A stretch of DNA of 64,000 bases from NCBI GenBank assembly GCA_035546615.1, contig DASZWM010000007.1, positions 1,451 through 65,450 on the forward strand. Reading direction: 5' to 3'. The position numbers and the translations under genes are program-made. The notes beneath the pieces are model-generated. The model saw nothing but the letters and a program-made list of their open reading frames with translations. It was not told where the DNA came from and did no database searches. The DNA comes from Minisyncoccota bacterium. GTDB lineage: Bacteria; Patescibacteriota; Minisyncoccia; Phycocordibacterales; SBAW01. Every line of letters begins with the position of its first letter. Positions within the stretch are counted from its first letter, which is position 1. Below, piece after piece: positions 1 to 64,000 of this stretch.

Positions 1-3000
1 TCGAAGAGGCTAAGGAAGTAGGTAGCCGATGTGGTCGAGAACGCGTTGCCCTGGTTCTGGCTCAAGAAGTAGACGGCCGAGGTAGTACTGAAGCTGTTGG
101 CAAGATAGTACGAGCCTTCCTGTCCATCGAAGGTACCGGTCCAGTCGCCGGTGCGGTCCAAAGTGAGAACGCCACCAACGTTGGACAAGCCCGAGCCAGT
201 TAGGTCGGTAAAGGTCTCGTTGTTGATGCCGAAGGAAGTGGTGGTTGCGTTAGTGGAGAGCAGGTTCGGGAGGACGTTCTGTGCCGAGGTGGTGGCAATA
301 TAGTTTGCCGCAACTACCTGGCCGACTACCGAGAGCTTGCTGTACGGCGAGGTGGTGCCGATGCCGAAGTTGCCGGCAGGTGCGATGACGTTATTAGAAG
401 AGCCGACGGCGAGGTAGAGGTCATTAAGGCCGCCCGGGGTATAGATACCGGCATCGCTTGAACCGTCGACGTTGGTAGTGACGTGCGCGTCGCGGTTAAG
501 CGTGATGCCGGAGGTGAAGTAACCATATCCGCCGCTTACTTGCAGGGCGGCAAGCGGATTGCTGGTGCCGATGCCAACGTTGCCGCTAAAATATGCGCGG
601 CCAGTTGTGGTCGCCGGGCCGTTGACCGTAAGGCCGAGCGTGCCGTTGCCGATGGTCGAAGAAGCATTTACCTGGATGCCGAGAGTTGTTGTAGGCGTGA
701 GCGCGCCTGCAACTATCTTCCAGTCGCGGAACGTGTTGGCATAGTAGTTCTGTGAAGTAGTGCTGAACGCGTTGCCCTGGTTGACAGAGAGGAAGTATGC
801 GGCCGAAGTAGTAGAGAACGCCTGGCCCTGATTTTGCGCGAGGAAGTACAAAGCGCTGGTGGTCGAGAAGAAGTAGCCCTTGTCGAAGAGGCCGAGCGTC
901 GTGGTGGAGAGGCGCGAGTTGAACGAGTTCCAATCGCTTGATGAGAGGTAGCCGTCGGTAGAAGCGCCCGACTGGCTGATGGTAAACACGCCGGTCGACG
1001 GGTTGTACGAGAGCGGGCCGGTTGCCGAGAGCGAGGTCGAGGAGATCTTGTTGTTGAAGGTGGTCCAGTCAGTGCTTGAGAGATAGCCGTTCTGCGCGCC
1101 GTTGGCCTGCTGGATGGACAAGGTATTGCCGGAGAAGGAGAGCGGACTCGAGACCGTGGTCGAGATGACGGAACCGTTTGCATTTGTGGAGAGAAGAGTG
1201 TTCAGGAGGCTGGTGATGGCGAGATTGGTCGTTGTCGCCTGCTGGGTCGTAAAATTGCCGCTCGCGTCGATCCTGGTCAAGACCGTGCCGGCGTTATTGA
1301 GGAACTGCGCCAAGTCCGCGGTCTGGGCCGAAGCGCCCTGTACCGTAAAGACCTTCTTCGCGGCGCTTGAGTTAATGAGGCCGAAGAGCGATATAGGCAC
1401 CGTCGTATTGGTCCAATTGAGGTCGGTTATCTGGGTCGAAGACGCATTGAACTGCAGGCGGTTGAGCTGGGTGTCCGCGCCGTAGGTGCCGCCCATGAAG
1501 GTCGCGTTATTGTTGCTCGCGTTCGTTATCTGGAAGTACGTGGTCGAGGTCGCCGTGGCGCCGCCGCCCGTCCAGCCCCCGCTGTTATACACAACGCGCA
1601 GTTGGCCGCCGCCGCCCACGACATTGTCGCCCTTGAGGATGACGCCGTTGCCGGAGGTCTGGTTGTAGATGGTCGGGTTCGCGCCGACGGAGTTAAGCGT
1701 AAGCGTGTTGTTTGTAGAGTCGAATGCAAAGTCGGAATCATCGGTTATCTGGCTGCCTGCGCCGATAAAAGGCACGCGGCCGGCAGTGAGGCTCGTAACC
1801 CGCAGATTAGTGGTTGTCGCGGTGCCGTTTACCGTTAGGCCGCCGCCCGCCGCGCCGTTGCCAATCGTTGAGCTTCCGAAGACGCCGATGGATTGCACCG
1901 TCGAGCTTGGCGTGAGGAAGGCTGTAGCGCCGGAACCAACGATCTTCCAGTCACGGAACGCGTTGGCGTAGTAGTCCTGGGATGTGGTCGAGAATGCGCC
2001 GCCGGTCGAGGCCCAGTAATTTGCGGATGTGGTCGAGAAGAAGTAGCCCTTGTCGAAGAGAGCGAGCGTCGAAGTGGAGAGGCGCGAGTTGAAGGTGTTC
2101 CAGTCGGTCGACGAGAGATAGCCGTCGGTCGAGCCGCCGGACTGGCTGATAGAGAACACGCCGGTTGAGACATTGTACGAAAGCGGGCCGGTCGCGGAGA
2201 TAGAGGTGGAGCCGAGCAGGCCCAGCGTGTTGGTTGCAGTAAGGCTGTAGCCGCCGGTGCTGTTGCCTACCAGAATATTTCCGTACGAAGGAGCGGCCGA
2301 AAGTCCGGTGCCGCCGTACATGACGCCGAGCGATGAGGTTGCAACCACCGAGCCCTGCGCGTTGGTGGTAAGGAGCGCGGAGCGCACGCCGAGGATAGCC
2401 AGGCCGGTGGTCGTGGCGGTCGTCGTGGTGGAGTAGCGGCCGACGAAGTCGGTGAGCGTCGTGGTGCCCAAGACCGCGAGGCCGCCGCGGGAGAAGATGC
2501 CCGAGATGCCGACATTAATGCCCCCCTGCGCGTATATGTCGCCGCCGACATTGAGGTTGTCGGCAATGTTCGCAACGCCGACCTCAAGCGAGCCGATGTT
2601 GGCGGCCGGGAGCTTCGCGCCGTTTATATCGACCACCTTCACCGTACTGCTGTTGCTGGTGACGTAGGCGTATTTGCCCGAGAGGCTCAGGCCGCGCGGG
2701 TTGCCGCCGGTCGCGAACGTGCCGACCGAAGTGATGCTCGCGAGGTTGTGCACGTCGAGCACGACGAGGTTGCCGGACGTGTCGGTAACGTACGCGTAGT
2801 CGCCGGCCGCCTCAACCGTGTAGTAGCCGGTGCCGGTCTTGGAGCCCGCCAGGCTGATGGAGGCCGGGTTGCTTATGTCGAGCACGTAGAGGCCGCCGGA
2901 AGCGTCCGCAACATAGAGGTAGCGGCCGGACGCGTACAAGGTCGCCGGAACGCTCAGGCCGGTGTAGCTGTATACGGCCGTCGGGCTTGCCGGGTTGCTG

Positions 3001-6000
3001 ATGTCGACGGAAGTGACGGAGCCGTTGTAGATGGAGCCCACGTACAGGTACTTGCCCTGCACCGCGACCGAAGACCCCGAGCCGATAGGCGTGCCGGGGG
3101 ACGAGTACTGGCCCACGATAACGGGCGCCGCCGGGTTGGCGATGTCGACGATGTTGACCATGCCGGTGTCGAGGTTCGGCGCGTAGAGGTAGCGGCCGGA
3201 GAGCGCGAGCGAAATAGGATGGCCCGCGCCGGAGAGCGTGGAAACGAGGGTCGGTACCGCCGGGTTGGAGACGTCGATGATAACGAGACCCGCGGACGCG
3301 TCGCCGACGTACGCGTACTTGCCGGAGACTACGATGCTCTGCGCTTGGGTGGTGCCCGTGTAGGAGCCGACGAGCTTGGGGTTGCCCGGCTGGGTGATGT
3401 CGAGGATGCGCACGTTTCCGGCGGCAACGTAGGAGTAATGGCCGGAAGTGTTGATGCCGTATGAAGTCCCGCCGACTAAGGTCGAGGTCGCCAGGGTCGG
3501 CGTGCCGCTTGCCACCTGGAGTATATTGCCGCCCGCGACGGTGAGCTTCTGGGAAGGCGACGTGGTGCCGAAGCCGGCGAGACCGCCGAAGGACGCGATG
3601 CCCGAGTTGTAGAAGCCGGTCGTGGTGGCGTTGTCGATGGTCGCGCCTCCGACCACTTCGAGCTTGGAGAGCGTCGAGGTCGAGGTAAAGCCGATGAGCA
3701 CCTGGTCGGTCGCGGTCGTCAGGCGGATGCCCGAGCCGTTGAAGTGGGTCCAGTTGACGTCCGAGCCGGACGCGCCCGCGTCGGTGCCGCACTGGAATTG
3801 TCCGGTCGCGGAGTTCCATAGGAGCTTGTCGACCGAGCCGGAGCAGGAAGAGAGGTTGGCGCCGGTTATCCTGCCGTTTATGTACAGGTTCGTCGTGGTC
3901 GAAGTGCCGCTCGTAATGACATCGCCCGGGAAGGTATACACGCTCGAGGAATTGCCGCCGAAGGTTCCCGCCTGCGTGGTGATGACGCCGGTGGATGAGG
4001 TGTACGAGATGACCGACTGGCCCGAGAGGCTGGTCGAGGAGATCTTGTTGTTGAAGACGCTCCAGTCGGTATTTGTCAGGAAGCCCGGCTGGGAAGCGTT
4101 GGCCTTTTGAGCGCCGGCGTAGTCGATGGAGATAAGGCCGGCGCCGTTATCGTTGAAGTCGGACGAAGCGAAGGATGCGGCGCCCTTAGTGCTGCCGTCT
4201 GCCTTCGCGTCCTGAATGGAGAACGTGCCGGAGCTTGGGTTGTAGAACAGCGGCGCGGTGGCGTTGAGCGAGCCGGTCGTAACGAGGCCGAGGCTCGAGG
4301 TCGAGGTAAGCGTGTACGTACCATTGCTGTTGCCCACCAAAAGGTTTCCGTAGCTCGGAGGGGTCGAGAGTCCCGTGCCGCCGTAGATGACCGAGAGCGT
4401 CGACGTTGCCGACACGGCGCCGTTAATGGCCTGCAGGGGTCCGGTGATGTTGGAGATGGTTACGCCGCCGTTGAATGTGTTGCTGTTCGTAAACGTATTG
4501 CTGGAGTAGGTCTTCGGAATCGTGCTTGATGCGTCGACGAAATGGATAGCCGACGTGGTTGAGAAGAAATTGTTCTGCGTCTTCCAGTAGTCGGCCGAAC
4601 TGGTCGAGAAGCCGACGAGCGTCTGCTGGGAGAGGAAGTAAAGGGCTGATGTCGTGGAGAACGCCTGACCCTGATTGACAGAGAGGAAATATGAAGCAGA
4701 AGTCGTGGAGAAGAAATTATTCTGCGTCTTCCAGTAATCGGCCGAGGTGGTGGAGAACGAGTTCGCGAGGTAGTACGAGCCTTCCTGGCCGTCCAGCGTG
4801 CCCGTCCAGTCGCCCGCGCGGTCGAGCGTCAATGCGCCGCCGACATTCAGGAGGCCGGAGCCGGTGAGGTCGGTGAAGTACTCGGAGTTGAGACCCAGTA
4901 TCGCGGAGTACAGCGAGGTAGAGGTCGCGTTGGTGGTGGTGCCGAAGGTAACGGTGAGAGCGGAAATGGTCGACGACGAGTATGCGGTGAGGCCTGCGCC
5001 GAACTGCTGCAAGGCGGCCCAGGTATTCGAGTTCGAGAGGTTAAGGCCCCAATCGCTTATCCCCGCGCTGCCGTCATAGCTTGAGCCGGCGAGCGTCGCG
5101 TTGTGGGAAAGCGCGCTGAGGCTGGTGCCGAGCTGCTTGCCGCTGATGGTCGAGTTAGTAAGTCCCGCGTTATCGAGCGTGCCGGAAAGCGTAGGGGCGA
5201 ACGTGAATGCGCCGCCCGTGTTCGTTATCCTGATGCCGAGAGTCTGCCCGTTCTGCGTGAGCGTCGAGGTGGAAAGCGTAAGCGCGCCCGTCTGCGCCGT
5301 GCCGCCGCCGGTCTGCGAAAGCGACAGGACGCCGGTGTTTGAGATGACGCCCGTTGCGGGAACATAGCTGATGCCCGTACCCGCCGAGAGAGAAGTGGAG
5401 CCGAGCAGGCCCAGTGTGTTCGTGGCGGAGAGCGCGTAGCCGCCGGTGCCGTTCCCTACCAGAATGTTTCCGTACGACGGCGCTGCGGTCAGCCCCGTGC
5501 CTCCGTACAGGACGCCGACGGAAGAGGTTGCGGAAACTACGCCATTGATCGCCTGGAGCGGGCCGGTGAGGTTGGAGATAGTTACGCCGCCGTTGAAGGT
5601 ATTGGAATTCGTGAACGTGTTGGCGGTGTAGGTCTTCGGGATGGTCGTGGAAGACGTAACGAACCACATAGCGGAAGTGGTGGAGAAGAAGTTATTCTGC
5701 GTCTTCCAATAGTCTGCAGAGGTAGTCGAGAACGCAAGATTCTGGTTATTTGCTAGGAAGTAGAGGGCGGAGGTGGTGCTGAAGGCATTGCCCTGGTTCT
5801 GCGAGAGGAAGTATGCGGCGCTGGTGGTCGAGAAGAAATAGCCCTTGTCGAAGAGGCCGAGGGTGGAGGTGGAAAGGCGGCTGTTGAAGGAATTCCAGTC
5901 CGTGCTTGAGAGATAGCCGTCGGTCGAGCCGCCGGACTGGCTGATAGTGAAAATACCGGTCGAAGAGTTATAGGCGAGCGGCGCAAGTGCCGAGAGGCTG

Positions 6001-9000
6001 GCCGGGGTAAGGAAGCCGAGGCTGGATGTCGGCGCAAGGTCGTAGCCGCCTGCGCTGTTGCCCAGGAGCACCTGGCCGTAGGCCGGAGCGAGCGTGAGGC
6101 CGGTGCCGCCGTACACGACACCGATGCTCGTAGTTGCCGACACGAGGCCGTTAATAGCCTGCAGCGGCCCGGTGAGATTGGAAACGTACAGCGAGTCGAT
6201 GGTTGCGAGCGTTGTCGACGAAGTAAGGACGCGCGTGCTGGTGGCGAAGAAGCTGCTTGAGGTCGCGTTGGTAAACTTTGCCGTTGAGGGGGTCGTGGCG
6301 CCGATAGGCGTGCTGTTTATCGTGCCGTTCGAAATAGTGAGGTTGTCGGCTACGTACGCGTCGGCTACGATGCTGCCGTGCCAAACGCCGGTCGAGACGG
6401 TTCCGACGTTGGAGGAGCCGAGCACCGTCAGCGTGGTGAAGACCGCGCCCGGCGCGTTGAGCGTCGTGCCGTCGAAGGTGAAGGTATTGTCCCCGACGAC
6501 CGCGTCTTCCGCCTGGTTGGTGAAGAATATCTGTCCTGCAACGTACGTATCCGGCGCATCAGTGAGCCCGAGGAACGTGGTTGAGCCGCCTCCGCCGCCG
6601 GTGCCGCAGTCGCTGCCGGTGCCCGACACCACGCCCGCCGCGTTGACGCGCAAGCACTGCGTCGTACCGGTAATGGAGCCGAGCGTAAGTCCGCCCCCGA
6701 GCGTGAGCGCGCCGGTCGATGAGAACGTCGAGGTCGCCGTCGCGCCGAAGGAGGCCGACTGGTAGACCGAGAGCTTCGACGTGGAAGCCGCGTTGAACTG
6801 CTGGAGCTGGGACCAGGCGTTTGCGGTAGTGGTGCCGAAGGCGAGGCTGAACTGTCCGGTGGTCTGGTTGTACTGGACCGGGTACGAACCGGAGATGCTG
6901 GTGGTGCCGAGCTTGCCGTTGAAAAGGGTCCAATCGCTCGAGGAAAGATATCCGTTCGTTGAGCCGTTAGCCTGCGCGATGGAGAACACGCCGGTGTTCC
7001 CGTCGTACGAAAGCGGCGCGAGCGCGGAAAGCGACGATGTGGAGAGCAGGCCGTTGGCGGCGGCAAAGTAGCTTGCGGAAGTCGTGGAGAAGAAATTGCT
7101 GACCGACTTCCAGTACTCCGCGGAGGTGGTGCTGAAGGCATTGCCCTGGTTCTGCGAGAGGAAATACGCGGCCGAAGTTGTCGAGAACGCGTTGCCCTGG
7201 TTCTGGGCGAGGAAGTATGCGACGCTGGTGGTTGAGAAGAAATTATTCTGCGTCTTCCAGTAGTCAGTCGAGGTGGTCGAGAAGAAATTGCTGACAGACT
7301 TCCAGTACTCAGCGGATGTCGTGGAGAAGCCGGTCGAGGTGCCGCCGAACATGATGCCGAGGCTGGAGGTCGAGACGAGGTCGTAGCCGCCGGTTGCGTT
7401 TCCGACAAGCACCTGGCCGTAGGCCGGCGCGGTCGTCGTGCCGGTGCCGCCGTTTGCAACGCCGAGCGTGCCGCCGAGCACCAAAGTACCCGAGGACGTG
7501 ATGGGGCCGCCCGTGAAGGAGAGCCCGGTGGTGCCGCCGTTGGCTGCAACCGATGTTACCGAGCCGCCGCCCGAGCCGCCCAGGCCCAGAGTCGAGGTTG
7601 AGGTTACAGCCCACTTCACGCCGTCCCACACCAGCACGTCGCCGAACGCGCCGCCGCCGATGTGCGGCACCGTTGAGGAAGCGGAGATGTACGCGCCGAC
7701 AGCATAGTTGCTGGAAGTGGTGGAGAAGAAGTCGCGAGCCGTCTTCCAGTAGTCGGCGGAGGTGGTGGAAAATCCGCTAAGGCTCTGAAGCGAGAGGAAG
7801 TATGCCGCTGAGGTTGTAGAAAATGCCTGGCCCTGATTTTGGCTGAGGAAGTACGCGGCGGAGCTGGTCGAGAAGAAGTAGCCCTTGCCGATGGAGTCGA
7901 GATACGCCTGCGCGTTCTGCGGCGTGAAGTACAGGTTGGTGGCGCCTTCGTCGAGGCCGTCGGTCGTGGTCGCGTACCACGCGGAGAGCGACAGCTTCGA
8001 GTCAAGCGCGTTCTGGAGATCGGTTTGGTTGGAAAGCGTGCCGACGATATTGCCCCACGACGGATTGCCGCCCGCGGCGATGCCGAGCGTCGAGGTGGAA
8101 ACCAGGTCGTAGCCGCCCATGGAATTGCCGAGAAGGAGCTGGCCGTAGGTCGGGGCAGTGGAAGTGCCGGTGCCGCCGTTTATCGCATTGAGCACGCCGG
8201 AGAGCGTGAACGTGCCGGTCGACGTGATAGGCCCGCCGAGGAAGGAGAGGCCGGTCGTGCCGCCGCTTGCGTCAACCGACGTTACCGAGCCGTTCCCGCC
8301 GCCCGAATTGCCGCCGCCGTTGTGGCTGTGCGAAGGGTTCGGCGAAAGCGCCGCGGCCTCTATTTTCGGGAGAAGGAAATTCTGCAGCGCGAGCAGGCGG
8401 AGGTTGAGTATGTCTTCGGTGACGCCGGAACCCTGCACCAGACGCTCGGTAACCGGATAGGTGTTGTAGACCGGGTACGAGTTCTGGACGATCGTCGTGG
8501 TCGCGGTGCCTGCGGCGACCGGAGCAGACGGGCCGTACGCCGGCGAGGTCTGCGTGCCCGCCGCATACTGCGCGGGAACGCGCGGGCCGAAGAGGAACGA
8601 AAATACCTGCGAGAAGACATCGGACGCGACAGACGGCGATGACTTCGCCGGAAGGGAGAATCCGAACTGGAGCGGATGCGCCCCGAAGAACGGCGACTCC
8701 ACCTGCGCGAGCGACGCCGCAAGCGTGGTCTGGTTCTGCATCGCGACCTCGCGCTGGTGCATCGCGCCGGCGTACGCTACGGCGCCGAAGAGCAGCATGC
8801 CCCCCAGCGCCATCACCGCGTTGCGCGCCAGAAGCGAAGAGAAGCGCGAGGCGACGCCGTTCGCGGAAGGAACGGCGTCGGCCTCAACCGCCTTCTTCGC
8901 AGGCAGGCCGTTTGCCTTGCGGTACGTCTCGTTCTCAAGCTTGCGCTCCTTCGCTAACGCAGACGCGCGCTCAAGCTTTGCCTGAGCGCGCGCCGCCTCG

Positions 9001-9179
9001 AATTCTCCAAGGGACTTCTCCTCGACGAACCATGCGCCGTTTATCTGCGAGCCGCGCAGCTTGCCGTCGCGCAAAAGGCGGCCGACATAGTCCTGAGCGC
9101 AGTTCATCCGCTTGGCGGCAGAACGGGCCGAGAGCATCGGTTCGCCTGAATTTGAGATGATTTGTTTAGCGGGTGACAT
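1..9179 (-). CDS. Giant repetitive cell-surface protein, N-terminal 3,059 codons (gene continues past window position 1; no stop codon in window). Domains: cytoplasmic excisionase/HTH_17-like module, single TM helix, Ser/Thr/Gly-rich repeat modules, 7-repeat LVIVD beta-propeller
   Basis: Reverse-complement translation from ATG 9179-9177 (MSPAKQIISNSGEPMLSARSAAKRMNCAQDYVGRLLRDGKLRGSQINGAWFV...) stays open and protein-like down to position 3. There is an in-frame stop upstream at 9309-9311. No ORF-track entry between 1 and 9200 lies in this frame, since the track lists only ORFs closed inside the window. All listed ORFs there are R/P/A/S-rich off-frame artefacts. Recurring motifs: VSATSSxGVxYGGTGLxxAPSYGNxLVGNxTGGYxL, tandem FSTTSAxYFLSQNQGNA units, and GKYAYVxDxSGxLVVLDVxNPAxP. 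Confidence 0.85.
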   Translation of the reverse strand, partial: MSPAKQIISNSGEPMLSARSAAKRMNCAQDYVGRLLRDGKLRGSQINGAWFVEEKSLGEFEAARAQAKLERASALAKERKLENETYRKANGLPAKKAVEADAVPSANGVASRFSSLLARNAVMALGGMLLFGAVAYAGAMHQREVAMQNQTTLAASLAQVESPFFGAHPLQFGFSLPAKSSPSVASDVFSQVFSFLFGPRVPAQYAAGTQTSPAYGPSAPVAAGTATTTIVQNSYPVYNTYPVTERLVQGSGVTEDILNLRLLALQNFLLPKIEAAALSPNPSHSHNGGGNSGGGNGSVTSVDASGGTTGLSFLGGPITSTGTFTLSGVLNAINGGTGTSTAPTYGQLLLGNSMGGYDLVSTSTLGIAAGGNPSWGNIVGTLSNQTDLQNALDSKLSLSAWYATTTDGLDEGATNLYFTPQNAQAYLDSIGKGYFFSTSSAAYFLSQNQGQAFSTTSAAYFLSLQSLSGFSTTSADYWKTARDFFSTTSSNYAVGAYISASSTVPHIGGGAFGDVLVWDGVKWAVTSTSTLGLGGSGGGSVTSVAANGGTTGLSFTGGPITSSGTLVLGGTLGVANGGTGTTTAPAYGQVLVGNATGGYDLVSTSSLGIMFGGTSTGFSTTSAEYWKSVSNFFSTTSTDYWKTQNNFFSTTSVAYFLAQNQGNAFSTTSAAYFLSQNQGNAFSTTSAEYWKSVSNFFSTTSASYFAAANGLLSTSSLSALAPLSYDGNTGVFSIAQANGSTNGYLSSSDWTLFNGKLGTTSISGSYPVQYNQTTGQFSLAFGTTTANAWSQLQQFNAASTSKLSVYQSASFGATATSTFSSTGALTLGGGLTLGSITGTTQCLRVNAAGVVSGTGSDCGTGGGGGSTTFLGLTDAPDTYVAGQIFFTNQAEDAVVGDNTFTFDGTTLNAPGAVFTTLTVLGSSNVGTVSTGVWHGSIVADAYVADNLTISNGTINSTPIGATTPSTAKFTNATSSSFFATSTRVLTSSTTLATIDSLYVSNLTGPLQAINGLVSATTSIGVVYGGTGLTLAPAYGQVLLGNSAGGYDLAPTSSLGFLTPASLSALAPLAYNSSTGIFTISQSGGSTDGYLSSTDWNSFNSRLSTSTLGLFDKGYFFSTTSAAYFLSQNQGNAFSTTSALYFLANNQNLAFSTTSADYWKTQNNFFSTTSAMWFVTSSTTIPKTYTANTFTNSNTFNGGVTISNLTGPLQAINGVVSATSSVGVLYGGTGLTAAPSYGNILVGNGTGGYALSATNTLGLLGSTSLSAGTGISYVPATGVISNTGVLSLSQTGGGTAQTGALTLSTSTLTQNGQTLGIRITNTGGAFTFAPTLSGTLDNAGLTNSTISGKQLGTSLSALSHNATLAGSSYDGSAGISDWGLNLSNSNTWAALQQFGAGLTAYSSSTISALTVTFGTTTNATSTSLYSAILGLNSEYFTDLTGSGLLNVGGALTLDRAGDWTGTLDGQEGSYYLANSFSTTSADYWKTQNNFFSTTSASYFLSVNQGQAFSTTSALYFLSQQTLVGFSTSSADYWKTQNNFFSTTSAIHFVDASSTIPKTYSSNTFTNSNTFNGGVTISNITGPLQAINGAVSATSTLSVIYGGTGLSTPPSYGNLLVGNSNGTYTLTSTSSLGLVTTGSLNATAPLFYNPSSGTFSIQDAKADGSTKGAASFASSDFNDNGAGLISIDYAGAQKANASQPGFLTNTDWSVFNNKISSTSLSGQSVISYTSSTGVITTQAGTFGGNSSSVYTFPGDVITSGTSTTTNLYINGRITGANLSSCSGSVDKLLWNSATGQFQCGTDAGASGSDVNWTHFNGSGIRLTTATDQVLIGFTSTSTLSKLEVVGGATIDNATTTGFYNSGIASFGGLAGFGTTSPSQKLTVAGGNILQVASGTPTLATSTLVGGTSYGINTSGHYSYVAAGNVRILDITQPGNPKLVGSYTGTTQAQSIVVSGKYAYVGDASAGLVIIDVSNPAVPTLVSTLSGAGHPISLALSGRYLYAPNLDTGMVNIVDIANPAAPVIVGQYSSPGTPIGSGSSVAVQGKYLYVGSIYNGSVTSVDISNPASPTAVYSYTGLSVPATLYASGRYLYVADASGGLYVLDISNPASISLAGSKTGTGYYTVEAAGDYAYVTDTSGNLVVLDVHNLASITSVGTFATGGNPRGLSLSGKYAYVTSNSSTVKVVDINGAKLPAANIGSLEVGVANIADNLNVGGDIYAQGGINVGISGIFSRGGLAVLGTTTLTDFVGRYSTTTTATTTGLAILGVRSALLTTNAQGSVVATSSLGVMYGGTGLSAAPSYGNILVGNSTGGYSLTATNTLGLLGSTSISATGPLSYNVSTGVFSISQSGGSTDGYLSSTDWNTFNSRLSTSTLALFDKGYFFSTTSANYWASTGGAFSTTSQDYYANAFRDWKIVGSGATAFLTPSSTVQSIGVFGSSTIGNGAAGGGLTVNGTATTTNLRVTSLTAGRVPFIGAGSQITDDSDFAFDSTNNTLTLNSVGANPTIYNQTSGNGVILKGDNVVGGGGQLRVVYNSGGWTGGGATATSTTYFQITNASNNNATFMGGTYGADTQLNRLQFNASSTQITDLNWTNTTVPISLFGLINSSAAKKVFTVQGASAQTADLAQFLNNAGTVLTRIDASGNFTTQQATTTNLAITSLLNTLLSTNANGSVISTTVSSPLSFSGNTLSIQQANGAQNGYLSSTDWTTFNNKISSTSLSATGPLSYNPSTGVFTISQSGASTDGYLSSSDWNSFNSRLSTTTLGLFDKGYFFSTTSALYFLAQNQGQAFSTTSAAYFLSVNQGNAFSTTSQNYYANTFRDWKIVAGALTPTTTLGIQVNASSTIGNGTLGLTVNGPATTTGRAYFSGNVGIGTSNPLAALQVSGGYGYFTSGITLNRDAHVTTNVDGSSDAGIYTPGGLNDLYLAVGSSNNVIAPAGNFGIGTTSPYSKLSVVGQVVAANYIATTSAQNVLPNLLSTNATTTSFGINNETFTDLTGSGLSNVGGVLTLDRTGDWTGTFDGQEGSYYLANSFSTTSAVYFLSQNQGNAFSTTSATYFLSLF
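2620..3480 (-). repeat. Seven tandem LVIVD repeats (beta-propeller) inside the giant gene
   Basis: Translated units read HYSYVAAGNVRILDITQPGNP / GKYAYVGDASAGLVIIDVSNPAVP / GRYLYAPNLDTGMVNIVDIANPAAP / GKYLYVGSIYNGSVTSVDISNPASP / GRYLYVADASGGLYVLDISNPASI / GDYAYVTDTSGNLVVLDVHNLASI / GKYAYVTSNSSTVKVVDINGAKL. Confidence 0.75.
8999..9134 (-). other. Excisionase/HTH_17-like helix-turn-helix module at the N-terminus of the giant protein (aa ~15-60), followed by a predicted TM helix at ~8762-8843
   Basis: LSARSAAKRMNCAQDYVGRLLRDGKLRGSQINGAWFVEEKSLGEF aligns with the excisionase-family HTH consensus (..AAelLgvsrstvyrlikeGklpaikiGgrWrirredLeaf). A hydrophobic stretch LLARNAVMALGGMLLFGAVAYAGAM follows about 50 aa later. 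Confidence 0.55.
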
Positions 9180-9485
9180 GTTGCCGAAAAAACTTTTGTT
9201 TGTGCGGAGAGTTCGGGTATTTCGTGTTTCAACAGAAGAGGTAGCGACCCGCCGATGTGCCGCTACCCTGTTACTAATTATTTTACGCGAGTGTCGCGCT
9301 TTTTCCGTCTATAATATGCGAAGAAAAATGTGGATATCTTATTGCACTGCAACGGAATTTTGAAAATTTATTTTCAAAAAATAATCAGCTTAAAATGAGT
9401 TTGCTGTTTAAAATTCCATGAAAAAATATTCGGCTTACATACCCTTTTCTCGTCTTAAAAATTGTATAGGAGAGATATGTTGTAA

Positions 9486-9554
9486 TCAAAAGCTACATCG
9501 GCTCTCCCATACGATATCTCGGATAACTTCTCGGCTAATCTCGGATAGCTTCAT
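9486..9554 (-). CDS. Possible 22-aa small ORF (MKLSEISREVIRDIVWESRCSF) preceded by a perfect AGGAGGT, in the AT-rich region upstream of the giant gene
   Basis: ATG at 9554-9552, TGA at 9488-9486. AGGAGGT sits at 9572-9566 with an 11-12 nt spacer, which is long. Too short for the ORF track. Confidence 0.15.
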   Translation of the reverse strand: MKLSEISREVIRDIVWESRCSF

Positions 9555-9600
9555 AATGCTATTTTACCTCCTAAGTATGCCGGAGGGGCAAAAAACCAAG

Positions 9601-9649
9601 TTCTAGTATTAAAAACGGCGTCTTTTGACAAGTTGTCAAACTGACGCCG
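9601..9649 (-). terminator. Rho-independent terminator downstream of the 279-aa HTH/TM protein gene
   Basis: Long hairpin cggcgtc-ttttgacaa-g-ttgtcaaa-ct-gacgccg (9616-9649), followed on the minus strand by UUUUUAAUACU. The loop region itself is a TTGACAAgTTGTCAA palindrome. Confidence 0.6.
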
Positions 9650-9688
9650 AATACTAAATAAAATATGAATTCGAAAATCTGACGCGAT

Positions 9689-10528
9689 CTAATGCAAAGA
9701 GTAGCCGACGCTTGCGGTCTTCCCCGCTTCTATGACCGTCGTTGAATTGACGAGCAGTGAGCTCAGCGCGACGACCGCGAACACGACGGCGCCGAGCGTC
9801 ATGATGCTGAATGCCGGCATGAGCATGCCGACGGAATATTTTTTTGACGGCGCGTATTCCGTTATTGTCACTTCCTCGTCCGCGTCCTCTTCTGCCGCTT
9901 TCGGCATGACCGACGCTTTCGCTTTTTTGCTTGCGGGCTTCTGTATTTCCGGCAGCGAAGGCGCCGCGTCTTCTATATAGCGCAGGCCCGTCTTTTTCTT
10001 TGTCTCCGCAAGGCGTATCGGGATATGTATAGATTCGCGCGCCGCTTCGGGCTCTATCTCCACAAAAACTTTTTCTTCCGCCTCTTCAACTTTTATTTCT
10101 TCAGGCGCGAAGTCTGCTATCAGCTCTTCCACTTGGATCGGGCGGCGGAAACTTTGTATCGGTTCCGGAATGACGGGAGCAGTCGCCTCAGCTTCGGTCT
10201 CCTCTTCTTCAGCTGTCTCTTCTTCTTTTTCCGCAGCCGGCTCCGGCTTCTCTTCCTCGGTCTCAGCGGGTTCCGGAACTTCTTCAGCCGCTTCGGCACG
10301 CACGACGGGCGCTACCGAAAGTATCTTCTTCGGCTCCTCCGCCGGCTTCGGGTTCTTGAGGTAGTCAGCCAGAAACTCGGCATCCACATACCAGGAGCGG
10401 CCCACTTTCTGGCCCACTATCTTTTTGGCGCGTATGAGCTGGCCGATATAGTCGGCATGGTATTTATACTGCTTTGCGGCAAGCCGAGTCGAGATATACC
10501 GCTTGCCCGAGATTTCCAGTTCGTCCAT
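9689..10528 (-). CDS. Tail-anchored membrane protein with N-terminal excisionase/HTH_17-like module, long acidic E/P/A-rich linker and C-terminal TM helix. Paralogous at the N-terminus to the giant protein
   Basis: ISGKRYISTRLAAKQYKYHADYIGQLIRAKKIVGQKVGRSWYVDAEFLADYL matches the same HTH-like motif as the giant protein. A low-complexity EEPKK/AEEE linker follows. C-terminal hydrophobic segment is MLMPAFSIMTLGAVVFAVVALSSLLV. Confidence 0.7.
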   Translation of the reverse strand: MDELEISGKRYISTRLAAKQYKYHADYIGQLIRAKKIVGQKVGRSWYVDAEFLADYLKNPKPAEEPKKILSVAPVVRAEAAEEVPEPAETEEEKPEPAAEKEEETAEEEETEAEATAPVIPEPIQSFRRPIQVEELIADFAPEEIKVEEAEEKVFVEIEPEAARESIHIPIRLAETKKKTGLRYIEDAAPSLPEIQKPASKKAKASVMPKAAEEDADEEVTITEYAPSKKYSVGMLMPAFSIMTLGAVVFAVVALSSLLVNSTTVIEAGKTASVGYSLH

Positions 10529-10582
10529 GCACTTAGAATATACCTCTGGCCGAGGTACGCAAGCAAGGGGCGGAAAATGAGC

Positions 10583-11992
10583 CTAGCCGAGAATCTTTAT
10601 GAAAACCTCGCGAAGGACGCCGGGATTGCCTGCGCCCTTTGTTTCCTTCATTCCCTGCCCTATCAGGAATTGGAGCGATGCGGTCTTCCCCGCTTTGTAG
10701 TCGGCCGCAACCTGTGGATAAGCGTCGATGATCTTCTGAGCGACGGCCTCAAGCGCGCCGGCATCAGACTGCTGAATATATTTCTTTGAAACCTCCGCAA
10801 GATCGCCGCCGTTCGCGAACACGTCCGCAATAGCGTCTTTGGCGCCGCGCGAAGATATGTCATTTTTTGAAAGCATGGCCATGAGCGCGCTCAGGCCTTC
10901 CGGCGTTATGTGCGCGAGCCCTGCCTCCCCCGCTTTCGCCGCGAGCCCGACAATGTCGGAGCCGATATAATTCGCCAGCAGTTTTTTAGCTTCCGGCGCA
11001 AGCGCGGACGCTTTTTCAAAAAGGTTTCCCAGCCGCTCGTCGGCGACGAACATTTCCGCATATTCCGGATTGATGCCTTCAGCAACGTACCTTTCACGCT
11101 TGGCCCACGGCAGCTCCGGCAGCTCTCTTTTCAGCGTCTCAAGCGAGTATTCGGGGAGTTCCGAGAGCTTGAGCTTCGGCAGGTCCGGGTCCGGGAAGTA
11201 ACGGTAGTCGTGGGAGGACTCCTTCTTGCGCTGGGAAAATGTTTCCTGCTTCGCCTCGTCCCAGCCGCGGGTTTCCTGCACCACCTTCTCTCCCCTTTCG
11301 AGGAGCTGGGCTTGGCGCTTGGCCTCAAAAGCGATGGCTCGCTCGACCGAGCGGAACGAGTTGAGGTTCTTTACCTCTACCTTCGTGCCGAGATTCTCGT
11401 CAGAACTTATGGAAATGTTGGCTTCAACACGCATCTCCCCCTTCTCCATATTCGCCTCCCCTGCCCCGAGCGTGCGAAGAAGGAGCTGCAATTCCCGGGC
11501 AAAGCGGCCGGCCGTCTCGGCATCATGGATGACCGGCTCGGTAACGAGCTCCATAAGGGGCACCCCGGCGCGGTTATAGTCCACTAGGCTTTTCTCGCCT
11601 TCGTGCTGGGAGCGGGCGGTGTCTTCCTCAAGGTGTATGCGGGTAAGCTCCACCCCGGCGAGATTCCCCCCCGAGACGAGCGGATACTGGTATTGGCTTA
11701 TCTGGTAGCCCTTGGGAATGTCGGGGTAGAAGTAATTCTTGCGGTCGAACTCGGTAAAGTCGGCGAGATTGCCGCCAACAGCGGTGCCCATAAGCAGTAC
11801 CTTATGCACGGCGTCCTTGTTTATGACCGGCAAAGTTCCCGGATGCGCCATGCACACCGGGCAGATATTGAGGTTGGGCGTCTTCTCGTCAGGATCGTTG
11901 AGGCACGCGCAGAACATCTTGGTCTGGGTCTTGAGCTCTGCGTGCACCTCGAGCCCTACGGTCAGTCGATACTCGGCCATATATAGAGGCAA
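10583..11992 (-). CDS. gatB: Asp-tRNA(Asn)/Glu-tRNA(Gln) amidotransferase subunit B
   Basis: 469 aa. MAEYRLTVGLEVHAELKTQTKMFCAC..NICPVCMAHPGTLP..YFYPDIPKGYQISQ. C-terminal GatB/YqeY-type domain. Confidence 0.95.
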   Translation of the reverse strand: MPLYMAEYRLTVGLEVHAELKTQTKMFCACLNDPDEKTPNLNICPVCMAHPGTLPVINKDAVHKVLLMGTAVGGNLADFTEFDRKNYFYPDIPKGYQISQYQYPLVSGGNLAGVELTRIHLEEDTARSQHEGEKSLVDYNRAGVPLMELVTEPVIHDAETAGRFARELQLLLRTLGAGEANMEKGEMRVEANISISSDENLGTKVEVKNLNSFRSVERAIAFEAKRQAQLLERGEKVVQETRGWDEAKQETFSQRKKESSHDYRYFPDPDLPKLKLSELPEYSLETLKRELPELPWAKRERYVAEGINPEYAEMFVADERLGNLFEKASALAPEAKKLLANYIGSDIVGLAAKAGEAGLAHITPEGLSALMAMLSKNDISSRGAKDAIADVFANGGDLAEVSKKYIQQSDAGALEAVAQKIIDAYPQVAADYKAGKTASLQFLIGQGMKETKGAGNPGVLREVFIKILG

Positions 11993-12051
11993 ATATAGCA
12001 GAAGCGGCCTCTTTATAGAAGCTACCTATTCTGGACTTCGTAAGTCCAGAA

Positions 12052-14151
12052 TTACTGCCCCAGCAGATAGAGCTGCCTGACCTCCGCAGCCGGGAGCGCG
12101 CGGTTGTAGACGCGCACATCGTCGAGCTTGCCGTTGAAGGTATACATAGCCCCGCTTCCGTTTCCCATGCTGCCGATATATGTATTAAAAGAAGCGGGCG
12201 TACCGGGATCGGTGGTCTGCGCGGAGGAAGCATCGAGGGAGCCGTTGATGTATATTTTCTTTGTCGCCCCGTCGTAGGTAAAGACGACATGCGTCCATGT
12301 AGAAGTCGCTATCGTAGCGGCGGATACGATCTGGCTCAGCGAACTGTTCCAAATGCCTCCCGAGACCTTTCCTGCTTGTATGTACATATCTATGCCTTTG
12401 TACGTGCCGCAGCAGTCCCGGGCGTTGCTGTACACGTAGTTGTATAGATAGGTCTGAGGAGTATTGTCGTATATCCATGCGGAAATAGTAAATCGGCTCG
12501 GGGTCAGCGAATTGCTGCTGCCCACATTTATTCCGCCGGTATTCATCCCGCTAAAACTGAACCCCTGTCCCATCCTGCCTATCGTCTTGCGGCTCGAAGT
12601 GGCGTTGTTGGTACCGACTAAGTATCCATTAAAACCACTCCCCGAACGGTCGTACACCTTGTCGGTTACGTCCGGCCCGTCGAAGGTCCAGAGGCCGACC
12701 AGCCCGCTTGAGAGGCTGCTGTCGGAAGACAAGTCGGGTGAAGGCGTATTTATCTGTGCGGTACCCTGCCTATATAAGGCCGCTATTTCCGCCGCCGAGA
12801 GCGCGCGGTCGTAGATGCGCACATCGTCCATGAGGCCGCCGAAGAACGAGGCGGAAGGATTGATATTGGCGTCCTTGCCGATAAAGAGGACGCTCGGTGC
12901 TGTGAGCGACTGGGTCCCCCCGGTACCCGTGTTGTCAAGAACCCCGTTCACGTACACTGTCATGGCGCCGGTCGATTTGACGCGGGTCGCGGTTACGAGC
13001 ACCCAATTGCCTGTGTTAACATCGGCATTCGAGAATACGGTCGTATCAGAGTTACCGACGCCGAAAGCAAGTTTGCCGTTATAAACCGTCATGCCGAAGT
13101 CGTTCGTTACGCCCCCGACTTCGCCGTCTACTATCCCCTGCCCGCAGTACCATTGCCCTGCGCAGCCCGCGGTATTCTGCGTCGTCTTTATCCATGCGGA
13201 GAGCGTGAAGTCGTCCGATACGGTGCGATTGACGGGTATATAGCTGGTGCTCCCGTCGAACAAGAGCGCCTTGCCGTGCTTTCCGCTTGCCCAGGCCGGA
13301 AGCGTCGAGCCGGAGAGCGTCCCGTCGTTGCTATTGCCGCTTGAGTCCCCCGCAATAGTACCCGTACCCTCGTTGAAGTCCCACGAGCCGACGAGGCCGA
13401 CGTTGTTAGGCGCGCGCACCTGCGCCGCCCCGCCCCTGTACAGAGCGACGATTTCCGCATCCGACAACGCGCGATTGTAGAAACGGAAATCATCAATCGT
13501 CCCGACGGTAGGCTCGCCGCCCGAATACTTTCCCAATATCCAGGAAGACTTCGCAATGCTGGTGGTGTCTGTCTGGGCGCTTCCCAGTGACGCGCCATTC
13601 ACAAAAACGGACACATTCGAGCCGCTTCTCTTTGCAACAATGTTGTACCAAACGCCTGCCGCGGGGGTAAACGGCCAGCTGAGCGTATGAGGCCCGGAAG
13701 GCGTTCCCCGTATGTATAGCATCACCACATGCGCCGTATTATCGAACTCGATCAATACTCCGGCGGTTCCCGCATATCCGCCGTCAAATGTCGTCTGGTA
13801 GCGCGCGGGGAAGCCGTCGAACCTGATCCAATGAGAAATAGTAAAATCTCCCGTTCCTATCTGGAATGCGTCGCTGACCGGGATGCTTACGTAATTGTCG
13901 CTGTTCGTGAATGAAAGGCCCTTGCTGAACCTGCCCGTAACCCATGTTGGCAGCGTGGTGCCCGAGAGCGTGCCTATGTGGCCGTTCCCGCTCAAATCGC
14001 CCAGCTTAGTTCCCGAGGCGTCGTTGAAGCTCCAGTACGCTATGAGCCCTAAATTATTCGCGGGTTTGGCAAGCGCGGCGGCCTGCGCGGCGGCGGGCAG
14101 AAAAAATGCCGCGAATATGAAACATATCGCGATGCCGGGAAATACCCTCAT
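12052..14151 (-). CDS. Secreted protein with four tandem concanavalin-A-like lectin/glucanase (LamG-like, Laminin_G_3-type) domains
   Basis: Signal peptide MRVFPGIAICFIFAAFFLPAAAQA. Four ~170-aa repeats each contain WxFNExSGTxxxDxSGNxNxGTLSG ... DDxRxYNRALSxAEIxxLY. Confidence 0.8.
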   Translation of the reverse strand: MRVFPGIAICFIFAAFFLPAAAQAAALAKPANNLGLIAYWSFNDASGTKLGDLSGNGHIGTLSGTTLPTWVTGRFSKGLSFTNSDNYVSIPVSDAFQIGTGDFTISHWIRFDGFPARYQTTFDGGYAGTAGVLIEFDNTAHVVMLYIRGTPSGPHTLSWPFTPAAGVWYNIVAKRSGSNVSVFVNGASLGSAQTDTTSIAKSSWILGKYSGGEPTVGTIDDFRFYNRALSDAEIVALYRGGAAQVRAPNNVGLVGSWDFNEGTGTIAGDSSGNSNDGTLSGSTLPAWASGKHGKALLFDGSTSYIPVNRTVSDDFTLSAWIKTTQNTAGCAGQWYCGQGIVDGEVGGVTNDFGMTVYNGKLAFGVGNSDTTVFSNADVNTGNWVLVTATRVKSTGAMTVYVNGVLDNTGTGGTQSLTAPSVLFIGKDANINPSASFFGGLMDDVRIYDRALSAAEIAALYRQGTAQINTPSPDLSSDSSLSSGLVGLWTFDGPDVTDKVYDRSGSGFNGYLVGTNNATSSRKTIGRMGQGFSFSGMNTGGINVGSSNSLTPSRFTISAWIYDNTPQTYLYNYVYSNARDCCGTYKGIDMYIQAGKVSGGIWNSSLSQIVSAATIATSTWTHVVFTYDGATKKIYINGSLDASSAQTTDPGTPASFNTYIGSMGNGSGAMYTFNGKLDDVRVYNRALPAAEVRQLYLLGQ

Positions 14152-14160
14152 GCCTCTATA

Positions 14161-15132
14161 TTAGCGCAAGTGCGAGACAAGCCTCTGCCTGAGCGTTTCC
14201 ACGGCCGCGTCGTCCAAAACCGAAACGACGGCCGTTTCTTTCTTGAATTCCTTGGTGAAAGACTTTCGCACCTTCTCTATATATGCCGTGTCGCGGGTGT
14301 CGGACTTGGTAAACAGCACCAGCTCGGGCTTGCCCGCAAGCGCGCCGCCTTCGAATGCGTCTATTTCCCCCCGTACCGCGCGATAGTCCGCTACCGGGTC
14401 TTCGGATTCCAGCGACACGCAATGTATGAGCAATTTTGTCCGGGCGATATGGCGCAGGAATTTGGAGCCGAGGCCCTTTCCGCCCGACGCGCCCTCGATA
14501 AGTCCCGGGATATCCGCCAGCACGTAGCCGTAGAGCATGCCGAGGTTGGGGTCGAGCGTCGTGAACGCGTACGAGCCGACCTTGGCCGCCGCGCCTGTGA
14601 GAGCATTGAGAAGCGACGATTTCCCCGCGTTGGGCAAGCCGATAAGCCCCGCGTCGGCAATGAGCCTGAGCTCGATCTTCAGCTGAGCCTCCTCGCCCGG
14701 CGCCCCCGGCGTGCTTTCCTCCGGCGTCTGGTTGACCGACGATTTGAAGACCGCGTTCCCCGCGCCGCCGCGCCCGCCCTTGAGTATCAGGATGCGCTGG
14801 CCTTCCTCCATAAGCTCGTGCACTTCGCGCGTCTCCTTGTTCGTCACGACCGAGCCTATCGGAAGGTCGACGACCATGTCCTTGCCGCTCTTGCCCGCCT
14901 TGTTCTGGTTTTCCCCGTCGTTGCCCGCCTCCGCTTCGAAGCGCTTCTCGCCGCGGTAGCGCGACAGCAGGTTCACGTCGCGCACGCCGCGTATGTACAC
15001 GTTGCCGCCGTTGCCGCCGTTGCCGCCGGCCGCGCCTGAATATTCCTTGCCCTTGAGGTGCAGCCAGCGCACGACGCCGTCGCCCCCCTTCCCCGCGCGG
15101 GCGAGTATCGTAAGTTCATCAACGAATGCCAT
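14161..15132 (-). CDS. obg: GTPase Obg (short form, without a C-terminal extension domain)
   Basis: Gly-rich Obg fold (GGDGVVRW..GGNGGNGGNVYIRG) plus G-domain GLIGLPNAGKSSLLNALT..DIPGLIEGA. Confidence 0.9.
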   Translation of the reverse strand: MAFVDELTILARAGKGGDGVVRWLHLKGKEYSGAAGGNGGNGGNVYIRGVRDVNLLSRYRGEKRFEAEAGNDGENQNKAGKSGKDMVVDLPIGSVVTNKETREVHELMEEGQRILILKGGRGGAGNAVFKSSVNQTPEESTPGAPGEEAQLKIELRLIADAGLIGLPNAGKSSLLNALTGAAAKVGSYAFTTLDPNLGMLYGYVLADIPGLIEGASGGKGLGSKFLRHIARTKLLIHCVSLESEDPVADYRAVRGEIDAFEGGALAGKPELVLFTKSDTRDTAYIEKVRKSFTKEFKKETAVVSVLDDAAVETLRQRLVSHLR

Positions 15133-15134
15133 GT

Positions 15135-15470
15135 CTAAAGTGCGGCGTTGAGCGCCCAGGCGACTATCGTGAGTATGACCGAGCCTTCAAGCGCGGGAAT
15201 GAATCCGGCCACGCTGAAGCCCGGCACGAATGCCGCAAGCAGCCAGAACATCAAGGCGTTCAGGATGAAAGAGAACAGCCCGAACGTAATGAGGTTTATA
15301 GGAAGGGTCAGGAGCCCCAGTATCGGGCGGATAGTGAGCCCCATAAGGCCCCATACTATCGCCGCGATAAGCGCGGTCGTGAAGCTCGCCACCGCGATGC
15401 CGGGGATGAAATTAGCGATAAGGAGTATGGCCGCCGCCGTTGCAAGCACCTTGAGCAGGATTTTTATCAT
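15135..15470 (-). CDS. Small polytopic membrane protein, DUF360 / phage-holin-4_2-type family
   Basis: 111 aa, 3-4 hydrophobic helices, typical of the YvlD/DUF360 family. Not taken as evidence of a phage. Confidence 0.65.
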   Translation of the reverse strand: MIKILLKVLATAAAILLIANFIPGIAVASFTTALIAAIVWGLMGLTIRPILGLLTLPINLITFGLFSFILNALMFWLLAAFVPGFSVAGFIPALEGSVILTIVAWALNAAL

Positions 15471-15487
15471 ATGCCTATAGTAGTTGA

Positions 15488-16213
15488 TTACAGGTGCTCA
15501 AGCAATCGCCCGTAGCCGAGGCCTCCGAAGAGGCCGTAGCCCCATTGTATGAGAAGCCCCATGTCGCCGAGCAGCATCAGGACCCCGATCGCTATGAGAA
15601 TCGCGCCGCCTATCTTTGAAAGAACGCTCACGAACCCGCTCCAGTGCCCGAATGTCTCATGGAGCTTCTCAAGAAATATCGCCGTCAGCAGGAACGGGAT
15701 GCCGAGCCCCAGCGAAAAGGCCGCGAGCAGAAGTGCTCCCACCGCCGCGGTCGAAGAGGTCGAGGCGATGAGCAGGACAGTGCCGAGAATAGGCCCGATG
15801 CACGGGCTCCAGCCCAGCGCGAACAGGGCGCCTATCAAAAACGAGCTTTGCGGATGCCCGACCGCAAGGAATTTCGGCAGTCGTATATGGTGCTCGCCGC
15901 CGAGCCCCGGTACGCGAAGAAGCCCTAGCATCGTGAGGCCGAACAATATGATAACTGCGCCGGCGAGCCTGCCCAGAAGATCTTTCCAGGGAGCGAGAAA
16001 CTCGCCGAAGAATCCGGCGAACGTGCCGAGCAGGATGAAAACGACGGAAAAGCCCAGCACGAACGCGATAGCGTTGCGCACCACGCGCCCGCGGCCTCCG
16101 GCGATGAACGCTAAATACCCGGGCACTATGGGAAGCGTGCAGGGCGCCAGGAACATCAGAACGCCCGCCAGAAATGCTGCAGGCAGGAGCACAAGCGGGT
16201 CAAGCGGCGTCAT
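15488..16213 (-). CDS. ccdA: Cytochrome c-type biogenesis / thiol-disulfide electron transporter CcdA (DsbD family)
   Basis: Polytopic membrane protein with Cys in TM1 (LAPCTLP) and Cys in TM4 (GWSPCIGPILG). Confidence 0.8.
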   Translation of the reverse strand: MTPLDPLVLLPAAFLAGVLMFLAPCTLPIVPGYLAFIAGGRGRVVRNAIAFVLGFSVVFILLGTFAGFFGEFLAPWKDLLGRLAGAVIILFGLTMLGLLRVPGLGGEHHIRLPKFLAVGHPQSSFLIGALFALGWSPCIGPILGTVLLIASTSSTAAVGALLLAAFSLGLGIPFLLTAIFLEKLHETFGHWSGFVSVLSKIGGAILIAIGVLMLLGDMGLLIQWGYGLFGGLGYGRLLEHL

Positions 16214-16237
16214 TTCGCTATTGTAGCGTATCTAAGC

Positions 16238-16723
16238 CTAATGCCTTCCCCACTCCGTCTTTATTCCCTTCCTCTGGTTGTCGGCCATGACAAGCTCGTC
16301 GTAGATGCCGTCGATAAGCTGGTAGTTCTTCGCTTCCTCCAGGCTCACCCACGCGAATTCGTCGCACTCTTCCTTCTGGAGCGTTACCTCGCCGCTCTTG
16401 TAATCTGCCAGGCAGGAGATGACGAGCGACGGGTCCTTGCCTTCGTGCACGGCGGCCAGGCTTGTGACGTATGCGATGTTCTCTATCTCAAGCCCCACTT
16501 CTTCCCGTACTTCGCGGCGGAGCACTTTCTCAAGCACGTTGTACCAGTAATCGGTCGTGTCTTTCGGCAGGCTTATATAGTCGTCGGTCTCGAGCTTGCC
16601 GCCCGGCACCGTCCACATGTTGGGAAAGCGCTTCTTCTGGGCCGAGCGCTTCGTTATCAAATACTTCCCGTCCCTGATGATAATGGCGGTGATGGCGACC
16701 TCATGGAGATACTTGTTTTCCAT
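16238..16723 (-). CDS. NUDIX hydrolase (161 aa, starting MENKYLHEV; the upstream part of the 300-aa track ORF is junk)
   Basis: Nudix box GGKLETDDYISLPKDTTDYWYNVLEKVLRREVREEVGLEI. ATG at 16723-16721. Confidence 0.8.
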   Translation of the reverse strand: MENKYLHEVAITAIIIRDGKYLITKRSAQKKRFPNMWTVPGGKLETDDYISLPKDTTDYWYNVLEKVLRREVREEVGLEIENIAYVTSLAAVHEGKDPSLVISCLADYKSGEVTLQKEECDEFAWVSLEEAKNYQLIDGIYDELVMADNQRKGIKTEWGRH

Positions 16724-17142
16724 GCTGTTAATACTACAATACAAACGCTGTTTGAGCCGCTTGTCCTCATAAGACACCGGCGAAAGGACGGTCAGGTGCC
16801 GGCCCCGCGCACATGTGTGCGCCCTCGGCAAGTATCTGAAGTAGCGGAGTTTTCGGGAGGTTTTTGAGGCTTCACTGAAAAATCTCTCCCTGGGTCTCAT
16901 CTGGGATACAAAATGAGCGCGGACTTGTTGACCTGCGATAGTGGTCGAGATAAGACCCCGGATAGGTGGACCGGCTCCCGACCTCGAGGCGGAACAACTC
17001 GTTAAAAAGCCTTTCGGGACTGTGCATGGCAGTATATCCCGTAAAGACTGCCTAGGGTGTAAGCGGGACCACCGACCAAAGAAAAGCCCGCGACGTATCC
17101 AAGAAAAGAGATATAGCTTGAGGCTCGAATGCCTCCACACTG

Positions 17143-17170
17143 CCCGGCCTCATGGTCGGGTATTTTTTAT
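17143..17170 (+). terminator. Plus-strand intrinsic terminator hairpin immediately after the secA stop, closing the 16.74-17.17 kb non-coding region
   Basis: cccggcc-tcat-ggtcggg followed by tattttttat. The U-tract lies on the plus strand only. Confidence 0.4.
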
Positions 17171-19665
17171 TTCTTCGCTGCCATCAAGCGCTGATGTTCT
17201 TCCGTGTTCTTCATGCCGCAGTTCTTCCACTTCTTGCCTGAGCCGCAGGGGCATAGGTCATTGCGCCCGATGCCCTCCTCCGCGGCCATGGCCGCAAGAT
17301 TAATGGTGGGCGTGGCCGCGGTCGGTGTTGCGGCGAGCGAAGAAGAATTCTGCGCGGCCTGCGGGGTCACCTTTTCGAGCATCTCGAACACCTGGTTCTT
17401 GAGCACCATTTCCATCTCCTTGTACATCTGGGTGCCTTCCCTGCGGTATTCGACAAGCGGGTCGCGCTGGCCGTAGGCGCGCAGGTTCACGGAGCCGCGC
17501 AGGTATTCCATGCTCTCCAAGTGCTCTACCCATAGCATGTCGAGCGTCTGAAGCACGATGTTGCGCGCGCTGGTAAGCAGCGCTTCGCGGCCGAGCTCCT
17601 CTTCTTTCTTCTTCAAAAGCTCCTGCGCTTCCGGGCTTCCCTCGGACAGCTCCGCAAGCACCGCGGCGACCTCCTCCGGCGTGCCTACGAGCACCGCGCG
17701 GCGCTTCTGGTATACGGCGCGGCGCTGGCGGTCGAGCACGTTGTCGAACTCAAGCACGTGCTTGCGGGCGTCGAAGTTGAATCCTTCTATCTTGGTCTGC
17801 GCGCTCTCAAGAGCGCGTGACACGAGCCTGTTCTGTATGGGCTCGTCCTCGGGAATGCCGAAGCGGCCCATCATCGTCTTGATGGTATCGGAGGCGAAAA
17901 CGCGCATAAGGGTGTCCTCGAGCGACACGAGGAACTGCGTCTCGCCCGGGTCGCCCTGGCGGCCGGAGCGGCCGCGCAGCTGGTTGTCGATGCGGCGCGC
18001 CTCGTGGCGCTCGGTACCCACGACAAAGAGCCCGCCGAGCGAGCGCACTTCGTCGGCCTCTTCGGGGCTGGCCATGGCGCCGCCCAACTTGATGTCGACG
18101 CCGCGGCCCGCCATGTTGGTGGCGACGGTAACGCGGCCCTTCTTGCCGGCTTCGGCGACTATCTCGCCTTCGCGCTCGTGGTTCTTGGCGTTGAGTACTT
18201 CGTGCGGAATGCCTTCGCGCTTGAGGTACGCCGACAGAAGCTCGTTCTTTTCTATTGATACGGTGCCCACCAGGACCGGCTGGCCCTTTTCGTGCATGAG
18301 CTTTATCTGCTTGGAGAGCGCGCTGAACTTGCCGTTCTCGGTCTGAAAGATGAGGTCGTTGTGGTCTTTGCGCACGACCGGCTGGTTGGTCGGCACTTCG
18401 GCGACCTCAAGGCCGTATACCTTATAGAATTCCTCGCTCGACGTGGCGGCGGTGCCGGTCATGCCCGCGAGCTTCCCGTACAGCTTGAAATAGTTCTGAT
18501 AGGTTATCGAGGCGAACGTGCGCGATTCCTTCTGCACGACCACTCCTTCCTTGGCCTCTATGGCCTGGTGCAGGCCCTCGCTCCAGCGGCGGCCCGGCTG
18601 CATGCGGCCGGTCGACTCGTCTACGATGATGACCTCGCCGTCCTTCACGACATACGCGATATCACGCTTGTAGAGGGCGCGTGCGCGCACGGCGGTCTCC
18701 AGGTGATGCACGTACTTGATGCCCTTTTCGGTGTAGAGGTCGTCGATGCCCAGGAGCTTCTCCGCATGGGTGATGCCTTCGTCCGTCATCTGTATCGCCT
18801 TGCGCTTCTCGTCCACGGTGTAGTCGGTCTCCGGAGAAAGCGCCGCGGAGATGCGCGCGAAGGTGCGGTACAGGTCCTCCGAATCCGCGCCGGGGGCGGA
18901 GATGATGAGCGGCGTGCGCGCCTCGTCGATGAGGATGGAGTCAATCTCGTCCACTATCGCGAAGCTGTGGCCGCGCTGGCGCAGGTCGGACGCCTTGTAC
19001 GCGATGTTGTCGCGCAGATAATCGAACCCGAATTCGGAATTGGTGCCGTACGTGATGTCGGCGGCGTACGCCTGCGCGCGCGAGCACGGGCGCAGAAAAT
19101 CATGAAAGACGCGGAAGCTCCCTTCCTGGTCGCGCATCGCGTCCTCTTCCTTCTTCACGTGCGAAGAATCGTACAGGTAGGAGGAGTCGTGATTGATGAC
19201 GCCGACGGAAAGCCCGAGCGCCGCGTACACCTGGCCCATCCATACGGCGTCGCGGCGGGCGAGATAGTCGTTGACGGTGATGACATGCACGCCCTTGTTC
19301 TCAAGCGCGTTCAAGTACGCGGGCAGGGTGGCGACCAGTGTCTTGCCTTCGCCGGTCTTCATCTCGGCGATGCCGCCGCGGTGGAGCACCAGGCCGCCGA
19401 TGAGCTGCACGTCGAAGTGCCGCAGCTTCATTGTGCGCTTTGCCGCCTCGCGCACGGCGGCGAACGCCTCCGGCAGGATGTCGTCCAGCGTGGCGCCGGC
19501 GGCGAGCCGGTTGCGGAAGGCATGCGTCTTTTCCCTCAGCGCCTCCGGGGAAAGCGCCTGCATATCGGCCTCCAGGCCGTTTACGGCCTCTACCGCCGCC
19601 GAAGCTCCTTTCAGGGCCTGGGCGGGGGCGGAGCCGAAGAGATTCTTGAGCGAAAACATGAGCAA
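17167..19665 (-). CDS. secA: Preprotein translocase ATPase SecA
   Basis: 832 aa. DEAD-like motor and C-terminal zinc finger CPCGSGKKWKNCG. Start is TTG at 19665 or ATG at 19659. Confidence 0.97.
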   Translation of the reverse strand: MLMFSLKNLFGSAPAQALKGASAAVEAVNGLEADMQALSPEALREKTHAFRNRLAAGATLDDILPEAFAAVREAAKRTMKLRHFDVQLIGGLVLHRGGIAEMKTGEGKTLVATLPAYLNALENKGVHVITVNDYLARRDAVWMGQVYAALGLSVGVINHDSSYLYDSSHVKKEEDAMRDQEGSFRVFHDFLRPCSRAQAYAADITYGTNSEFGFDYLRDNIAYKASDLRQRGHSFAIVDEIDSILIDEARTPLIISAPGADSEDLYRTFARISAALSPETDYTVDEKRKAIQMTDEGITHAEKLLGIDDLYTEKGIKYVHHLETAVRARALYKRDIAYVVKDGEVIIVDESTGRMQPGRRWSEGLHQAIEAKEGVVVQKESRTFASITYQNYFKLYGKLAGMTGTAATSSEEFYKVYGLEVAEVPTNQPVVRKDHNDLIFQTENGKFSALSKQIKLMHEKGQPVLVGTVSIEKNELLSAYLKREGIPHEVLNAKNHEREGEIVAEAGKKGRVTVATNMAGRGVDIKLGGAMASPEEADEVRSLGGLFVVGTERHEARRIDNQLRGRSGRQGDPGETQFLVSLEDTLMRVFASDTIKTMMGRFGIPEDEPIQNRLVSRALESAQTKIEGFNFDARKHVLEFDNVLDRQRRAVYQKRRAVLVGTPEEVAAVLAELSEGSPEAQELLKKKEEELGREALLTSARNIVLQTLDMLWVEHLESMEYLRGSVNLRAYGQRDPLVEYRREGTQMYKEMEMVLKNQVFEMLEKVTPQAAQNSSSLAATPTAATPTINLAAMAAEEGIGRNDLCPCGSGKKWKNCGMKNTEEHQRLMAAKK

Positions 19666-19726
19666 ATACTATACCACGAAAGGCTTCATACCGTCAGGGA
19701 GCGCTTTGCCGGGCGGCATAGGAAAC

Positions 19727-19761
19727 GGAAAAGGCGTCTGCCCAGGACAGACGCCTTTTCC
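19727..19761 (-). terminator. Hairpin terminator between the murB region and secA
   Basis: ggaaaaggcgtctg-cccagga-cagacgccttttcc, a perfect 12-bp stem with A/U flanks. Confidence 0.55.
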
Positions 19762-19866
19762 TTCGAGAGGATATTCTCGCTCTTCTACAGGAAGAAGAGC
19801 GAGTCGCGCATTATCTGCGCTTCTTTGCGGCCTTCTTTGCCTTCTTTTTCTTTGCCATAATTTTTG

Positions 19867-19882
19867 TGCGATACGTATCGCA
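19867..19882. promoter_or_regulatory. Perfect 16-bp palindrome TGCGATACGTATCGCA, a candidate operator site
   Basis: Exact reverse-complement identity. Lies in the non-coding AT-rich stretch upstream of a Lys-rich micro-ORF and secA. Confidence 0.3.
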
Positions 19883-20022
19883 AATTTAAGTGTTGCACCG
19901 ATCGACCTTGTTTTTTGCGCGCTCGCGAGGGACGTCGCAAGAACAATGCTCGATGCCCTACATACCAGTATTGTTCATTGCGTATCGATGCACAATGAAA
20001 AAAAGATTTCTAGTGTGGATAA

Positions 20023-21021
20023 CTATACGATGCGAACTTCGGGTTCTATTTCAATCTTAAATGATCGCCGTATTTTTTCTTGCACAAATTCGGCGAGGGT
20101 GCGGACATCTTCAGCGGTAGCGCCGCGATCCGCGACAATAACAAGCGGCTGCCGTTCGAACAGGCGAGCTGTTCCCATGCGGTAACCGCGCAGGTTAAGC
20201 GCATGATCTAGAAGCCACGCGAGAGGCACCTTCACTTCTTTTGACTCCGGCAGATCAAACAGGGGCATTCCCGGGTGGTGCGCCTGGAGTTTAAGAGCGT
20301 CTTCCCGAGGCAAAAGCGGGTTCTTGAAGAACGAGCCGGCAGTTCCCTCTTTGCTGATGTCAGGAAACTTCGCCGCACGTATCTTGAGCACCGCGCTGCG
20401 TATCGCGGGCAGAGCCGGCTCCCTGCCGGCGAACCGCTGTGCAAGGTCTTTGTATGAAATGTTCGGCGAGGGCGCGTCCGAAAGCGCGAAAGCCGCGCGC
20501 AAAATGGCGTACCGGCCTTCGTGATGCTTGAAAATGCTCTCGCGGTAGCCGGATGCGTATTCTTCTTTGCTTATTCTCTTTACCCGCGCGTCTGTCGTAT
20601 CAAACACTTCGGCCCACTGAAATGTCTGCGACAGCGCCGCGCCGTACGCGCCGATATTCTGCACGACCGCGCCGCCGACGGTTCCCGGAATGCCGGAAAG
20701 ATTCTCGATGCCCCACAGCTTACTTTCCACTGCTTGCCCGACAAGCGCGTCCCAGTTCTCCCCCGCCCCGACGATGAACGCAGTCCTATCGCGCTCGACG
20801 CCTTCTATCGCGACCTGCACGACGAGCCCGTCGAAGCCCGCATCATCGAACAGCACGTTCGAGCCGCCGCCCAATATAAAAATCTTCCGTTCCTTTTCTT
20901 TCGCGAACGCCAACGCCTTGCGCACATCCTCCACGGTCCGCGCAAGCGCGAGATACCGCGCGGGCCCGCCTATCTTAAAAGTCGTCAGCGGCGCGAGCGA
21001 GACGTTTTCCCGTATATCCAT
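20023..21021 (-). CDS. murB: UDP-N-acetylenolpyruvoylglucosamine reductase
   Basis: 332 aa. FAD-binding PCMH domain (TFKIGGPARY..LGGGSNVLF) and MurB C-terminal domain. Confidence 0.93.
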   Translation of the reverse strand: MDIRENVSLAPLTTFKIGGPARYLALARTVEDVRKALAFAKEKERKIFILGGGSNVLFDDAGFDGLVVQVAIEGVERDRTAFIVGAGENWDALVGQAVESKLWGIENLSGIPGTVGGAVVQNIGAYGAALSQTFQWAEVFDTTDARVKRISKEEYASGYRESIFKHHEGRYAILRAAFALSDAPSPNISYKDLAQRFAGREPALPAIRSAVLKIRAAKFPDISKEGTAGSFFKNPLLPREDALKLQAHHPGMPLFDLPESKEVKVPLAWLLDHALNLRGYRMGTARLFERQPLVIVADRGATAEDVRTLAEFVQEKIRRSFKIEIEPEVRIV

Positions 21022-21144
21022 CGTCGTAAGGTGTGCTCTGTGTGGGAAGCGGATGCGAGCTCCAAAACATTGTCATGATGTGAGTGCAGACGCTCCCCAC
21101 GCAAAGCGCACTCCTTGAGTATAACAGGTGTGAGAGGCTCGTCA

Positions 21145-21261
21145 GATTCACTAGGCCGGATGGAGCGCGAGGCGTCGAGGAGCGAAAAAGTGAGGCATAG
21201 GTTGCTATGGCGAGCTTTTTCGCGACAAAGGCAACGATGCGATACGCCGGCCTAGTGAATC
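21145..21261. repeat. Nested inverted-repeat element: 15-bp perfect arms GATTCACTAGGCCGG / CCGGCCTAGTGAATC around an 87-nt core that carries a second IR (GCGAAAAAG...CTTTTTCGC)
   Basis: Arms at 21145-21159 and 21247-21261. Lies in the murB 5' region, immediately next to a terminator. Confidence 0.5.
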
Positions 21262-21290
21262 TGAAAACGAAAATCCCCCATTGCTGGGGG
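21262..21290 (-). terminator. Intrinsic terminator downstream of the Wzy_C-TPR gene
   Basis: ccccca-ttgc-tggggg hairpin followed on the minus strand by AUUUUCGUUUUCA. Confidence 0.55.
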
Positions 21291-21589
21291 CTTTCGTTGA
21301 CAATGTTTCTGAAGAGCCGGCGCATCCCGGCACTCACATATAATAAGTATAGCAAAACTCACTACTATGTCCATAAATGCGCGGGACGTCGATGAGATGC
21401 GAGGCGCAGATGAGGATCGGACTGAGCAATAGGCCGCCTATTGTGAAGGTGAGAACGTGCGGGGCACGTTCGCAAGACCTTTTGAGATAGTTTGTTCCTT
21501 TCTGAAGGGATCGAACTATCCAAAAGGTGTACTGCTCCTGTAAGGAGAACCGGAATCCGCAACAAAGCAGATCGCGGCGTCCAGCGCGT

Positions 21590-23869
21590 TTATTGTCCAG
21601 GTTTTAGAGTGCCGTTCTTTATATTCGTGATAAGCCCCTGCACCTGTCCCGCCGCCGCGGGATTGAGCCTGATGACCTCTTCGAGCTCGGCGATGGTCTC
21701 GGCGGTCTTCCCTGCGGTGAAGTACGCGGAGGCGAGCTGCACGTGCATATTGGCGTCGTTCGGATTCTTCGCGACCCGAGCCTGCCAGACGGCGACGATG
21801 CGGCCGTACTGCTTGGTGTCGGTATATATCTGGAGGAGCTGGTCGTTATCGACCGCCGTGGTGCCGTACGCCTGCATAAGCAGCGCATCGGCTGCGGCGT
21901 TCTGGCCGGCGTAGTACAGGGCGCCGGCGTAGGCGATGCGCGCCTGCTCGTAATCGGGCGATAGGTCGAAGGCTTTCTTGAAGGCGGCCAGGCCGTTGCT
22001 CAAATCGCCCTTCTGTATATAGGTCTGGCCCTCTTGGAAGAGGATCTGCTGCTTGCCCGGCGAGAGCTTCGCGGCCGTAGCCAAATGCTTAAGCGCATCG
22101 TCGTACTGGCCGTACTGGGTCAGGAACAGGCTGTCGAACAACTCAAGGCGCGCGTCATTCTTACGCTGAGCAAGCATCGCGTCTCCCGCGGCGCGCGTAT
22201 AGGCGTATACGGTTTGGGTCAGCTCCGGGCTCGCGCCGGAAGAAGCCTGCCGCAGGCCGTTTGCGAACTGGAAGAGCTGTTCCGTGGTTTCCTGCCGGCC
22301 GAGCTCGGCCCCGTCGTCGAGTGCCGCCTTGAAGGAGGCGAACCGCTTGTCCGGCGTGCGCGGCGCGCCCGTGGGCTCGTTCGTCTGCAGGCCGTCGATA
22401 ATGGTCTGCGCGCGCGCCATGCCGCCGGCGTTGAGCATCCACGCTCCGCCGAGCACCAGCACGGCCACAAGCGGCGCGACTATGGCGACCGTATGGTCAT
22501 TAACGGGCCTGAGCCAGAACATCCACCGCGGCAGCGCCTTCCACGAAAGCACGTGGAGGTACGCCAGCAGCAGGAAGAAGTACGCGATGCTCAAAAGGTT
22601 GTCGAACACGAACAGGTTGTTGAAGGCGTAGGCCGCCAGAAGGCCCAGCAATACGGCCTGCTCGGGGCTGGTAAGCTCAGCCGAGCGGAGTATCGCCCAC
22701 ACGCCAAGCCCGAACAGCGATATGTACAAAAGGAGCGCCGGAACGCCGCCGGCGACGAACCAGTCGAGAAATTCGTTGTGCGCGCGGTCGAACCACTGCT
22801 CCTGCGCCCACATGGCCGGATTGTAATGCTCGTTGAATATGTAGCTGAAGTTCTCCTGGCCCCAGCCGGTAACCGGCTTCTCGAGCGCGCCCTGCACGGC
22901 CATAGGCCATATATAGAAGAGGCGGGCCTTGGTCGTGCCGTCCTCAAGCGATATAGACGCGAGGCGTCCGAGGCCGGGAGAGTTGCGGACGAAGTCCGTA
23001 TCCTTCACCGCGATGAAGAGCGCCGCGCATATCGCGATGACGCCAAGCGCTCCCCATGACGCGCGGCGAAGCGTCCTGTACTGCTCTTCCCTGGCGCGCA
23101 GCGCCACGTATACGGCGGCCACGATAAGCCCGCCCACAAAGCCCAAAAGCGCGCCGCGGGTCTCGGTAAAGTAGAGCGCCGGCAACTCGAGCAGGAGCGC
23201 GATGCCGTAGAGCGTCAATGCGGTCGGCGACCTGCGGTCGCGCACCATCATATAGAGCGTCAGGAAGAGGTTGAGCAGCATGAACACGGCCAGGTACGTC
23301 GCGTTGCCGAAGCTGGTATCGGCGCGCACGCCGGACTGGGTCGAGGGCGACAGGCCGAACAGGTGGAACACCTGGAAAAGCGCGTAGATGCCTTGCGTTG
23401 CTGCTACCGCTATAGAGATGCGGAAGAACGCGTCCCACCAGCGCGACGCGTTGAATACTGCGCCGGCCACCACGAACAGCGCGAACAGGTGTATGACGGT
23501 AATGTAGCCGTCCATGCGCTCGAAGTTGCTCCAGAAGCTCTTTATCGGGTCGACGCTCAGCGCGGTCGCAAGAGCCATCCACAGCACGAACGCGCCGGCG
23601 GCCCACATAAGGTACGAGGCCTTGGGGCGGTATGCCGGCTCCTTTATCGCGAGTATGGCGTACAGCAGGACGATAAGCTCGACGAGCAGGCGGAACACGA
23701 AGTTCTTGCCCGTAATGTACGGGAAGTACATGGCCGGCACCCAGCCGCTGCCGGCGACGATAAAGGAGATGCACGGGACGGCGCACAGCCCGCCGATAAT
23801 AGCCCAGCGCAGATAGGTGGTATACGACATACGCGACACTATACCACAACACAGGCCGCCGATCCCCAA
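21590..23869 (-). CDS. Polytopic membrane protein with O-antigen-ligase-like (Wzy_C) domain and C-terminal TPR repeats. Candidate oligosaccharyltransferase/polymerase
   Basis: About 12 TM helices. Wzy_C signature region ETRGALLGF...WFDRAHNEFLDWFVAGG. The C-terminal ~250 aa are TPR-like (YAGALYYAGQNAAAD..MHVQLASAYFTAGKTAETIAELEEVIRLNP). Confidence 0.8.
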   Translation of the reverse strand: MGIGGLCCGIVSRMSYTTYLRWAIIGGLCAVPCISFIVAGSGWVPAMYFPYITGKNFVFRLLVELIVLLYAILAIKEPAYRPKASYLMWAAGAFVLWMALATALSVDPIKSFWSNFERMDGYITVIHLFALFVVAGAVFNASRWWDAFFRISIAVAATQGIYALFQVFHLFGLSPSTQSGVRADTSFGNATYLAVFMLLNLFLTLYMMVRDRRSPTALTLYGIALLLELPALYFTETRGALLGFVGGLIVAAVYVALRAREEQYRTLRRASWGALGVIAICAALFIAVKDTDFVRNSPGLGRLASISLEDGTTKARLFYIWPMAVQGALEKPVTGWGQENFSYIFNEHYNPAMWAQEQWFDRAHNEFLDWFVAGGVPALLLYISLFGLGVWAILRSAELTSPEQAVLLGLLAAYAFNNLFVFDNLLSIAYFFLLLAYLHVLSWKALPRWMFWLRPVNDHTVAIVAPLVAVLVLGGAWMLNAGGMARAQTIIDGLQTNEPTGAPRTPDKRFASFKAALDDGAELGRQETTEQLFQFANGLRQASSGASPELTQTVYAYTRAAGDAMLAQRKNDARLELFDSLFLTQYGQYDDALKHLATAAKLSPGKQQILFQEGQTYIQKGDLSNGLAAFKKAFDLSPDYEQARIAYAGALYYAGQNAAADALLMQAYGTTAVDNDQLLQIYTDTKQYGRIVAVWQARVAKNPNDANMHVQLASAYFTAGKTAETIAELEEVIRLNPAAAGQVQGLITNIKNGTLKPGQ

Positions 23870-23873
23870 GGCG

Positions 23874-24197
23874 CTAGCTAACCGTGCCCCACGACGGCGT
23901 CATAAGGTCGCCTATCTGCCAATCCGCTATCTCGCGCAATATCTCGTTGTGCTCCCGGTGCTTGGGATGGTTGCGATATGTCTGCAGGGCCTCGTTGTCC
24001 CGGAATAGCCCGATGACGACGAGATGCACATTCTTGCGCATGTCGAGATTGTGCCCCGCCTGGAAGTACAAAATGCCCGCCTCCTTGCCGCCGCATTCCT
24101 CGGCGAGCGTCTGGAACCGGTCGTACACCTCCTTCTTCTTTTCCTCCGGAGCACTGTCGTAGAACGATATCAATACGATGTGCGAGAGGTATTCCAT
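23874..24197 (-). CDS. Dabb-type stress-responsive alpha/beta-barrel protein
   Basis: 107 aa. HIVLISFYDSAPEEKKKEVYDRFQTLAEE..LVVIGLFRDNEALQTYRNHPKHRE. Confidence 0.7.
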   Translation of the reverse strand: MEYLSHIVLISFYDSAPEEKKKEVYDRFQTLAEECGGKEAGILYFQAGHNLDMRKNVHLVVIGLFRDNEALQTYRNHPKHREHNEILREIADWQIGDLMTPSWGTVS

Positions 24198-24217
24198 ATG
24201 AAAAATATACTACGGCT

Positions 24218-25582
24218 TCACTGCCGCAGTTTAGCGGCCGCCGCCCGGCGGCCATGCGCCACGTACATCACGTGCTTCGGGAGCGCACGCGCGTCGAACA
24301 TTCCCCACGGGTCTATGACGACCGTGCGCTTCTTCGCCTTTGCAAGCAGCGCGGGAAGTTCGCTGAAAAGCGGATCGGGATTGGATACGAATATGACTGA
24401 GCTCTGGCGCGCCAAGTCAGCAAGCGTCGGCACATGCAGAACCGACGTGCCCAGCAGGGTTTGTGCTTCCGCGCTGCCTAAAGGCTCGAACACCGCGACG
24501 CGGTAGCGATTGCGCAGCATGCGCTCCACGAGCGCCAGCGCCTGCGAGGCTTCGCCGTGCGTGGTCTTGGGCTTGTAGGAAATGCCGAGGAATCCGACGA
24601 CGTCGCGCTTGCTCCCGGCATGCTCCTCCAAAAGCGCATACATGCTCTCTTCCATCGTTTGGTTGAGGATGTCGGTGGAGCGCGCCAGGTGCGCGGTGAA
24701 ACCGCGCCGCTTTGCCATCGCATAGAACGCGCGGTTGTCGCGCGGGAAGCAGGGGCCGCCGAAGCCGAGCCCAGCCTTCAGGAACTTGCGCCCGATGCGC
24801 GAGTCCTTCCCTATCGCATTGGTTATCTCGTCGACATCGGCGTTCGGGATGCGCGAGGCGATGGCGGCCAGGCCGTTGGCGAACGATATCTTCATCGTCA
24901 AGAACGAATTGAGCGCAATCTTGGCAAGCTCCGCGCTCTCCACGCTCATGCGCTCTATGGCCTGCGACCCCGGATACAGGGTCGTAAAGATCCCCTCCAC
25001 CGCGTCGCCCGCGCGCCCGTCGTGCGCGCCGAGGAACACGAAGTCGGGGCGCTCGAGGTTGTTAAGAATGTCGCCGATGGCGATGAGGCTCGGGCTGTAG
25101 ACGTAGCCGAAGTCGCGGCCGCAGACCTTGCCCGACGCGCGTTCGAATTCGGGTATGATGCGCTCGCGCGAGTCCCCCGGCAATACGGTGCTCACCAGCA
25201 CGAACGTGTGCCATCCCTTCTTGCGCCTGAGCGCCGGGCCCATCGTGCGCGCCGCGGCGGCCACGTAGTCGACCGAGAACAGCCCGCTCTTTTCGCTCGG
25301 CGTGGGCACGATGATAAACGTGATGTCGGTCTCGGCTATGAGCCGGTCCATGTCGGTTGTTGCCGAAAGGCGGCCCCTCGCCGCGGTTATGTAGTCCTGG
25401 AGGCCCGGCTCGGGCACGGGCGCCTTGCCCGCCTCGATGCTCGCGACCTTATGCTCATCAACGTCGAACCCGAGCACCTCGAATCCGGAGCGCGTAAGGA
25501 ACGCCGCATAGCACGCGCCGAGCTTCCCGAGCCCCACCACCGAAAGGCGCGGGAGTTTTTTCTTTGTGGTTTTTGTTTTCAT
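24218..25582 (-). CDS. Nucleotide-sugar dehydrogenase (UDP-glucose/GDP-mannose dehydrogenase family)
   Basis: Rossmann N-terminus LSVVGLGKLGACYA. Catalytic GFGGPCFPRD. Full-length three-domain protein (454 aa). Confidence 0.9.
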   Translation of the reverse strand: MKTKTTKKKLPRLSVVGLGKLGACYAAFLTRSGFEVLGFDVDEHKVASIEAGKAPVPEPGLQDYITAARGRLSATTDMDRLIAETDITFIIVPTPSEKSGLFSVDYVAAAARTMGPALRRKKGWHTFVLVSTVLPGDSRERIIPEFERASGKVCGRDFGYVYSPSLIAIGDILNNLERPDFVFLGAHDGRAGDAVEGIFTTLYPGSQAIERMSVESAELAKIALNSFLTMKISFANGLAAIASRIPNADVDEITNAIGKDSRIGRKFLKAGLGFGGPCFPRDNRAFYAMAKRRGFTAHLARSTDILNQTMEESMYALLEEHAGSKRDVVGFLGISYKPKTTHGEASQALALVERMLRNRYRVAVFEPLGSAEAQTLLGTSVLHVPTLADLARQSSVIFVSNPDPLFSELPALLAKAKKRTVVIDPWGMFDARALPKHVMYVAHGRRAAAAKLRQ

Positions 25583-25685
25583 GACAGCAGACGGTCGCTG
25601 GTATTCGCCTAATCCTACAGAACGCTTACTGATAAATCAATTTCAAAGGTGTTACGGCGGGGATACGCGAAGCGCAATAAAGATA

Positions 25686-25713
25686 TTGACAAAAAGTCAT
25701 AAGGTGATACAAT
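25686..25713 (+). promoter_or_regulatory. Near-consensus sigma70-type promoter TTGACA-N16-TACAAT
   Basis: TTGACA at 25686-25691, TACAAT at 25708-25713, about 28 nt upstream of the ATG at 25742. Confidence 0.5.
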
Positions 25714-25741
25714 TATAAAGAACGTACCGACGCGCAACAGT

Positions 25742-26242
25742 ATGGAAAGGAAACGTTACGTGGGAAGACTGACCAATGAAGACTACGCACGGATATTCGA
25801 CCGGACGACGGGACTCGGCATTGTCCGCGCCGCATGGGACCTCCTCATTCTCGACGAGGACAAGCGGGTCGCGCTCGTGCAGCGGGACATCCCGCCGGAG
25901 CTGGGCACCTGGCATTTGCCGGGCGGCAAGATAAACGGCGGCGAAAGCTTCCAGGAGTTTGCTTCGCGGGTCGCGAAGCACGATCTCGGCATCGGCGTCG
26001 AGTTCGTTGACGCGGTAGGCGGCCTCAACTTCCCTGCAGAGGTATCGACGATGGAAGTAGAGGGCGAAGAGCGCGAGCTCACCATCCATACCGTCTCGAC
26101 TATCCTGCTGTGCAAGCCGCTGTCAGCCGGTTTGCGCGGCAGCGCCGAAGGCAAGAATGTCGGATGGTTCGCAACGGCGCCGAAGCCTGCGCACAGCGTC
26201 CATATTCCGTGGCTCCTGAAGCACGGCTACCTGCAGGCCTAA
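25742..26242 (+). CDS. NUDIX-family hydrolase (degenerate Nudix box)
   Basis: GGKINGGESFQEFASRVAKHDLGIGVE resembles Gx5Ex7REUxEExGU. Confidence 0.55.
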   Translation: MERKRYVGRLTNEDYARIFDRTTGLGIVRAAWDLLILDEDKRVALVQRDIPPELGTWHLPGGKINGGESFQEFASRVAKHDLGIGVEFVDAVGGLNFPAEVSTMEVEGEERELTIHTVSTILLCKPLSAGLRGSAEGKNVGWFATAPKPAHSVHIPWLLKHGYLQA

Positions 26243-26261
26243 CGGCCGGCGGAACAACAGA

Positions 26262-26296
26262 AAAGAGGGCGGGGAAATATCCCCGCCCTTTTTATA
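26262..26296 (+). terminator. Intrinsic terminator
   Basis: agggcgggg-aaatat-ccccgccct followed by ttttta. Confidence 0.6.
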
Positions 26297-26338
26297 TAAA
26301 AAAGATATAGAAGTTACCGTGCGAGCCTTATAGTGATA

Positions 26339-26367
26339 TTGACATATAGTATCAAAAGTGCTATAAT
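26339..26367 (+). promoter_or_regulatory. Perfect consensus sigma70-type promoter TTGACA-N17-TATAAT
   Basis: TTGACA at 26339-26344, 17-nt spacer, TATAAT at 26362-26367. The track ORF start GTG at 26377 would make the mRNA essentially leaderless. An alternative start is GGAGG (26412-26416) plus 8 nt plus TTG at 26425. Confidence 0.55.
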
Positions 26368-26376
26368 AGAGAATAG

Positions 26377-27219
26377 GTGACCGGATGCATTTCTGCAACC
26401 AGCACGAACACGGAGGTCATTGATTTGTCTACGTTCAAAACGTATTTGGAGACGCTGCAGGCGCAGCTCATCCCCTCTTACACGCCGCCGGCCACACCCG
26501 GCGGCTACGACGTCAACCACGTCCTCGAGATGGCGGCCCTGGGTCCGAGCATCAAGGCGCTTCCGCGCTATAAGACCCTCGACATGGAGGAGTTCGTCAC
26601 GGCGGTCTGGCTGCACAACAGCGACCGACCCGACAGCATGGTGAACTTCCTGCACAACAAGGACTACCCGCGCGGGGACGACGGCTGGAAGAACGACAAC
26701 TGGAAGCCATACCTCCAGAAGCTGCTCGCCGACAGCCCCTTCGACGATGAGGCACGGAACCGCATCATTGACGCTGTGCTCGAGCACTCCAAGAAGGACG
26801 ATGAGGAAGGCGATTCAGTCCTTCTCACCGCGCTGCGCATCGCCGACAAGGTGGTTCGCTTCGGGCCGCTTGGCATGATGGGCCAGCCCGCCAATCGCGG
26901 GCGCACCCAGATGTTCTACGACCCCGAGGAACCGTTCGTCTACGGCTCGACGGCGGAGGACAAGCTGCGCGCGGTATGGAACGACTACTTCCGCGTGCTC
27001 GAGTGGCTTACGATGCTTCTCAAGCGCGCGCTGACCGAAGACGAGCTGTGGTCGCTGGTGGACAAGGCGGACATCGCCGACGAAGTCCACTACATCCGCG
27101 GCGTCGGCCGGCAGATCGCCCGCGTCACCGGGGGCGAGAACAAGGTCGAAGAGTGCGTGCAGAAGGCGCTCGGCGATCTCTACAAGCAGTTCCCGCCGAT
27201 GCAGCTCGTGCCCGCCTAG
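26377..27219 (+). CDS. Hypothetical protein, possibly HD-superfamily-like (H..HNSD..D pattern). Start uncertain: GTG 26377 or TTG 26425
   Basis: Codon-biased, protein-like ORF with no confident family match from sequence alone. Confidence 0.55.
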   Translation: MTGCISATSTNTEVIDLSTFKTYLETLQAQLIPSYTPPATPGGYDVNHVLEMAALGPSIKALPRYKTLDMEEFVTAVWLHNSDRPDSMVNFLHNKDYPRGDDGWKNDNWKPYLQKLLADSPFDDEARNRIIDAVLEHSKKDDEEGDSVLLTALRIADKVVRFGPLGMMGQPANRGRTQMFYDPEEPFVYGSTAEDKLRAVWNDYFRVLEWLTMLLKRALTEDELWSLVDKADIADEVHYIRGVGRQIARVTGGENKVEECVQKALGDLYKQFPPMQLVPA

Positions 27220-27244
27220 CGGACACCGGCTAAGGCCGAAAAAG

Positions 27245-27280
27245 TAAAGGGCGGACCCGGTGGGTCCGCCCTTTTTATAT
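27245..27280 (+). terminator. Intrinsic terminator
   Basis: agggcggaccc-ggt-gggtccgccct followed by ttttatat. Confidence 0.6.
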
Positions 27281-27397
27281 GTTTAGTGTGCCATTAGGAA
27301 ACTTTTCTGCCACACGAGGTGTTTACAAAGGATCCGCAGCGGGCGGTCCGTTTTTTATTTGCGGGCATAAGGGAAAAATGCTACCACTATCCTACCT

Positions 27398-28393
27398 ATG
27401 TACCAGAATCGGGAGATAAAAACGGCCCTTGTCCTGGGCGCCGGCGGCTTTATCGGCAGCCACCTGGTTCGCCGCCTCAAGAAAGAGGGCTTCTGGGTCC
27501 GCGGCGTCGACCTCAAATACCCTCAGTTCAGCATCCCCGAGGCCGACGAGTTCGTCCTGGGCGACCTGCGCGACCAGGCGGTGTGCCTCGGCGTGTTCGA
27601 CCGGCCGTTTGATGAGGTGTATCAGCTGGCAGCGGACATGGGCGGCGCCGGCTATATCTTTACCGGCGAGCATGATGCCGACGTCATGCACAATTCCGCG
27701 ACCATCAACCTCAACGCGGCGTACTACGGCCGCCAGGCGGGCGTGAAGAAGTTCTTCTACTCGTCCTCCGCATGCATGTACCCCGCCTACAACCAGGTGG
27801 ACCCGGACAACCCCAATTGCGCGGAAGACTCCGCGTATCCGGCAGCCCCCGACAGCGAGTACGGCTGGGAGAAGCTTTTCAGCGAGCGCCTGTACCTCGC
27901 CTTCAAGCGCAACTACGGCCTCAACGTGCGCATCGCCCGCTTCCACAATATCTTCGGCCCCGAAGGCACCTGGCAGGGCGGCAAGGAAAAGGCGCCGGCC
28001 GCGATATGCCGCAAGGTCGCTGAAGCGCCTCAGGGCAGCAGCATAGAGATATGGGGCGACGGCGAGCAGACCCGCTCCTTCCTATATATAGATGAGTGCC
28101 TCGAGGGCATGCGTCGCCTCATGGACTCCGAGTTCGAGGGCCCGGTCAACATCGGCTCCGACGAAATGGTAACCATCAACCAGCTGGCGCAGATGGCCAT
28201 GGATGCCGCCGGAAAACAGCTTTCCATAAAGCACATTGACGGTCCGCTCGGCGTGCGCGGCCGCAACTCGGACAACACGCTCATACGGCAAATGCTCGGC
28301 TGGGCACCGTCTGCACCGCTGCGTGAGGGTGTCGAGAAGACGTATCGCTGGATAGAACAGCAGCGCCTGCTCAATTCGATACGTCCCCGGTAA
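27398..28393 (+). CDS. gme: GDP-mannose 3,5-epimerase homologue (extended SDR), expected to form GDP-L-galactose/GDP-L-gulose
   Basis: Block-by-block match to plant GME: LAADMGGAGYI, KKFFYSSSACMYPAYNQ, RFHNIFGPEGTWQGGKEKAPAAICRK, IWGDGEQTRSFLYIDECLEG, PVNIGSDEMVTINQLAQ, GPLGVRGRNSDNTLIRQMLGWAP. Confidence 0.85.
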   Translation: MYQNREIKTALVLGAGGFIGSHLVRRLKKEGFWVRGVDLKYPQFSIPEADEFVLGDLRDQAVCLGVFDRPFDEVYQLAADMGGAGYIFTGEHDADVMHNSATINLNAAYYGRQAGVKKFFYSSSACMYPAYNQVDPDNPNCAEDSAYPAAPDSEYGWEKLFSERLYLAFKRNYGLNVRIARFHNIFGPEGTWQGGKEKAPAAICRKVAEAPQGSSIEIWGDGEQTRSFLYIDECLEGMRRLMDSEFEGPVNIGSDEMVTINQLAQMAMDAAGKQLSIKHIDGPLGVRGRNSDNTLIRQMLGWAPSAPLREGVEKTYRWIEQQRLLNSIRPR

Positions 28394-28416
28394 GCGCGGG
28401 CGGTATACTAAAGGGA

Positions 28417-29238
28417 ATGCAAACCACGACCATCATCCAGCCCCGCAAGAAGCTGGGGCTCGCCGACCTGGCAGAGCTCTGGCGCTACCGCGAGCTGCTT
28501 TTTTTCTTTTCCTGGCGCGACCTTAAGGTGCGCTACAAGCAGACCGCTATCGGGGTGGCGTGGGCGGTGTTCCAGCCGCTGGCTACTATGCTTATCTTTA
28601 CCCTGTTCTTCGGGACGCTCCTCAAGGTCCCGTCCGACGGCATTCCCTACCCGATCTTCGTCTATACCGGCCTTCTGTTCTGGCAATTCTTTTCCTCGTC
28701 GCTTGGCGACGTCAGCGGCAGTCTGGTGTCCAACCAGTCCATCATCACCAAGGTCTACTTTCCCCGCCTCATACTGCCGCTTGCGGTCGTGGCGACCAAC
28801 TTCATCGACTTCTGCGTCGCCTCGGGCGTCCTGGTCGCGCTGATGGTCTATTACGGGTTCCTGCCCAACCTCATGGGCCTCTTCATACTGCCCGTCTTGC
28901 TGCTTATGACCTACTTCGCGGCGCTCGGCGGCGGCCTATTCCTTTCCGCGCTCAACGTGAAATACCGCGACGTGCGCTATATCCTTCCCTACTTCATGCA
29001 GATGCTCCTCTTCATCACGCCGGTCATCTACCCGGCCAGCATCGCGGGAAAGTACTCCTGGCTACTCGCCATAAACCCGATGACCGGCATCATCAAGGCC
29101 GCGCGCGGCGCTTTGCTCGGCACGGAGCCGGTCAACTGGGCGCTTTTGGGAATTTCTTCGCTCGCCATCCTCGTGCTCTTTGCCGTGGGACTTGTCGTGT
29201 TCAAGAAGACCGAGCGTTACTTTGCCGATATCGTATAA
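28417..29238 (+). CDS. wzm: ABC-2 type polysaccharide/O-antigen export permease
   Basis: 273 aa, six TM helices. RDLKVRYKQTAIGVAWAVFQPLATMLIFTLFFG. Confidence 0.9.
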   Translation: MQTTTIIQPRKKLGLADLAELWRYRELLFFFSWRDLKVRYKQTAIGVAWAVFQPLATMLIFTLFFGTLLKVPSDGIPYPIFVYTGLLFWQFFSSSLGDVSGSLVSNQSIITKVYFPRLILPLAVVATNFIDFCVASGVLVALMVYYGFLPNLMGLFILPVLLLMTYFAALGGGLFLSALNVKYRDVRYILPYFMQMLLFITPVIYPASIAGKYSWLLAINPMTGIIKAARGALLGTEPVNWALLGISSLAILVLFAVGLVVFKKTERYFADIV

Positions 29239-29260
29239 ACAAAAAGTTGAAAGTCAATTA

Positions 29261-29681
29261 TGTCCATAAAGTCAAAAGTCTTTAATGCCTGTACAGTGAG
29301 AGAAGGGATATGACCATAGAACGATTCGAGGACATACTTGCATGGCAGAAAGCAAAAGAGTTGACGCTTTTGGTATATGCGGCATTCAAGGATAATAAGG
29401 ATTACGGCTTCAGGGACCAGATACAAAGGGCCTGCGTTTCAATAATGAATAATATCGCTGAAGGTTTTGAAAGAAAGGGCGATAAGGAATTCAAACAATT
29501 CTTATACATTGCCAAAGGGTCCTGCGGAGAAGTCAGATCTATGTTGGACATCGCCCTGGGCTTGGCGTATGTAGATCAAGAGCACTATACGCGCTACCGC
29601 GATCTATCCGTCGACACTTCTAAATTGCTGTCGGGATTCATCAAGACGCTTTAGACATTCAACATTCTGACTTTATGGACA
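29261..29681. repeat. IVS-like cassette: 14-bp perfect inverted repeats TGTCCATAAAGTCA (29261-29274) / TGACTTTATGGACA (29668-29681) flanking a four-helix-bundle gene inserted between wzm and wzt
   Basis: Exact reverse-complement arms. The right arm contains the wzt ATG (29675). The ORF inside belongs to the family typically found in 23S rRNA intervening sequences. Confidence 0.6.
29310..29654 (+). CDS. Four-helix-bundle protein of the 23S rRNA intervening-sequence protein family
   Basis: 114 aa. ERFEDILAWQKAKELTLLVY..IMNNIAEGFERKGDKEFKQFLYIAKGSCGEV. SD AAGGGA 4 nt upstream. Confidence 0.75.
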   Translation: MTIERFEDILAWQKAKELTLLVYAAFKDNKDYGFRDQIQRACVSIMNNIAEGFERKGDKEFKQFLYIAKGSCGEVRSMLDIALGLAYVDQEHYTRYRDLSVDTSKLLSGFIKTL

Positions 29682-30931
29682 ATTTACCCATCATCGAGAT
29701 ACAGGGCATCGGAAAGAAGTATGACATCAACCACCAGCGCGGCGGCTATATCGCCCTGCGCGATGTGCTTGCGTACATGCTCAAGCGGCCGTTCAGCTTC
29801 TTCAAGGCAAAGGCCAAGCGCGCCGTCGGGTTCGATAAAAAGGAGGAGTTCTGGGCCCTGCGCGACGTATCGTTCTCGGTCGGAAAAGGCGAGGTAGTGG
29901 GCGTCATCGGCCGCAACGGCGCGGGCAAGTCGACGCTTCTCAAGATCCTGACCGGCATCACGCCGCCCACCGAAGGCCGGGCCGTCATGCGCGGACGCGT
30001 GGCGTCGCTGCTTGAGGTCGGGACCGGCTTTCATCCGGAGCTGACCGGCCGCGAGAACATCTTCCTCAACGGAGCCATCATCGGCATGACGCGCCGCGAG
30101 ATAGCGCGCAAGTTCGACGATATCGTCGCGTTCTCCGGCATCGAAAAGTTTCTCGATACGCCGGTGAAGCATTACTCAAGCGGCATGTACGTGCGGCTCG
30201 CCTTTTCGGTGGCCGCGCATATGGAGCCGGACGTCCTTATCGTGGACGAAGTGCTCGCGGTCGGCGACGCGGAGTTCCAGAAAAAGTGCCTCGGCAAGAT
30301 GGAGGAGGTGACCCGCTCCGATGGCCGCACGATACTCTTCGTGAGCCACAACATGGCGGCGGTCGCGGCCCTATGCAAGAAGGTTGTCGTACTCGAGCAC
30401 GGTACGGTAGCTTTTTACGGGCCGACGCACGAGGCTATAGACTTTTATATGAATCGGTTTACATCCGCCGCCGGCGGCGCTCCTGCCAGCTTCTCGCTCG
30501 GACCCGTACGCTTGGACAATTTTACCCTCAACGGCGCTCCGGCGAACGCAATACCGCAGATTGCCTCCGGCGAGCCTCTTTCGATAGGTGTCCGCGTTGA
30601 GAGCACGGATCCCACTGGCAGGCTCAATATCGGCTATGGCATCCGCCGGCGCAGCGACGCATCGCTCATGGTGTTCTCGCACGCAGACCTCGAAAGTGCT
30701 AAATTACCTTCTGCCTCCGGCATCATAGAAGCCCGGTTCGATATGCCGCGGCTCGCGCCCGGCGACTACATCGTGGAATTCCAGGCCAAATACAATGACG
30801 CGGCGGGCATCCCGGAAAAAGAGATAGGCGGGTTCACGGTGCCTGAAACGCGGGCCTTCAAGGCCGAGCAGACGTTTAGGGACTTTCCCTCCGCCGTATT
30901 GGCCAACTCGAACTGGAACCATATTCGATAA
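29675..30931 (+). CDS. wzt: ABC transporter ATP-binding protein for polysaccharide export, with C-terminal carbohydrate-binding (Wzt_C-like) domain
   Basis: Walker A GRNGAGKSTLLK, signature LSGGMYVRLAF, Walker B LIVDEVLAVGD, plus ~170-aa C-terminal extension. Confidence 0.9.
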   Translation: MDNLPIIEIQGIGKKYDINHQRGGYIALRDVLAYMLKRPFSFFKAKAKRAVGFDKKEEFWALRDVSFSVGKGEVVGVIGRNGAGKSTLLKILTGITPPTEGRAVMRGRVASLLEVGTGFHPELTGRENIFLNGAIIGMTRREIARKFDDIVAFSGIEKFLDTPVKHYSSGMYVRLAFSVAAHMEPDVLIVDEVLAVGDAEFQKKCLGKMEEVTRSDGRTILFVSHNMAAVAALCKKVVVLEHGTVAFYGPTHEAIDFYMNRFTSAAGGAPASFSLGPVRLDNFTLNGAPANAIPQIASGEPLSIGVRVESTDPTGRLNIGYGIRRRSDASLMVFSHADLESAKLPSASGIIEARFDMPRLAPGDYIVEFQAKYNDAAGIPEKEIGGFTVPETRAFKAEQTFRDFPSAVLANSNWNHIR

Positions 30932-30990
30932 ACAATGATGAAGAAAAAACTTGTTACAGGTTCAGGTGTCATGCTGAGCCCACTAGAAAA

Positions 30991-33519
30991 ATGAAAAAGG
31001 CTCTTCTTTCTTTCTCGAAAAAGCATTTCGATCCTTCTGGTGAGGAGCAAGTCTTTTATGCTTCGAGCATGAGCATTATGATTGAGGGATTATACAATGC
31101 TCTCCGGAAAGCCGATTATGCGGTCGACTACATAGACTCCTGTGAAAATCCCAAGGGTCCGGGTCCCTATGATTTGTTTGTCGGTAATCTTACACGATGG
31201 ATGGATATCGCTTCGCAAAGCGAGGCGACTGTAAAGATCATCTTTATGGAAACCAGCCATCCGGTTAATCGCAACGAGCGCATGAAAGCATTGCGTGCAA
31301 GGTGGAACGTGCCACGAGACGAGGAATTGCTCGACACATCGTATACCGCACTACGCGCGTTCGAGCTTGCGGATTACGTTATACAGGTGGGCAACGGAGT
31401 CAATATGGACGCTCTTGTTGCTAATGGAGTGCCCCGGGACAAAATTATCCCTCTCCACTATGGTCTTCCGTTAGCATGGAACAAACACGACATTCTTGCG
31501 CGCGGCGCGCTGAATAGATATGTTCATACGGCTGCGGAAATGGGATTACGCAAGGGGCTTCAGGAACTGATAGGGGCGTTCGGCTCCCCTACGTTCAAGA
31601 ATATGTATCTGACTCTTATCGGGAACGTACGCAAAAAGGAGAACTACGCTTTTTGGAACTCTCGACTGGAGACTCTTAAGAAGGAAAATCCTGGTGTTGT
31701 GCACCTAGGATTTATCGACGCATCGTCGAGAAGATACTCCGAAATTTTGGCCGAACACGCATGGTATCTGTTCCCGTCGGCAGAAGAAGGCGAACCGGGA
31801 ACCGTACTGGAAGCGATGACTCTTGGTTTAGTGCCAATCCTGACGCGAGATAGTGGGATAGATTTCGCGCTCGATGGGAACTTTGAGGCTACGTTCAAGG
31901 AATCTCTTGATAAAACGCTTGCCATATCGAAAGAACAGTGGAGCATTCTCTCAGAAAAGGCCCGGCACTATATAATATTATTCCACGATCACGCCCTTTT
32001 TGAGAATCGGCTGGCCGAATTGTTCGGCAAGATAGCCGGTGGCGCGCGCGATTTGCGTCCTACCGCGAGCATTATACTGACTGTCCACGACAAAGAAAAA
32101 CATATCGTACGGCTGCTACAGACCCTTCTTACGAATACTCGCTCCTATCCTCACTGGGACCTACATATTATCTATGATGGCTGCAGCGACGCGTCGCGGC
32201 AAGTAGCGCAGGAAACCCTGAAGGACTTCCCTGTTACGGTATACGAGTATGAAACGCCTGACGTATGGGAAGTAAAAGCAAACAATTACGGTCTCAAGCG
32301 GGCGCAAGGTAAATATTGCGTCATTCTACAGGACGACAACTTCATATATGAAGAAGGGTGGCTCGAAAAGATGCTCTCTTGGCTCGAGGAGCACCCGAAG
32401 GTCGGCATATTAGGAGGCTTGGCAGGCGTAAACTTCTTCCATCTCGACTCCTCCGATCCGAAGGGCCCGGGGGTGAACCGCTCCGCATTCGAGCTTCACC
32501 AGCGACTCGACCCAGCAGTACAGATTGAACTGCGGGATTTCATCTTCGAAGTTGACGCGGTCATGCGCGGGCCAATCATCCTTCGGAAAGCTCTGCTTGA
32601 GAAGCACGGTTACTTCGACGAAACGTACGCCCCGCTCTACAACGACGACATGGACTACTGCTTCCGAATGCGGAGCCTTGGCTATGGGGTATTCTGCTAC
32701 CCCATCAATGTGGTGAACGAGAGCCTTACGGTGGCACAGTATAAGAACCCGGTAAAGGACAAATTCTGGAAAGATACGGCGGAAAAGAACCAGAAACTAT
32801 TATATAGGCGCTGGAGCGGAGATATAGAGAAATATCATGCGATCCAGATAAAAGTACCGAAACCCACCCTTGCAGCAGTCGGGGCTTTCCGGAAACAGCA
32901 TACGGCGCGTCTGCCCAGGCTCAACATGTATGATATTCGCGTGCGGTCCCGCGCCGCAGCCCGCGCGATGTTCCTGCGCCTGCCCGCTTCTTTGGTGCGC
33001 GGCCTGATTCAAACGCTAAGATACGCGGGAGGTCGCGGAATCGCGGAGAAGCTCCGCGTGCACTATTTCGAGGGTAAGACTATTCCGTGGCGGCTCGCAA
33101 ACGGCGATGCGAACCTGCGGGTCGAGTACCCACTCGCTTCCTCCTCGCTCATATACAGCATCGGCGAGAAAAACGCGCAATGGGCGGAAGTTATGCGGCG
33201 CCGGTACGGATGTATGGTGCGTACACTTGCCTCCTGGCCTGCCGTGACGGATGTGGGAAAAGACCTCGAAGCGCGCATACGAGGGCAGGGGGATATAGAT
33301 CTGCTGAGTCTCTACATGGATGGTGGAGAATACGAGCTCCTGGAAATGCTGCTTGATAGCGGCACGGTGCAGAGTATTAGGAATATCCAGATAAAATTCG
33401 ACGACAGCGCCCCCGACGCCATATCGCGCGTGCGTGCTATCCGCAAGCGGCTACGCGAGACGCACGCACCGACCTACCAATATGATTTCGTGTGGGAGAA
33501 TTGGGAAAGAAAGAAGTAA
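30991..33519 (+). CDS. Tri-domain glycan-biosynthesis enzyme: N-terminal GT4-like, central GT2 (DxD), C-terminal domain with weak FkbM-methyltransferase-like similarity
   Basis: 842 aa. GT2 block SIILTVHDKEKHIVRLLQTLL..DLHIIYDGCSDASRQ..YCVILQDDNFIYEEGW. C-terminus DIDLLSLYMDGGEYELLEML. Confidence 0.75.
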   Translation: MKKALLSFSKKHFDPSGEEQVFYASSMSIMIEGLYNALRKADYAVDYIDSCENPKGPGPYDLFVGNLTRWMDIASQSEATVKIIFMETSHPVNRNERMKALRARWNVPRDEELLDTSYTALRAFELADYVIQVGNGVNMDALVANGVPRDKIIPLHYGLPLAWNKHDILARGALNRYVHTAAEMGLRKGLQELIGAFGSPTFKNMYLTLIGNVRKKENYAFWNSRLETLKKENPGVVHLGFIDASSRRYSEILAEHAWYLFPSAEEGEPGTVLEAMTLGLVPILTRDSGIDFALDGNFEATFKESLDKTLAISKEQWSILSEKARHYIILFHDHALFENRLAELFGKIAGGARDLRPTASIILTVHDKEKHIVRLLQTLLTNTRSYPHWDLHIIYDGCSDASRQVAQETLKDFPVTVYEYETPDVWEVKANNYGLKRAQGKYCVILQDDNFIYEEGWLEKMLSWLEEHPKVGILGGLAGVNFFHLDSSDPKGPGVNRSAFELHQRLDPAVQIELRDFIFEVDAVMRGPIILRKALLEKHGYFDETYAPLYNDDMDYCFRMRSLGYGVFCYPINVVNESLTVAQYKNPVKDKFWKDTAEKNQKLLYRRWSGDIEKYHAIQIKVPKPTLAAVGAFRKQHTARLPRLNMYDIRVRSRAAARAMFLRLPASLVRGLIQTLRYAGGRGIAEKLRVHYFEGKTIPWRLANGDANLRVEYPLASSSLIYSIGEKNAQWAEVMRRRYGCMVRTLASWPAVTDVGKDLEARIRGQGDIDLLSLYMDGGEYELLEMLLDSGTVQSIRNIQIKFDDSAPDAISRVRAIRKRLRETHAPTYQYDFVWENWERKK

Positions 33520-33541
33520 TGCAATACAGAATTATCCTGGT

Positions 33542-35050
33542 ATGCGCAAATATCTATCTCCAAAAACATATCTACGCTTTATACGATACAAAATTCGCAA
33601 ACTGAAAAAGGAACCCCTGCCTTCCTCGTCACGGCCCGTGTTCTGGATAGGTATCGGCGCTTGCGGTTTCTTGCGCACCTACAACTTGCTCACGTACAGC
33701 GGACAAACATCGGTATATTTTAAAAGCCGCAATAAACTTCAGAACCATAACGTGCATCTGCATCCCGAGCGGGAACTCATGTGGGAGCGCGGCGAGGACG
33801 AGGGCGAACGGGTGCGCGCGTATTTCAAGCACGAAGGCGTATACGACCACCACATAGCGCCCTACACCATCCGGTACGCCGAAGAAATACTCGCACACTT
33901 CAGCGGCGAGGCCGTGTTCCTCTGCCTTCGCTCGCGGAAGTCCGTCCGCTCGCTCTGGCTGCAGTGGGGATACCGCAACCCGCTCATGGCCGACCGCGCG
34001 CGCAAGAACCGCTATCCGGTCGAGTTCTATCCGGACTTGTCCGGTACCGCCAAAGACGGCAGGGAGGCGGTCGAGCGGTACAATGCTATTTATGACGAGC
34101 TTGCGGACTCGCTCGCAGCGGCTCACCCCGATACTTTTTACGTCGTAGATGCGGACCGGTTCTTTAGCGATGAGGAATATTTCAACTCGATCAACGGGCG
34201 GTTCGGCTTGAGGCTGGCGTTCAAAGCCCAGGCGCCGGATTGCGATAGCGGCGGCGTAACGACAACGCTCGACGGAGGGCTGGGCAACAACCTGTTCCAA
34301 ATGGCGGAGCCGGTTGCCTTCTGCGCCGAGCACGGCCTCCCCGCCCCGCAATTTTCAACATGGCAGATGCCGGACTTTCCGCCCTCCTACCGCAGTGATC
34401 GTTTTTTGGGCGGGCATACGGGGTCGCAGGAAGAACTGAAGCGCACCTTCCCGGGAGTTGCATGGCTTCCGCCTTCCATAGCCTCTTTCGACCATAAATT
34501 CATGGTAACGGATATGTTCTCCTTCGAGGATGCGCATCCGCAGCGCGAAGCCATACTCAAGCATCTCGGCCCCTCTGAAGAGATGAGGCAGGAACTCGCG
34601 CAAAAGTATCCCGCTCTGGTCAAAGAAAATACGGTTTCCCTCCACTACCGGACCGGAGGCCTCAAGGCGGATACGCGCTCTTTCAGCGGGCTGAGTACCG
34701 AGTGGTATAAAAAGGTATTCGCTGACTATTTCCCGAAAGGGTACGACTGTTTCGTGTTCTCCGACAATAACGAGGCCGCCAAGAAGCTTATTGCGGAACT
34801 GGCAGGCAACAGCGAGAATACGTACCACCTTATAGAAGAAGGCGTCTTTCCGTCGCTCATTATGATGAGCATGTGCAGGAACCACATACTCAGCAACTCA
34901 ACGCTCAGCTTTTGGGGAGCATATCTCGACCCCCGCCAGCCTGCCGGTAAGACCATCCTCCATCCCAGCTTTGAGACCTACCATTCCGAGCCCCATATCG
35001 AGTGCCGCATGATTCCGTATCCGGAATGGATACGGTACGATACGGCGTAA
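33542..35050 (+). CDS. Two-domain protein: N-terminal domain of unknown function plus C-terminal GT11-family (alpha-1,2-fucosyltransferase-like) glycosyltransferase
   Basis: GT11 motifs LDGGLGNNLFQMAEPVAF and HILSNSTLSFWGAYL. Start placed at ATG 33542 (MRKYLSPKTY) because the 5' part of the track ORF overlaps the previous gene. Confidence 0.75.
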   Translation: MRKYLSPKTYLRFIRYKIRKLKKEPLPSSSRPVFWIGIGACGFLRTYNLLTYSGQTSVYFKSRNKLQNHNVHLHPERELMWERGEDEGERVRAYFKHEGVYDHHIAPYTIRYAEEILAHFSGEAVFLCLRSRKSVRSLWLQWGYRNPLMADRARKNRYPVEFYPDLSGTAKDGREAVERYNAIYDELADSLAAAHPDTFYVVDADRFFSDEEYFNSINGRFGLRLAFKAQAPDCDSGGVTTTLDGGLGNNLFQMAEPVAFCAEHGLPAPQFSTWQMPDFPPSYRSDRFLGGHTGSQEELKRTFPGVAWLPPSIASFDHKFMVTDMFSFEDAHPQREAILKHLGPSEEMRQELAQKYPALVKENTVSLHYRTGGLKADTRSFSGLSTEWYKKVFADYFPKGYDCFVFSDNNEAAKKLIAELAGNSENTYHLIEEGVFPSLIMMSMCRNHILSNSTLSFWGAYLDPRQPAGKTILHPSFETYHSEPHIECRMIPYPEWIRYDTA

Positions 35051-35053
35051 GCT

Positions 35054-35773
35054 ATGGAGCGCTTCAAAAAATATTTGGTTCCGAGAAACTACCTGCACCG
35101 CCTGCGGCTTATACTGGGGATGGATTACAAGGCAAGCTATGCGCAAAATGGCGAGGACCTGCTTATAGACTTTATCTTCCGCGCTCTCAAGATAGACTGC
35201 CCTTCATATATTGATATCGGCGCACACGATCCCCTACATAAGAGCAATACTGTTCGCCTGTATAAACAAGGGTCCAGGGGCATCAACATCGAGGCAAATC
35301 CCGTCTTGTATAAGTGCTTCCCGCGCAAACGCCCAGGAGACATTAATCTCAATATCGGCATTGCTCCTCATGCCGGCACGCTGGATTTTTACGTCATGAA
35401 CAATCCCGGATTAAGCACCTTTTCAAAAGAAGAGGCCGAACGCCTGGTCCGGGACCATGGGTTTGCGATCGCCAGCGTGTATCCGGTCCGGGTGCGGACG
35501 GTTGCGGACGTGATAGAGGAATATTGCGGCGGCACGTGCCTGGACCTGCTCACTATAGACACGGAAGGGCTGGACGAGGATATTCTGCGATCCGTCGATT
35601 TCTCCAAATATCGGCCCAAGGTCATATGCGTTGAAACGATATCCTTTTCCAAAACGCGCGGCGGCGTTAAGGACGAAAGACTTATAAGCTTCCTGAAAGA
35701 ACAGGGATACCTGCTGTTGGCGGATACGTATATAAATTCCCTTTTCGTCGATGCAAGCGTATGGAAAGAATAG
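35054..35773 (+). CDS. FkbM-family methyltransferase
   Basis: YIDIGAHDPLHKSNTVRLYKQG..LLTIDTEGLDEDILRS. Confidence 0.8.
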   Translation: MERFKKYLVPRNYLHRLRLILGMDYKASYAQNGEDLLIDFIFRALKIDCPSYIDIGAHDPLHKSNTVRLYKQGSRGINIEANPVLYKCFPRKRPGDINLNIGIAPHAGTLDFYVMNNPGLSTFSKEEAERLVRDHGFAIASVYPVRVRTVADVIEEYCGGTCLDLLTIDTEGLDEDILRSVDFSKYRPKVICVETISFSKTRGGVKDERLISFLKEQGYLLLADTYINSLFVDASVWKE

Positions 35774-36759
35774 ACGCGCGCTACGAAGCTCAGGTATATC
35801 GCGGGCCGCGCATCGCGGGGCTTTTGCACGCCATGCTCGGGAATGCGCCATTCGCATGGTACCGCCGCGCGCGCAACGCGGCGATCGCCCCGTTCCTTAG
35901 GAAGCCGGCCCTTGCCACGGCCGTGTACAAGAACGGCCTGCGCTTCTGGGACGCCCGCTCCTACCGAAAGGCCCTGGCCTACTATCTCGCCAAACGCCAG
36001 ACGTTTGAGGAATACAGCGAGGACCGGTCGAATGAGCCGAAGGAATATCTCGATCTCGATTTCTGCGCGTACTTCCAATGCTACAAGAACAGACGCGCCA
36101 CCCGCGAAGCGCTGCGTTCGTTCCGGCGGCAGTACCCTGCAGTACCCGTGCTGCTCCTCTCCGACGGCGGCGACGACTTCAGCGAACTGGCGCGCGAATT
36201 CGGCTGCGAATACGAGCACGACCCTAAAAATATCGGTTACTGGCCGTGCAAGGACATGCTGCTATGGTTCAAGCGGCTTGCGCTCGCCTGCGAGCGGTTC
36301 GGCAAAGAGTGGGTGCTTATTCTTGAGGACGACGTGCGTACGCGCGACAGGATAAGCAAGTACCCGCACGCGCACCTTTCCGGCCAAGGCGGCAGCCGGG
36401 GCGCGCGGATAACGAAACAGCTGTCGCCTGCGGCGGTGGCGTATATACAAGAGAAATATCCGGATGCCGGAGCATTCGGCATCTCGGGCTGCGGCGGCTC
36501 CATATTCCATCGCGCGTCTTTTATGGACTGCTACGCAAAGCTGACGCCGGAGGATCTTGCGCGATGGTCCATGCTCGATCCCGGCTCTGAAGGAGCCACT
36601 GATATCGCGCTTACATTCCTGTTCCTCGCGAACGGATACACGGTGCGCCGCTGGCTGGACTTAAGCCACGACAGTATCGGCAATTGGGGGCCGGGCAGCG
36701 CGTTCGATCATCAGTTCAAGGAGTTTTACGGGCCAAAATCGGAGGGATCGCCGGTATGA
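35761..36759 (+). CDS. Hypothetical protein, possible GT-A-fold glycosyltransferase
   Basis: VPVLLLSDGGDDFSEL and WVLILEDDVRT are DxD-like. Low-confidence assignment. Confidence 0.5.
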   Translation: MERIDARYEAQVYRGPRIAGLLHAMLGNAPFAWYRRARNAAIAPFLRKPALATAVYKNGLRFWDARSYRKALAYYLAKRQTFEEYSEDRSNEPKEYLDLDFCAYFQCYKNRRATREALRSFRRQYPAVPVLLLSDGGDDFSELAREFGCEYEHDPKNIGYWPCKDMLLWFKRLALACERFGKEWVLILEDDVRTRDRISKYPHAHLSGQGGSRGARITKQLSPAAVAYIQEKYPDAGAFGISGCGGSIFHRASFMDCYAKLTPEDLARWSMLDPGSEGATDIALTFLFLANGYTVRRWLDLSHDSIGNWGPGSAFDHQFKEFYGPKSEGSPV

Positions 36760-37658
36760 TCATCGTCAAGATACACGGCGGCCTCGGCAATCAGCTGTTC
36801 CAATACGCGCTTGGAAAGGCGGTGGCGGATCGCAACAATATGCCGCTCATGCTCGACATCTCGGGCTACGGCCGCGTGGCCGACCGCTCCTACGGACTCT
36901 CCCCATTTTCCGTTTCCGCCGCAATCGCGTCGCCCGGTGATATTGCCACCCTCCTGCCGCCCGCGGATGGGAGCTTTCTCTCCCGCGTACGCAGAAAAGC
37001 ATTCTACGGGGTGCAGCAGCTCCTGCCGATTGAGAAGCGGGCATACGTGCGAGAGCCGCATTTCCATTTTGCGCCGGAGATATTGCGCGCCGGCAAGAAT
37101 GCCTATCTGGACGGCTATTGGCAGTCGCAAAAGTACTTCGCGGACATCGGGCCCGAGATCCGCAAACAGTTCGCTCTGGCTGCGCCGTTTGGCCCCGCCG
37201 CGGCAGCCATCGCTAGCGATATCGCAAAAGACGCACGGCTGGGCCGCGCCGTGTCGGTGCATGTGCGGCGCGGCGATTACGTGACGAATCCCAACGTAAC
37301 CGCAATGAACGGCGTGTGTCCGCCGGAATATTACCGCGCTGCGGCGCACGCCATGGCGAACCGCCTGGGGCAGCCGCCCGTATATTACGTATTTTCCGAC
37401 GACATCGAGTGGGTGCGCGAGCATATGCCCTTTCTCTCGCCGGCCGTGTTCGTATCCCGCCCCGGCATAGCTCCGCACGAGGACATTGCGCTCATGAGCC
37501 GCTGCTCGGCGCATATCCTTGCCAACAGCACCTTCAGCTGGTGGGGCGCGTGGCTTGATCCGAATCCTGCTAAGATAGTCATTGCGCCCAAAGAATGGTT
37601 CCGGGACCGGAGCGTCAATACCAAGGACGTGCTGCCGCCTGAGTGGATACAGCTATAG
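36756..37658 (+). CDS. GT11-family glycosyltransferase (alpha-1,2-fucosyltransferase-like), copy A
   Basis: MIIVKIHGGLGNQLFQYALGKAVA ... ILANSTFSWWGAWL. ATGA overlap with the upstream gene. Confidence 0.85.
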   Translation: MIIVKIHGGLGNQLFQYALGKAVADRNNMPLMLDISGYGRVADRSYGLSPFSVSAAIASPGDIATLLPPADGSFLSRVRRKAFYGVQQLLPIEKRAYVREPHFHFAPEILRAGKNAYLDGYWQSQKYFADIGPEIRKQFALAAPFGPAAAAIASDIAKDARLGRAVSVHVRRGDYVTNPNVTAMNGVCPPEYYRAAAHAMANRLGQPPVYYVFSDDIEWVREHMPFLSPAVFVSRPGIAPHEDIALMSRCSAHILANSTFSWWGAWLDPNPAKIVIAPKEWFRDRSVNTKDVLPPEWIQL

Positions 37659-37669
37659 GCGCAAACGAC

Positions 37670-38569
37670 ATGATAATCATCAAATTACAGCACGGCCTCG
37701 GCAATCAGCTGTTCCAGTATGCGCTCGGCAAAAAGCTCGCGCTTCTGCACGGCACCGAACTGAAGCTCGACATATCGACCTACACGCAGCGCATCGGCTA
37801 TCGCCATTTCGGGCTCGAGCCTTTTGCGATTACCGCGCCCGTCGCGGCACCGGAGGACTTCAGGCGCATACGCGTGCCCCCTCCTACCCAGGACCTGCTG
37901 TCGCGCATCAGGCGCAAGGCGCTGCGCATGCGGGAGCAGGGCACACCACTCAATGAGAGGCGTTTTATTACGGAACCCCGGCCGACATTCATCCCCGAAG
38001 TGCTTCAGGCGCGCGATAATGCATACCTCGTAGGCGATTGGCAGAGCGAAAAGTACTTCAAGGACATCGCGCCCGTCATACGCCGCGAATTCGCGCTTAA
38101 AGAGCCCTTGCAGGGCGCCGCTCTGCGCGTGGCCGAGCAGATCAGGCAATCGCACGGCACGCCGGTGTCGCTTCATGTGCGGCGCGGTGACAGCGTGAGC
38201 AACCCGAAGTCCATACAGAAGTTCGGCACGATGCCGCTCTCCTATTATCTTGAGGCGGCGCGGATGATGCGGCAGAAGGTGCCCGACGCCGTGTTTTTCG
38301 TATTCTCGGACGACATTCTCTGGGCGCACGAACATCTGGCAGAGCTTGCCCCCATAGTGTTCGCGTCAGATCCCGAGATAAAGGATTACGAGGACCTGAC
38401 GCTCATGAGCCTATGCGCCCACCATATCCTTCCCAACAGCACGTTCAGCTGGTGGAGCGCCTGGCTCAATCCCAGCCCTCATAAGCTGGTTATCGCTCCC
38501 AAGAAGTATTTCCAAGACCCGTCCATGGACACCAGCGACCTTATGCCGCCTGAGTGGATACGGCTGTAA
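37670..38569 (+). CDS. GT11-family glycosyltransferase (alpha-1,2-fucosyltransferase-like), copy B (tandem paralogue)
   Basis: MIIIKLQHGLGNQLFQYALGKKLA ... ILPNSTFSWWSAWL. Shared C-terminal ...LMPPEWIRL/LPPEWIQL. Confidence 0.85.
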   Translation: MIIIKLQHGLGNQLFQYALGKKLALLHGTELKLDISTYTQRIGYRHFGLEPFAITAPVAAPEDFRRIRVPPPTQDLLSRIRRKALRMREQGTPLNERRFITEPRPTFIPEVLQARDNAYLVGDWQSEKYFKDIAPVIRREFALKEPLQGAALRVAEQIRQSHGTPVSLHVRRGDSVSNPKSIQKFGTMPLSYYLEAARMMRQKVPDAVFFVFSDDILWAHEHLAELAPIVFASDPEIKDYEDLTLMSLCAHHILPNSTFSWWSAWLNPSPHKLVIAPKKYFQDPSMDTSDLMPPEWIRL

Positions 38570-38599
38570 CAGCGCGGGCGGATATGCTACTGTAATCGA

Positions 38600-39397
38600 A
38601 TGCAATCATCATTTGCCCAAGTCCCCGTCGATGCCGTCCGCGATTTCTGGAACCGCCGTCCGTGCAACATCCGCCACTCCCCCAGCCCCGTCGGTACAAA
38701 AGCCTATTTTGACGAGGTGGAGGCACGCAAATACAAAGTCGAGCCGCACATTCCCGGTTTTGCGGACTTTCCGCGCTGGAAGGGGAAAAAAGTGCTCGAA
38801 ATAGGGGGCGGCATCGGGACCGACTCCGTCAATTTCGCGCGAGCCGGAGCGAAGCTTACCGTGACCGAGCTGTCGGAGGAAAGCCTCAAGATATGCCAGG
38901 AGCGCTTCAAGGTATTCGGCCTGCAGGCATCGTTCTATACCGGCGACGCGGAGCGCCTTTCGGACATTGTCCCGGTCGAGAAGTACGACCTCGTATACTC
39001 CTTCGGCGTCATTCATCACTCGCCGCATCCGGAGCGCATCATCGAGGAAATAAAGAAGTACATGGGTCCGGACTCGGAGCTGCGCATCATGCTCTACGCC
39101 AAATACTCCACCAAGAACCTGCTTATTCTCCTAGGCCTGATGCAGCCGGAGGCCCAGACGGGGTGCCCAATCGCCTACACCTACAGCGGCCGCGACGTGC
39201 GCAAGCTTCTGAAGGGCTTCGACGTCGTCTCCATCAAGAAAGACCATATATTCTCCTACCAGATAGAGCCGTACAAGCGCTACGAGTACAAGAAGTCGTT
39301 CCCCTGGAACCTCACTCCTGAGCCGATATTCCACATGTTCGAGCGGCTCTTCGGCTGGCACCTTCTCATCACCGCGAAGCTGCCGAAGCATGGCTAA
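38600..39397 (+). CDS. Class I SAM-dependent methyltransferase
   Basis: [32 protein letters not shown] ... [12 protein letters not shown]. Confidence 0.75.
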
Positions 39398-40310
39398 GAA
39401 GAGAGGCTGTATCGTATATCTCGTACGCACATCGCAGGAGGATCTGGACATGCTCAATAAGTCCCTTGGACTCGTTGAGCGCAACCTCCTGCCCTCAATG
39501 CAGGAGAAGCCGGACATACTTCTTTTCCATGAACCGTCGTTCGGTCCGGAATTCAAGAGCAAGGTCCGTCCGGTGACGGCGGGCGCCGTCCTGTTTCAGG
39601 AGATCGAGTTCCGCCTCCCTCCGTATCCGCCGCGCATAGCGGACGCCATACCGGAGTACGTTCCCCACCCCACACACGGTAACGGTCCGCTTGGATGGGG
39701 GCACCCGGGATTCGGCATGGGATACCGGTTCATGTGCGACTTTTTCGCCGGCTCCATGTACGACCAGGCCGTCTTGCAGGGCTACGAATACTATTTGCGC
39801 CTCGATACCGACTCGTTCATCCTATCGCCCGTCAGGTACGACATGTTCGAGCGCATGCAGTCATCCGGATGCGAATACGGCTTCATAGAAACGGCCCTGC
39901 AGCAGGACGAGCCTGCGGTCATTGAAGGCCTTTGGAGCGAGACGAAGCGCTGGATCGACAGCAACGCAATACGCACGCAGGTGCCGATAGCGGCGCTGCC
40001 GGAGGGCCGGATGTTCTATACCAATTTCGAGCTTGGGAAGGTCGCTTCGTTCTCGCCGGGTTCCGACTATTACCGCTTCTATTCGTTCATACGGGAAACC
40101 GGCAATATATTCATCCGCCGCTGGGGCGACGCGCCCATCAAGTATCTCGGCGTGAACCTGTTCATACGGCCCGAAGCCGTACAGGGCGCGCGCGGCTTCC
40201 GATACCAGCACGGCGCCATATTCGATCTGCCCGGCTACCACAAGCCGTTTCCCTGGAAAGATCCAAGGCCCCGGCGCATCGCGGGCTGGCTCAAGAGCCT
40301 GCTCTCGTAG
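39390..40310 (+). CDS. GT15-like (Kre2/Mnt1-type alpha-1,2-mannosyltransferase-like) glycosyltransferase
   Basis: [56 protein letters not shown] parallels Kre2 YRNMCRFNSGFF..YDYYFRVEPNVKYFCD..KKYGF..NFEIGDM..ERWGDAPVHS. Confidence 0.7.
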
Positions 40311-40323
40311 CTACGCAAAGCGC

Positions 40324-40950
40324 TTACTTCTTTAAAAAAACAAAGTAGCCGCTCGTTTGCTTGGAGGAGTGTTTTTTGAAAAGCAGGTCGAGCAGAAAGC
40401 CGAGGTCTTCGAACACGCGCCAGCGTCCCAATGGGCTCAGCCGCACCAGCGTTTCCAAAGGGCCTCGTACCGGCTGCATGGCAATGCTGCCGAACGGCTT
40501 GAAGATATGCCTTAGCGAATCTTCGGTAAAGCGCCAATAATCGCCGTAGTACCCCTTCTCGGCATGATAATAGTAGAGAAAAGGAACGTAGACGAAGCAG
40601 TATCCCCCGGGCTTCAGCACGCGGTGCATTTCGCTCGCCGCCTTGATCGGGTTCTCGACGTGTTCAAGCACGGCATTGCATACGACAGCCTCCTGCGTGT
40701 CGCTGCCGAACGGCAGGTCCTGAACGTCACCCACGATATCCGGATTGAAGTCCGGCACGTAATCCAATATCTTATACGATGTCTTTTGCTCCTCCATCAG
40801 CGCGCGTATCCACTTATGCGATGCATCAAGGCGGTTGGAACGGTCGCGCGCGATGCGCAGGCCTCCGCCGATATCGACGACTTCATGTTTCTCCCGAAGG
40901 ATGCGCCCTATGCTTTCCTTATAAAAGACGTCCCAAGGGCGTGTAAGCAT
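40324..40950 (-). CDS. Class I SAM-dependent methyltransferase (Methyltransf_11-like)
   Basis: Start at ATG 40950 (MLTRPWDV). VVDIGGGLRIA..VVCNAVLEHVENP..LKPGGYCFV. The 5' extension in the track ORF is junk. Confidence 0.75.
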   Translation of the reverse strand: MLTRPWDVFYKESIGRILREKHEVVDIGGGLRIARDRSNRLDASHKWIRALMEEQKTSYKILDYVPDFNPDIVGDVQDLPFGSDTQEAVVCNAVLEHVENPIKAASEMHRVLKPGGYCFVYVPFLYYYHAEKGYYGDYWRFTEDSLRHIFKPFGSIAMQPVRGPLETLVRLSPLGRWRVFEDLGFLLDLLFKKHSSKQTSGYFVFLKK

Positions 40951-40951
40951 G

Positions 40952-41659
40952 TTACTTTTGTAGCACGTATACCTTCTCGTGCGCCAGGCCGGGCGCAACA
41001 GGCAGCATACACGCCTCAGCGAGCCGTTGAAGAACGCGCGCCAGGGCCGGGAATCTCCATATGAACGGGACGAAAAATCCGCACGGTACCGTTTGCACGA
41101 TCGTGAACAAGGAGCGCATATACTCTTCATACTCCCGGTACGAAAGCATGTTCTCAAATCCTTCCTCCCCACCCCGCATCCGCGCATGGAGCGATCCCTG
41201 CCCGGCTATGGAACAGATGTACACGCCGCCCGGCCGCAAGGCGCCGTGCGCAGCCTTGAGGTCTTCCTGCCACGGCGCATAGTTGAGCACGCCCACCTCA
41301 AGCACCACGTCAAAGCCCCCGTGCAGAAGGGCGCCTTCGCGCACGAAGTACGCAATGGGGCGGGCGCCGTTTGCCGCCTTCGCCGCCGCAACCATGTCGG
41401 GCGCGATGTCGTTCCCTTCCACCCGGCCGAGCTTCGCGCTAAAAGCGTCATATGCCGCCCGGAGAACGACCCCATCAGCGATCCCCACTTCCAGAAGCGC
41501 CGCAGGCGCGGGGCGATTCTTGAGAAATCTTCCAAGCATGCCGAGGACGAGCTTCAGGCGGCGTTTGAAGAAATACTGCACGTAATCGGTCTCCCGTTCG
41601 GGATACCGCTTGCGCGAGTAATTGACGCTTTCTTGGTTGTAATAGTCGGTGTCTTTCAT
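40952..41659 (-). CDS. Class I SAM-dependent methyltransferase
   Basis: Start MKDTDYYN at 41659 (ATGA overlap with the stop of the upstream GT4). LLEVGIADGVVL..LRPGGVYICS. Confidence 0.75.
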   Translation of the reverse strand: MKDTDYYNQESVNYSRKRYPERETDYVQYFFKRRLKLVLGMLGRFLKNRPAPAALLEVGIADGVVLRAAYDAFSAKLGRVEGNDIAPDMVAAAKAANGARPIAYFVREGALLHGGFDVVLEVGVLNYAPWQEDLKAAHGALRPGGVYICSIAGQGSLHARMRGGEEGFENMLSYREYEEYMRSLFTIVQTVPCGFFVPFIWRFPALARVLQRLAEACMLPVAPGLAHEKVYVLQK

Positions 41660-42759
41660 ACTGCTTTGAGTACTGAGGCCGCCCTTTCCGCCCATGAAAA
41701 TCCTTTCGCTTTTTCCTGCGCCGCCGAGGCGCGTTCGCGCGCGCCGGCGCGATCCGCAAGCGCCCTTGCTATCGCCTCCGCCAGCGCCTCCGGGTCGTCG
41801 GGCGCGGCAAAGTACGCCGTCTCGCCGTCAAGCACTTCGCGGATGCTCGGGAGATCAGAAGCCACTATCGGCTTCCCCGCCGCCATGTATTCGAACATCT
41901 TGAGCGGCGACGTATACAATCGCGAAATATCCTCCTGGGCGCTATTGGGCAGTACAAGAACGTCAGCCGTGCTCAAATGCCCGGGCAACTCCGCATGCGG
42001 CCGCCAGCCCACGATACGCACGTTCTTTTGCGCGCCGTAGGCGGCCTTGAATCGTCCCAGCTCCTGGTCCGTACCTCCTATGAATACGAAAAATGCGTCG
42101 GGCAGATACGAGGCCGCTTGCGCCAGCGCGTTGGCGCCCTTCCATGCATACAAATGGCCCGTATACATGATGAGCGGCACGTCCGCATGGATGCCGAGCT
42201 CCTGCCTGAGCATGCTCGGCGGAGCCCCCGCAAACAGGGCGTAATCGGCCGCATCAGGAAGAAGCAGGAGCTTGTTCTCCGGAACGCCCCGCTCCCTGAA
42301 AAAGTCCGCCAGCCCCTGTGAAATAACAGCCAGGAACCGGCAGACGCGGGAGGCCCGCCGAACGGCGAAATTCCAGCGACCCTCATGCGCTTCGAAAACC
42401 ATAGGCAGTCTCAGGAAGAAGCTCAAAAGCCAGATTGCCAGCTCATCGCGGCTGTACAGCAGTCCCTCCTTTTCGTGGCGCAAGCGCCATGCGCATGCAA
42501 CGCTGAAGGTCAGGCGGTGCAGCCAGAAGCCCGCCTTTCCCTGCACGCTCGTATCAAGCGATGGAAGCGCTTGTATCCTGAAACTCGGTTCGACTCCGTA
42601 ATACGCGAAGGGGTCTGCCGTAATGCTGTTCGGGCGCCTGGGGACCAGCAGTTCTACGTCCGCGCCCTGCGCGGCGAGCGCCTCGCACATCTTCATGACC
42701 TGGAGCCCGTGGGCTTTTTCCGTCGGCAGGCGGATGGCGGCGATATAGAAGAGTTTCAT
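41656..42759 (-). CDS. GT4-family glycosyltransferase
   Basis: MKLFYIAAIRLPTEKAHGLQVMKMCEALA..MYTGHLYAWKGANALAQ..EYMAAGKPIVASDLPSIREV. Confidence 0.8.
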   Translation of the reverse strand: MKLFYIAAIRLPTEKAHGLQVMKMCEALAAQGADVELLVPRRPNSITADPFAYYGVEPSFRIQALPSLDTSVQGKAGFWLHRLTFSVACAWRLRHEKEGLLYSRDELAIWLLSFFLRLPMVFEAHEGRWNFAVRRASRVCRFLAVISQGLADFFRERGVPENKLLLLPDAADYALFAGAPPSMLRQELGIHADVPLIMYTGHLYAWKGANALAQAASYLPDAFFVFIGGTDQELGRFKAAYGAQKNVRIVGWRPHAELPGHLSTADVLVLPNSAQEDISRLYTSPLKMFEYMAAGKPIVASDLPSIREVLDGETAYFAAPDDPEALAEAIARALADRAGARERASAAQEKAKGFSWAERAASVLKAV

Positions 42760-42822
42760 ACGGCAGTAACAGGACCCCAACTCATCGGACGCGCGGTCAT
42801 GGCCAGAATATAGCACGGAAGG

Positions 42823-43890
42823 CTACATCAGCGCCTTCCACAGCGCGATATGCTTTTGCGCGGCGCTCTCCCACGTATGCGGGGCTATGGAGGCCGCTAC
42901 GGCCTCCTGAGACGGCACGGGCAAGCCGGGAAGCGCCCGCAGCAAGGCACCAAGATCCTGCACGTCCCTGAAGACGTATCCGTTGCGCCCGTGGCGGACC
43001 TGCTCCGCGCCCGGAATATCGCGCGCAATGACCGGAAGCCCGAGCGAAAGGGAAAGCTGTATCGAGCCGGACGTCAATTCCGAATCATCGAAATAAAAGA
43101 CGGCGTAGTCGGCGCACGCCGCGTACGAAGCCATGCGGTCGTCGGGAATGAAGGCGTCGCCGAACACGGTGCCCGGCACATCGGCCGCCAGGGCCTTGAG
43201 CTTTTGCAGATATCCTTCATCCCCACCCCCCGCAATCCACAGCCTGATTCGGGGATCCAGATCCGCGCCGGCCGCGCGCATGGCTTCAAAGATGCGCTCT
43301 ATCTTTTTATACGGCCGTACCGCGCCAAGCGCCGCAAGCACGATGTCCCCGGACGCGAAGCCGAGCCGCTCGCGCAGTGCCGGGTCCCGCTGCGCGAGCG
43401 GTCCGAAGAAAGAGCCGTAATTGCTGTGCGGTATATATGCTACCTTTTTGCGGGGATACAGGATTTCGCAAGTCTTTGCGGTAGATGCCTGCTGCGCGAC
43501 CAGGCCGTCGGCCGCAAGCGCGACGAGGAAGCGGCCCAGCCGGTCTATGCGCGGATGCGGGTAGTCATGCTCGCGCGCGTTATGGAGCACCCACACTATC
43601 TTGAAGCCGAACAGCGCCTTAAGCGCGAAGAGCGTCGGAATATTCACGCACAGCCGGAGGATGGAGCGCAGGGCGTACCTGCTGCCATAGAGCACGGTCG
43701 GCCAGTGGATGCACAGGATGCGCCGAGGGCTTGTCCAGGGGTGCTGTAAGAGAAGGAGGAACACGCTCTGCCGCGGCACCTCCCGGAGGACGGCTTCGCC
43801 TCTATGCGCCTCAAGCGCGCGGCGCCACAGCAGGAAATACGGGTTCCCGCGGGCGTTATAGGGCATGGAAAACACCTCGATCTCAGCCAT
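42823..43890 (-). CDS. GT4-family glycosyltransferase
   Basis: IAGGGDEGYLQKLKALAADVPGTVF..LSLSLGLPVIARDIPGAEQVRHGRNGYVF. Confidence 0.8.
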   Translation of the reverse strand: MAEIEVFSMPYNARGNPYFLLWRRALEAHRGEAVLREVPRQSVFLLLLQHPWTSPRRILCIHWPTVLYGSRYALRSILRLCVNIPTLFALKALFGFKIVWVLHNAREHDYPHPRIDRLGRFLVALAADGLVAQQASTAKTCEILYPRKKVAYIPHSNYGSFFGPLAQRDPALRERLGFASGDIVLAALGAVRPYKKIERIFEAMRAAGADLDPRIRLWIAGGGDEGYLQKLKALAADVPGTVFGDAFIPDDRMASYAACADYAVFYFDDSELTSGSIQLSLSLGLPVIARDIPGAEQVRHGRNGYVFRDVQDLGALLRALPGLPVPSQEAVAASIAPHTWESAAQKHIALWKALM

Positions 43891-44644
43891 GCGGAGTGAA
43901 GATGAAATTATTCACGTACGAAGGGCTCTTGAAATCCTCCGGACGCTGGTTGTGACCCGCGCTGAAATCCGACAGCGGCCGGAGCACCTGCGAGGCGCGG
44001 TCCCAGAAGGATCCTTCGTACCCGCGCGCGAGTATCCACGCGAAGATATCCTCTATCGGCTCGGTGTGGTGGCGCTGCTCTATCTCGACGATAAGAGCGG
44101 GACGATCTTCGGCGAGGGTCTTCTGCGCGCCAAGCAGTACGTCTTTCTCATGGCCCTCGACATCTATCTTGATGCACCCGACCGGCCCGCAATGGGCGGC
44201 GGCTTTTGCCTCATCGAGCGTCAGGGTGGCAACCGTCTCTACCTGCGCGGCCTCCTCCCCGTCCTCTTTAAAATCTTCAAGGGTCCCGCGCGTCGGGTAT
44301 TCCCGCCCGCGTATCGTGGGCACCTTGAACCGCGCCTCTCCGGCGCGCGAGGAAAGGGCCGCCTGCGCGATATGCGCGCCCGGAAACAGCTGCTTGAGTT
44401 GGGAAACGTACTGCGCCTGCGGCTCGAAGGCGTATATGCGGGAAAGGGGCAGGTGCGCGCTTGCCGCGTATACGTACGCTCCTACGTTGGCGCCTACGTC
44501 GAAGAACGCTTTATTCGGATCGATCAGGTCCCCGAGCAGGAACAGCTCGGGTTCCGCGCTCGTGCGCGCGATATCGCCGGGGCGCATAGGGCCGAGGTGG
44601 CGGAATTGCCGGTACCGCAGGATGGCCGCTATAAGGGTGTTCAT
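43883..44644 (-). CDS. FkbM-family methyltransferase
   Basis: FFDVGANVGAYVYAAS..IYAFEPQAQY..IKIDVEGHEKDVLLGAQKTL. Confidence 0.8.
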   Translation of the reverse strand: MNTLIAAILRYRQFRHLGPMRPGDIARTSAEPELFLLGDLIDPNKAFFDVGANVGAYVYAASAHLPLSRIYAFEPQAQYVSQLKQLFPGAHIAQAALSSRAGEARFKVPTIRGREYPTRGTLEDFKEDGEEAAQVETVATLTLDEAKAAAHCGPVGCIKIDVEGHEKDVLLGAQKTLAEDRPALIVEIEQRHHTEPIEDIFAWILARGYEGSFWDRASQVLRPLSDFSAGHNQRPEDFKSPSYVNNFIFTPHG

Positions 44645-44669
44645 ACTACGGATCAGGATGCCTGCGAGG

Positions 44670-45734
44670 CTACGAGGACAGGATGTCGTAGAAGCGCTCG
44701 ATGAGGCGGTCGAGATTGTGCGACTTCACTACGACGTCCCGAAGCTCCCGGTTCTTCCCCCGCACATCCATGAAGGAGAGGATGCCGCGCGCTATGACAT
44801 CGGGCTCGTTGCTCTCCAGAAAGTGGTTGGGAGGCAGCAGCTCCTTGAACGTCCGGTTGCTGGTCAGTATGTTGAGGCCGCAGGCCATGGCTTCGAGCCC
44901 CGCCTTGTCGAGGCCCGTATTGCCCGCAAGATTGAGAAAGAGGTCGTGCGCGTTGTATACGGCTGGCATATCCTGGTTCTCCGCCCGTCCGCCGAAGCGC
45001 ACGTATCCCTCAAGCTTTTCCCGGGCGATATAGTCTTCGATCTCCTTGTAGTACGCTTTGTCGCTCTCGAGGAACGGCTGGCCGTATATGTCGAGCTGAA
45101 GCTTGGTATGGCCCTGCCCCACCAGCAGGCTGACCGCCCGGCACATCAGGAGCTGGTTCTTGGTCGGCGTAATGCGCCCTGTCGACAACAGGCGCAGTTT
45201 CGGGGACGGGCTTCCTTCGGGCTCCGGACTGTAGAAATCGGTGTCTATTCCGTGCCCGGTATATATCCGCTTCGCCGTCTCGTATGGAAATGTCGTAGGC
45301 GAGGCGGTGACGACAGCGTTGACCAGCGCGACGGCAAGCTTTACGTCCCACGTTATCGTCCGATGGTTGTACCAAAGAACGCGCTTTTTGCCGAACAGCG
45401 CATACAAGGGCCATCCAAGGATGGCGTATATCTGGTTCATGTGGATGAACACGCCGCCTACGCGAGGAACGAACTTCCACAGGTAGTAGTACAGATTCAG
45501 AGCCTCCCGAAGGCGCGAGTAGCCCTTTTCCTTGCCCAGGCTCACCACTTCCACATTCCCAGGAAGCGGCGCGTACGTGCCTTCAAAAAGGCATACCACT
45601 TTTACCTCGTCGAAGTGCTTTGCGAACGTGCGTATCCAGTTGGTGAAGAACCACAGGTCAAAGTCGGTCTCGTCGACCTTCTGGGTCAGGATAAGTATCG
45701 AGCGCGGCTGGTCGGAATGGTTCATGCGATACAA
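44670..45734 (-). CDS. GT4-family glycosyltransferase
   Basis: RSILILTQKVDETD..FGGRAENQDMPAVYNAHDLFLNLAGNTGLDKAGLEAMACGLNILTSN. Confidence 0.8.
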   Translation of the reverse strand: MYRMNHSDQPRSILILTQKVDETDFDLWFFTNWIRTFAKHFDEVKVVCLFEGTYAPLPGNVEVVSLGKEKGYSRLREALNLYYYLWKFVPRVGGVFIHMNQIYAILGWPLYALFGKKRVLWYNHRTITWDVKLAVALVNAVVTASPTTFPYETAKRIYTGHGIDTDFYSPEPEGSPSPKLRLLSTGRITPTKNQLLMCRAVSLLVGQGHTKLQLDIYGQPFLESDKAYYKEIEDYIAREKLEGYVRFGGRAENQDMPAVYNAHDLFLNLAGNTGLDKAGLEAMACGLNILTSNRTFKELLPPNHFLESNEPDVIARGILSFMDVRGKNRELRDVVVKSHNLDRLIERFYDILSS

Positions 45735-45795
45735 TAAACTATTTCATTAAAAGGGCGTCCGGGCAAATCGTTTCTACAAAGACGTTGGAACGGAT

Positions 45796-46713
45796 TCACA
45801 GCGTCTGTTGCCATGCCTCTGCCCATGCTACTTCTGATAGAACCGGGATCTTCAATTCCCCTCGCGCTCCGGTCTGGAATACCTCAACGACCGCATCAGC
45901 GAGCCTGCCGCGGGAGGCGATGCGCGCGCCGGCCTCGCGCGCAATGCCGACATCATACGATACTACCGGAACGCCCGCGGCAAGCGCCTCCACGATGGAG
46001 GCGCCGTAGCTTTCGTGGGGCGAAGTAGACAGCACCACATCCGCCATAGCCAGATAGGGAGCCGGATCCTGCCAGCCGGCGAACTCCACATATCCCCCAA
46101 GCGGCTTGGCCTGCGCGCGCAAGGGCGCTTCCAGGCTGCCGCTTCCGAGGAATATAAGCCCCGCATCCGCGCCGCGCTTTCGTGCCTGCTCCAGCACCCC
46201 AAGCGCCTGCGCGGGGTCCTTCTCGCGCTCGAGCCGCCCTATCCAAAGAATGGTTTTTGCGAATTTCGGGTGCCGTTTCTTCTCCAAGTTCCTGAACTTC
46301 GAAACATCAATAAAGACCGGCAGTACGTGAACGGGGGCAGAAATCCGCATCCGTTCGATTTGTTTTTTTATTTTTTCCGATACCGCGCGTATCGAATCCG
46401 CCTGGCCAAGCACCATCTGCGCCAGCGCGTAACGAATGAATCCCTGCCCCATCAGGTCCGCGTGCACCTGAATGTTGAGCCGGGCCTTCAGCCTGCGCGC
46501 CACAACCCAGGCGACAAGACCCCGCCAGAAGGGATCCTGCGCGGTAATGACGTCATAGCTGCCTTCCGTAAGCAAAGGAGAAAAGATGGCGCCGCGGCCC
46601 CAGTATACGACATCAAGCGCCTCTATCTGTTTCTTCTGCAATTCCATGCGCGCATGCGCCGCCGTGCCCCGCTTAAGCACATTCCTGTCGCCGGTTACCA
46701 TCAATACTTTCAT
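45796..46713 (-). CDS. GT4-family glycosyltransferase (short)
   Basis: MKVLMVTGDRNVL..ILWIGRLEREKDPAQALGVL..HESYGASIVEALAAGVPVVSYDVG. Confidence 0.75.
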   Translation of the reverse strand: MKVLMVTGDRNVLKRGTAAHARMELQKKQIEALDVVYWGRGAIFSPLLTEGSYDVITAQDPFWRGLVAWVVARRLKARLNIQVHADLMGQGFIRYALAQMVLGQADSIRAVSEKIKKQIERMRISAPVHVLPVFIDVSKFRNLEKKRHPKFAKTILWIGRLEREKDPAQALGVLEQARKRGADAGLIFLGSGSLEAPLRAQAKPLGGYVEFAGWQDPAPYLAMADVVLSTSPHESYGASIVEALAAGVPVVSYDVGIAREAGARIASRGRLADAVVEVFQTGARGELKIPVLSEVAWAEAWQQTL

Positions 46714-47723
46714 GCAATGCTGTTTGCCGTGTCCAATACTTCGTCGGCTATCTGCGCCCAGGAGTGCGTATAGGAGAACGCCCGGATGCGCCCGACGTAC
46801 TGCTTATACTTCTCCGCATCAAGCAGTTCTTCCAGTCCCGCTTCCATCGCCTTTTTGTCGAGGGTATCCGCGAACACGCCAAGGCCCTGCAGCTTTTCGA
46901 ACATGCCGCTGTCGCGGGGCGCCATGAACGGTTTTCCGTACTTGAGCGCTTCGATAATGTTGTTGGAGTTTACCTCGCTCACCGACGGCACGACGTATGC
47001 GTATATGCCGGCCAGGCGGGCCAAGTGCTCTTCCCGCGGAAGCGGCCGCGTATCAAGCTCGATATCGGGATGCCGTTTCGCCGCTTCGCTGAAAGCTTCC
47101 TCAAATCCGGCGATATTCTTATACGCGATGCCGCGGCCGGCGGCGAGAAATATTTTCTTGCCGCGGGGTGCGGGCGTTTCATGCCGCTCGCCTGAATACT
47201 CGTTCTCAAGCAGGCGCATCCGGCCTATGTCGATGTTATAGGCTTTCCGCCATATCTCCATCTGCCAGAGCGTATTGAAAAGGAGCATACCGGCGTGCCG
47301 CGCCAAAAAGCCGGTCACCCCGTATATAACGCGCTCCTTAAGCGTAAAGTTGCGCTTTGTGGCGTAAAAGCCCGACAGCGGGACCATCTCTCCGGTGCGC
47401 TCTATATACCCTTCCCACAGAATGTCCCCGCCCACGCGCGCCAGGAACTTTTCCCCGCATAGCTTCGCCGCGCATAGCGCCGGGAAGCCGACGCTCCAGG
47501 TATCGAGCGCAAGCACCGCATCCGAACCTATAACGCGCGGCAGCAGCCTGAAGAAATACCATAGGTGCCGCGCGCCCCACGGCAGCAGCCGCTCGGCCCG
47601 GCCCCATACGACCAGCCGGGGCTTGAGCCCGCGGCGGTTCAGCTCGTCAAAAAGCTCTTTTGCGTACTTCGCCGGGCCGCCGATCTGCGGCGGAAAAAGA
47701 GGCGCCGCTATTGTTAATCTCAT
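46710..47723 (-). CDS. GT1/GT4-like glycosyltransferase
   Basis: MRLTIAAPLFPPQIGGPAKYAKEL..IFLAAGRGIAYKNIAGFEEA..NNIIEALKYGKPFMAPRDSG. Confidence 0.65.
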   Translation of the reverse strand: MRLTIAAPLFPPQIGGPAKYAKELFDELNRRGLKPRLVVWGRAERLLPWGARHLWYFFRLLPRVIGSDAVLALDTWSVGFPALCAAKLCGEKFLARVGGDILWEGYIERTGEMVPLSGFYATKRNFTLKERVIYGVTGFLARHAGMLLFNTLWQMEIWRKAYNIDIGRMRLLENEYSGERHETPAPRGKKIFLAAGRGIAYKNIAGFEEAFSEAAKRHPDIELDTRPLPREEHLARLAGIYAYVVPSVSEVNSNNIIEALKYGKPFMAPRDSGMFEKLQGLGVFADTLDKKAMEAGLEELLDAEKYKQYVGRIRAFSYTHSWAQIADEVLDTANSIA

Positions 47724-47724
47724 A

Positions 47725-48732
47725 TCACTGCCACAGGGAGCGCTTGCGGGTCCCCCGCTCGCGTATCCATTTCGCTACCGGCTCAAGCCCTTCCTCGAGC
47801 CCGACCTTCGGCGACCAGCCAAGCTTCTCGCGTATCTTCGCGATATCGACCTCGCGGCGCAGGGCCGTATCGGCTTGCGTATCGACGACCGCGTATTTAA
47901 AGGGCCGGTCGCCGCCGTATTTCTCCCAGATACGCTTGCCGAGCTCGAGAATGGTGTAATGGGTGTCGTTTCCTATATTAAAGTCCTCGTTCTTCACCAT
48001 ATCTTCTGCCCGGGCGGCGCGCATCACCACCGCAACCGTCGCCTCAACGGCGTCGTCGATATATACGAACGGCCGGGTGGCTTCCGGGTTTCCGAGGAAC
48101 TCAAGCGGATACTGGCCGCCCAGTACTTTCTGAAGGAGTGCCGGGATGACATGGATATCGCCCGGGGTGGAGCCTTTGGAATCCTCGCCGGGGCCGTAAA
48201 TATTGTGATAACGGATGATCGTATACTCCAGGCCGAACTGGGCCGCATACGAGCGGCAGAAGTATTCTCCCCCGAGCTTTGCGAAGCCGTACACGTTGGA
48301 CGGCGGCCGGATGTCGCGGATATCCTTCTCGGTGTACGGAAATTGCGGCGGATATTGGAATACCGCCGAGCTTGAGGAATAGATGACCCACGGGATCTTG
48401 TTCGCGACAAGCGCCGGGTAGACGGCGGCGTCTATGGCCGAGTTGTTGGTGAGTATCTCGGCCTGGTGATCGTGCATGTACGTGAGCGAACCGATATCCG
48501 CCGCCAAGTGGAGCACGAGATCGGCGCCGGCAAGACCCTTCAGCGCCTCGCCCGGGATGCGCAGGTCGTGCCGGCGGAACTCGATGCCCGGCGAGAAGGT
48601 GATGCCGCGCTCCTCGGGGGTTGCGATGTCGACCACGAGAACCTTTTCTCCCGCCTTATTGAGCGCCTCGGCCACGCGGCTGCCGACGTAGCCGGTGCCG
48701 CCGGTGATGAGAATGGTTTTGCCCGTAGCCAT
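47725..48732 (-). CDS. NAD-dependent epimerase/dehydratase (extended SDR)
   Basis: Start MATGKTILITGGTGYVGSRV at 48732. YSSSSAVFQY..YGFAKLGGEY (YxxxK). Confidence 0.85.
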   Translation of the reverse strand: MATGKTILITGGTGYVGSRVAEALNKAGEKVLVVDIATPEERGITFSPGIEFRRHDLRIPGEALKGLAGADLVLHLAADIGSLTYMHDHQAEILTNNSAIDAAVYPALVANKIPWVIYSSSSAVFQYPPQFPYTEKDIRDIRPPSNVYGFAKLGGEYFCRSYAAQFGLEYTIIRYHNIYGPGEDSKGSTPGDIHVIPALLQKVLGGQYPLEFLGNPEATRPFVYIDDAVEATVAVVMRAARAEDMVKNEDFNIGNDTHYTILELGKRIWEKYGGDRPFKYAVVDTQADTALRREVDIAKIREKLGWSPKVGLEEGLEPVAKWIRERGTRKRSLWQ

Positions 48733-48754
48733 ATAGCCTATAACTATGCATAAT

Positions 48755-48800
48755 GGCATAAAATTGCAAAAAGAAAAGGGCGGCCCGTGGGGCCGCCCTT
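48755..48800 (-). terminator. Intrinsic terminator
   Basis: aagggcggccc-gtg-gggccgccctt followed on the minus strand by UUUCUUUUUGCAAUUUUAUG. Confidence 0.6.
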
Positions 48801-48810
48801 TCTGCGTCTT

Positions 48811-49293
48811 CTAGTCGTCTGTGTAGTACGAGCTACCGTTCCCGGAAAAGGAATTCCTTGGATGCTCGGATTGGAGGCGGAGATGGATCTTTACATGGAA
48901 CTCCTGCGCGAGCAATTCCGCCAACTTCTTGAAAGACTCAAGACGTTCGCGCCCGTAGAGCTCCATCACCCACTCCTTGGGATTCGCGCCGTGTTCCTTG
49001 CTTGCGAACCACAGCATTGCAATAAGGGAGCGGGGCTTCTCGCCAAAAGCGTGCCGCAGGTACCATTTATTCCACCTGCGGCTCTTCTCGTTTTCCGCCA
49101 CAAACCCGTACTGGTTTGTTTCGCGGGGACCGGAGTGACCCCAGCTTTCGTTAAGGGTTAACAATACCTCTGGGTGCGTGCCAGCGAGATACTTCTCGAT
49201 GGATTCGCCGATGCTTTTGCTCTTTACTTGGAACGATTCCGCGAACGAGACAGATTCCTTTTCGCTCTGCAATGAAGACATGAGATTCTCCAA
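48811..49293 (-). CDS. Hypothetical protein (160 aa)
   Basis: Protein-like composition with its own terminator. No family recognised. Confidence 0.5.
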   Translation of the reverse strand: MENLMSSLQSEKESVSFAESFQVKSKSIGESIEKYLAGTHPEVLLTLNESWGHSGPRETNQYGFVAENEKSRRWNKWYLRHAFGEKPRSLIAMLWFASKEHGANPKEWVMELYGRERLESFKKLAELLAQEFHVKIHLRLQSEHPRNSFSGNGSSYYTDD

Positions 49294-49424
49294 TGTGCTG
49301 CGTCATGGATCTCCCATGACGGTTGGCGGATCTCCGCTCAACAAATTATATTATATACTATACAAGTAAACTTGTCAATAGAAGCCGACCGAGGCGTGGT
49401 TGAAGTGAGTGGTTCTCTAAAAGC

Positions 49425-50441
49425 TTAAAAGGCCAGGAGAAGAATAGCATCGATAACGACTATGGCCGCCGCAAGCACCAAAAACGGCCGCCAGTAGCGC
49501 GCAAGAAACTCGCGCGGGTCGGAGATATTCTTATACAAAGAGAACCACAGCTCGCGCCATGCGACGAAGCCCGACATGTGCGGCGTCTGCCATGCGGAGA
49601 ACCACTCCGGCAGCGCCGGATGCCGCACCGAAAGCGCCTCATGCGCCGCGTTGGACGCGTACACGCCGCGAAGAAGGTCGACGTTCTTCCCCTGCTCGCC
49701 GAACCACTTCACGAACGCCCGCGTATCCTTGGGAAGGCAGTGTCCACCGAACGCGCGCCCGTAGCGGGTGTACCCTTCCCCGCCGAGCACGAAGTTAAGA
49801 ACGCGGCTGATGGAATCGACATCCTGGGGAGTCGAGGGTTCCGCTATCGCGTCGCCGAACTCGTTGACGAAGGCGATGCGCGTCGCGTTCCAGAGATTTG
49901 AAAGATATTTCACGAAAGCGGCCTCCCGCGGAGTGCCGCCGAACTGGAGCGGCGTCGCGCGCTGCCACGCGTCGAAGAACGCCGGCCGCGAGGTTTTCGT
50001 GTCGCGGATACCGAGCACGAAGAAGTGCGGCGAGAGGCATTCCTCGACTGCCGTTTTCTCGTGCAGGAATTCCGGCATGTAGAAATCAAAGTTGAGGCTT
50101 TCGAGCAGGTCGGGGATGACCGTGGAGCGCAGCACCACAGCGCCCTTCGCATCTTTCAGCGATTCAAGCGCCGCGCGTATGGCGCTTATGTCCTGCGTGC
50201 CGTCCTCCGCCACCTTGTCGCCGACGCATACGATGTACGCCGTGTCCGCCGCATCGCGCTCAAGAACACCCGAAAGCCGCGTAATGCGCCCGTACGCATC
50301 CGCGTACGTATCTGTATAGTGCAGCGACGGATTGCCCGGGTCAAAATAGGAAACATGGAATCCCATGCGCGAAAGCGCCAGGGCGTTCGCCTGCCCTACC
50401 CATCCGAAGCCCACTATCACAACCGTGCCGCCCGTTTGCAT
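49425..50441 (-). CDS. Truncated nucleotide-sugar-dehydrogenase-like protein with C-terminal TM anchor
   Basis: N-terminal Rossmann VVIVGFGWVGQANALA and catalytic GGHCLPKDT. It lacks the usual C-terminal UDP-binding domain and ends in a hydrophobic helix, FLVLAAAIVVIDAILLLAF. Confidence 0.65.
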   Translation of the reverse strand: MQTGGTVVIVGFGWVGQANALALSRMGFHVSYFDPGNPSLHYTDTYADAYGRITRLSGVLERDAADTAYIVCVGDKVAEDGTQDISAIRAALESLKDAKGAVVLRSTVIPDLLESLNFDFYMPEFLHEKTAVEECLSPHFFVLGIRDTKTSRPAFFDAWQRATPLQFGGTPREAAFVKYLSNLWNATRIAFVNEFGDAIAEPSTPQDVDSISRVLNFVLGGEGYTRYGRAFGGHCLPKDTRAFVKWFGEQGKNVDLLRGVYASNAAHEALSVRHPALPEWFSAWQTPHMSGFVAWRELWFSLYKNISDPREFLARYWRPFLVLAAAIVVIDAILLLAF

Positions 50442-50475
50442 AGGAGTTACCGTACCATTTCGGGAAAATAAGTAA

Positions 50476-51588
50476 ATGCTATATGCTTGCAGTATGGATA
50501 ACCGCGCTCCGTTGATATACGTTTCCCCCTATTACGACCCCAAGGTGCCTTCGGGAGCTAACCGCCGGTTCGACGAGATATGCCGGCGATACAGCCGCGA
50601 CTACGGCGACCGCTTTACGCTCATTGTCGCCAAAGGAAAGGTCCCCCTATGGTGGAACGGCAAGAACCTGGTCGAAGTCGACTACAAGTTCGACCACCCC
50701 AGCAAATTCACCGCGGCGCGGCAGATAGCGAAAGTGCTCGACGCCTTGCCCCCGTCCATCGTCGTTATCGAGTCGGTCCCGGTCCCCTACCGCGCGCTCA
50801 GGCGCCACATGCAGGTCCAGGTAGTGTACGATTTCCGCTACTTCACCGGCGACAGCAAAAGCTTCCTCTACCGCCTCATATTTACGCCGTACCTTAAGTG
50901 GCAATGGGGCCGCTCGCAATTCCTCCTTACCTGCAGCGACTTTTCGGTGGCTGAAGCGCGCAAGTACCTGCGCTACGACCCGGCCCGCGTCATAAAGAGC
51001 TACTTCGGCATCGACGAGAAAGTGCTCGACCTGGCGAACACGCCCGCGCCCGCCAAGGACGTCGACATCATATACGTCGCCCATTTCGAGAAGCGCAAGA
51101 ATCACGAGCCGCTCATCCGCGCTATCGCGCGGCTTAATAAGGATTTGCGCGTGGTATTTAACGGCCGCGACAACGGCATGCAGGCGGAGCTCGAAGCCTT
51201 GTGCCGCGAGCTCGGGCTTACGAACGTTACCTTCAGCGGGGGCAAGTCTGACGCGGAGCTGTGGAACATGTATCGCAGGAGCCGCGTCTTCGCCTACCCT
51301 TCTTTGTACGAAGGCTTCGGCATCCCGCTTATCGAGGGTCTGGCGCTCGGCGTGCCGGTAGCCGTCGCGGACACGGAAGTGTTCCATGAGGTCGGTAGCG
51401 ATCTGGTATCGTATTTCGACGGCCGCGACCCAGAGGATATTGCCCGCGTACTTAAAGGAATTCTGGATAACCCGCAGGTGCCGTCTCCCGAGAAGGTCCG
51501 CGCGCACTTGGAAAAATTCTTCTGGGAGAATATCTACAAAAAGATGGTGGAGGATACGGAGGCCGAGGCCGGGCCGCTTTTGCGCTAA
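50476..51588 (+). CDS. GT4-family glycosyltransferase
   Basis: FEKRKNHEPLIRAIARL..VFAYPSLYEGFGIPLIEGLALGVPVAVADTEVFHEV. Confidence 0.8.
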   Translation: MLYACSMDNRAPLIYVSPYYDPKVPSGANRRFDEICRRYSRDYGDRFTLIVAKGKVPLWWNGKNLVEVDYKFDHPSKFTAARQIAKVLDALPPSIVVIESVPVPYRALRRHMQVQVVYDFRYFTGDSKSFLYRLIFTPYLKWQWGRSQFLLTCSDFSVAEARKYLRYDPARVIKSYFGIDEKVLDLANTPAPAKDVDIIYVAHFEKRKNHEPLIRAIARLNKDLRVVFNGRDNGMQAELEALCRELGLTNVTFSGGKSDAELWNMYRRSRVFAYPSLYEGFGIPLIEGLALGVPVAVADTEVFHEVGSDLVSYFDGRDPEDIARVLKGILDNPQVPSPEKVRAHLEKFFWENIYKKMVEDTEAEAGPLLR

Positions 51589-52298
51589 GGCACTATCTCG
51601 AATTCGTCGCCGGGCTGCGGCTTTTGCGGCGTGAGCGCGCGCTTTTGCATGCGGGCCCACAGCGCTCCGGCGGTACCCAGCGCCATGACAGCCGCCGCGC
51701 CCGCGCCCCACACCAGCAGGGGCGGAAGCTGCGCCGATCCGGCCGCGGCCGCAAGCTCTTCCGGTTCGGTATAGGAAAGCTCGCCCGGATTCGCTGCAGA
51801 ACCGGCCGCTGGCGTCTTCGCTTTTGCGGTGGAAGTTTTTGAAGCGGCCGGCTTTTTTGCGGCAGGCGCGGGCTTCGGCTTGGGTGCTGCGGTATACGAC
51901 ATGGAGTACTCAGTTTTCCCGGAGGCATTCACAAGGGCGAGCGTCTCCCCTTCGTTTGAAAGCGAGAACGAGCTCTTGAATACGCTGCGGGTCTCCCCGG
52001 GATGCTCGCTCAAGTAGGTCGTCGGATCTTCCGCGATTACCGCCGACGCCCCGGGCGAGAGCGTGGCGCTTCCGGCAGCCGCGGTCAGCTTGTGATTGAC
52101 GCCTCCTTCGAGGAACTTGTATTTTGAAATATCGACGCTGTCCTTCCCTTTGTTGGCTATCTCGACCCACTCGCGCCCGTCGTCGCTGCCCGGCAGGTCG
52201 TACTCGACATGCGTGATTTCAACGGCCGCAAAGGCGCTCGCAGGGAGCGCTAGAAATGCGAATAGAAGAAAAAGGCGGAGGCTAGTGTTTGCGCGCAT
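51585..52298 (-). CDS. Lamin-tail-domain (LTD) protein: signal peptide, LTD, Ala/Pro/Lys-rich linker, C-terminal TM helix
   Basis: AAVEITHVEYDLPGSDDGREWVEIANKGKDSVDISKYKF..GETLALVNASGK. C-terminal LLVWGAGAAAVMALGTAGALWA. Confidence 0.8.
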   Translation of the reverse strand: MRANTSLRLFLLFAFLALPASAFAAVEITHVEYDLPGSDDGREWVEIANKGKDSVDISKYKFLEGGVNHKLTAAAGSATLSPGASAVIAEDPTTYLSEHPGETRSVFKSSFSLSNEGETLALVNASGKTEYSMSYTAAPKPKPAPAAKKPAASKTSTAKAKTPAAGSAANPGELSYTEPEELAAAAGSAQLPPLLVWGAGAAAVMALGTAGALWARMQKRALTPQKPQPGDEFEIVP

Positions 52299-54237
52299 CG
52301 GGGTCGTCTGACCCGTAGTCGGCGTCCGGCGCGAGGTCGGGGTCGACGGAAAGCATAGACCGCAACACGTCTTCTGGCAACCCGGCCGGCTCCTGCGCGG
52401 GCGTCGCCTGCGGTTTTGGCTTCGGAAGCTCTTCTGCGGCGGCGGGAGCCACCTTCTTGAGAGCGTCTTTAAGAGCCGTACCGTATCCCTGGTCCTGGCG
52501 CGGCGGGGGTGCCGGAGGAGCGTCCGCCTTTCGCGCTACCACCTCGGCAAGCGCTTCCCGCAGGCTCTTGGCGCCGCTTAAAGGCGGGGTTTCAGGGACG
52601 GGCGGCGGAGTGGGGCGCGGGCGTTCAGCTCGCCTTTCGGGCTCGCGGCGAGGCTCGGGCGCCTTTGGCCGGGGCGGGCGGGGCGCTTCTTCGACGCGGG
52701 CCGCGGGTTCCGGAGCGGGAGCGGGCCTTTCAGCCGGCGGCGCAGGGCGTTCGGGAGCGCGCTCAGGAGCCGCTATCTCCACAAAAACGGGCGTTGGGGC
52801 CGGAGGCTGAGGTTTTGGCTCTGCCCTGGGCGCCGCCGGAGCAGGGCGCGGACGGGGCGCTGAAGATGCGGCAGGCTTGCGGTCCGGAACGAACTTCGGC
52901 TTCTGAAGCGGCTCCATTGGGTCCTCCTCGTGCCACTTGCGAATCGTTTCCTCGACTTCCGCGCGCGGCCGGCTGAACACCCGGCGGGAATTCTCGATGA
53001 CCTGGTCGACGTACTTCTGGGGCGGCGGGTCAAACGGCGGCAGGGTCGTGGCGGAGAAGGGCGTCGAGCCTACGCCGTCTATCATGAGCGTCAGGTATAT
53101 CTGCGCGAAGCCAAGGTTTACGAGGTCGGTCGCCTCGAACTGCGGGCTGAACACGGTCTCGAGCACCTCGGCGTCGAACGGCCCCACGCGGAAGGTCACG
53201 GTCGTGCCTACGTTGCCGAACACGGCGTCCCGCACCTCCTCCTCCATCTGTTCTATATATTGGTGCGCGATGATGAGGTTCAGCTTATATTTGCGGGCCT
53301 CCGAGAGGATATCGGCGAAGGATTGGTTGGAAAAGCTCTGGAATTCGTCCACGTAAAAGTAGAACTGCGGCAGGGTCGCCAGCACGTCGGCAGAAACATC
53401 GGCGCGCGACATCGCCGCCAGGTATATCTTCGTGACCAGCATGGAGCCGAGCAGCGTCGCGTTTACTTCCCCCACGCGGCCCTTGGAGAGGTTGATAATG
53501 AGTATCTTCTTGTCGTCCATCGCCTGCCGGAAGTCGAACGACGACTTCGCCTGCCCGACGATATTGCGAATGAGCGGGTTGCTGGTGAATTGCCCTATCT
53601 TGTTCTGAATAGCCGGTGTGGCCTCCTGCGTGTAGCGGTCGCTGTAGGCGGCGAACTCGTCCGCCCAGAAACTCTTCACGATTGGGTCGGTCACGTTGTC
53701 CACTACCTTCGCGCGGAACTTCTTGTTGACGAGCATCCGGTTGACGTCCAGGAGCGTCGAGCCCTCGTACTCCAGGAGGGCCAACAGGGTATTGGCGAGG
53801 ATGTACTCCATGCGGGCGCTCCACGCGTCCACCCATATCTTGCGGAAGGCTGAGAGCAGCCCGGACACCACGAGATGCCGCTTGTCGTAGCCCACGTCCT
53901 CCATAACGTTGAAGGCGATGGGGTGCTCCATGTCGAACGGCGCGAAGTACACCACGTCCTTGATGCGGTGCTCGGGCACGTACTCCATGATGCGGTCGGC
54001 CGTGCCGCCGTGCGGGTCGATAAAGGCCATCCCCTCGCCGTTGCGGATATCCTGTATCGCCATGTTCTCCAGCAGGGTCGATTTGCCCATACCGGTCTTG
54101 CCGATGATGTACATGTGGCGCACGCGGTCGCGGCGCTTTATCCCGAAAGCCTGGTCCTTGCCGCGGGAGTTCGTCTGGGCGAAATAGGTTATCTTCTGAT
54201 CGTCGTCAGCCATTGGATAAAGTATATCACTTGGCAA
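52282..54237 (-). CDS. TraD/VirD4/TrwB-like P-loop NTPase (type IV secretion coupling protein-like, soluble form) with Pro/Ala/Glu-rich C-terminal tail
   Basis: Walker A YIIGKTGMGKST, Walker B QFYFYVDEFQSF, LIIAHQ sensor motif. No N-terminal TM. The last ~180 aa are low-complexity PAPAPEP/APPAPP. Confidence 0.65.
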   Translation of the reverse strand: MPSDILYPMADDDQKITYFAQTNSRGKDQAFGIKRRDRVRHMYIIGKTGMGKSTLLENMAIQDIRNGEGMAFIDPHGGTADRIMEYVPEHRIKDVVYFAPFDMEHPIAFNVMEDVGYDKRHLVVSGLLSAFRKIWVDAWSARMEYILANTLLALLEYEGSTLLDVNRMLVNKKFRAKVVDNVTDPIVKSFWADEFAAYSDRYTQEATPAIQNKIGQFTSNPLIRNIVGQAKSSFDFRQAMDDKKILIINLSKGRVGEVNATLLGSMLVTKIYLAAMSRADVSADVLATLPQFYFYVDEFQSFSNQSFADILSEARKYKLNLIIAHQYIEQMEEEVRDAVFGNVGTTVTFRVGPFDAEVLETVFSPQFEATDLVNLGFAQIYLTLMIDGVGSTPFSATTLPPFDPPPQKYVDQVIENSRRVFSRPRAEVEETIRKWHEEDPMEPLQKPKFVPDRKPAASSAPRPRPAPAAPRAEPKPQPPAPTPVFVEIAAPERAPERPAPPAERPAPAPEPAARVEEAPRPPRPKAPEPRREPERRAERPRPTPPPVPETPPLSGAKSLREALAEVVARKADAPPAPPPRQDQGYGTALKDALKKVAPAAAEELPKPKPQATPAQEPAGLPEDVLRSMLSVDPDLAPDADYGSDDPDARKH

Positions 54238-55264
54238 GTTCGAAAGAGCCCGTCGTGAGTATCGACTCCGATATATCCGCCGGCAGGTCGGGCGCTATAA
54301 GGTCCGCTAGCACCGCTTTTGTAGTCGTTGCATTCGCAATCGAAGCTTCTTTGAATGTATTCACGCCTGTAAGGCTGAAACGGATTTTATCGCTTGAGAA
54401 CTCTATGCCGACGGCCAGCCCTCGCCGCACTTCGGGCTTCCACCCCTGATCGAAGATAAAGTTGCCGAGCGAGTAAAATATTGCCTTGTTTTTGTAGATC
54501 TCCACAGGCTCCACGATATGCGGATGCGCGCCGATAACGACATCGACTCCCGCATCTATGAACATATGCGCCGCATTGCGCTGCGCCTGCGTGGGCTCAT
54601 GCTGGTATTCTTCGCCCCAGTGCGCTACAAGCACTATGTGCGAACATTCCGGACGAATTCGCGCTATTTCCTCAAGCATCGAGGAGGGGTTCGGATCGTA
54701 CAACTGATGAAAGCCGACCAGGCATAGTGTCTTGCCGTTTACCTGAAGTGCGGCCGAAATATTCTCGTTGTTAAGCGGCGACCCAAAGAAAGAAATTCCC
54801 TGCCCGCTCAGATATTGAGTAGTCTGCGCATAGCCGGACTTTCCGAAGTCAAGCGCGTGGTTATTCGCCAGGGAAACCGCATCGAATCCGGCGTCCTTCA
54901 GCACAGCCGCGTACTTCGGGTCGAACGTGAAGCGCAAAACAGTCGAGCTTGCCTGCGATAGGGAAGGGTTTGTCGTAATAGAACCTTCTAAATTCCCCAC
55001 TCGCAGATCGTAGCCCTGAAACAATTCTCGAACGCCTGCAAAGAGCGCCTCGTCCCCCGCGGCTCGCGCATGCGTCGCCACCGTTCGGTCGAGCATGATG
55101 TCCCCCACGAAAAGAGCAGTGAAAGAAGGCTCGGGCAGCGATATATACGCAGTGCGGACTATCTGTACAAGCGCGTCATGCAGCCGCTCGGGCCATAACA
55201 CAGCGGCGGCGCCTAATATGACGAGTACCGTCAAAAAGCATCGGAGAAGCCATGCATTCTTCAT
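54227..55264 (-). CDS. CapA-family (PGA_cap) metallophosphoesterase-like protein with N-terminal signal anchor
   Basis: FVGDIMLDR..NLEGSIT..SLANNHALDFG..GAHPHIVEP..SLGNFIFDQ. Confidence 0.85.
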   Translation of the reverse strand: MKNAWLLRCFLTVLVILGAAAVLWPERLHDALVQIVRTAYISLPEPSFTALFVGDIMLDRTVATHARAAGDEALFAGVRELFQGYDLRVGNLEGSITTNPSLSQASSTVLRFTFDPKYAAVLKDAGFDAVSLANNHALDFGKSGYAQTTQYLSGQGISFFGSPLNNENISAALQVNGKTLCLVGFHQLYDPNPSSMLEEIARIRPECSHIVLVAHWGEEYQHEPTQAQRNAAHMFIDAGVDVVIGAHPHIVEPVEIYKNKAIFYSLGNFIFDQGWKPEVRRGLAVGIEFSSDKIRFSLTGVNTFKEASIANATTTKAVLADLIAPDLPADISESILTTGSFELAK

Positions 55265-56415
55265 TATTGATACTGAATGTATATCGGCGCGGGCGTCAGC
55301 TCAAGCACCTGCGGCGGGGTCAGCATCGTCGTGCCGTCCAACACGTCGTTCTTGTAGAACAGCTTGAAGCCGGTGAATTGCACGGGCTCGGGAGCGATAA
55401 CGTTGTTATATGTTCCCTGCTTCTTGGCCTGCCCGCCCCAGCCGTCCATATCCACCACCACCTGCACTTCGGGTGTGGGCTTGATGCGCTGGTAGCCCGT
55501 GAGCATATCGTGCGTGAAGCGGTGGATAACCAGGATTTTCGGCGGCAGGTCATATTGCCGTACCAGCGCGGAGAGATACTGTATCGCCCAGTTGATGTCG
55601 TCAGCATCAAGCGAACCGATAACTTTGCCTGGCGGCGTGCCGTTGTGCATTGCGAACTCGGGGTCCAGTCCCAGGTGCACGTTCGGGAGCTTCCAGAAAT
55701 TCTCCAGCATCGGCACCTCCGTCTGCACGTCGGACAACGCCACCTGAATATCGAGGAATACGACGCCGTCCACTTCCTTCGCGAGCGCGAGGGCCTGCTC
55801 CACTTGGCTGTCGGGCATGCGCGTACGGTATTTGCCGTCCTTGCCCGCGCTCCCCTGCGCCACGACCGCGATGTAGTGGATAGCGGGGATGACCGGCGTC
55901 GACGGGTCCGCAGTGCGCCACTGCGCCGCGGCGTTCTTCAGGCGGGTAACCATCTCCTCCGGCGGATACTGGCCGAGCACCCCCATGCCCTTTGCGTAAA
56001 AATTGCCGTAGTACGCGACGATGCGGTTGAACGGCAGGAGCGCGCGGCTGTCGCGCGGATATGCGGCCGAGACGGGCCAGGGCTTTTTAGCCACATGCAC
56101 CGAAGTGGTTGCGTTCGGAAGCGTTACGGTTGTCGTGCCCTGAAGGAACGCCGCGTACCACGGGCTCGAAGTCGCAACATGCGCGAGCGCGAGCAGCTTC
56201 AAGTTGTACGCGGTTGTATCAAGCGGCGGCGGAGGCGGCGGGCCCTTGGGTACGGCAGCCTGGGTCGAAGTCGCAGCGGTGCGCGAGTAGGACACCGACA
56301 TAAGCTCCGGAAGCGCGCCGTATGCCAAGACGAAAGCGGCGCCCGCGACAAGTGCGGCCGCGCCGATCATGACGAATGCGTTCTTAGTTGAGGGAGTTGA
56401 TGCCTTCTTGGTCAT
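55264..56415 (-). CDS. Hypothetical membrane-anchored/secreted protein (384 aa from ATG 56415)
   Basis: N-terminal TM VMIGAAALVAGAAFVLAY then a Pro-rich stretch. Possibly a TIM-barrel glycoside-hydrolase-like fold. No confident family. Confidence 0.5.
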   Translation of the reverse strand: MTKKASTPSTKNAFVMIGAAALVAGAAFVLAYGALPELMSVSYSRTAATSTQAAVPKGPPPPPPLDTTAYNLKLLALAHVATSSPWYAAFLQGTTTVTLPNATTSVHVAKKPWPVSAAYPRDSRALLPFNRIVAYYGNFYAKGMGVLGQYPPEEMVTRLKNAAAQWRTADPSTPVIPAIHYIAVVAQGSAGKDGKYRTRMPDSQVEQALALAKEVDGVVFLDIQVALSDVQTEVPMLENFWKLPNVHLGLDPEFAMHNGTPPGKVIGSLDADDINWAIQYLSALVRQYDLPPKILVIHRFTHDMLTGYQRIKPTPEVQVVVDMDGWGGQAKKQGTYNNVIAPEPVQFTGFKLFYKNDVLDGTTMLTPPQVLELTPAPIYIQYQ

Positions 56416-56659
56416 AGCGTCTGTCCTGCGGGTGCCAAGGCATCTCGCGCTCCTCCTCCGGCATATTCTCGACGAACGGATGGTGGACCGAGCGCTTGCC
56501 GCTGCGGGCAAGGGACTCTGCGCGCAGCACGAATCCGAGCAGGGCGATCGCGAGGCCGGAAAAAATGAGAATGGTCGTGCGCCATGAGCCGGGGATGCCG
56601 AGGTATGGCACCGCCAGTATCCAGACGCCAAGGGCTATGACCGTCATCTCTTTGGACAT
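56384..56659 (-). CDS. Small two-TM membrane protein (91 aa)
   Basis: MTVIALGVWILAVPYLGIPGSWRTTILIFSGLAIALLGFVL. Overlaps the downstream gene by ~30 nt. Confidence 0.35.
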   Translation of the reverse strand: MSKEMTVIALGVWILAVPYLGIPGSWRTTILIFSGLAIALLGFVLRAESLARSGKRSVHHPFVENMPEEEREMPWHPQDRRYDQEGINSLN

Positions 56660-56748
56660 GACCCGAGTGTATCACACGAGGCGTCACCCTGTTAACTCGC
56701 CGCCTTGCGGCGACTGTGCGGAGCACAGAGTTAACAGGGTTTCGGTCG

Positions 56749-57429
56749 CTACGCTCCCTCCACTATCACTACGAATTCGCCGCGCTGTTTCTGCGGATCG
56801 CCCATAAGGCGGGCCCGGACTTCGCTGGCCGAGCCGATTATGGACTCTTCATACATCTTGGTGAGCTCGCGAAAGATGCCGACGCGGCGCGCAGGCGGCA
56901 GGACCTTATTCAGCGCCTCAAGCGCCTTCATAATGCGATGCGGGGATTCGTAAAAAACGCTCGCGCGCTTGCTCTCGGCAATTTCCTTAAACAAAGTCTC
57001 GCGACCTTTCTTGAGAGGCAAGAAACCGTAGAAGGTGAATGACGCTGCGCGCAGGCCTGCGATAGAAAGTGCGGCGGCCAGCGCCGAAGCGCCCGGTATC
57101 GCTTCTATTGTGATATCCGCAATGCGCTCGCGAACAACCGAGACAAGTTCCAGCCCCGGATCTGACACGCCCGGCGTGCCGGCGTCGGAAACGAGCACGA
57201 GATGCTTGCCCTCCTCAAGCAGCTGGATTATTTTCTCAAATCCCTTGGCGCCGCTATTTGCGTGGAAGGCAACGGTAGGCGTATGAATGTCGTAGTGGCT
57301 GAGAAGCTTCTTCGTAACACGCGTATCCTCGCAGGCAATAACGTCCGCTTCCTTGAATACCTCAAGAGCCCGCAAGGTGATGTCCTTCAGGTTCCCGATA
57401 GGCGTGGCGACGACCGAAAGCTTTTGCAT
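56749..57429 (-). CDS. rsmI: 16S rRNA (cytidine1402-2'-O)-methyltransferase
   Basis: MQKLSVVATPIGNLKDITLRALEVFKEADVIACEDTRVTKKLL (tetrapyrrole-methylase fold). Confidence 0.9.
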   Translation of the reverse strand: MQKLSVVATPIGNLKDITLRALEVFKEADVIACEDTRVTKKLLSHYDIHTPTVAFHANSGAKGFEKIIQLLEEGKHLVLVSDAGTPGVSDPGLELVSVVRERIADITIEAIPGASALAAALSIAGLRAASFTFYGFLPLKKGRETLFKEIAESKRASVFYESPHRIMKALEALNKVLPPARRVGIFRELTKMYEESIIGSASEVRARLMGDPQKQRGEFVVIVEGA

Positions 57430-57485
57430 AACGTCTGTACCGTACCACAAAATATTGACTTTTTCAAGTAAGCCCAGTAGTATCC

Positions 57486-58304
57486 ATGCGGATACGGACT
57501 TCTACACGCACCAGCGAGGTATTGATGAGCAAGCATGTGAACCCCCGGATGCAGGGCGTTACCTATAACCTGCTCCATAACGGGGTGAGCCTGACATACT
57601 ACGGCGGCGAAGGGCTGATTCTACCGTCGGACTTCCATGACAACATGGCGGCGCATGAATCGGTGCTCCGCCAGATAACGAAAAACCATCGCATTACCCA
57701 AGCGGTTGTGCCTGACTTCCGCGGCGCGACTCGAAGAGCGACACTGGAAAAGGATCTGCGACCATTCGGGCCGAGTTCGACTTTCTTCGGCACGTCGCCG
57801 ACTGACGCGGTAGTAACCGACTTGCCCGTGATATCAATCACTGCTGATTGCCACACCTTGGTCGTCAAAAACGCCAGGAACGGCATGCGCGCGGTAGTGC
57901 ACGGCTCGCGTGACGCTCAGCATCCGATTGCCCGCGACGGGAAGACCAAATCGGGAAATACCAACGTCTTCGAGGCGCTTAATCCGGCCCTGTTCGGCTC
58001 CGAAACCTACGCGTTCATCGCGTGCGGCATCGGCTCAAGCCACTTCGACAACCGTACGGATTATGACGAGTTCCATGGAAGCCTCATCCGCTATCTTGTA
58101 AGGAAATGGGGCGGGGATATCGTGGACGGCGGCATCGAGATGGGGAGGCTCAATGTTCCTCTTCTCTTGCGAAGGCAACTTGAGGCCCGTGGCGTTCCCG
58201 GAGATAACATCGCCTGGGACGGCATCGACACCTATACTGACCCGCGGTTTAACAGTCGCCGGGCGGGCAGCAAGGCTAGCAACTGCCTAGTGATCGAGTG
58301 GTAA
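57486..58304 (+). CDS. YfiH/PgeF-like (DUF152, purine-nucleoside-phosphorylase/laccase-domain) protein. Start may be the internal MSKHVNP
   Basis: ITADCHTLVV ... AVVHGSRDA ... FIACGIGSSHFD resemble the H-C-H motif arrangement of the family. Confidence 0.5.
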   Translation: MRIRTSTRTSEVLMSKHVNPRMQGVTYNLLHNGVSLTYYGGEGLILPSDFHDNMAAHESVLRQITKNHRITQAVVPDFRGATRRATLEKDLRPFGPSSTFFGTSPTDAVVTDLPVISITADCHTLVVKNARNGMRAVVHGSRDAQHPIARDGKTKSGNTNVFEALNPALFGSETYAFIACGIGSSHFDNRTDYDEFHGSLIRYLVRKWGGDIVDGGIEMGRLNVPLLLRRQLEARGVPGDNIAWDGIDTYTDPRFNSRRAGSKASNCLVIEW

Positions 58305-58375
58305 CCTTTCTACCTACAATGGGCGAGGCCGCGGATTCCCGCGGCCTCTTCGCTTTCATACAACAAGGCTGCTAT

Positions 58376-59668
58376 TTAATTGGTTTCAACCGCCTTCTCC
58401 CCCGCTTTGTAAATGTCTCCCGCGCCCATAGTAACCACTATATCGCCTTGTTTTGCCTCGTTTTTTATATAGTCCGTCACTTCGTCCAAAGATGCTGCCG
58501 CTCGCGCCGTCCTGCCCTCCTTTTCGATACGCTCGGCCAAGACAGCGCTTGATACGCTCGGATCAGGCTCTTCTCGTGCGGCAAATATGGGAGCCACGAC
58601 GACTTCATCGGCATCCATGAAGGCTTTCGCAAATTCATCCATGAATATCCTGGTGCGGCTGTAGAGATGCGGGTGGAACGCAACCAAGATGCGTTTGTCG
58701 GGGAATTGCTGCCGCACGCTCTTAAGAGTGGTTGCTATTTCGGTCGGATGATGTCCGTAATCGTCATATACCGCCGCTCCCCGTGCGGTCAGTCCCTTAT
58801 ATTCGAACCTGCGCCACGTTCCCGCAAAGTCTGCGAGCGCCTGCCTGGCGACTACAAGGTCGATCTTCAGGATATCTGCAACAGCAAGTACCGCGGCCGC
58901 GTTTATGCGATGGAGCGGCAGTACCTTGAGCGCGAGCGCCGGATCAAAATAGTTCCTATAATCGACGACCGTGCACGCGACACCTTCCACGACCGGACGC
59001 ACGGTAACACTTTCCGTATCGCATACCACGAATCCATCAGCAGGGATCTTTTGTATCAGCTCGCGGAACGCTGATTGTATGTCAGCCAGGTCTTTGTAGT
59101 AATCGAGATGGTCCGCTTCGATGTTGGTAATAACAAGGATATGCGGCGCGAAGTTGAGGAAATGCCGGCGATATTCGTCTGCTTCAACGACAAAATACTC
59201 GCCCTTGCCCGCCCTGAAGTTGCTTTTGGTCTTCGCGCGAAGCGAGCCGACTATGCCGGTCGGGTCCAGCCGTCCGGCTTCCGCGACATCTATCATCATC
59301 GCGGTCGTGGTCGTCTTGCCGTGGGCGCCCGAGATCGCAATAACCTTCTTGCCTTCGGTTACCTTGCCCAATGCCTCGAAATACGAAAGCTCCGGTATGC
59401 CGAGTTCGCGGGCGCGCAGGCGCTCGACATAGCCGTCGGAGCCTTCCAATATGGCGTCGCTGTATACGAGCAGATCCGCACCGGCAGGCACATGCGCCGC
59501 ATCGTGTCCTATAAATATTTCTATTCCTTTTGACCGCAGAAGGTCGGTCGTTGGCGAATCTCCTCTGTCGGAACCTGAGACGGATGCGCCTTCATGCAGG
59601 TACAATTGCGCCAAAGCGGAAAGCCCGATACCGCCGATGCCGACTATATATATCTTTTTTTCCTGCAT
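58376..59668 (-). CDS. murC: UDP-N-acetylmuramate--L-alanine ligase
   Basis: MQEKKIYIVGIGGIGLSALAQLY..ISGAHGKTTTTAMM. An alternative upstream ATG at 59719 would overlap murD by 47 nt. Confidence 0.92.
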   Translation of the reverse strand: MQEKKIYIVGIGGIGLSALAQLYLHEGASVSGSDRGDSPTTDLLRSKGIEIFIGHDAAHVPAGADLLVYSDAILEGSDGYVERLRARELGIPELSYFEALGKVTEGKKVIAISGAHGKTTTTAMMIDVAEAGRLDPTGIVGSLRAKTKSNFRAGKGEYFVVEADEYRRHFLNFAPHILVITNIEADHLDYYKDLADIQSAFRELIQKIPADGFVVCDTESVTVRPVVEGVACTVVDYRNYFDPALALKVLPLHRINAAAVLAVADILKIDLVVARQALADFAGTWRRFEYKGLTARGAAVYDDYGHHPTEIATTLKSVRQQFPDKRILVAFHPHLYSRTRIFMDEFAKAFMDADEVVVAPIFAAREEPDPSVSSAVLAERIEKEGRTARAAASLDEVTDYIKNEAKQGDIVVTMGAGDIYKAGEKAVETN

Positions 59669-59672
59669 AGGT

Positions 59673-61001
59673 TTATGTAACCTTCTCTGCGGCTTTATTG
59701 AACTGATCCCCGCGGTCATACTCGTTCTTGAACATGCCGAACGAGGCGAAAGCAGGGCTCATAAGCACAATGTCGCCATCCTCCGCGCCCTCTATGGCAA
59801 AGCCAACTGCTTCAGCCATAGTTCCATATATAGGACTGCCTGGTAACTCGCTTTTTACCCTCTCCGTACCGGTCCCCGCGAGCAGTAATACTTTCTTGCA
59901 GTACTTCGGGATCTCCGCAAGGAGCCCTTTCATTTCAAGGCCCTTATCCGCGCCGCCCATGATAAGCACGATGTTCTTTTTTGATTCATCTCCCAGCGCA
60001 TACAGGGCGGCAATAGTAGCCTCCGGTACCGTTGCCGTCGTGTCGTTGTAGATCTTCACTCCTTTTATTTCCCGCAGGAACTGAAGCCGCCCCGGAACCC
60101 CGTCGAACGACTCAATCGCCTTCTGTATAACATTCTCTTCAACTCCAAGCGCGCGGACAGCTGCGGCAGCAAGAGCCGCGTCATAGCGATTATGCTCGCC
60201 GGGAATCTTCAAACGCCATTCGGCGGGGATATCTTGCGTCCGCGCAATAACGGTACGAGCAAGGATCTGATCCTTAAACCCGTATTTTTTTGCATCCGGC
60301 ATTACTTGCTCGCCGAGAATAAGCACATCCTCCGGCTTTTGGAACAAAAAGATATTCGCCTTATCGGCGAAGTAGGCCGCCATATCGTTCTTGTAATAGT
60401 TCATATGGTCGGGCATGAAGGTGGTAAATACCGCCACATGGGGGCTTATCTTCGCCTCCCCGAGGCCCTGGCACTGCCACGAATCGAGTTCGAGTACGGC
60501 AGCGCTATCCGCTTGTACCTGCGGTAAAAGCGCGAGCGTCGAGACACCCTGCACGTTTCCGCCCAGAAGTACGCTCTTCCCTGCCTCCTTCAGGATATGG
60601 GCGATAAGATGCGTGGTTGTCGATTTACCGCGCGTGCCGGTAATGCCTACTGACGCGACACCCGAGAATTCCATAAAAAGGTCGGCGCTCATGCGCACGG
60701 GTACGCCGTTTTTCTTCGCCTCGGCGATAAACGGAGAATCGAGCGGCACGCCCGCCGCCTTGATAATAAGGTCGCGGTCTTTAAAATCTTCGAGACTGTG
60801 TCCGCCAAGGCGGAACGTTATGTTCGAAAACTGCTTCAGTTGCGCTAAAGAATCGGCAAGGTCCTCTTCTGATTTTAAATCGGTAACTACCAACTCCACC
60901 CCCTGTTCCGCTAGAAATCGCGCATCCCCCACCCCGCGGCCCAAAAGGCCGAGCCCCATGAGGGTTACCCGCTTGCCTTTGAAATAGTCTTTCCAATCCA
61001 T
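59673..61001 (-). CDS. murD: UDP-N-acetylmuramoylalanine--D-glutamate ligase
   Basis: MDWKDYFKGKRVTLMGLGLLGRG..GITGTRGKSTTTHLIAHIL. Confidence 0.93.
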   Translation of the reverse strand: MDWKDYFKGKRVTLMGLGLLGRGVGDARFLAEQGVELVVTDLKSEEDLADSLAQLKQFSNITFRLGGHSLEDFKDRDLIIKAAGVPLDSPFIAEAKKNGVPVRMSADLFMEFSGVASVGITGTRGKSTTTHLIAHILKEAGKSVLLGGNVQGVSTLALLPQVQADSAAVLELDSWQCQGLGEAKISPHVAVFTTFMPDHMNYYKNDMAAYFADKANIFLFQKPEDVLILGEQVMPDAKKYGFKDQILARTVIARTQDIPAEWRLKIPGEHNRYDAALAAAAVRALGVEENVIQKAIESFDGVPGRLQFLREIKGVKIYNDTTATVPEATIAALYALGDESKKNIVLIMGGADKGLEMKGLLAEIPKYCKKVLLLAGTGTERVKSELPGSPIYGTMAEAVGFAIEGAEDGDIVLMSPAFASFGMFKNEYDRGDQFNKAAEKVT

Positions 61002-61006
61002 ACTAT

Positions 61007-61093
61007 TGGTGCCCAGGAGAGGACTTGAACCTCCATTCCCTTGCGGGAACTACGACCTGAACGTAGCGCGTCTACCAATTTCGCCACCTGGGC
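61007..61093 (-). tRNA. tRNA-Leu (anticodon CAG), 87 nt with long variable arm and encoded CCA
   Basis: RC reads GCCCAGGTGGCGAAATTGGTAGACGCGCTACGTTCAGGTCGTAGTTCCCGCAAGGGAATGGAGGTTCAAGTCCTCTCCTGGGCACCA. Acceptor is 7 bp, anticodon loop TTCAGGT. Confidence 0.9.
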
Positions 61094-61745
61094 ATGACCT
61101 GATTATACGCAAGGAATTCCTGATCTTGAGGTACTTCCTGCGCAAGTGAGGCAGTGGTGTAGTGTAATACATGCCCTGTGCGAGCACAATCGCTTCTTTC
61201 TTCGCGTACCTCAGTTGTACGTACGACTTGCCCGTATACCCTCCGACCGAACCACGTATACGCAACAGTCGCGTTATCTTTGCGCGGAACCAATCGACGA
61301 AGATCGGGCTTGCCGAGGTAAATGATATGTAAAACCGATAACTGTTCTTAAAGACAGGATCGTAATAGGAATAACTGCATCCGTCCCCGTCGAAGTATCC
61401 TCGCGCAAAGTCCATAAAGTACACATCGGGCACCGCTACTGATTCAAGCGTTTTCGACTTTGCCGGCGTCAGGCCTATGCCCAGAAGGAACCGATACAAA
61501 AGCACATCGCCGAATTGGGTACAATACGCCATATCGCCGCTGCCCGAGTACTTTTTCGCGGTCTTTGTCTTGATACCCAGGCATTTTTTAAAAAGAGAGA
61601 TCTGTGCCTTGTCGGTCGAGGTCAGGCTGATATGCCGGCCGTCTTTTGATAAGCAGCCGTCGGCGGTTAGCAAGCCTACCGCATATGCAAAATCTGAAGA
61701 CCATCTGCGTTTTGCTTTGCCTACCGGCTTAGGACCCCTTTTCAT
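61050..61745 (-). CDS. LAGLIDADG-family homing endonuclease (two motifs, single-chain), free-standing. Its 3' end overlaps the 5' half of tRNA-Leu
   Basis: YAVGLLTADGCLS and FARGYFDGDGCSY. 231 aa. The last ~15 codons are encoded by tRNA sequence. Confidence 0.75.
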   Translation of the reverse strand: MKRGPKPVGKAKRRWSSDFAYAVGLLTADGCLSKDGRHISLTSTDKAQISLFKKCLGIKTKTAKKYSGSGDMAYCTQFGDVLLYRFLLGIGLTPAKSKTLESVAVPDVYFMDFARGYFDGDGCSYSYYDPVFKNSYRFYISFTSASPIFVDWFRAKITRLLRIRGSVGGYTGKSYVQLRYAKKEAIVLAQGMYYTTPLPHLRRKYLKIRNSLRIIRSCPGGEIGRRATFRS

Positions 61746-61964
61746 GTATACTCCCGCGAGTTCTTACTATACTGAAGCAATAATGTATACCATATCATTT
61801 TGCCAAAAATCGGGTATTTTTACAAAAAACATGGGGGAGCCGGCTGGGCTGCCGGACTCCCCCAATTCCGTCGCCCGGCCCCGGGCTACGGAAAAACTTT
61901 CTCGAATATCCACCTGAATGGCTTCGAGTAAAAACACTGTACAAGCAAAGCTTAGAAAATAAAA

Positions 61965-62003
61965 GATGTGGATAAAAAGGGGCCGGTCGTTTCCAACCGG
62001 CCC
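61965..62003 (-). terminator. Intrinsic terminator after the cold-shock gene
   Basis: gggccgg-tcgtttccaa-ccggccc followed on the minus strand by CUUUUUAUCC. Confidence 0.55.
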
Positions 62004-62043
62004 TCATCCCAGTGATCCGCCCGCGTGGCGCCGGCGTGTTCCT

Positions 62044-62655
62044 TCACGCACTGTCCAAGCGGACTTCCGCGGCCATAAGGCCCTTCGGACCGCTGCCGTA
62101 GCGCACAAGCACTGCCTGCCCGGTCTTGAGCTCGAGGAGCCCGAACCGGCGCAGCGTCTCCATGTGAACGAAGATGTCTCCGTCACCGCCGTCGCAGGTG
62201 AGAAAGCCGTAGCCGCGCACGCGGTTGAACCACTTCACCATTCCCCGCTTGGGGTCACCGACGTTCGAGATCTTGAAAGATCCCTGAATAACAGTAGAGC
62301 TGTCCATGCTGATAATGCGATGGGCGCTGAGACCCTTGTCGCGCTTCAGCACTTCAACGACGACCCGCGCGCCTTCGTAGGCGGTCTCGAAGCCGCAGCG
62401 CCGAAGGCACTCCAGGTGCAGCATCACGTCCGACAGGCCGTTATCAGACACGATAAAGCCGTAGCCCTTGCTTGGATTGAACCACTTTATGACGCCGGCG
62501 ATCTCAACGATACCCTCGAGTGGCGCGGCATCCGGCTCCTCCCGAGAGACAGGCGCCGGGTGCGTTCGCTCCCGCAGGGATTCCCCCGCCAGCGCTAGCG
62601 AACTGTGCGGACGCACGTCACGTTCCCGCTGGGCGCGGGCTGCATAAGCGACCAT
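62044..62655 (-). CDS. Cold-shock-domain protein with two tandem CSDs and an N-terminal ~50-aa extension
   Basis: [18 protein letters not shown] and [31 protein letters not shown]. Start ATG 62655 preceded by AAGGGAG. Confidence 0.85.
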
Positions 62656-62754
62656 GGCTACTACTCCCTTTTTTACAGAACAACCCCACCCGCCGTGAGG
62701 CGCTCTCACAATAGCATTATCAGAAAAAATATCTACAGGGCGCTTCGGCGCACA

Positions 62755-62786
62755 AAACCCGCCTCAAGGCGGGTTTTCGTGTCTTT
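62755..62786. terminator. Hairpin terminator (bidirectional-capable) just downstream of tRNA-Ile
   Basis: aaacccgcc-tcaa-ggcgggttt followed by tcgtgtcttt. Confidence 0.45.
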
Positions 62787-62926
62787 GGTGGTCACAAGTA
62801 TTTTTCCTGACGGAAAAATCTCGCGACCCCGGCTCGGCGCTTTTACCTTCGCTTCGCGAAACAAAAGTATGCCTGCGCCCCGCACAAACCACAAAATCTG
62901 CCGCAGGGCAGATTTTGAGTGTTTTG

Positions 62927-62999
62927 TGCGCGCTCTAGGGATCGAACCTAGGACCTTTCGAGTATCAGTCGAATGCTCTACCAACTGAGCTAAGCGCGC
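62927..62999 (-). tRNA. tRNA-Ile (anticodon GAT)
   Basis: RC reads GCGCGCTTAGCTCAGTTGGTAGAGCATTCGACTGATACTCGAAAGGTCCTAGGTTCGATCCCTAGAGCGCGCA. Cloverleaf is fully paired, anticodon loop CTGATAC. Confidence 0.92.
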
Positions 63000-63614
63000 A
63001 TGTGCACAGAGATACTAGCAAAAAACGGGCATATTTGCCATAGAAAGCAGAAACCTGGTCGCGCATGTGCGCGACCAGGCAATATTCAAACGAATGGGTG
63101 AGCACCTCCGCGGTGGTTACGGGAAAGTGAAAAGGGCCGAAAACATTTCGGGTTTGATCTTATTCTTGCGAAACATTCGCAACCTCCGCTTCTTCCGGTT
63201 GGAGTTAAGGGGATGTGAACAAAACCAAATACCCTCCTTTCTGCCCCCACCATACCACCGGGCGCGTAAAAGAAAAGGCATTTTGTGCACAGCAAAAGAC
63301 TCCCATGAGGGAGTCTTTTGCCTGAAACCCCGGCGCTTCGGTCGGGGTCCCGACTTTTTACGTCAGGATTGAATGTGATCACACCTTGCTAGCTCCAGAG
63401 AAATATTCTTTCTCTTGTTCCGTTTGTTACCTGTGTTCCGGCGCTGTACTCCAGCGTGTACTTGCAGGTATCGAGTAGCCGTACGTCAGCATGTCTTGCG
63501 GCATGCTCGGCCAATAACGAGTACGGTATAGGATCAGTACTATCATCCTCTATCTTTTGCAAAATAGAATCGCCATTACAGTTCTGTCCTCGTACGAGGG
63601 GCAGAACGTCAATC

Positions 63615-64000
63615 AATTTGAATCATTCCACGAGCAGCTTCCGCTACCCGTGCCTTGTTACGACTTACTCCCTGTCACCGAGCTTACCGTGAACCCACTT
63701 GCGTGGATCTTCGGGTGCTCCCGGCTCCCTTGAGTTGACGGGCGGTGAGTACAAGACTTGAGAACGTATTCACCGCGGTATAGCTGACCCGCGATTACTA
63801 GCGATTCCGGCTTCATGAGGTCGAGTTGCAGACCTCAATCCGAACTGAGCACTCGTTTCAAGATTTGCTCCGGGTTACCCCATTGCGTCTCGTTGTCGAG
63901 TGCATTGTATCATGCGTGCAGCCCAGGATATCAGAGGGACATGCTGATCTGGCGTCATCCTCACCTTCCTCCCCCGTGAGGGGGCAGTCTCGCCTGACAT
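63615..64000 (-). rRNA. rrs: 16S rRNA gene, 3' ~390 nt (E. coli ~1175 to 3' end). Continues beyond the window end
   Basis: RC contains GGAGGAAGGTG..., GAATCGCTAGTAATCGCGGGTCAGC, GTGAATACGTTC, CTTGTACTCACCGCCCGTC, AAGTCGTAACAAGG and helix 45 with GGAA loop (CACGGGUAGC-GGAA-GCUGCUCGUG). Confidence 0.9.

Follow-up and report, generated by a model that had tools for sequence, protein, structure and literature searches.

The locus described here raises the question of whether glycosyltransferases of family GT11 can act as L-galactosyltransferases. Members of this inverting family use GDP-beta-L-fucose, and L-fucose is 6-deoxy-L-galactose. In the window (the whole stretch of DNA analysed, 64 kb in length) three GT11 domains lie in the same array as a predicted GME (GDP-mannose 3,5-epimerase), and a preliminary description had proposed that they may transfer L-galactose from the product of that enzyme.

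Organization of the glycan island

The GME gene is the promoter-proximal gene of a tight co-directional array of 12 genes spanning 13 kb (27398–40310), with a strong hairpin terminator directly upstream (27246–27274, 13-bp stem) and intergenic distances between −13 and +71 nt from GME through to the GT15 gene. The array contains GME, a Wzm/Wzt exporter, a GT4-GT2 fusion, three GT11 genes, a GT6-like enzyme, a GT15 homologue and methyltransferases, and is part of a glycan island of ~30 kb in a Candidatus Paceibacterota MAG (Table 1). A second Paceibacterota MAG carries a 16-kb locus (L162; GME 90% identical) that is syntenic from the NUDIX hydrolase just upstream of GME through the methyltransferase that follows GT11c, where L162 ends, before any GT15 position.

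Table 1. Predicted genes of the glycan island and its flanks, in window coordinates.
Coordinates	Strand	Predicted product	Evidence
21590–23869	−	Membrane protein of the Wzy_C family (O-antigen ligase / O-oligosaccharyltransferase), TPR repeats at the C terminus	PF04932 5e-22; TPR
24218–25582	−	Nucleotide-sugar 6-dehydrogenase (UDP-glucose dehydrogenase-like), divergent from the array	TIGR03026 296 bits, above cut-off; Pfam
25742–26242	+	NUDIX hydrolase, weakly like GDP-mannose mannosyl hydrolase	PF00293 1e-8
27398–28393	+	GME (GDP-mannose 3,5-epimerase), first gene of the array	Pfam Epimerase 1e-42
28417–29238	+	Wzm, ABC-2 permease of polysaccharide exporter	PF01061 7e-17
29675–30931	+	Wzt, exporter ATPase, possible C-terminal carbohydrate-binding domain	PF00005 4e-22
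30991–33519	+	Two-domain glycosyltransferase, 842 aa, GT4-type then GT2	Pfam
33542–35050	+	GT11a: ~230-aa N-terminal domain without assignment, C-terminal GT11 domain (34238–35050)	
35054–35773	+	FkbM-family methyltransferase	PF05050 4e-22
35761–36759	+	GT-A-fold protein, GT6-like fold (alpha-1,3-Gal/GalNAc transferase type), no family annotation	
36756–37658 (alternative start 36684)	+	GT11b, full-length, motif HVRRGDY	PF01531 9e-36, 124 bits, whole profile
37670–38569 (alternative start 37643)	+	GT11c, full-length, motif HVRRGDS	PF01531 8e-29, 101 bits, whole profile
38600–39397	+	SAM-dependent methyltransferase	Methyltransf_25/23/12/11, about 1e-13
39390–40310	+	GT15 (Kre2/Mnt1-type alpha-1,2-mannosyltransferase) homologue, last array gene	PF01793 2e-26
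40324–51588	− unless marked	Second half of the island, convergent; genes listed below	Family scans
40324–41187	−	Methyltransferase	
41656–42816	−	GT4	
42823–43890	−	GT4	
43883–44644	−	FkbM methyltransferase	
44670–45734	−	GT4	
45796–46713	−	GT4	
46710–47723	−	GT4	
47725–48759	−	SDR2	
49425–50441	−	NDP-sugar dehydrogenase-like	
50476–51588	+	GT4	

Judged by its family assignments, the array has the layout of an ABC-transporter-dependent polysaccharide pathway. An ABC-2 permease and ATPase pair (PF01061 and PF00005) lies inside the glycosyltransferase cluster, with Wzm/Wzt-type NCBIfam matches below the equivalog cut-offs; the permease matches the galactan export permease model Wzm/RfbD at 3e-20, under the model cut-off, and Wzt_C on the ATPase is a weak match (29.6 bits, where the cut-off is 30.4), as it also is in L162. 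In the 842-aa fusion Glycos_transf_1 occupies residues 180–290 and Glycos_transf_2 residues 360–479, and the GT15 homologue matches Ktr4/Kre2 in the PDB at 2.5e-19 to 2e-15.

The O8 and O9a antigens of E. coli are methyl-capped polymannans built by the GT4 mannosyltransferases WbdA/B/C, terminated by WbdD and exported by Wzm and a Wzt with a C-terminal carbohydrate-binding domain. The window locus has in common with this pathway Wzm and Wzt (here with a Wzt_C match just below cut-off), multidomain and GT4 transferases and donors derived from GDP-mannose, and its several methyltransferases are candidate chain cappers. It differs in adding GME, three GT11 genes, the GT15 homologue and the GT6-like enzyme, and in lacking manB, manC and an initiating phosphoglycosyl transferase. 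Family scans found no PF00953 or PF02397 protein within the 64-kb window, and the initiating polyprenyl-phosphate glycosyl-phosphate transferase may be encoded outside it, like wecA in E. coli. As a CPR bacterium the host is presumed to be monoderm, and the acceptor would therefore not be lipid A-core, unlike that of O8/O9a.

The upstream NUDIX protein matches E. coli Gmm at 5e-4 (tblastn) and the NCBIfam Gmm subfamily at 22 bits, below cut-off; a NUDIX protein adjoining GME in another locus (L057) bridges the two, with 77 bits to the window protein and 43 bits to Gmm. The Wzy_C-TPR architecture is found within three genes of GME in six other loci, and is also present in L162. In the convergent half of the island an open reading frame at 44064–45737 (+) was rejected as spurious, the minus-strand genes being the real ones.

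The product of 35761–36759 has no Pfam or NCBIfam match and no sequence-level GT6 match, and its family is rare, with 28 relatives in 5.8e9 proteins. Its AF2 model (pLDDT 88.6) was compared with the PDB using Foldseek, and all of the 50 top hits shown are GT6 enzymes (alpha3GalT, GTA/GTB and BoGT6a, the last a solved bacterial GT6), at E about 1e-7 and TM of only 0.45–0.57. As a candidate for an acidic DxD-type motif, E189 and D191 are invariant across the family. Bacterial GT11 and GT6 pairs build blood-group-like epitopes, as in E. coli O86; a GT6-like gene lies directly upstream of a GT11 in the window, in L162 and in L163. The window locus departs from these pairs in carrying GME in place of gmd/fcl, in the degenerate motif and extra N-terminal domain of GT11a, and in that its GT6-like protein is recognisable by fold alone.

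The GT11 domains and the search for a fucose pathway

All three of the GT11 domains first reported in the window are real and match PF01531, the one at 33542–35050 in its C-terminal part alone. GT11b and GT11c are paralogues (50% identity) that share the full domain and the HxRRxD motif with bacterial GT11 alpha-1,2-fucosyltransferases, which is also the name that NCBI gives to GT11b. In GT11a Pfam covers only residues 439–532 (4.6e-7, 29.8 bits), and a custom GT11 HMM aligns to residues 269–538 of the long open reading frame starting at 33434 (ORF score 214.6 bits, domain score 213.4); the part at 33542–34237 has no Pfam match and just two close sequences, and the donor motif is degenerate (HYRTGG, with the first Arg only, versus HxRRxD), likewise in L162. 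The start codons given in the preliminary description (33542, 36756 and 37670) agree with the gene lengths of 506, 275 and 299 aa in L162. A search of the PDB by sequence for a solved GT11 structure in which to view the C6 pocket found none.

The preliminary description saw no gmd or fcl in the window, and this is borne out: E. coli K-12 Gmd, Fcl, ManC, ManB and Gmm queries gave only weak SDR cross-hits in the 64 kb by tblastn, gmd, fcl, manC and manB are absent among all called window genes in Pfam and NCBIfam scans, and there is no gmd or fcl in the 16 kb of L162. The second SDR of the island (SDR2) was considered as a hidden Fcl and rejected; it has Ala at the position of the catalytic Cys of GME and His at the Lys217 position and is therefore neither GME nor Fcl, its identity to Fcl is 25.7% (tblastn), and GME and GalE structures scored equally against it.

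The absence of gmd/fcl from the window is nonetheless weak evidence, because ~80% of sampled GT11 genes likewise have neither within 10 kb. In addition, manC and manB are required by any GDP-mannose pathway and both are outside the window; nucleotide-sugar genes therefore lie elsewhere in this genome, and gmd/fcl may too. Genes for gmd/fcl are present in some Patescibacteria (L006, L010 and L048).

Linkage of GME and GT11 genes

The enzyme family had been described as uncommon in bacteria, which overstates the case because GME matches occur in 37 cyanophage records and in no fewer than 578 genomes representing species; the 80 GME loci listed represent many phyla. In 14 of the 80 listed loci from other species a GT11 gene lies within 10 kb of GME, and nine of the 15 GT11 genes in GME loci start on the strand of GME and less than 1 kb downstream of it (P~2e-10 in a binomial test against uniform placement). 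Eleven of these 14 loci lack gmd/fcl over the same 10-kb range. Within three genes of GME, GT11 is found in 11 of the listed loci, GT4 in 16 and GT2 in 14; the GT11 count is high for a small family.

In three loci and one cyanophage all four of gmd, fcl, GME and GT11 occur together, and there the GT11 may be no more than the fucosyltransferase. In Synechococcus phage S-SCSM1 gmd, fcl and GME are followed three genes further by an alpha-1,2-fucosyltransferase (PMC9602691). The GME of this phage shares 63% identity with the window protein, and both cassettes cluster GME with a GT11, other glycosyltransferases and methyltransferases; the phage cassette has gmd and fcl and no Wzm/Wzt, and the window is the opposite on both counts. 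With all three enzymes encoded, the phage cassette allows synthesis of GDP-Fuc as well as GDP-L-Gal.

The recurrent GME-GT11 pairing, the co-directional array and the window free of gmd/fcl all speak for the GT11s as L-galactosyltransferases, and fucosyltransferases are documented to accept GDP-L-galactose (PMC8787198). However, the GT11 sequences themselves do not single out such a group. In a neighbour-joining tree the 93 GT11 domains compared radiate like a star, GME-linked and gmd/fcl-linked members being interleaved (L111, which has a weaker GME-like neighbour of 362 bits, is sister to the Gmd-linked L092), and a separate L-galactosyltransferase clade was rejected; comparison of 15 GME-linked with seven gmd/fcl-linked GT11s gave no clean specificity-determining column.

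These observations fit the principal alternative, to which we assign a substantial but minority likelihood, that the GT11s are ordinary alpha-1,2-L-fucosyltransferases, fed by gmd/fcl outside the window or by salvage, and that another island transferase uses the GME product. The user of GDP-L-galactose or GDP-L-gulose would then be a GT2, a GT4 or an unannotated protein. Among the eight nearest relatives of GT11b, two have gmd and fcl nearby (L165 and L167), six have neither and none has GME; among 88 GT11-anchored loci gmd/fcl are nearby in nine and GME in two (seven and two in the metagenome subset). Most listed GME loci (66 of 80) have no GT11 nearby, so that in them GDP-L-Gal must serve glycosyltransferases of other families. 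GDP-L-sugars can be donors for GT2 and GT4 enzymes as well, as with E. coli WcaE and WcaI of colanic acid synthesis, which are of GT2 and GT4 types and are annotated as fucosyltransferases. Against the alternative stand the placement of GT11 tightly downstream of GME in nine loci, the scarcity of gmd/fcl in the loci that pair the two genes, and the lack of both from the window and L162.

The nucleotide sugar supplied by the epimerase

Comparison with solved structures and conserved residues indicates that 27398–28393 very probably encodes a true one (EC 5.1.3.18, extended SDR). The best solved-structure matches of the 331-aa product are the A. thaliana GME entries 2c59/2c54/2c5a/2c5e (E=1e-97, 330 bits, residues 9–322 aligned), with GME 8sg0 at 3e-95. 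The next family is UDP-glucuronate decarboxylase (8e-28, 101 bits), GalE and Fcl entries reach at most 93 bits, and a margin of ~230 bits thus separates GME structures from every other SDR family, which sets the protein apart from UDP-sugar 4-epimerases. The resemblance to plant GME noted at first stands up in alignment: across 308 columns the protein and AtGME are 50.6% identical, and six of six catalytic or substrate residues are kept, AtGME S143/C145/Y174/K178/K217/R306 corresponding to S124/C126/Y155/K159/K198/R289. These comprise the Ser/Tyr/Lys triad (S124, Y155, K159), the Cys/Lys acid-base pair for C3/C5 epimerisation (C126, K198) and the Arg (R289); the NAD-binding GxxGxxG motif is G14-G17-G20.

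The first bacterial GME to be characterised, MfGM35E of Methylacidiphilum fumariolicum, gives GDP-L-Gal as its major product (PMC6678494). The window protein, the A. thaliana enzyme (2C59) and MfGM35E have in common the extended-SDR fold, the GxxGxxG motif, the triad, the Cys/Lys pair and the Arg; MfGM35E and the window protein are both ~50% identical to the plant enzyme, and both genes have glycosyltransferase and methyltransferase neighbours. At 331 aa, versus the 379-residue crystallised chain of 2c59, the window protein is without the N- and C-terminal extensions of the plant enzyme, and it differs from both enzymes in that it comes from a Patescibacteria MAG, has a sequence-predicted activity and heads a Wzm/Wzt operon.

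We consider it unlikely that the epimerase mainly supplies GDP-L-gulose by C5 epimerisation alone, or a route unrelated to glycans, which would leave the polymer without L-galactose. GDP-L-gulose is a by-product of GME enzymes, and for BlmG of bleomycin biosynthesis, which shares 42% identity with AtGME, NDP-L-gulose is the product proposed, through epimerisation at C5 only (PMC6678494). However, the window protein retains the Cys and Lys acid/base residues required for double epimerisation and equals MfGM35E in closeness to AtGME, its gene heads a glycan operon, and Pfam scans found no candidate for a downstream ascorbate-type pathway among the window genes. That the protein is a generic extended SDR (a UDP-sugar 4-epimerase or dehydratase) merely resembling GME is very improbable: its NCBI name is only 'NAD-dependent epimerase/dehydratase family protein' and it passes no NCBIfam model (Fcl, the best hit, reaches 101 bits where the cut-off is 500), but no other SDR family approaches the GME match, the GME-specific residues are kept, and many homologues 77–81% identical to it are named GDP-D-mannose 3',5'-epimerase by JGI.

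Discussion

We lean, by a modest degree, towards an explanation in which this island makes a GME-fed, ABC-exported glycan and a GT11 provides the route for the L-sugar. GME would convert GDP-D-mannose, made by genes outside the window, to GDP-beta-L-galactose and some GDP-L-gulose. The GT4-GT2 fusion, GT11a, GT11b and GT11c, the GT6-like enzyme, the GT15 homologue and the GT4s of the convergent array would build a lipid-linked glycan in the cytoplasm, presumably mannose-rich and O-methylated, with the methyltransferases capping or decorating it; Wzm/Wzt would export it, and the Wzy_C-TPR protein may ligate it to a carrier. The most likely route for the L-sugar would be transfer of L-galactose as alpha-L-Gal by at least one GT11. 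The parts of this explanation are not equally firm. The product of GME probably enters the glycan of this island, and that a GT11 of the array is an L-galactosyltransferase falls slightly short of an even chance. More tentatively still, in Patescibacteria and other bacteria GT11s could be native alpha-1,2-L-galactosyltransferases wherever GME lies directly upstream and gmd/fcl are lacking, and those of this locus, together with the GT6-like enzyme, could make an O-methylated, blood-group-like L-galactose epitope.

The first characterisation paper guessed at roles for bacterial GMEs in LPS or antibiotics (PMC6678494). The searchable literature yielded no account of a bacterial L-galactosyltransferase occurring in nature, and nothing relevant on L-galactose O-antigens or Patescibacteria fucosyltransferases.

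If the GT11s do not transfer L-galactose, the locus is an ordinary, though large, polysaccharide island. As it stands, the locus and the recurrent order of GME then GT11 give a testable hypothesis, that L-galactose is installed on ABC-exported surface glycans by GT11 enzymes. If this is true, a family uniformly called alpha-1,2-fucosyltransferase by annotation pipelines would have a wider donor range, and natural L-galactosyltransferases would be available for glycoengineering. The surface glycans of Patescibacteria probably mediate attachment to host cells, and in these genome-reduced bacteria GME would be a one-enzyme shortcut to an L-hexose, replacing the two-enzyme fucose pathway and placing L-galactose instead of L-fucose in the epitope.

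Identity of the epimerase

The first gene of the glycan array very probably encodes a GDP-mannose 3,5-epimerase (abbreviated GME), the enzyme that makes GDP-L-galactose. In a search of all PDB sequences it matches four entries for the Arabidopsis thaliana enzyme (AtGME; E=1e-97, 330 bits, residues 9-322 aligned) and a second GME structure, 8sg0 (E=3e-95), whereas the next-best family, UDP-glucuronate decarboxylase, scores 101 bits and GalE-type and Fcl entries at most 93 bits. The grouping with UDP-sugar 4-epimerases that the preliminary description named as evidence against a GME is thus not seen. In a four-way alignment the protein is 50.6% identical to AtGME, and the Ser/Tyr/Lys triad (S124, Y155, K159), the Cys/Lys acid-base pair for the two epimerisations (C126, K198) and the conserved Arg of GME (R289) are all kept; as aligned, the active site is intact. 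Because of this identity and the retention of every enzyme-defining residue, the block-by-block likeness to plant GME described earlier is real. NCBIfam has no GME model, and the top match in a scan, Fcl, reaches 101 bits where the cut-off is 500, which accounts for the generic public annotation.

Organization of the locus

GME opens a co-directional array extending to 40310, with intergenic gaps of -13 to +71 nt, and the genes are arranged as in polysaccharide pathways that depend on an ABC transporter, candidate capping methyltransferases included. The window comes from a MAG that NCBI labels Candidatus Paceibacterota (Patescibacteria), and the gene order is shared with a second Paceibacterota MAG, GCA_035546075.1 (locus L162). 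Synteny starts at the Wzy_C-TPR gene and extends past GT11c to the next methyltransferase, at which L162 ends; GME there is 90% identical.

Features of the glycan locus and its surroundings, in window order
Feature	Position	Strand	Basis
ORF >3,058 aa, LVIVD repeats, runs off window end	3-9179	-	PF08309, 1e-49
Wzy_C membrane protein, C-terminal TPR	21590-23869	-	family scans
NDP-sugar dehydrogenase, upstream of array			family scans
NUDIX hydrolase	25742-26242	+	family scans
Promoter-ORF-terminator cassette	26339-27274	+	
Sigma-70 promoter of 280-aa ORF	26339-26367		TTGACA-17-TATAAT with TG
280-aa ORF	26377-27219	+	
Hairpin, 13-bp stem, then T run, just upstream of GME	27246-27274		
GME, 331-aa extended SDR	27398-28393	+	PDB sequence matches, active-site alignment
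Wzm		+	family scans
Small four-helix-bundle protein	29310-29654	+	PF05635, 1e-32
Wzt (borderline Wzt_C)		+	family scans
GT4-GT2, 842 aa		+	family scans
GT11a	33542-35050	+	profile matches
GT11 domain of GT11a	34238-35050	+	profile matches
FkbM methyltransferase		+	family scans
Unannotated protein, GT6-like fold	35761-36759	+	predicted structure
GT11b, full-length PF01531	36756-37658	+	E=9e-36; HxRRxD motif
GT11c, full-length PF01531	37670-38569	+	E=8e-29; HxRRxD motif
SAM methyltransferase		+	family scans
GT15 homologue	39390-40310	+	Pfam 2e-26
Convergent array: five GT4, two methyltransferases, SDR2, dehydrogenase-like gene	40324-50441	-	family scans
SDR2, second SDR	47725-48759	-	

The four-helix-bundle protein, of the IVS (23S-rRNA-intervening-sequence) type, is missing from L162, where wzm and wzt abut. 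Also missing there is the whole ~1-kb cassette between the NUDIX gene and GME, in which an ORF matching no family has its own perfect consensus promoter and the hairpin forms the closing terminator. The NUDIX hydrolase immediately upstream of GME is conserved in that place in L162 (4463-4945) and in another GME locus, L057 (9396-9842). Its relationship to Gmm, the GDP-mannose mannosyl hydrolase, is weak (E=5e-4 when compared directly; the L057 homologue provides a better connection), and the protein may regulate the GDP-sugar pool.

The Wzy_C-TPR protein, of the O-antigen ligase/O-oligosaccharyltransferase family, is also found no more than three genes away from GME at six other loci, L011 (5426-7654) among them; candidate acceptors are a protein, pilin or wall polymer, the host presumably having no outer membrane. 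The GT15 homologue resembles Kre2/Mnt1/Ktr4-type alpha-1,2-mannosyltransferases (PDB fungal Ktr4/Kre2, 2.5e-19 to 2e-15), a family that to our knowledge is essentially fungal. The LVIVD-repeat ORF is probably a giant surface protein. Central transferase genes (30000-36000) have a G+C of 0.53-0.55 and GC3 of ~0.6, compared with 0.59-0.64 and >0.8 in flanking housekeeping genes, a pattern that would fit the horizontal arrival of some of the glycan island.

GT11 and GT6-like genes

Three GT11 ('alpha-1,2-fucosyltransferase') domains had been described, with start codons that agree with the gene lengths called in L162. Two are full-length and 50% identical to each other (GT11b and GT11c); the third is real, but GT11 occupies only the C-terminal 270 residues of GT11a. 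The N-terminal ~230 residues (33542-34237) had no match in the family scan and are 75% conserved in L162. In GT11a, as in its L162 relative, HYRTGG replaces the donor motif HxRRxD; catalysis by this protein may therefore be unusual, or it may act as a chain terminator or scaffold.

The protein preceding GT11b has just 28 family members among 5.8 billion proteins and no Pfam domain was found in it. Its AlphaFold model (pLDDT 88.6) has as top fold matches only GT6 enzymes, namely alpha-1,3-galactosyltransferase, blood-group A and B transferases and BoGT6a (E about 1e-7, TM 0.45-0.57). A GT6-like gene lies directly upstream of GT11 in three loci: the window, L162 (13207-14001) and the unrelated L163 (8898-9971). 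Since GT6 enzymes act on Fuc-alpha-1,2-Gal, the product of GT11 enzymes, the pair may build a blood-group-like branch.

Coupling of GME and GT11 across genomes

Of 80 GME loci, the best 80 of at least 578 relatives, 14 carry GT11 at a distance of 10 kb or less. Nine of the 15 GT11 genes share the strand of GME and begin <1 kb downstream of it (P~2e-10, assuming uniform GT11 positions over the available flanks), and gmd or fcl, the GDP-L-fucose synthesis genes, is also present within 10 kb at only three of the 14 loci. The commonest families within three genes of GME are other SDRs (18 of the 80 loci), GT4 (16), GT2 (14), GT11 (11) and NDP-sugar dehydrogenases (11); because GT11 is a small family, its presence in 11 loci is a clear enrichment.

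Reverse sampling began from GT11. Each of 80 metagenome loci was chosen around a GT11 relative whose best aligned segment is 32-47% identical: GME is present in two of these loci and gmd and/or fcl in seven, or in one and six, respectively, of the 32 loci that reach 8 kb or more. The eight closest GT11b relatives on long contigs (36-47% identical, picked irrespective of GME) have GME within 10 kb in no case, gmd and fcl in two, and neither in six. In a neighbour-joining tree of 93 GT11 domains, GME-linked and gmd/fcl-linked proteins are interleaved, and no alignment column separating them was found. The coupling of GME and GT11 is thus real, though confined to a minority of genomes, and there is no specialised L-galactosyltransferase lineage within GT11. 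This fits the published acceptance of GDP-L-galactose by fucosyltransferases (PMC8787198, citing Stangier 1997, Duffels 2000, Ohashi 2017/2019).

The 66 GME loci lacking GT11 require that other glycosyltransferase families consume GDP-L-galactose, and GT2- and GT4-type fucosyltransferases are known (WcaE, WcaI). The main rival reading, less likely than not, is that the GT11 proteins of the window are ordinary fucosyltransferases supplied from elsewhere while another transferase uses L-galactose. As the preliminary description had it, gmd and fcl are not in the window: tblastn with E. coli K-12 Gmd, Fcl, ManC, ManB and Gmm found no gmd, fcl, manC or manB in the 64 kb. This absence is weak evidence, because gmd/fcl are lacking within 10 kb of ~80% of the GT11 genes sampled and because the GDP-mannose genes, which the locus certainly needs, lie off-window too. 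SDR2 was considered as an Fcl and rejected, having Ala at the catalytic Cys position of Fcl and GME; its matches to GME structures are as weak as those to GalE.

Bacterial and phage GMEs

The supposition that GME is uncommon in bacteria did not hold. A scan of species-representative genomes gave at least 599 pattern matches, at least 578 of them encoding a relative of the window enzyme. The best 80 are unusually conserved, at 72-81% identity across Patescibacteria, Bacteroidota, Alphaproteobacteria, Gammaproteobacteria, Planctomycetota, Acidobacteria and others, which points to strong constraint or frequent horizontal transfer; the best 120 database matches listed are 76-100% identical, all except the four closest at 76-82%. 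GMEs 60-68% identical to that of the window are also encoded in 37 T4-like cyanophage records, within glycan-modification cassettes, most being labelled just 'nucleotide-sugar epimerase' or 'UDP-glucose 4-epimerase' (e.g. NC_015287.1 200671-201726; MK867354.2 110305-111294). A phage locus in which gmd, fcl and GME are clustered and an alpha-1,2-fucosyltransferase follows three genes downstream is already annotated (PMC9602691).

Among bacterial GMEs only one has been characterised biochemically, that from Methylacidiphilum, which shares 50.5% identity with the plant enzyme and produces GDP-L-galactose together with GDP-L-gulose; other members have been linked to the biosynthesis of bleomycin and A201A, and involvement in LPS has been put forward as a hypothesis (PMC6678494). 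The window epimerase adds to this established group.

Proposed role of the locus

We propose that the GME products would be built into a mannose-rich, methylated, lipid-linked glycan, and entry of a GME product into this glycan is likely. Transfer of the L-sugar would fall most probably to at least one GT11, yielding alpha-L-galactosides; this assignment of GT11 to the GME product is tentative, close to an even call. The glycan would then be capped and exported through Wzm/Wzt, and the Wzy_C-TPR protein might ligate it. The proposal of GT11 proteins as natural L-galactosyltransferases was not found in the literature searched, and is an unproven yet testable idea. Given coupling without a dedicated lineage, the question reduces to whether gmd/fcl are present elsewhere in the genome, and GT11 would transfer whichever GDP-beta-L-hexose the cell makes.

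Follow-up and report, generated by a model that had tools for sequence, protein, structure and literature searches.

A probable IVS-type gene cassette between inverted repeat arms in the wzm-wzt spacer of a Minisyncoccota bacterium

Intervening sequences (IVSs) that carry an open reading frame are found in the 23S and 16S rRNA of Leptospira, Coxiella burnetii and the CPR, where they occur sporadically and are horizontally transferred (PMC4990558; 10.1101/2024.02.27.582315). In Coxiella, a 28-bp terminal stem closes the IVS and is cut by RNase III, and the S23p ORF lies in the loop (PMC4990558). Although ORF-bearing rRNA IVSs were discovered in 1993, the PF05635 proteins that they encode are still ‘functionally uncharacterized’ (PMC4990558; 10.1101/2024.02.27.582315). 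The locus that we describe here comes from a 64-kb stretch of DNA, which we analyzed as a whole and call the window. It resembles an rRNA IVS in having a PF05635 (‘S23p’) gene in a loop, a complementary closing stem, a GC content below that of its host and a sporadic distribution. However, rRNA IVSs take the place of a helix tip inside an rRNA gene (23S helix 9, 25 or 45), whereas the window cassette lies between protein genes of an mRNA operon. In addition, the arms of the cassette family are tandem 7/9-nt repeats, the right arm of the window cassette overlaps a start codon, its stem measures 14 bp compared with 28 bp in Coxiella, and its excision is putative.

Other described elements share some of these properties. 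The Correia (NEMIS) elements of Neisseria are short elements with terminal inverted repeats that sit in intergenic spacers and are co-transcribed with their flanks; their RNA hairpins are cut by RNase III, which affects the fate of the mRNA. The ORF-less hairpins of the cassette family are analogous to them. Correia elements, however, lack an ORF, duplicate a defined TA target and are restricted to a genus, whereas the cassette family has a conserved gene, spans many phyla and shows no duplication in one paralog pair (L012/L029). Avd, the pentameric four-helix-bundle accessory protein of diversity-generating retroelements (DGRs), belongs to the same family and has a homologous fold, but the window gene stands alone between its own inverted arms, with no reverse transcriptase (RT) among ORFs of at least 200 aa within ~12 kb and no template/variable repeats nearby, the setting that defines a DGR Avd. 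Integron cassettes carry one 3' attC and form arrays beside an integrase, whereas a PF05635 cassette has arms on both sides and housekeeping operon genes as neighbors. Lastly, PDDEXK_3 or ‘GxxExxY’ genes (PF13366) are found at the wzm|wzt junction of other CPR genomes, also as a small sense ORF between inverted arrays; these encode an unrelated PD-(D/E)XK nuclease fold, and their repeat unit is ATACGAAT/ATTCGTAT.

The window cassette and its surroundings comprise the following features.

27246-27274, + strand: terminator-like hairpin with a 13-bp stem (9 GC pairs) and a T tract; strong and bidirectional
27398-28393, + strand: NAD-dependent epimerase/dehydratase, the first gene of the operon (PF01370, E 1e-42)
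28417-29238, + strand: wzm (ABC-2 permease), the host gene 5' of the insert (ABC2_membrane, PF01061, E 7e-17)
29239-29674, + strand: inserted cassette (436 nt, GC 0.42), beginning directly behind the wzm stop codon and ending directly ahead of the wzt ATG
29243-29279, + strand: left arm, a degenerate array of four AAAGT-containing units (AAAAGTT, GAAAGTC, CATAAAGTC, AAAAGTC)
29260-29313, + strand: 17-codon upstream ORF, read from the sequence, which begins ATGTCC in the left arm and overlaps the start of the four-helix-bundle gene through ATGA
29261-29274, + strand: left arm of the perfect 14-nt inverted repeat, TGTCCATAAAGTCA, with imperfect pairing onward to 29287
29310-29654, + strand: four-helix-bundle gene (‘23S rRNA intervening sequence protein’), 114 aa, intact (PF05635 / TIGR02436)
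29668-29681, + strand: right arm of the repeat pair, TGACTTTATGGACA, consisting of one ACTTT unit, with imperfect pairing from 29656
29675-30931, + strand: wzt (ABC ATPase), with profile matches to ABC_tran and Wzt_C

The hairpin at 27246-27274 marks the upstream edge of an epimerase-wzm-cassette-wzt-glycosyltransferase transcription unit. Over the 436-nt insert, GC drops from ~60% to 42%, and the GC3 of the cassette ORF is 0.55, compared with 0.77-0.84 in the adjoining genes. As the N-terminus of Wzt, MDNL-PIIE, agrees with the M-x-x-PIIE of its relatives, 29675 is the genuine wzt start. The right end of the cassette may nonetheless extend to ~29687, a boundary suggested by the family terminus seen in a paralog alignment (...GACTTTATGGACTTTTAACTAATTTA), to which GACTTTATGGAC..AATTTA at the right end of the insert is similar. 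Inside the cassette, we found no promoter or terminator consensus, and Rfam returned no match there at E<=10. Of rRNA, the window contains just the 3' end of a 16S gene (63616-64000); the insert, between wzm and wzt, lies outside any rRNA helix.

A first-pass annotation of this DNA had placed a 345-nt ORF of the 23S-IVS protein family between wzm and wzt, and profile searches confirm this assignment. The protein matches PF05635 with an E of 1.1e-32 (112.9 bits against a cutoff of 33.8; positions 1-106 of 106) and TIGR02436 with an E of 5.9e-31 (106.9 bits against a cutoff of 24). It retains all 16 residues that are invariant in its subfamily, including R40-x3-S44-x3-N48-x2-E51. These four residues, invariant or near-invariant across 41 aligned members, belong to the GxxRxxxSxxxNxxE motif of Lin et al. 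and Zhang & Ye (quoted in PMC3936711), the leading G of which is Q37 in the window subfamily. By sequence, the protein is similar to the solved structures 2GSC (E 2.9e-13) and 2RLD (E 7e-5), and weakly to Avd (phrog_3206, E 0.002). We recognized no known catalytic or DNA-binding motif in the 114-aa helical bundle. PADLOC gave no match, searches of IMG/VR and GenBank phages gave no relatives on phage contigs, and neither the window ORF nor P0001 led to a contig on record when looked up as an exact protein. A weak tblastn match at 60264-60356 falls within murD, and we put it down to chance.

The perfect 14-bp inverted repeats that had been noted on either side of the ORF, and the position of the wzt start codon in the right arm, both hold. 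The arms at 29261-29274 and 29668-29681 are exact reverse complements, the wzt ATG (29675-29677) is paired in the stem that they form, and a search of the 64-kb window for further copies returned these two arms only. The cassette itself is visible there in a single copy, which weighs against a mobile element. With one mismatch the repeat reaches 17 nt, and 23 of 26 columns are paired over 29261-29287 / 29656-29681; the repeat scores 8.5 SD over mononucleotide-shuffled flanks. Folding the region gives an MFE structure closed by the 14-bp core, for which delta-G is ~ -20 kcal/mol. The fold of the whole region is no more stable than that of shuffled sequences (z=-0.96), a score that says little, since the 345-nt ORF outweighs all else in this fold. 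The cassette ORF ends 20 nt 5' of the wzt ATG. The window copy is asymmetric, with four AAAGT-type units on the left and one on the right: this cassette is partly decayed, its right arm down to a single unit and its stem to the 14-bp core with the imperfect extension.

Elsewhere, wzm and wzt are normally contiguous, as the first-pass annotation had assumed. We fetched 80 relatives of Wzm and give junction counts for 66. In ~50 of these 66, the two genes overlap or nearly so (spacing of -8 to +56 nt), including the nearest relatives (L089/L090, 74%), in which they overlap with no insert between them. Inserts of 394-1455 nt occupy the junction in 15 relatives. Three of those 15 (L112, L115 and L153) hold PF05635 cassettes with AAAGT/ACTTT arms, and the other cargo found at wzm|wzt includes PemK, AbiEii, NYN, a DUF4143 ATPase and PDDEXK_3. 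These observations flag wzm|wzt as an insertion hotspot. The nearest homologue of the cassette ORF with a known context (75%) sits between the epimerase gene and wzm in the same syntenic cluster of another Parcubacteria genome, and in L001-L008 a homologous cassette lies directly 3' of the epimerase gene. Vertical fixation of the ORF at wzm|wzt, named earlier as evidence that would speak against mobility, is therefore not what we see: the nearest relatives are empty, and the 75% homologue is one junction upstream.

Far from standing alone, the 14-nt repeat belongs to an array architecture found across the family, in which it is one unit (GTCCATAAAGTC). Counting the AAAGT/ACTTT 5-mer only, we find at least two units on each side of the ORF at 61 of the 78 homologous loci, which come from many phyla, and a flanking inverted repeat with z>3 over mononucleotide shuffles in 66 of 78, the loci being species representatives that are phylogenetically non-independent. 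Inverted repeats, whose absence from related insertions would have weighed against a mobile cassette, are thus present in them. Upstream of the homologues, AAAGT has a density of 36.6/kb, and downstream of them ACTTT reaches 28.3/kb, compared with a background of ~2/kb; the units are spaced by 7 or 9 nt. The two arms co-vary between AAAGTC/GACTTT and AAAGTT/AACTTT (r=0.82, Fisher p=2e-12), and Nostoc and Riemerella build a like layout from units of their own (GGGAAAA and AAGGTTY, respectively). Long-armed relatives have arms of 30-75 bp, the arm richer in purines is the one 5' of the ORF at 69 of the 78 loci, and hairpins without an ORF also exist. No general rule places the downstream start codon in the last unit, the distance being <=3 nt in 11 of 62 loci and <=12 nt in 30 of 62.

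With neighboring genes called by a simple longest-ORF caller, 62 of the 78 cassettes are co-directional with both neighbors. The host operons are diverse and unrelated, and include rpsG|fusA (S7|EF-G) and ABC transporters; Rfam searches of 19 homologous loci returned tRNAs only, with none of the loci in rRNA. In two paralogs from one MAG (L012/L029, 88.7% nucleotide identity), homology is confined to the stretch between the left array and ...AACTAATTTA. Arms and ORF move as one sharply bounded unit. The termini of the element are inverted (AGTYRAAAGT ... ACTTTYRACT), and at the boundaries of L012/L029, the one pair examined, we found no target-site duplication or recombinase. Two loci from different phyla, L035 and L037, share 86.8% nucleotide identity, which, together with the sporadic presence and absence among Wzm relatives and the low GC3, is a sign of horizontal transfer. 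Because of the family arms, the operon settings, the ORF-less hairpins and the arm-to-arm paralogy, we interpret the insert as an mRNA-resident, IVS-type mobile cassette. Specifically, it is probably a horizontally acquired selfish cassette, a PF05635 gene between inverted tandem-repeat arms, that sits in sense in the wzm-wzt spacer. The earlier suggestion that an IVS-type mobile cassette had colonized an mRNA is thus supported by the repeats in related insertions, the non-vertical distribution and the GC3 difference. Hairpin-armed cassettes of bacterial operons are a very large family for which we found no description in the open-access literature; an earlier description of the repeat arms may exist.

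How might an operon accommodate such a cassette? Probably lacking a promoter and terminator of its own, the cassette would be co-transcribed with the operon. Its arms would then pair and leave the ORF in a loop like that of an rRNA IVS, with the end of wzm meeting the start of wzt, and the last repeat unit would provide or overlap the wzt ATG. In long-armed relatives, the stem would be a plausible RNase III substrate. Typical RNase III substrates are ~20 bp, and the 14-bp stem of the window is shorter. Most likely, wzt is opened to translation when ribosomes that reach the end of the cassette ORF melt the stem; an obligatory cleavage of the stem for wzt expression is less likely. It is best to regard the cassette as a parasite, tolerated and partly ameliorated, and not as a purpose-built regulator, and its partial GC amelioration and intact, fully conserved ORF could mean a long residence and some benefit to the host.

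The arms might instead act as DNA. They would then be terminal inverted arrays of binding sites, comparable to the ends of Tn7 and Mu, bound by the encoded protein or by a host factor, and the stem in the RNA would be a by-product. Such a role is a matter of mechanism and agrees with a selfish cassette; we regard it as rather unlikely. In its favor, the units are specific to the cargo (PF05635 goes with AAAGTY and PDDEXK_3 with ATACGAAT, at one and the same wzm|wzt junction in similar hosts) and differ by lineage while the arms co-vary, L012 and L029 have exactly the arm-to-arm unit in common, and the protein is weakly similar to the nucleic-acid-binding Avd. Mismatches in the arms are equally often of the G.U type (80) and of the A.C type (73; p=0.63), as duplex DNA predicts and with no RNA-specific signal, in a test of low power because the register is ambiguous in repeat arrays; the test thus gives no support for selection on the sense RNA. 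However, the strong polarity of the family, in both arm composition and orientation (69 and 62 of 78 loci, respectively), is unexpected of a symmetric DNA element. The persistence of ORF-less hairpins, the small bundle with neither a known catalytic nor a DNA-binding motif, and the missing target-site duplication at the L012/L029 boundaries also count against the arms acting as DNA.

If the stem were instead an adaptive riboregulator, it would sequester the wzt start, and RNase III cleavage or translation of the ORF would tune the Wzm:Wzt ratio or glycan export. Consistent with this notion, the wzt ATG is paired in the 14-bp stem, ribosomes on the upstream ORF in the left arm or at the nearby stop of the cassette ORF could each open that stem, about half of the family has a downstream start <=12 nt from the last unit, and the cassette ORF is intact and conserved. 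We nevertheless judge a regulatory role improbable, as most relatives couple wzm to wzt by direct stop-start overlap with no insert, the junction accepts unrelated cargo from PemK to PDDEXK_3, and the cassette family is found in operons of unrelated function.

It is very improbable that the gene is an ordinary, vertically inherited accessory of the glycan cluster next to a fortuitous 14-nt repeat, a reading largely refuted by the arm, junction and GC3 data. The ORF is indeed intact, a PF05635 gene occurs at wzm|wzt in 3 of 66 Wzm relatives, and those three ORFs diverge from the window ORF (65-69%) about as much as Wzm does (~67%). Yet the inverted repeat scores far higher than shuffled sequence and is the unit that homologous cassettes canonically carry, the closest Wzm relatives have no insert, the GC3 of 0.55 contrasts with ~0.8 in the neighbors, and the nearest ORF homologue of known context is at another junction. 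Least credible of all is a remnant Avd gene of a DGR, which the homology of PF05635 to Avd (PMC10053308) and the weak phrog_3206 match would favor and which we reject, since no RT was found among the large ORFs scanned within ~12 kb (SecA, MurB, Wzy_C, UDP-glucose dehydrogenase, glycosyltransferases and methyltransferases) or among the commonest neighbor families of the 78 homologous loci.

Returning to the selfish cassette, we tentatively propose that PF05635 genes and, in parallel, PDDEXK_3 genes could be cargo of widespread mobile ‘operon intervening sequences’; if this is true, the classical rRNA IVS is one special, rRNA-resident case of a wider class of elements. Cassettes with lineage-specific 7-9-nt arrays would enter tiny co-transcribed spacers, in sense, as well as rRNA helices. 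They would be harmless since the paired arms loop the cassette out, through RNase III processing or melting by ribosomes, and the cassette would hand the downstream gene a start codon. The four-helix-bundle protein might recognize its own repeat arms. Because the genes travel with arms that co-vary, the cassettes occupy sense slots in essential operons and ORF-less derivatives exist, this constitutes a testable model for the nature of PF05635 genes, the spread of IVSs and the tolerance of operons for insertions in 5-nt spacers. PF05635 genes are among the commonest small orphan genes of the CPR, Bacteroidota and cyanobacteria, and the model offers a simple explanation for their reported ‘associations’ with cas operons. 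At the level of single loci, the wzm|wzt hotspot can confound the annotation of glycan clusters.

The element lies between wzm and wzt as follows:

28417-29238, plus strand, wzm (ABC2_membrane)
29310-29654, plus strand, 114-codon four-helix-bundle ORF (PF05635, TIGR02436)
29675-30931, plus strand, wzt (ABC_tran + Wzt_C)

The ORF covers the PF05635 profile fully (E 1.1e-32) and also matches TIGR02436 ('four helix bundle protein'), so that by profile its predicted product is a member of this family. It is akin to XCC0516, a pentameric four-helix-bundle protein of solved structure (2GSC, E 3e-13), and is intact, with all conserved positions kept. A perfect 14-nt inverted repeat flanks it, with TGTCCATAAAGTCA at 29261-29274 and the exact reverse complement at 29668-29681. 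Thus, the first-pass annotation was right that an ORF of the rRNA intervening sequence (IVS) family is bracketed by 14-bp perfect inverted repeats, and that the wzt start codon (ATG at 29675) falls within the right arm. No further copies of the repeat were found in the 64 kb, with two mismatches allowed. If one mismatch is allowed, pairing between the arms reaches 17 nt; over 29261-29287 / 29656-29681, 23 of 26 columns pair. The inverted repeat stands 8.5 SD over shuffled flanks, and its 14-bp core, at about -20 kcal/mol, closes the minimum-free-energy fold of the region.

In 80 metagenomic loci with Wzm relatives (62-74% identity), we could place wzt in 66. In about 50 of these, the wzm stop either overlaps the wzt ATG or is separated from it by no more than 56 nt (typical uninterrupted junction: TAAAAAAATATGG), bearing out the earlier statement that the pair is normally contiguous. 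Uninterrupted pairs include the nearest relatives, L089 and L090 (74%), where the two genes overlap. Fifteen loci carry inserts of 394-1455 nt at the exact wzm|wzt junction, three of them PF05635 genes (L112, L115, L153). The closest homologue of the window ORF with known context, in Parcubacteria GW2011_GWA1_40_21 (75% identity), sits within a shared NUDIX-epimerase-wzm-wzt synteny one junction upstream, between epimerase and wzm; a PemK gene occupies the wzm-wzt gap in that genome. In the window, GC drops from about 60% to 42% over the 436 nt from the wzm stop to the wzt start. As the GC3 of the ORF (0.55; mean of the window's long ORFs 0.72 +/- 0.08) is under that of its neighbours (0.77-0.84), its composition fits an origin in a low-GC donor and partial amelioration since. 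Upstream of the epimerase gene lies a strong terminator (27246-27274), and no promoter or terminator consensus was found within the insert; the cassette is therefore embedded in an epimerase-wzm-wzt-glycosyltransferase transcription unit.

Scanning one genome per species yielded more than 500 relatives of the ORF. The 80 best matches (58-75% identity) are spread over Patescibacteria, Bacteroidota, Spirochaetota, Gammaproteobacteria, Bdellovibrionales, Omnitrophota and Bacillota, and, on reading their flanks, we found nearly all to be bordered by tandem arrays of a short unit, with the pattern ...GTCCATAAAGTCTATAAAGTCAAAAGTC... upstream and its reverse complement, ...GACTTTATAGACTTTATGGACTTT..., downstream. 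In 78 non-redundant loci, the density of AAAGT is 36.6/kb over the 120 nt upstream and that of ACTTT 28.3/kb downstream, against a background of about 2/kb in the same loci; 61 have at least two units per side, and consecutive units are spaced 7 or 9 nt. When the upstream flank was aligned to the reverse complement of the downstream flank, a test that is agnostic to the unit, 66 of the 78 scored more than 3 SD over shuffles and 64 outscored the direct orientation. Long-armed relatives reach 30-75 paired columns. The arms covary, AAAGTC upstream going with GACTTT downstream and AAAGTT with AACTTT (r=0.82; 2x2 counts 19/1/2/38; Fisher p=2e-12), and in more distant members the layout is built from other units: GAAAGG/CCTTTC in L064 and L070, GGGAAAA/TTTTCCC on a Nostoc plasmid and AAGGTTY/RAACCTT in Riemerella. 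The arms conserve complementarity and polarity rather than sequence. The right array starts inside conserved C-terminal codons (...K-T-L-stop, AAA ACT TTA TAA). One PF05635-bearing Wzm-relative locus, L115, also has a one-sided array of 23 AAAGT units (2811-2997, 187 nt) upstream of wzm, with no partner arm detected.

The 14-nt inverted repeat of the window is one unit of this architecture. It holds GTCCATAAAGTC, the canonical family unit, which occurs verbatim in, for example, L013, L022 and L028. The window arms are decayed: the left one keeps four units (29243-29279), the right one a single unit. Their score in the unit-agnostic test, 32.5, is close to the family median of 35, and the window copy is an ordinary if somewhat eroded representative of a large family. 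Because its right end (GACTTTATGGAC-AATTTA-CCC) resembles the family terminus, codons 1-4 of wzt (MDNL) may derive from the cassette.

The cassettes also move as whole units. A single MAG has two paralogues, L012 and L029, of 88.7% identity, whose homology is limited to the stretch from the left array (AGTCGAAAGT...) through ...GACTTTATGGACTTTTAACTAATTTA and whose flanks are unrelated; no target duplication is evident at their boundaries. Family termini are mutually inverted (AGTYRAAAGT / ACTTTYRACT). Both paralogues (each 4001-4345) appear to be decaying copies with retained arms, having ATA and ATT in place of an ATG start and, in L029, an in-frame TAA. Cassette ORFs from a Spirochaetota MAG (L035 4001-4351) and a Bacillota MAG (L037 2742-3095) are 86.8% identical at the nucleotide level, which points to either a recent transfer between phyla or a binning artefact; in both, the polarity of the arrays is reversed with respect to the ORF. 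Genomes with full cassettes also carry ORF-less hairpins, in which an AAAGT array abuts an ACTTT array and which may be miniature or decayed derivatives:

L013 2375-2444, ORF-less hairpin
L016 1519-1586, ORF-less hairpin
L051 2880-2964, ORF-less hairpin
L047 6493-6568, ORF-less hairpin
L060 5643-5761, ORF-less hairpin
L112 904-1066, ORF-less hairpin

With the junction empty in most relatives and arms plus ORF shared family-wide, the mobile-cassette reading first proposed for this element is supported. Collectively, our data show a horizontally mobile arm-plus-ORF cassette family, resident in operons in sense orientation, of which the window holds one partly decayed copy.

Sense orientation is pronounced: 62 of 78 cassettes point the same way as both neighbours, and the purine-rich arm lies 5' of the ORF on the sense strand in 69 of 78 (p=4e-12). 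Median gaps between cassette ORF and neighbour are about 50 nt and are occupied by the arrays. The neighbours are functionally unrelated operon partners, among them S7|EF-G (three genomes), ABC ATPase|permease, wzm/wzt, pheS/pheT, release factors and aminotransferases. In 30 of 62 loci, the next gene starts no more than 12 nt past the last unit, and a terminal ...AACTAAT motif often precedes its start codon. PF05635 has been associated with cas operons (PMC3936711, PMC10910872), for example between cmr3 and cmr2; such links may reflect this operon-invading habit and not a CRISPR function.

Small or selfish genes of unrelated kinds have inserted in the wzm|wzt spacer, making it an insertion hotspot. 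Other inserts there are PDDEXK_3 genes, a PemK toxin, an AbiEii pair, NYN-domain proteins, a DUF4143 AAA ATPase and ORFs read as methyltransferases, the single one of which scanned had no Pfam match:

L114 3819-4304; L121 3641-4174; L131 3810-4324; L147/L150 3813-4339, PDDEXK_3 (PF13366, 'GxxExxY'-type) inserts at wzm|wzt of other CPR genomes
L109, L116, L117, L134, L135, L158, L166 (wzm-wzt gap); L001 4233-4667, inserts of neither PF05635 nor PDDEXK_3

PDDEXK_3 cassettes carry inverted tandem arrays of another unit, ATACGAAT/ATTCGTAT, in the same layout, and are a second protein family with the PF05635-type architecture. In L109, ACTTT arrays in direct orientation flank the PemK insert; around the remaining inserts whose flanks we read, such as the NYN genes, no inverted arms were seen.

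How might a host operon tolerate such an insertion? We propose that the cassette is co-transcribed with its operon and that the arms would pair and loop out the ORF, by analogy with rRNA IVSs. The Coxiella IVS carries its S23p ORF in a loop closed by a 28-bp terminal stem, which RNase III cuts (PMC4990558). RNase III could plausibly act on the long-armed relatives; for this enzyme, the 14-bp stem of the window would be a marginal substrate. A 17-codon uORF (29260-29313) has its ATG within the left arm and an ATGA overlap with the cassette ORF start, and its translation would unwind the stem. Since the stem is marginal, the cassette ORF stops 20 nt 5' of the wzt ATG and the uORF crosses the left arm, we favour opening by ribosomes in the window copy. 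Alternatively, the arms could act at the DNA level, as protein-binding terminal arrays in the mobility step. Arm alignments give no signal of RNA-level selection, with G.U-type mismatches not in excess of A.C-type ones (80 vs 73), and a DNA-level role therefore stays live for that step. The strong sense polarity nevertheless argues that tolerance, at least, is set at the transcript level.

Among known systems, the element would work much as an rRNA IVS does; as it lies outside an rRNA gene, the defining location, we call it IVS-type, not an IVS. Correia-type elements are hairpin, co-transcribed inverted-repeat insertions; the cassette resembles them as an inverted-repeat insertion that is probably co-transcribed but differs in its conserved gene and lack of evident target duplication. 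An Avd of a diversity-generating retroelement (DGR) was rejected, as the large ORFs (>=200 aa) scanned within about 12 kb included no reverse transcriptase. PF05635 proteins have been termed uncharacterised (10.1101/2024.02.27.582315), noted as homologous to Avd (PMC10053308) and found encoded between cas genes (PMC3936711). We found no description of tandem-array arms or operon-resident cassettes in the open-access literature, and the architecture appears under-described and mechanistically intriguing.

A second region of the window may hold another selfish element or intron-encoded endonuclease:

63616-64000, minus strand, 16S rRNA 3' end
62927-62999, minus strand, tRNA following the 16S 3' end
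61050-61745, minus strand, LAGLIDADG_3-like ORF, 231 aa
61010-61093, minus strand, second, unusually long tRNA call, overlapping the end of the LAGLIDADG_3-like ORF just upstream of murD

The 16S 3' end is not followed by a 23S gene. Inside the LAGLIDADG-like ORF, 61410-61420 matches the cassette repeat unit over 11 nt (GTCCATAAAGT), possibly by coincidence (chance expectation about 0.03 per window), and the members of an 8-nt inverted pair, GCAAAGTC / GACTTTGC, are separated by about 40 nt (61453-61460). Further compositionally atypical segments are the 842-aa dual glycosyltransferase 3' of wzt (30991-33519; GC3 0.59 vs about 0.8 in neighbours) and 9001-10000, at 47% GC.

Follow-up and report, generated by a model that had tools for sequence, protein, structure and literature searches.

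In the literature, glycosyltransferase family GT15 counts as a family of the fungal Golgi, and its absence from humans has made it an antifungal target (PMC7712326); among plants, animals and fungi its Pfam family, PF01793, is confined to fungi (PMC5225481). PMC2200012 describes the fungal Kre2/Mnt1 enzymes as membrane proteins of the Golgi with type II topology, in which a transmembrane (TM) segment at the N-terminus is followed by a stem. This topology belongs to the cell biology of the characterised members and is not a CAZy criterion for GT15. Kre2p/Mnt1p of S. cerevisiae (1S4N/1S4O/1S4P) and C. albicans Mnt1 (CaMnt1) use GDP-mannose and Mn2+ in a retaining mechanism, have an E-P-D motif of which just the Glu is on the metal, and mannosylate protein O- and N-glycans in the Golgi lumen. 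CmsA/Ktr4 of A. fumigatus (7BOO/7BOP), which is Golgi-lumenal, membrane-anchored and has E-P-K, is the core-mannan synthase of galactomannan and acts on a polysaccharide rather than a protein glycan (PMC7712326). Our literature searches on bacterial, phage or viral GT15 returned fungal work alone. The trypanosome 'GT15' was rejected as an instance of the CAZy family, since it is a gene name in those papers.

The O8/O9a polymannans of E. coli are made by the GT4 (GT-B fold) mannosyltransferases WbdA/B/C, with the methyltransferase WbdD as terminator and a Wzm/Wzt transporter with a cap-binding Wzt C-domain. T4-like cyanophages (for example Synechococcus phage S-SSM7, P-TIM68) have islands that hold an epimerase together with methyltransferases and glycosyltransferases. 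Giant-virus or unassigned 'DDD' GT15-like proteins of type II (GVMAG; UniProt A0A5J6VLB3, Megaviridae environmental sample) are PF01793-like and have DxD rather than EPx; many of them have an N-terminal TM segment and a 60-140-aa stem, like the eukaryotic Golgi enzymes.

Here we describe a GT15 gene in a single 64-kb stretch of DNA (the window), whose 16S rRNA, Mur and SecA genes identify the host as bacterial. With a probability of roughly 0.7, the best explanation of the evidence as a whole is that the gene encodes a retaining mannosyltransferase that acts in the cytoplasm, depends on Mn2+ and GDP-mannose, and belongs to a resident, under-sampled branch of GT15 that lacks the membrane anchor and has a DxD motif.

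Family, fold and active-site residues

39390..40310, + strand: GT15 (Kre2/Mnt1-family) glycosyltransferase ORF, 306 aa, ATG at 39390, TAG at 40310; PF01793, AF2 model

The preliminary description had proposed a GT15 homologue here, and the sequence profile, the predicted fold and the active-site residues all bear this out. The suggested HMM search returned PF01793 (Glyco_transf_15) as the sole Pfam match of the ORF (E 2.3e-26; 93.4 bits against a curated cut-off of 25 bits), with an alignment spanning profile positions 54-323 of 325, and assignment to a different glycosyltransferase family, which had been allowed for, was not observed. PF01793 is likewise present in all 120 close homologues among the matches listed. 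Scans of the product against NCBIfam and PHROGs matched no model and no family, respectively. When the ORF was searched by sequence against the PDB, GT15 structures were the only matches, three in number: CmsA/Ktr4 (7boo, E 2.5e-19), ScKtr4p (5a07, 8e-16) and Kre2p (1s4n, 2e-15), the last reaching 1.2e-36 with a 26-sequence profile. Identity to the fungal enzymes is about 22% in the structure-search alignments.

The AF2 model of the product (pLDDT 91.9, pTM 0.86) has a predicted GT-A fold superposable on Kre2p, Ktr4p and CmsA. Foldseek against the PDB placed GT15 structures at all of ranks 1-11 (E 3e-18 to 1e-15, TM 0.71-0.76), and the next family, GT8 XXYLT1 at 3e-8, lies behind GT15 by a ten-order gap in E-value. 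CmsA/Ktr4 is the best match by structure (E 2.7e-18, TM 0.75) as it is by sequence, and TM is 0.71-0.72 for Kre2p and CaMnt1.

All five motifs quoted in the preliminary description are found in Kre2 order, each once in a six-frame translation of the window: YRFMCDF (aa 112-118), YYLRLDTDSF (134-143), GCEYGF (160-165), NFELGK (212-217) and RWGDAPI (244-250). Just 'YGF' of the third is common to the fungal enzymes, and Kre2p reads EKVYGF there. Alignment to the fungal structures places the following predicted active-site elements.

39420..39428, + strand: L11-V12-R13, end of the nucleotide-binding strand (Ktr4p Leu140-Val141-Arg142; Kre2p Arg130), aligned to 1s4n/5a07, with roles from PMC4546622
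39525..39533, + strand: F46-H47-E48, at the position of the fungal L-N-D (Ktr4p Asn172/Asp173)
39720..39743, + strand: G-Y112-R-F-M115-C-D-F; Y112 corresponds to Kre2p Tyr220 and CaMnt1 Tyr209 (donor and acceptor contact), with M115 in the guanine pocket
39789..39818, + strand: Y-Y-L-R137-L-D139-T-D141-S-F, a canonical DxD; R137 corresponds to CaMnt1 Arg234
40017..40040, + strand: Y-T211-N212-F-E214-L-G-K, matching the CaMnt1 donor-mannose contacts Ser315/Asn316
40119..40139, + strand: R-W-G-D247-A248-P-I; D247 corresponds to Kre2p Asp361 and CaMnt1 Asp350
40203..40214, + strand: Y-Q-H274-G; H274 corresponds to the second Mn2+ ligand (Kre2p His388, Ktr4p His411, CaMnt1 His377)

The window protein thus has its Tyr, Arg, Asp and His active-site residues, as well as its motif order, in common with Kre2p and CaMnt1. 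Residues R130/Y220/E247/E329/D361/H388 of Kre2p align to R13/Y112/D139/E214/D247/H274. Across 312 non-fungal homologues, conservation in these six columns is 90-100%, with the exception of R13 (about 58%, invariant in alignment A1). R137 is an Arg in all 312 sequences; Y112, M115 and D139 are each retained in 311, D247 in 310 and H274 in 285, and the E48 column holds a Glu in 268. Roles of the equivalent residues come from Ktr4p and CaMnt1 (PMC4546622, PMC11077754): Asn172/Asp173 of the Ktr4p L-N-D hydrogen-bond guanine N1/N2 (PMC4546622), and CaMnt1 Asp350 binds O6 of the donor mannose (PMC11077754). Judged by these alignments, the residues predicted to bind GDP and mannose have been kept, namely R13, E48 (Asp to Glu), Y112, R137, T211/N212 and D247/A248.

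The metal site differs from that of the fungal enzymes. D139 aligns with, and replaces, the Mn2+ ligand Glu247 of Kre2p (Glu262 of Ktr4p), and the three fungal structures have E-P-D/N/K at the DxD site, whereas E-P-x stands in place of DxD in none of the 312 non-fungal sequences. The predicted Mn2+ site of the window protein, D139 of a canonical D-T-D together with H274, can be read as a variant of the fungal one, and the Asp lies in such a D-T-D in 311 of the 312 non-fungal sequences.

The type II topology of the characterised enzymes (cytoplasmic tail, TM anchor and stem) is likewise absent. Neither a TM segment nor a signal peptide was found in the 306-aa product (maximum 19-residue hydropathy 0.53), and the catalytic domain begins at residue 4. 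The homologues share the N-terminal start of the protein. The protein ends in a short basic segment.

40272..40307, + strand: basic amphipathic C-terminal tail, 12 residues; predicted helix 292-305, net charge +5, muH 0.68

Similar tails (+4 to +8) are confined to the bacterial subclade, and on the strength of the model the tail might tentatively be regarded as a candidate in-plane membrane-association helix.

The Wzm/Wzt operon and the proposed function

The genes around the GT15 ORF are as follows.

21590..23869, - strand: Wzy_C (O-antigen-ligase/O-oligosaccharyltransferase family) membrane protein with TPR repeats; PF04932 5e-22, eleven hydrophobic segments
27398..28393, + strand: GDP-mannose 3,5-epimerase homologue; A. 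thaliana GME 2c59, E 1e-97
28417..29238, + strand: Wzm-like ABC-2 permease; PF01061 7e-17, four hydrophobic segments
29675..30931, + strand: Wzt-like ABC ATPase; PF00005 4e-22
30991..33519, + strand: GT4-GT2 fusion glycosyltransferase, 842 aa
33434..35050, + strand: 538-aa protein with a C-terminal GT11-like domain; homologues stand immediately before GT15 in nine phage-type loci
35054..35773, + strand: FkbM-type methyltransferase (Pfam/ORF annotation)
36684..37658, + strand: GT11 glycosyltransferase, paralogue a; PF01531 9e-36
37643..38569, + strand: GT11 glycosyltransferase (fucosyl/L-galactosyl-type), paralogue b; PF01531 8e-29
38600..39397, + strand: class I SAM methyltransferase (Pfam); its 3' end, with the stop, shares 8 nt with the start of the GT15 ORF (ATGGCTAA)
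40324..41695, - strand: two convergent SAM methyltransferase ORFs (40324-41187, 40952-41695), with homologues in contig L002
41656..43890, - strand: two GT4 glycosyltransferases

The GT15 gene is the last of a Wzm/Wzt operon and is translationally coupled to the methyltransferase through the 8-nt overlap. Both the ABC-2 permease and the ABC ATPase lie inside the glycosyltransferase cluster, and the locus has three to four GT11 enzymes and five methyltransferases in all. The epimerase reaction consumes GDP-mannose and makes GDP-L-galactose/gulose. No ManB/ManC genes for GDP-mannose synthesis were found among the window ORFs, and for an initiating polyprenyl-phosphate glycosyl-phosphate transferase (WecA/WbaP) neither PF00953/PF02397 nor a polytopic candidate was found in the window; such a gene may sit outside it.

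This locus resembles E. coli O8/O9a in its proposed logic of cytoplasmic assembly from GDP-mannose, its Wzm/Wzt export and its methyltransferases, and may also have a carbohydrate-binding domain at the Wzt C-terminus. It differs in that the E. coli mannosyltransferases are GT4 and the window enzyme is GT15, and in that its Wzt_C match (PF14524) at the ATPase C-terminus is weak and sub-threshold (29.6 bits against a cut-off of 30.4); nor did the window locus show a terminator of the WbdD kinase or coiled-coil kind. Among the fungal enzymes it is CmsA whose role, the building of a polysaccharide chain, is like the one presumed for the window enzyme.

The preliminary description had called the enzyme set distinctly 'eukaryote-like'. 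A GME homologue does accompany GT15, but the phrase is overstated, as GT11 enzymes and GDP-mannose 3,5-epimerase have already been reported from bacteria (PMC6678494). Epimerase homologues were also found in 37 cultured cyanophage records.

Gene order is conserved elsewhere. GT11-methyltransferase-GT15 is repeated in three other contigs (L002 and L086 among them), and the methyltransferase-GT15 pair occurs in two further ones (L003, L082). Epimerase homologues (64-69% identity) adjoin GT15 in L001, L002, L006, L023 and L079-81, so that the two co-occur in bacterial-type and phage-type loci alike. This recurrence bears on whether the ORF could be an assembly chimera, a contaminant or an inactive relic. 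The exact 306-aa product has no record in the contig index, and nothing else specific points that way. The identical protein, with a later start called, is present on an independent SRA-derived contig (P0001/L085), the gene meets its neighbours cleanly at start and stop, its synteny is found again in five other contigs, and its catalytic residues are all intact. We reject an assembly chimera on the synteny and the independent identical contig, and give the explanation as a whole a negligible probability.

The operon, together with the active-site alignment, suggests how the protein might act. The GT15 product would be a soluble or peripheral cytoplasmic GT-A enzyme that binds GDP-mannose through a Mn2+ coordinated by His274 and by Asp139, which opens the D-T-D. 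Glu48 and Arg13 would read the guanine, and Arg137, Tyr112, Thr211/Asn212 and Asp247/Ala248 would contact the mannose. As in Kre2p and CaMnt1, transfer would proceed with retention, so that the mannose ends up alpha-linked (in all likelihood alpha-1,2, the linkage made by Kre2p/CmsA), and the acceptor would be a sugar of a lipid-linked glycan assembled at the inner face of the membrane. Because the operon holds the epimerase, Wzm/Wzt, three GT11 enzymes, the GT4-GT2 fusion and methyltransferases, the finished polymer is probably O-methylated and contains mannose and L-galactose (or fucose). It would leave through the ABC transporter and then be attached extracellularly by the nearby Wzy_C-family protein, which we infer to be a candidate for this step.

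The same fold could nevertheless serve another chemistry, either with GDP-L-galactose/GDP-L-gulose as donor or by mannosyl-phosphate transfer like that of yeast Ktr6/Mnn6. PMC4546622 places the mannosyl-phosphate transferases Ktr6/Mnn6 within GT15, and therefore the chemistry could differ; the characterised enzymes are just 22% or so identical to the window protein, the epimerase homologue is closely tied to GT15 across loci, and GDP-L-galactose/gulose, at least one further GDP-sugar made by the operon, is a possible donor. However, the donor-mannose residues of CaMnt1 (Arg234, Asp350, Tyr209, Ser315, Asn316, Ala351) are all conserved, and L-fucose/L-galactose transfer is usually the task of GT11 enzymes, of which the locus already has three to four. 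We regard a different chemistry as unlikely.

Distribution and origin of the gene

Among 185,579 species genomes, close relatives were found in two, a Minisyncoccia/CPR genome and that of an archaeon. The former is the nearest genome match and suggests the phylum of the window's host. The count is a lower bound, since the scan looked for two strict peptide patterns that more divergent bacterial GT15s would not match. By tblastn, relatives were found in none of 50,697 GenBank phages and none of 72,556 plasmids. The preliminary description had raised the prospect that the gene is typical of many bacterial genomes, but two loci among the species representatives, and no NCBIfam model, indicate that it is rare. 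Relatives are frequent on contigs from metagenomes, some of them from T4-like cyanophages (about 52% identity). The nearest are 57-72% identical and lie on prokaryote-type contigs with conserved synteny.

A phylogeny had been proposed in the preliminary description; in our neighbour-joining (NJ) tree, the window protein groups with a Minisyncoccia MAG gene (L003) and a gene from a syntenic metagenomic contig (P0004) at 92% bootstrap. The deep nodes, at 0-40%, fix neither the order of the bacterial, phage and eukaryote-type forms nor the direction of transfer, and we therefore claim no bacterial-phage sister relation.

The comparison with flanking genes shows the GT15 gene to be ordinary for the window. 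Its GC is 0.591, its GC3 of 0.762 compares with 0.727 ± 0.073 for the window genes, and its codon-usage distance ranks 22 of 45. GC, GC3 and codon usage are all typical of the window, and therefore give no sign of recent transfer. Likewise, the homologues lie in genomes of 26-52% GC, with each gene matching its own background.

It follows that a gain of the gene by recent horizontal transfer from a fungus or other eukaryote is very improbable. Such a transfer would fit a literature that describes GT15 from fungi alone and a Pfam model that rests mainly on fungal sequences. Against it, neither composition nor codon usage sets the gene apart from housekeeping genes, the window protein has neither TM anchor nor stem, DTD stands where fungi have EPx, the fungal structures are far less similar than the relatives on prokaryote-type contigs, and GT15 is translationally coupled to its neighbour. 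Recent eukaryotic transfer is thus rejected on composition, architecture and phylogeny. The preliminary description had offered horizontal acquisition or an under-sampled bacterial branch; the evidence speaks against the former as a recent eukaryotic event (by composition, low identity, absence of an anchor and the well-supported group in the tree) and favours the latter, except that the branch is not purely bacterial, because it is common to phages, giant-virus MAGs and one archaeon.

Phage copies raise another possibility, that GT15, the epimerase and GT11 travel together as a mobile glycan cassette, in which case the bacterial copy would come from a phage or the phage copies from CPR-like bacteria. 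About 120 GT15 cluster representatives (48-54% identity) sit on IMG/VR viral contigs, and the flanks of four of these loci (L005, L079-81) are cyanomyophage-like, with 71-75% nucleotide identity to Synechococcus myophages DSL-LC02/03. Epimerase (64-69% identity), GT11 and GT11x homologues adjoin GT15 on the same viral contigs. The epimerase of the cultured T4-like cyanophage islands is 64-68% identical to that of the window, and the uncultured relatives of these phages have GT15 within the same type of island. On the other hand, no phage genes surround the cluster within the window, the GT15 gene has a native composition, and the branch order of bacterial and phage copies is weakly supported in the NJ tree. 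Conserved methyltransferase-GT15 synteny and the C-terminal tail are particular to the bacterial subclade and missing from the phage copies, which are followed by a GT25 gene. Any exchange between phages and bacteria would be ancient, because identity is 52%. A mobile cassette is therefore possible, if doubtful, and we prefer to view the gene as a resident member of a DxD branch that spans CPR-type bacteria, uncultured phages (T4-like cyanophages among them) and an archaeon.

Significance for the GT15 family

The window protein clearly belongs to GT15, its operon is an ordinary one for a bacterial polysaccharide, and it reveals no new mechanism. The fungal enzymes act in the Golgi lumen, whereas the window protein is bacterial, anchor-less and presumably cytoplasmic. 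Our best reading of the sequences is that it and its relatives make up an undescribed prokaryote/phage subfamily of anchor-less DxD GT15s. More speculatively, and with little confidence, the anchor-less DxD enzymes of CPR bacteria, archaea and cyanophages might represent the ancestral form, from which the fungal Golgi Kre2/Mnt1/KTR enzymes (E-P-x, type II) would descend through a prokaryotic or viral gene, possibly via the TM-anchored 'DDD' forms of giant viruses, which are 23-35% identical to the window protein. In parallel, cyanophages and episymbiotic bacteria would be able to make one and the same mannose/L-galactose surface glycan through a mobile cassette of the epimerase, GT11 and GT15.

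A soluble DxD branch of GT15 would offer readily expressed models, free of disulfides and of the anchor, for work on mechanism and for engineering. It would also provide a data point on the origins of Golgi mannosyltransferases, and it would mark an unstudied mannose/L-galactose glycan of CPR bacteria and uncultured cyanophages.

Family assignment, predicted fold and active site

We examined a single ORF of 306 codons, running from ATG to TAG at 39390-40310 (+), in which a preliminary description had seen a GT15 homologue on the strength of five motifs. All five are present in the order found in Kre2p, and translating all 64 kb of the window in six frames turns up each of them only once. PF01793 (Glyco_transf_15) is the sole Pfam match (E 2.3e-26); its score of 93.4 bits compares with a curated cut-off of 25 and it covers profile positions 54-323 of 325. 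No model in NCBIfam, the library NCBI uses for naming prokaryotic proteins, matches the protein. A sequence search of the PDB returned three GT15 structures and no others: A. fumigatus CmsA/Ktr4 (7boo, E 2.5e-19), S. cerevisiae Ktr4p (5a07, E 8e-16) and S. cerevisiae Kre2p/Mnt1p (1s4n, E 2e-15), the last improving to 1.2e-36 when 26 close homologues form the profile. The presence of a GT15 homologue is confirmed. An AlphaFold2 model built on the 26-homologue alignment has a mean pLDDT of 91.9 and a pTM of 0.86, and in a Foldseek comparison of this predicted model with the PDB, GT15 structures fill ranks 1-11 (E 3e-18 to 1e-15, TM-score 0.71-0.76), the first other family being GT8 xyloside xylosyltransferase (3e-8).

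Residues were mapped by converting the HMMER alignment to Kre2p numbering as chain index + 94. This reproduces Tyr220, Glu247, Asp361 and His388 of Kre2p, which we take to be the residues of Lobsanov et al. 2004. The numbering also agrees with the papers on Candida albicans CaMnt1 and on Ktr4p.

Active-site residues, fungal equivalents and reported roles
R13: Kre2p Arg130 / Ktr4p Arg142; guanine stacking
H47-E48: Ktr4p Asn172-Asp173; guanine N1/N2 reading
Y112: Kre2p Tyr220 / CaMnt1 Tyr209; donor/acceptor contact
M115: Ktr4p Met238; guanine pocket
R137: CaMnt1 Arg234; donor mannose
D139: Kre2p Glu247 / Ktr4p Glu262; Mn2+ ligand
T211/N212: CaMnt1 Ser315/Asn316; donor mannose
D247/A248: CaMnt1 Asp350/Ala351; Asp binds donor mannose O6
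H274: Kre2p His388 / Ktr4p His411 / CaMnt1 His377; second Mn2+ ligand

Among 312 non-fungal homologues, conservation of the catalytic and mannose-binding columns is 90-100%, apart from R13 (~58%). This favours an active enzyme whose donor is a GDP-hexose bearing a free 6-OH, GDP-mannose being the simplest candidate.

By every sequence and predicted-structure criterion the protein belongs to GT15, and it departs only from the cell-biological description of characterised members as type II Golgi proteins. Whereas fungal GT15s have a type II anchor, the catalytic domain here runs from residue 4 onward, the peak 19-residue Kyte-Doolittle hydropathy (0.53) is far under the level of a TM helix, and homologues start at the same N-terminal position, indicating that the protein has neither anchor nor stem. 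It also has a canonical D-T-D where the fungal enzymes have E-P-D/N/K. The absence of a true DxD from the yeast Kre2 family is stressed in the Ktr4p paper (PMC4546622); DxD occurs in all 312 non-fungal sequences collected, and E-P-x in none of them. At the C-terminus, ~15 residues make up an amphipathic helix of basic character (net charge +5, muH 0.68), with like tails (+4 to +8) confined to the nearest, bacterial-type relatives; this tail is a possible in-plane membrane anchor in place of a TM helix, for which a shuffle test was only suggestive. The protein is a further member of the known GT15 family, within an uncharacterised anchor-less DxD subfamily.

The glycan operon and its chromosomal setting

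The window is bacterial chromosome: it carries GatB, Obg, SecA, DsbD, MurB, MurC and MurD, two tRNAs and a bacterial 16S rRNA of which the 3' end falls inside. The GT15 gene is the final gene of a + strand operon.

Genes of the operon 5' of GT15
27398-28393 (+): GDP-mannose 3,5-epimerase homologue (1e-97 to the A. thaliana enzyme, GME)
28417-29238 (+): Wzm permease
29675-30931 (+): Wzt ATPase; Wzt_C domain match just sub-threshold
30991-33519 (+): GT4-GT2 fusion
33434-35050 (+): 538-aa protein with GT11-like C-terminal domain
35054-35773 (+): FkbM methyltransferase
35761-36759 (+): product unknown
36684-38569 (+): two GT11 enzymes, tandem full-length paralogues
38600-39397 (+): SAM methyltransferase, directly 5' of GT15

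The GT15 start overlaps the stop of the SAM methyltransferase gene (ATGGCTAA), which implies translational coupling. The layout is that of an ABC-transporter-dependent polysaccharide pathway, in which cytoplasmic chain building from nucleotide sugars fits an anchor-less GT15 in need of cytosolic GDP-mannose, and the gene co-occurs with an epimerase that consumes GDP-mannose. Neither an initiating phosphoglycosyl transferase nor ManB/ManC was found within the 64-kb window. Upstream of the operon, 21590-23869 (-) encodes a Wzy_C-family membrane protein of 759 aa that has TPR repeats at its C-terminus and eleven hydrophobic segments. Its possible roles are those of an O-antigen-type ligase and of a PglL-like protein O-oligosaccharyltransferase. 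The operon carries three GT11-type domains, those of the tandem paralogues and the C-terminal domain at 33434-35050. Since the window has no clear GDP-fucose pathway (GMD/fucose synthase), GDP-L-galactose is a plausible GT11 donor.

Convergent to GT15 are genes for two more methyltransferases and GT4 enzymes, and beyond these lie more GT4s, an SDR epimerase and sugar dehydrogenases. The two methyltransferase ORFs at 40324-41695 (-) overlap by 236 nt as listed; the true start of the downstream ORF, 40324-41187 (-), is probably an internal Met, given that the Pfam domain sets in only at about residue 97.

Other features of the window
3-9308 (-): giant ORF of at least 3,102 codons, running off the left end
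24218-25582 (-) and 49425-50441 (-): UDP-glucose/GDP-mannose dehydrogenase-family genes
51585-55264 (-): lamin-tail-domain protein, TrwB/TraG-like coupling ATPase and PGA_cap protein, in a row
61007-61093 (-): tRNA-Leu(CAG)
61050-61745 (-): LAGLIDADG-domain ORF, its end overlapping tRNA-Leu(CAG)
62926-62999 (-): tRNA-Ile(GAT), ~616-nt spacer from 16S rRNA
63616-64000 (-): 16S rRNA 3' end

In the dehydrogenase gene at 49425-50441, the Pfam match leaves out most of the NAD-binding domain at the N-terminus, and the gene may be truncated or its start wrongly set. The three-gene row at 51585-55264, which adjoins the glycan cluster, is a set frequent in CPR-type genomes. The giant ORF contains LVIVD repeats (PF08309, 1e-49), probably encodes a huge surface protein, and accounts for the strong GC skew and "shadow" ORFs of the first 9 kb. 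No 23S rRNA follows the 16S rRNA and tRNA-Ile(GAT) (window 61007-64000); in its place are a cold-shock-domain protein, the LAGLIDADG-domain ORF and tRNA-Leu(CAG), then murD/murC, and the rRNA genes appear unlinked.

The preliminary description had also raised horizontal acquisition. The GT15 gene has a GC of 0.591 and a GC3 of 0.762, compared with a mean GC3 of 0.727 (SD 0.073) for the window genes (n=45), and it takes 22nd place of 45 when genes are ranked by synonymous-codon distance from a housekeeping reference; its composition is thus native, with no sign of recent transfer. Homologous loci on other contigs have a GC of 26-52%, versus 59% here, each resembling its own surroundings. Within the operon, a patch at 30991-35773 (+) comprising the GT4-GT2 fusion, the 538-aa GT11-like protein and the FkbM methyltransferase has a lower GC (0.50-0.55) and GC3 (0.59-0.67 versus about 0.73-0.8 elsewhere), and may have been acquired more recently than the GT15 gene.

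Distribution, phylogeny and phage islands

The family is small: when 1.84 billion cluster representatives (50% identity) were searched exhaustively with HMMER, 1,949 matched at E<=1e-3, a number that falls to 821 at <=1e-10 and to 49 at <=1e-30. A word-indexed search of 5.8 billion proteins gave 176 matches, nearly all of 250-310 aa and metagenome-derived, most of them unnamed or called "alpha 1,2-mannosyltransferase" by JGI. Scanning one genome per species for 185,579 prokaryotic species by patterns plus tblastn yielded at least two loci, a lower bound because the patterns were strict: a MAG of Minisyncoccia (Minisyncoccota, CPR/Patescibacteria group; 62% identity) and an archaeal MAG (37%). 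There was no match among 72,556 plasmids, in 50,697 GenBank phage records or in PHROGs. The one GT15-like viral protein in BFVD comes from an environmental sample of Megaviridae, and IMG/VR yields 74 viral contigs with matches, ~20 at 48-53% identity. In the searchable literature GT15 is described from fungi only, and no study of a bacterial or phage member was found; among plants, animals and fungi, PF01793 is found only in fungi (PMC5225481), and GT15 is treated as the Kre2/Mnt1 Golgi family (PMC7712326, PMC4546622).

We joined 315 domain sequences in a neighbour-joining tree with the three fungal structures as root, and in it the window protein groups with the proteins P0001 (identical) and P0002-P0009 and with loci L003 (the Minisyncoccia MAG) and L002. 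Bootstrapping (165 sequences, 200 replicates) supports the window protein, L003 and P0004 at 92% and deeper nodes at 0-40%, so we claim no specific sister group. Three forms can be distinguished: anchor-less DTD/DSD/DCD proteins of bacteria, an archaeon and phages; "DDD" proteins, a group that takes in giant-virus MAG loci and of which many members have an N-terminal TM and a 60-140-aa stem; and type II fungal enzymes with E-P-x. Among P0136, P0141, P0145, P0146, P0152 and other matches of the exhaustive HMMER search, some DxD-type domains are fused into 500-1,500-aa proteins, and others (~32 cluster representatives with the DDD motif) have an N-terminal TM and stem in the manner of eukaryotic Golgi enzymes.

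L002 and L086 repeat the GT11-methyltransferase-GT15 order, including a methyltransferase/GT15 junction that overlaps, and also share the convergent methyltransferase/GT4 block; the methyltransferase-GT15 pair recurs in L003 and L082. Epimerase homologues (64-69% identity) lie no more than a few kb from GT15 in L001 and L002 and in the phage-type L006, L023 and L079-81. The flanks of L079-81 and L005 have 71-75% nucleotide identity to Synechococcus myophages DSL-LC02/03 and the contigs carry PstS, hli and lysozyme genes, identifying them, from sequence, as uncultured T4-like cyanophages. A glycan island of epimerase, GT11, GT2, DUF5672, GT15 and GT25 was seen in L005-L025 and L079-L081 (T4-like cyanophage contigs; IMG/VR, JGI). 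In the phage clade, a GT25 gene follows GT15 in 19 loci, and a 234-aa unknown or a homologue of the 538-aa GT11-like protein lies 5' of it. Cultured cyanomyophages such as S-SSM7 and P-TIM68 share the epimerase homologue (64-68% identity), situated in known carbohydrate islands, but lack GT15. Such homologues occur in 37 records of cultured cyanomyophages, under no more than the generic label "nucleotide-sugar epimerase", which suggests phage-encoded GDP-L-galactose synthesis.

Proposed reaction and significance

We put at about 0.7 the probability that the window protein is a retaining mannosyltransferase that depends on GDP-mannose and belongs to a native prokaryote/phage branch of GT15; that it forms an alpha-1,2 linkage is a tentative reading, at slightly under even odds. 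The enzyme would bind GDP-Man and Mn2+ via D139/H274 and transfer mannose with retention, giving an alpha linkage, to a lipid-linked glycan under extension on the cytoplasmic side of the membrane. O-methylation of the same glycan region may be the work of the coupled methyltransferase, and the GT11 enzymes may add L-galactose or fucose, after which Wzm/Wzt would export the polymer and the Wzy_C protein would attach it. A new mechanism is not implied, and the domain is already recognised by automated pipelines. The distribution of GT15 is surprising, and the anchor-less DxD subfamily could shed light on how Golgi mannosyltransferases arose.
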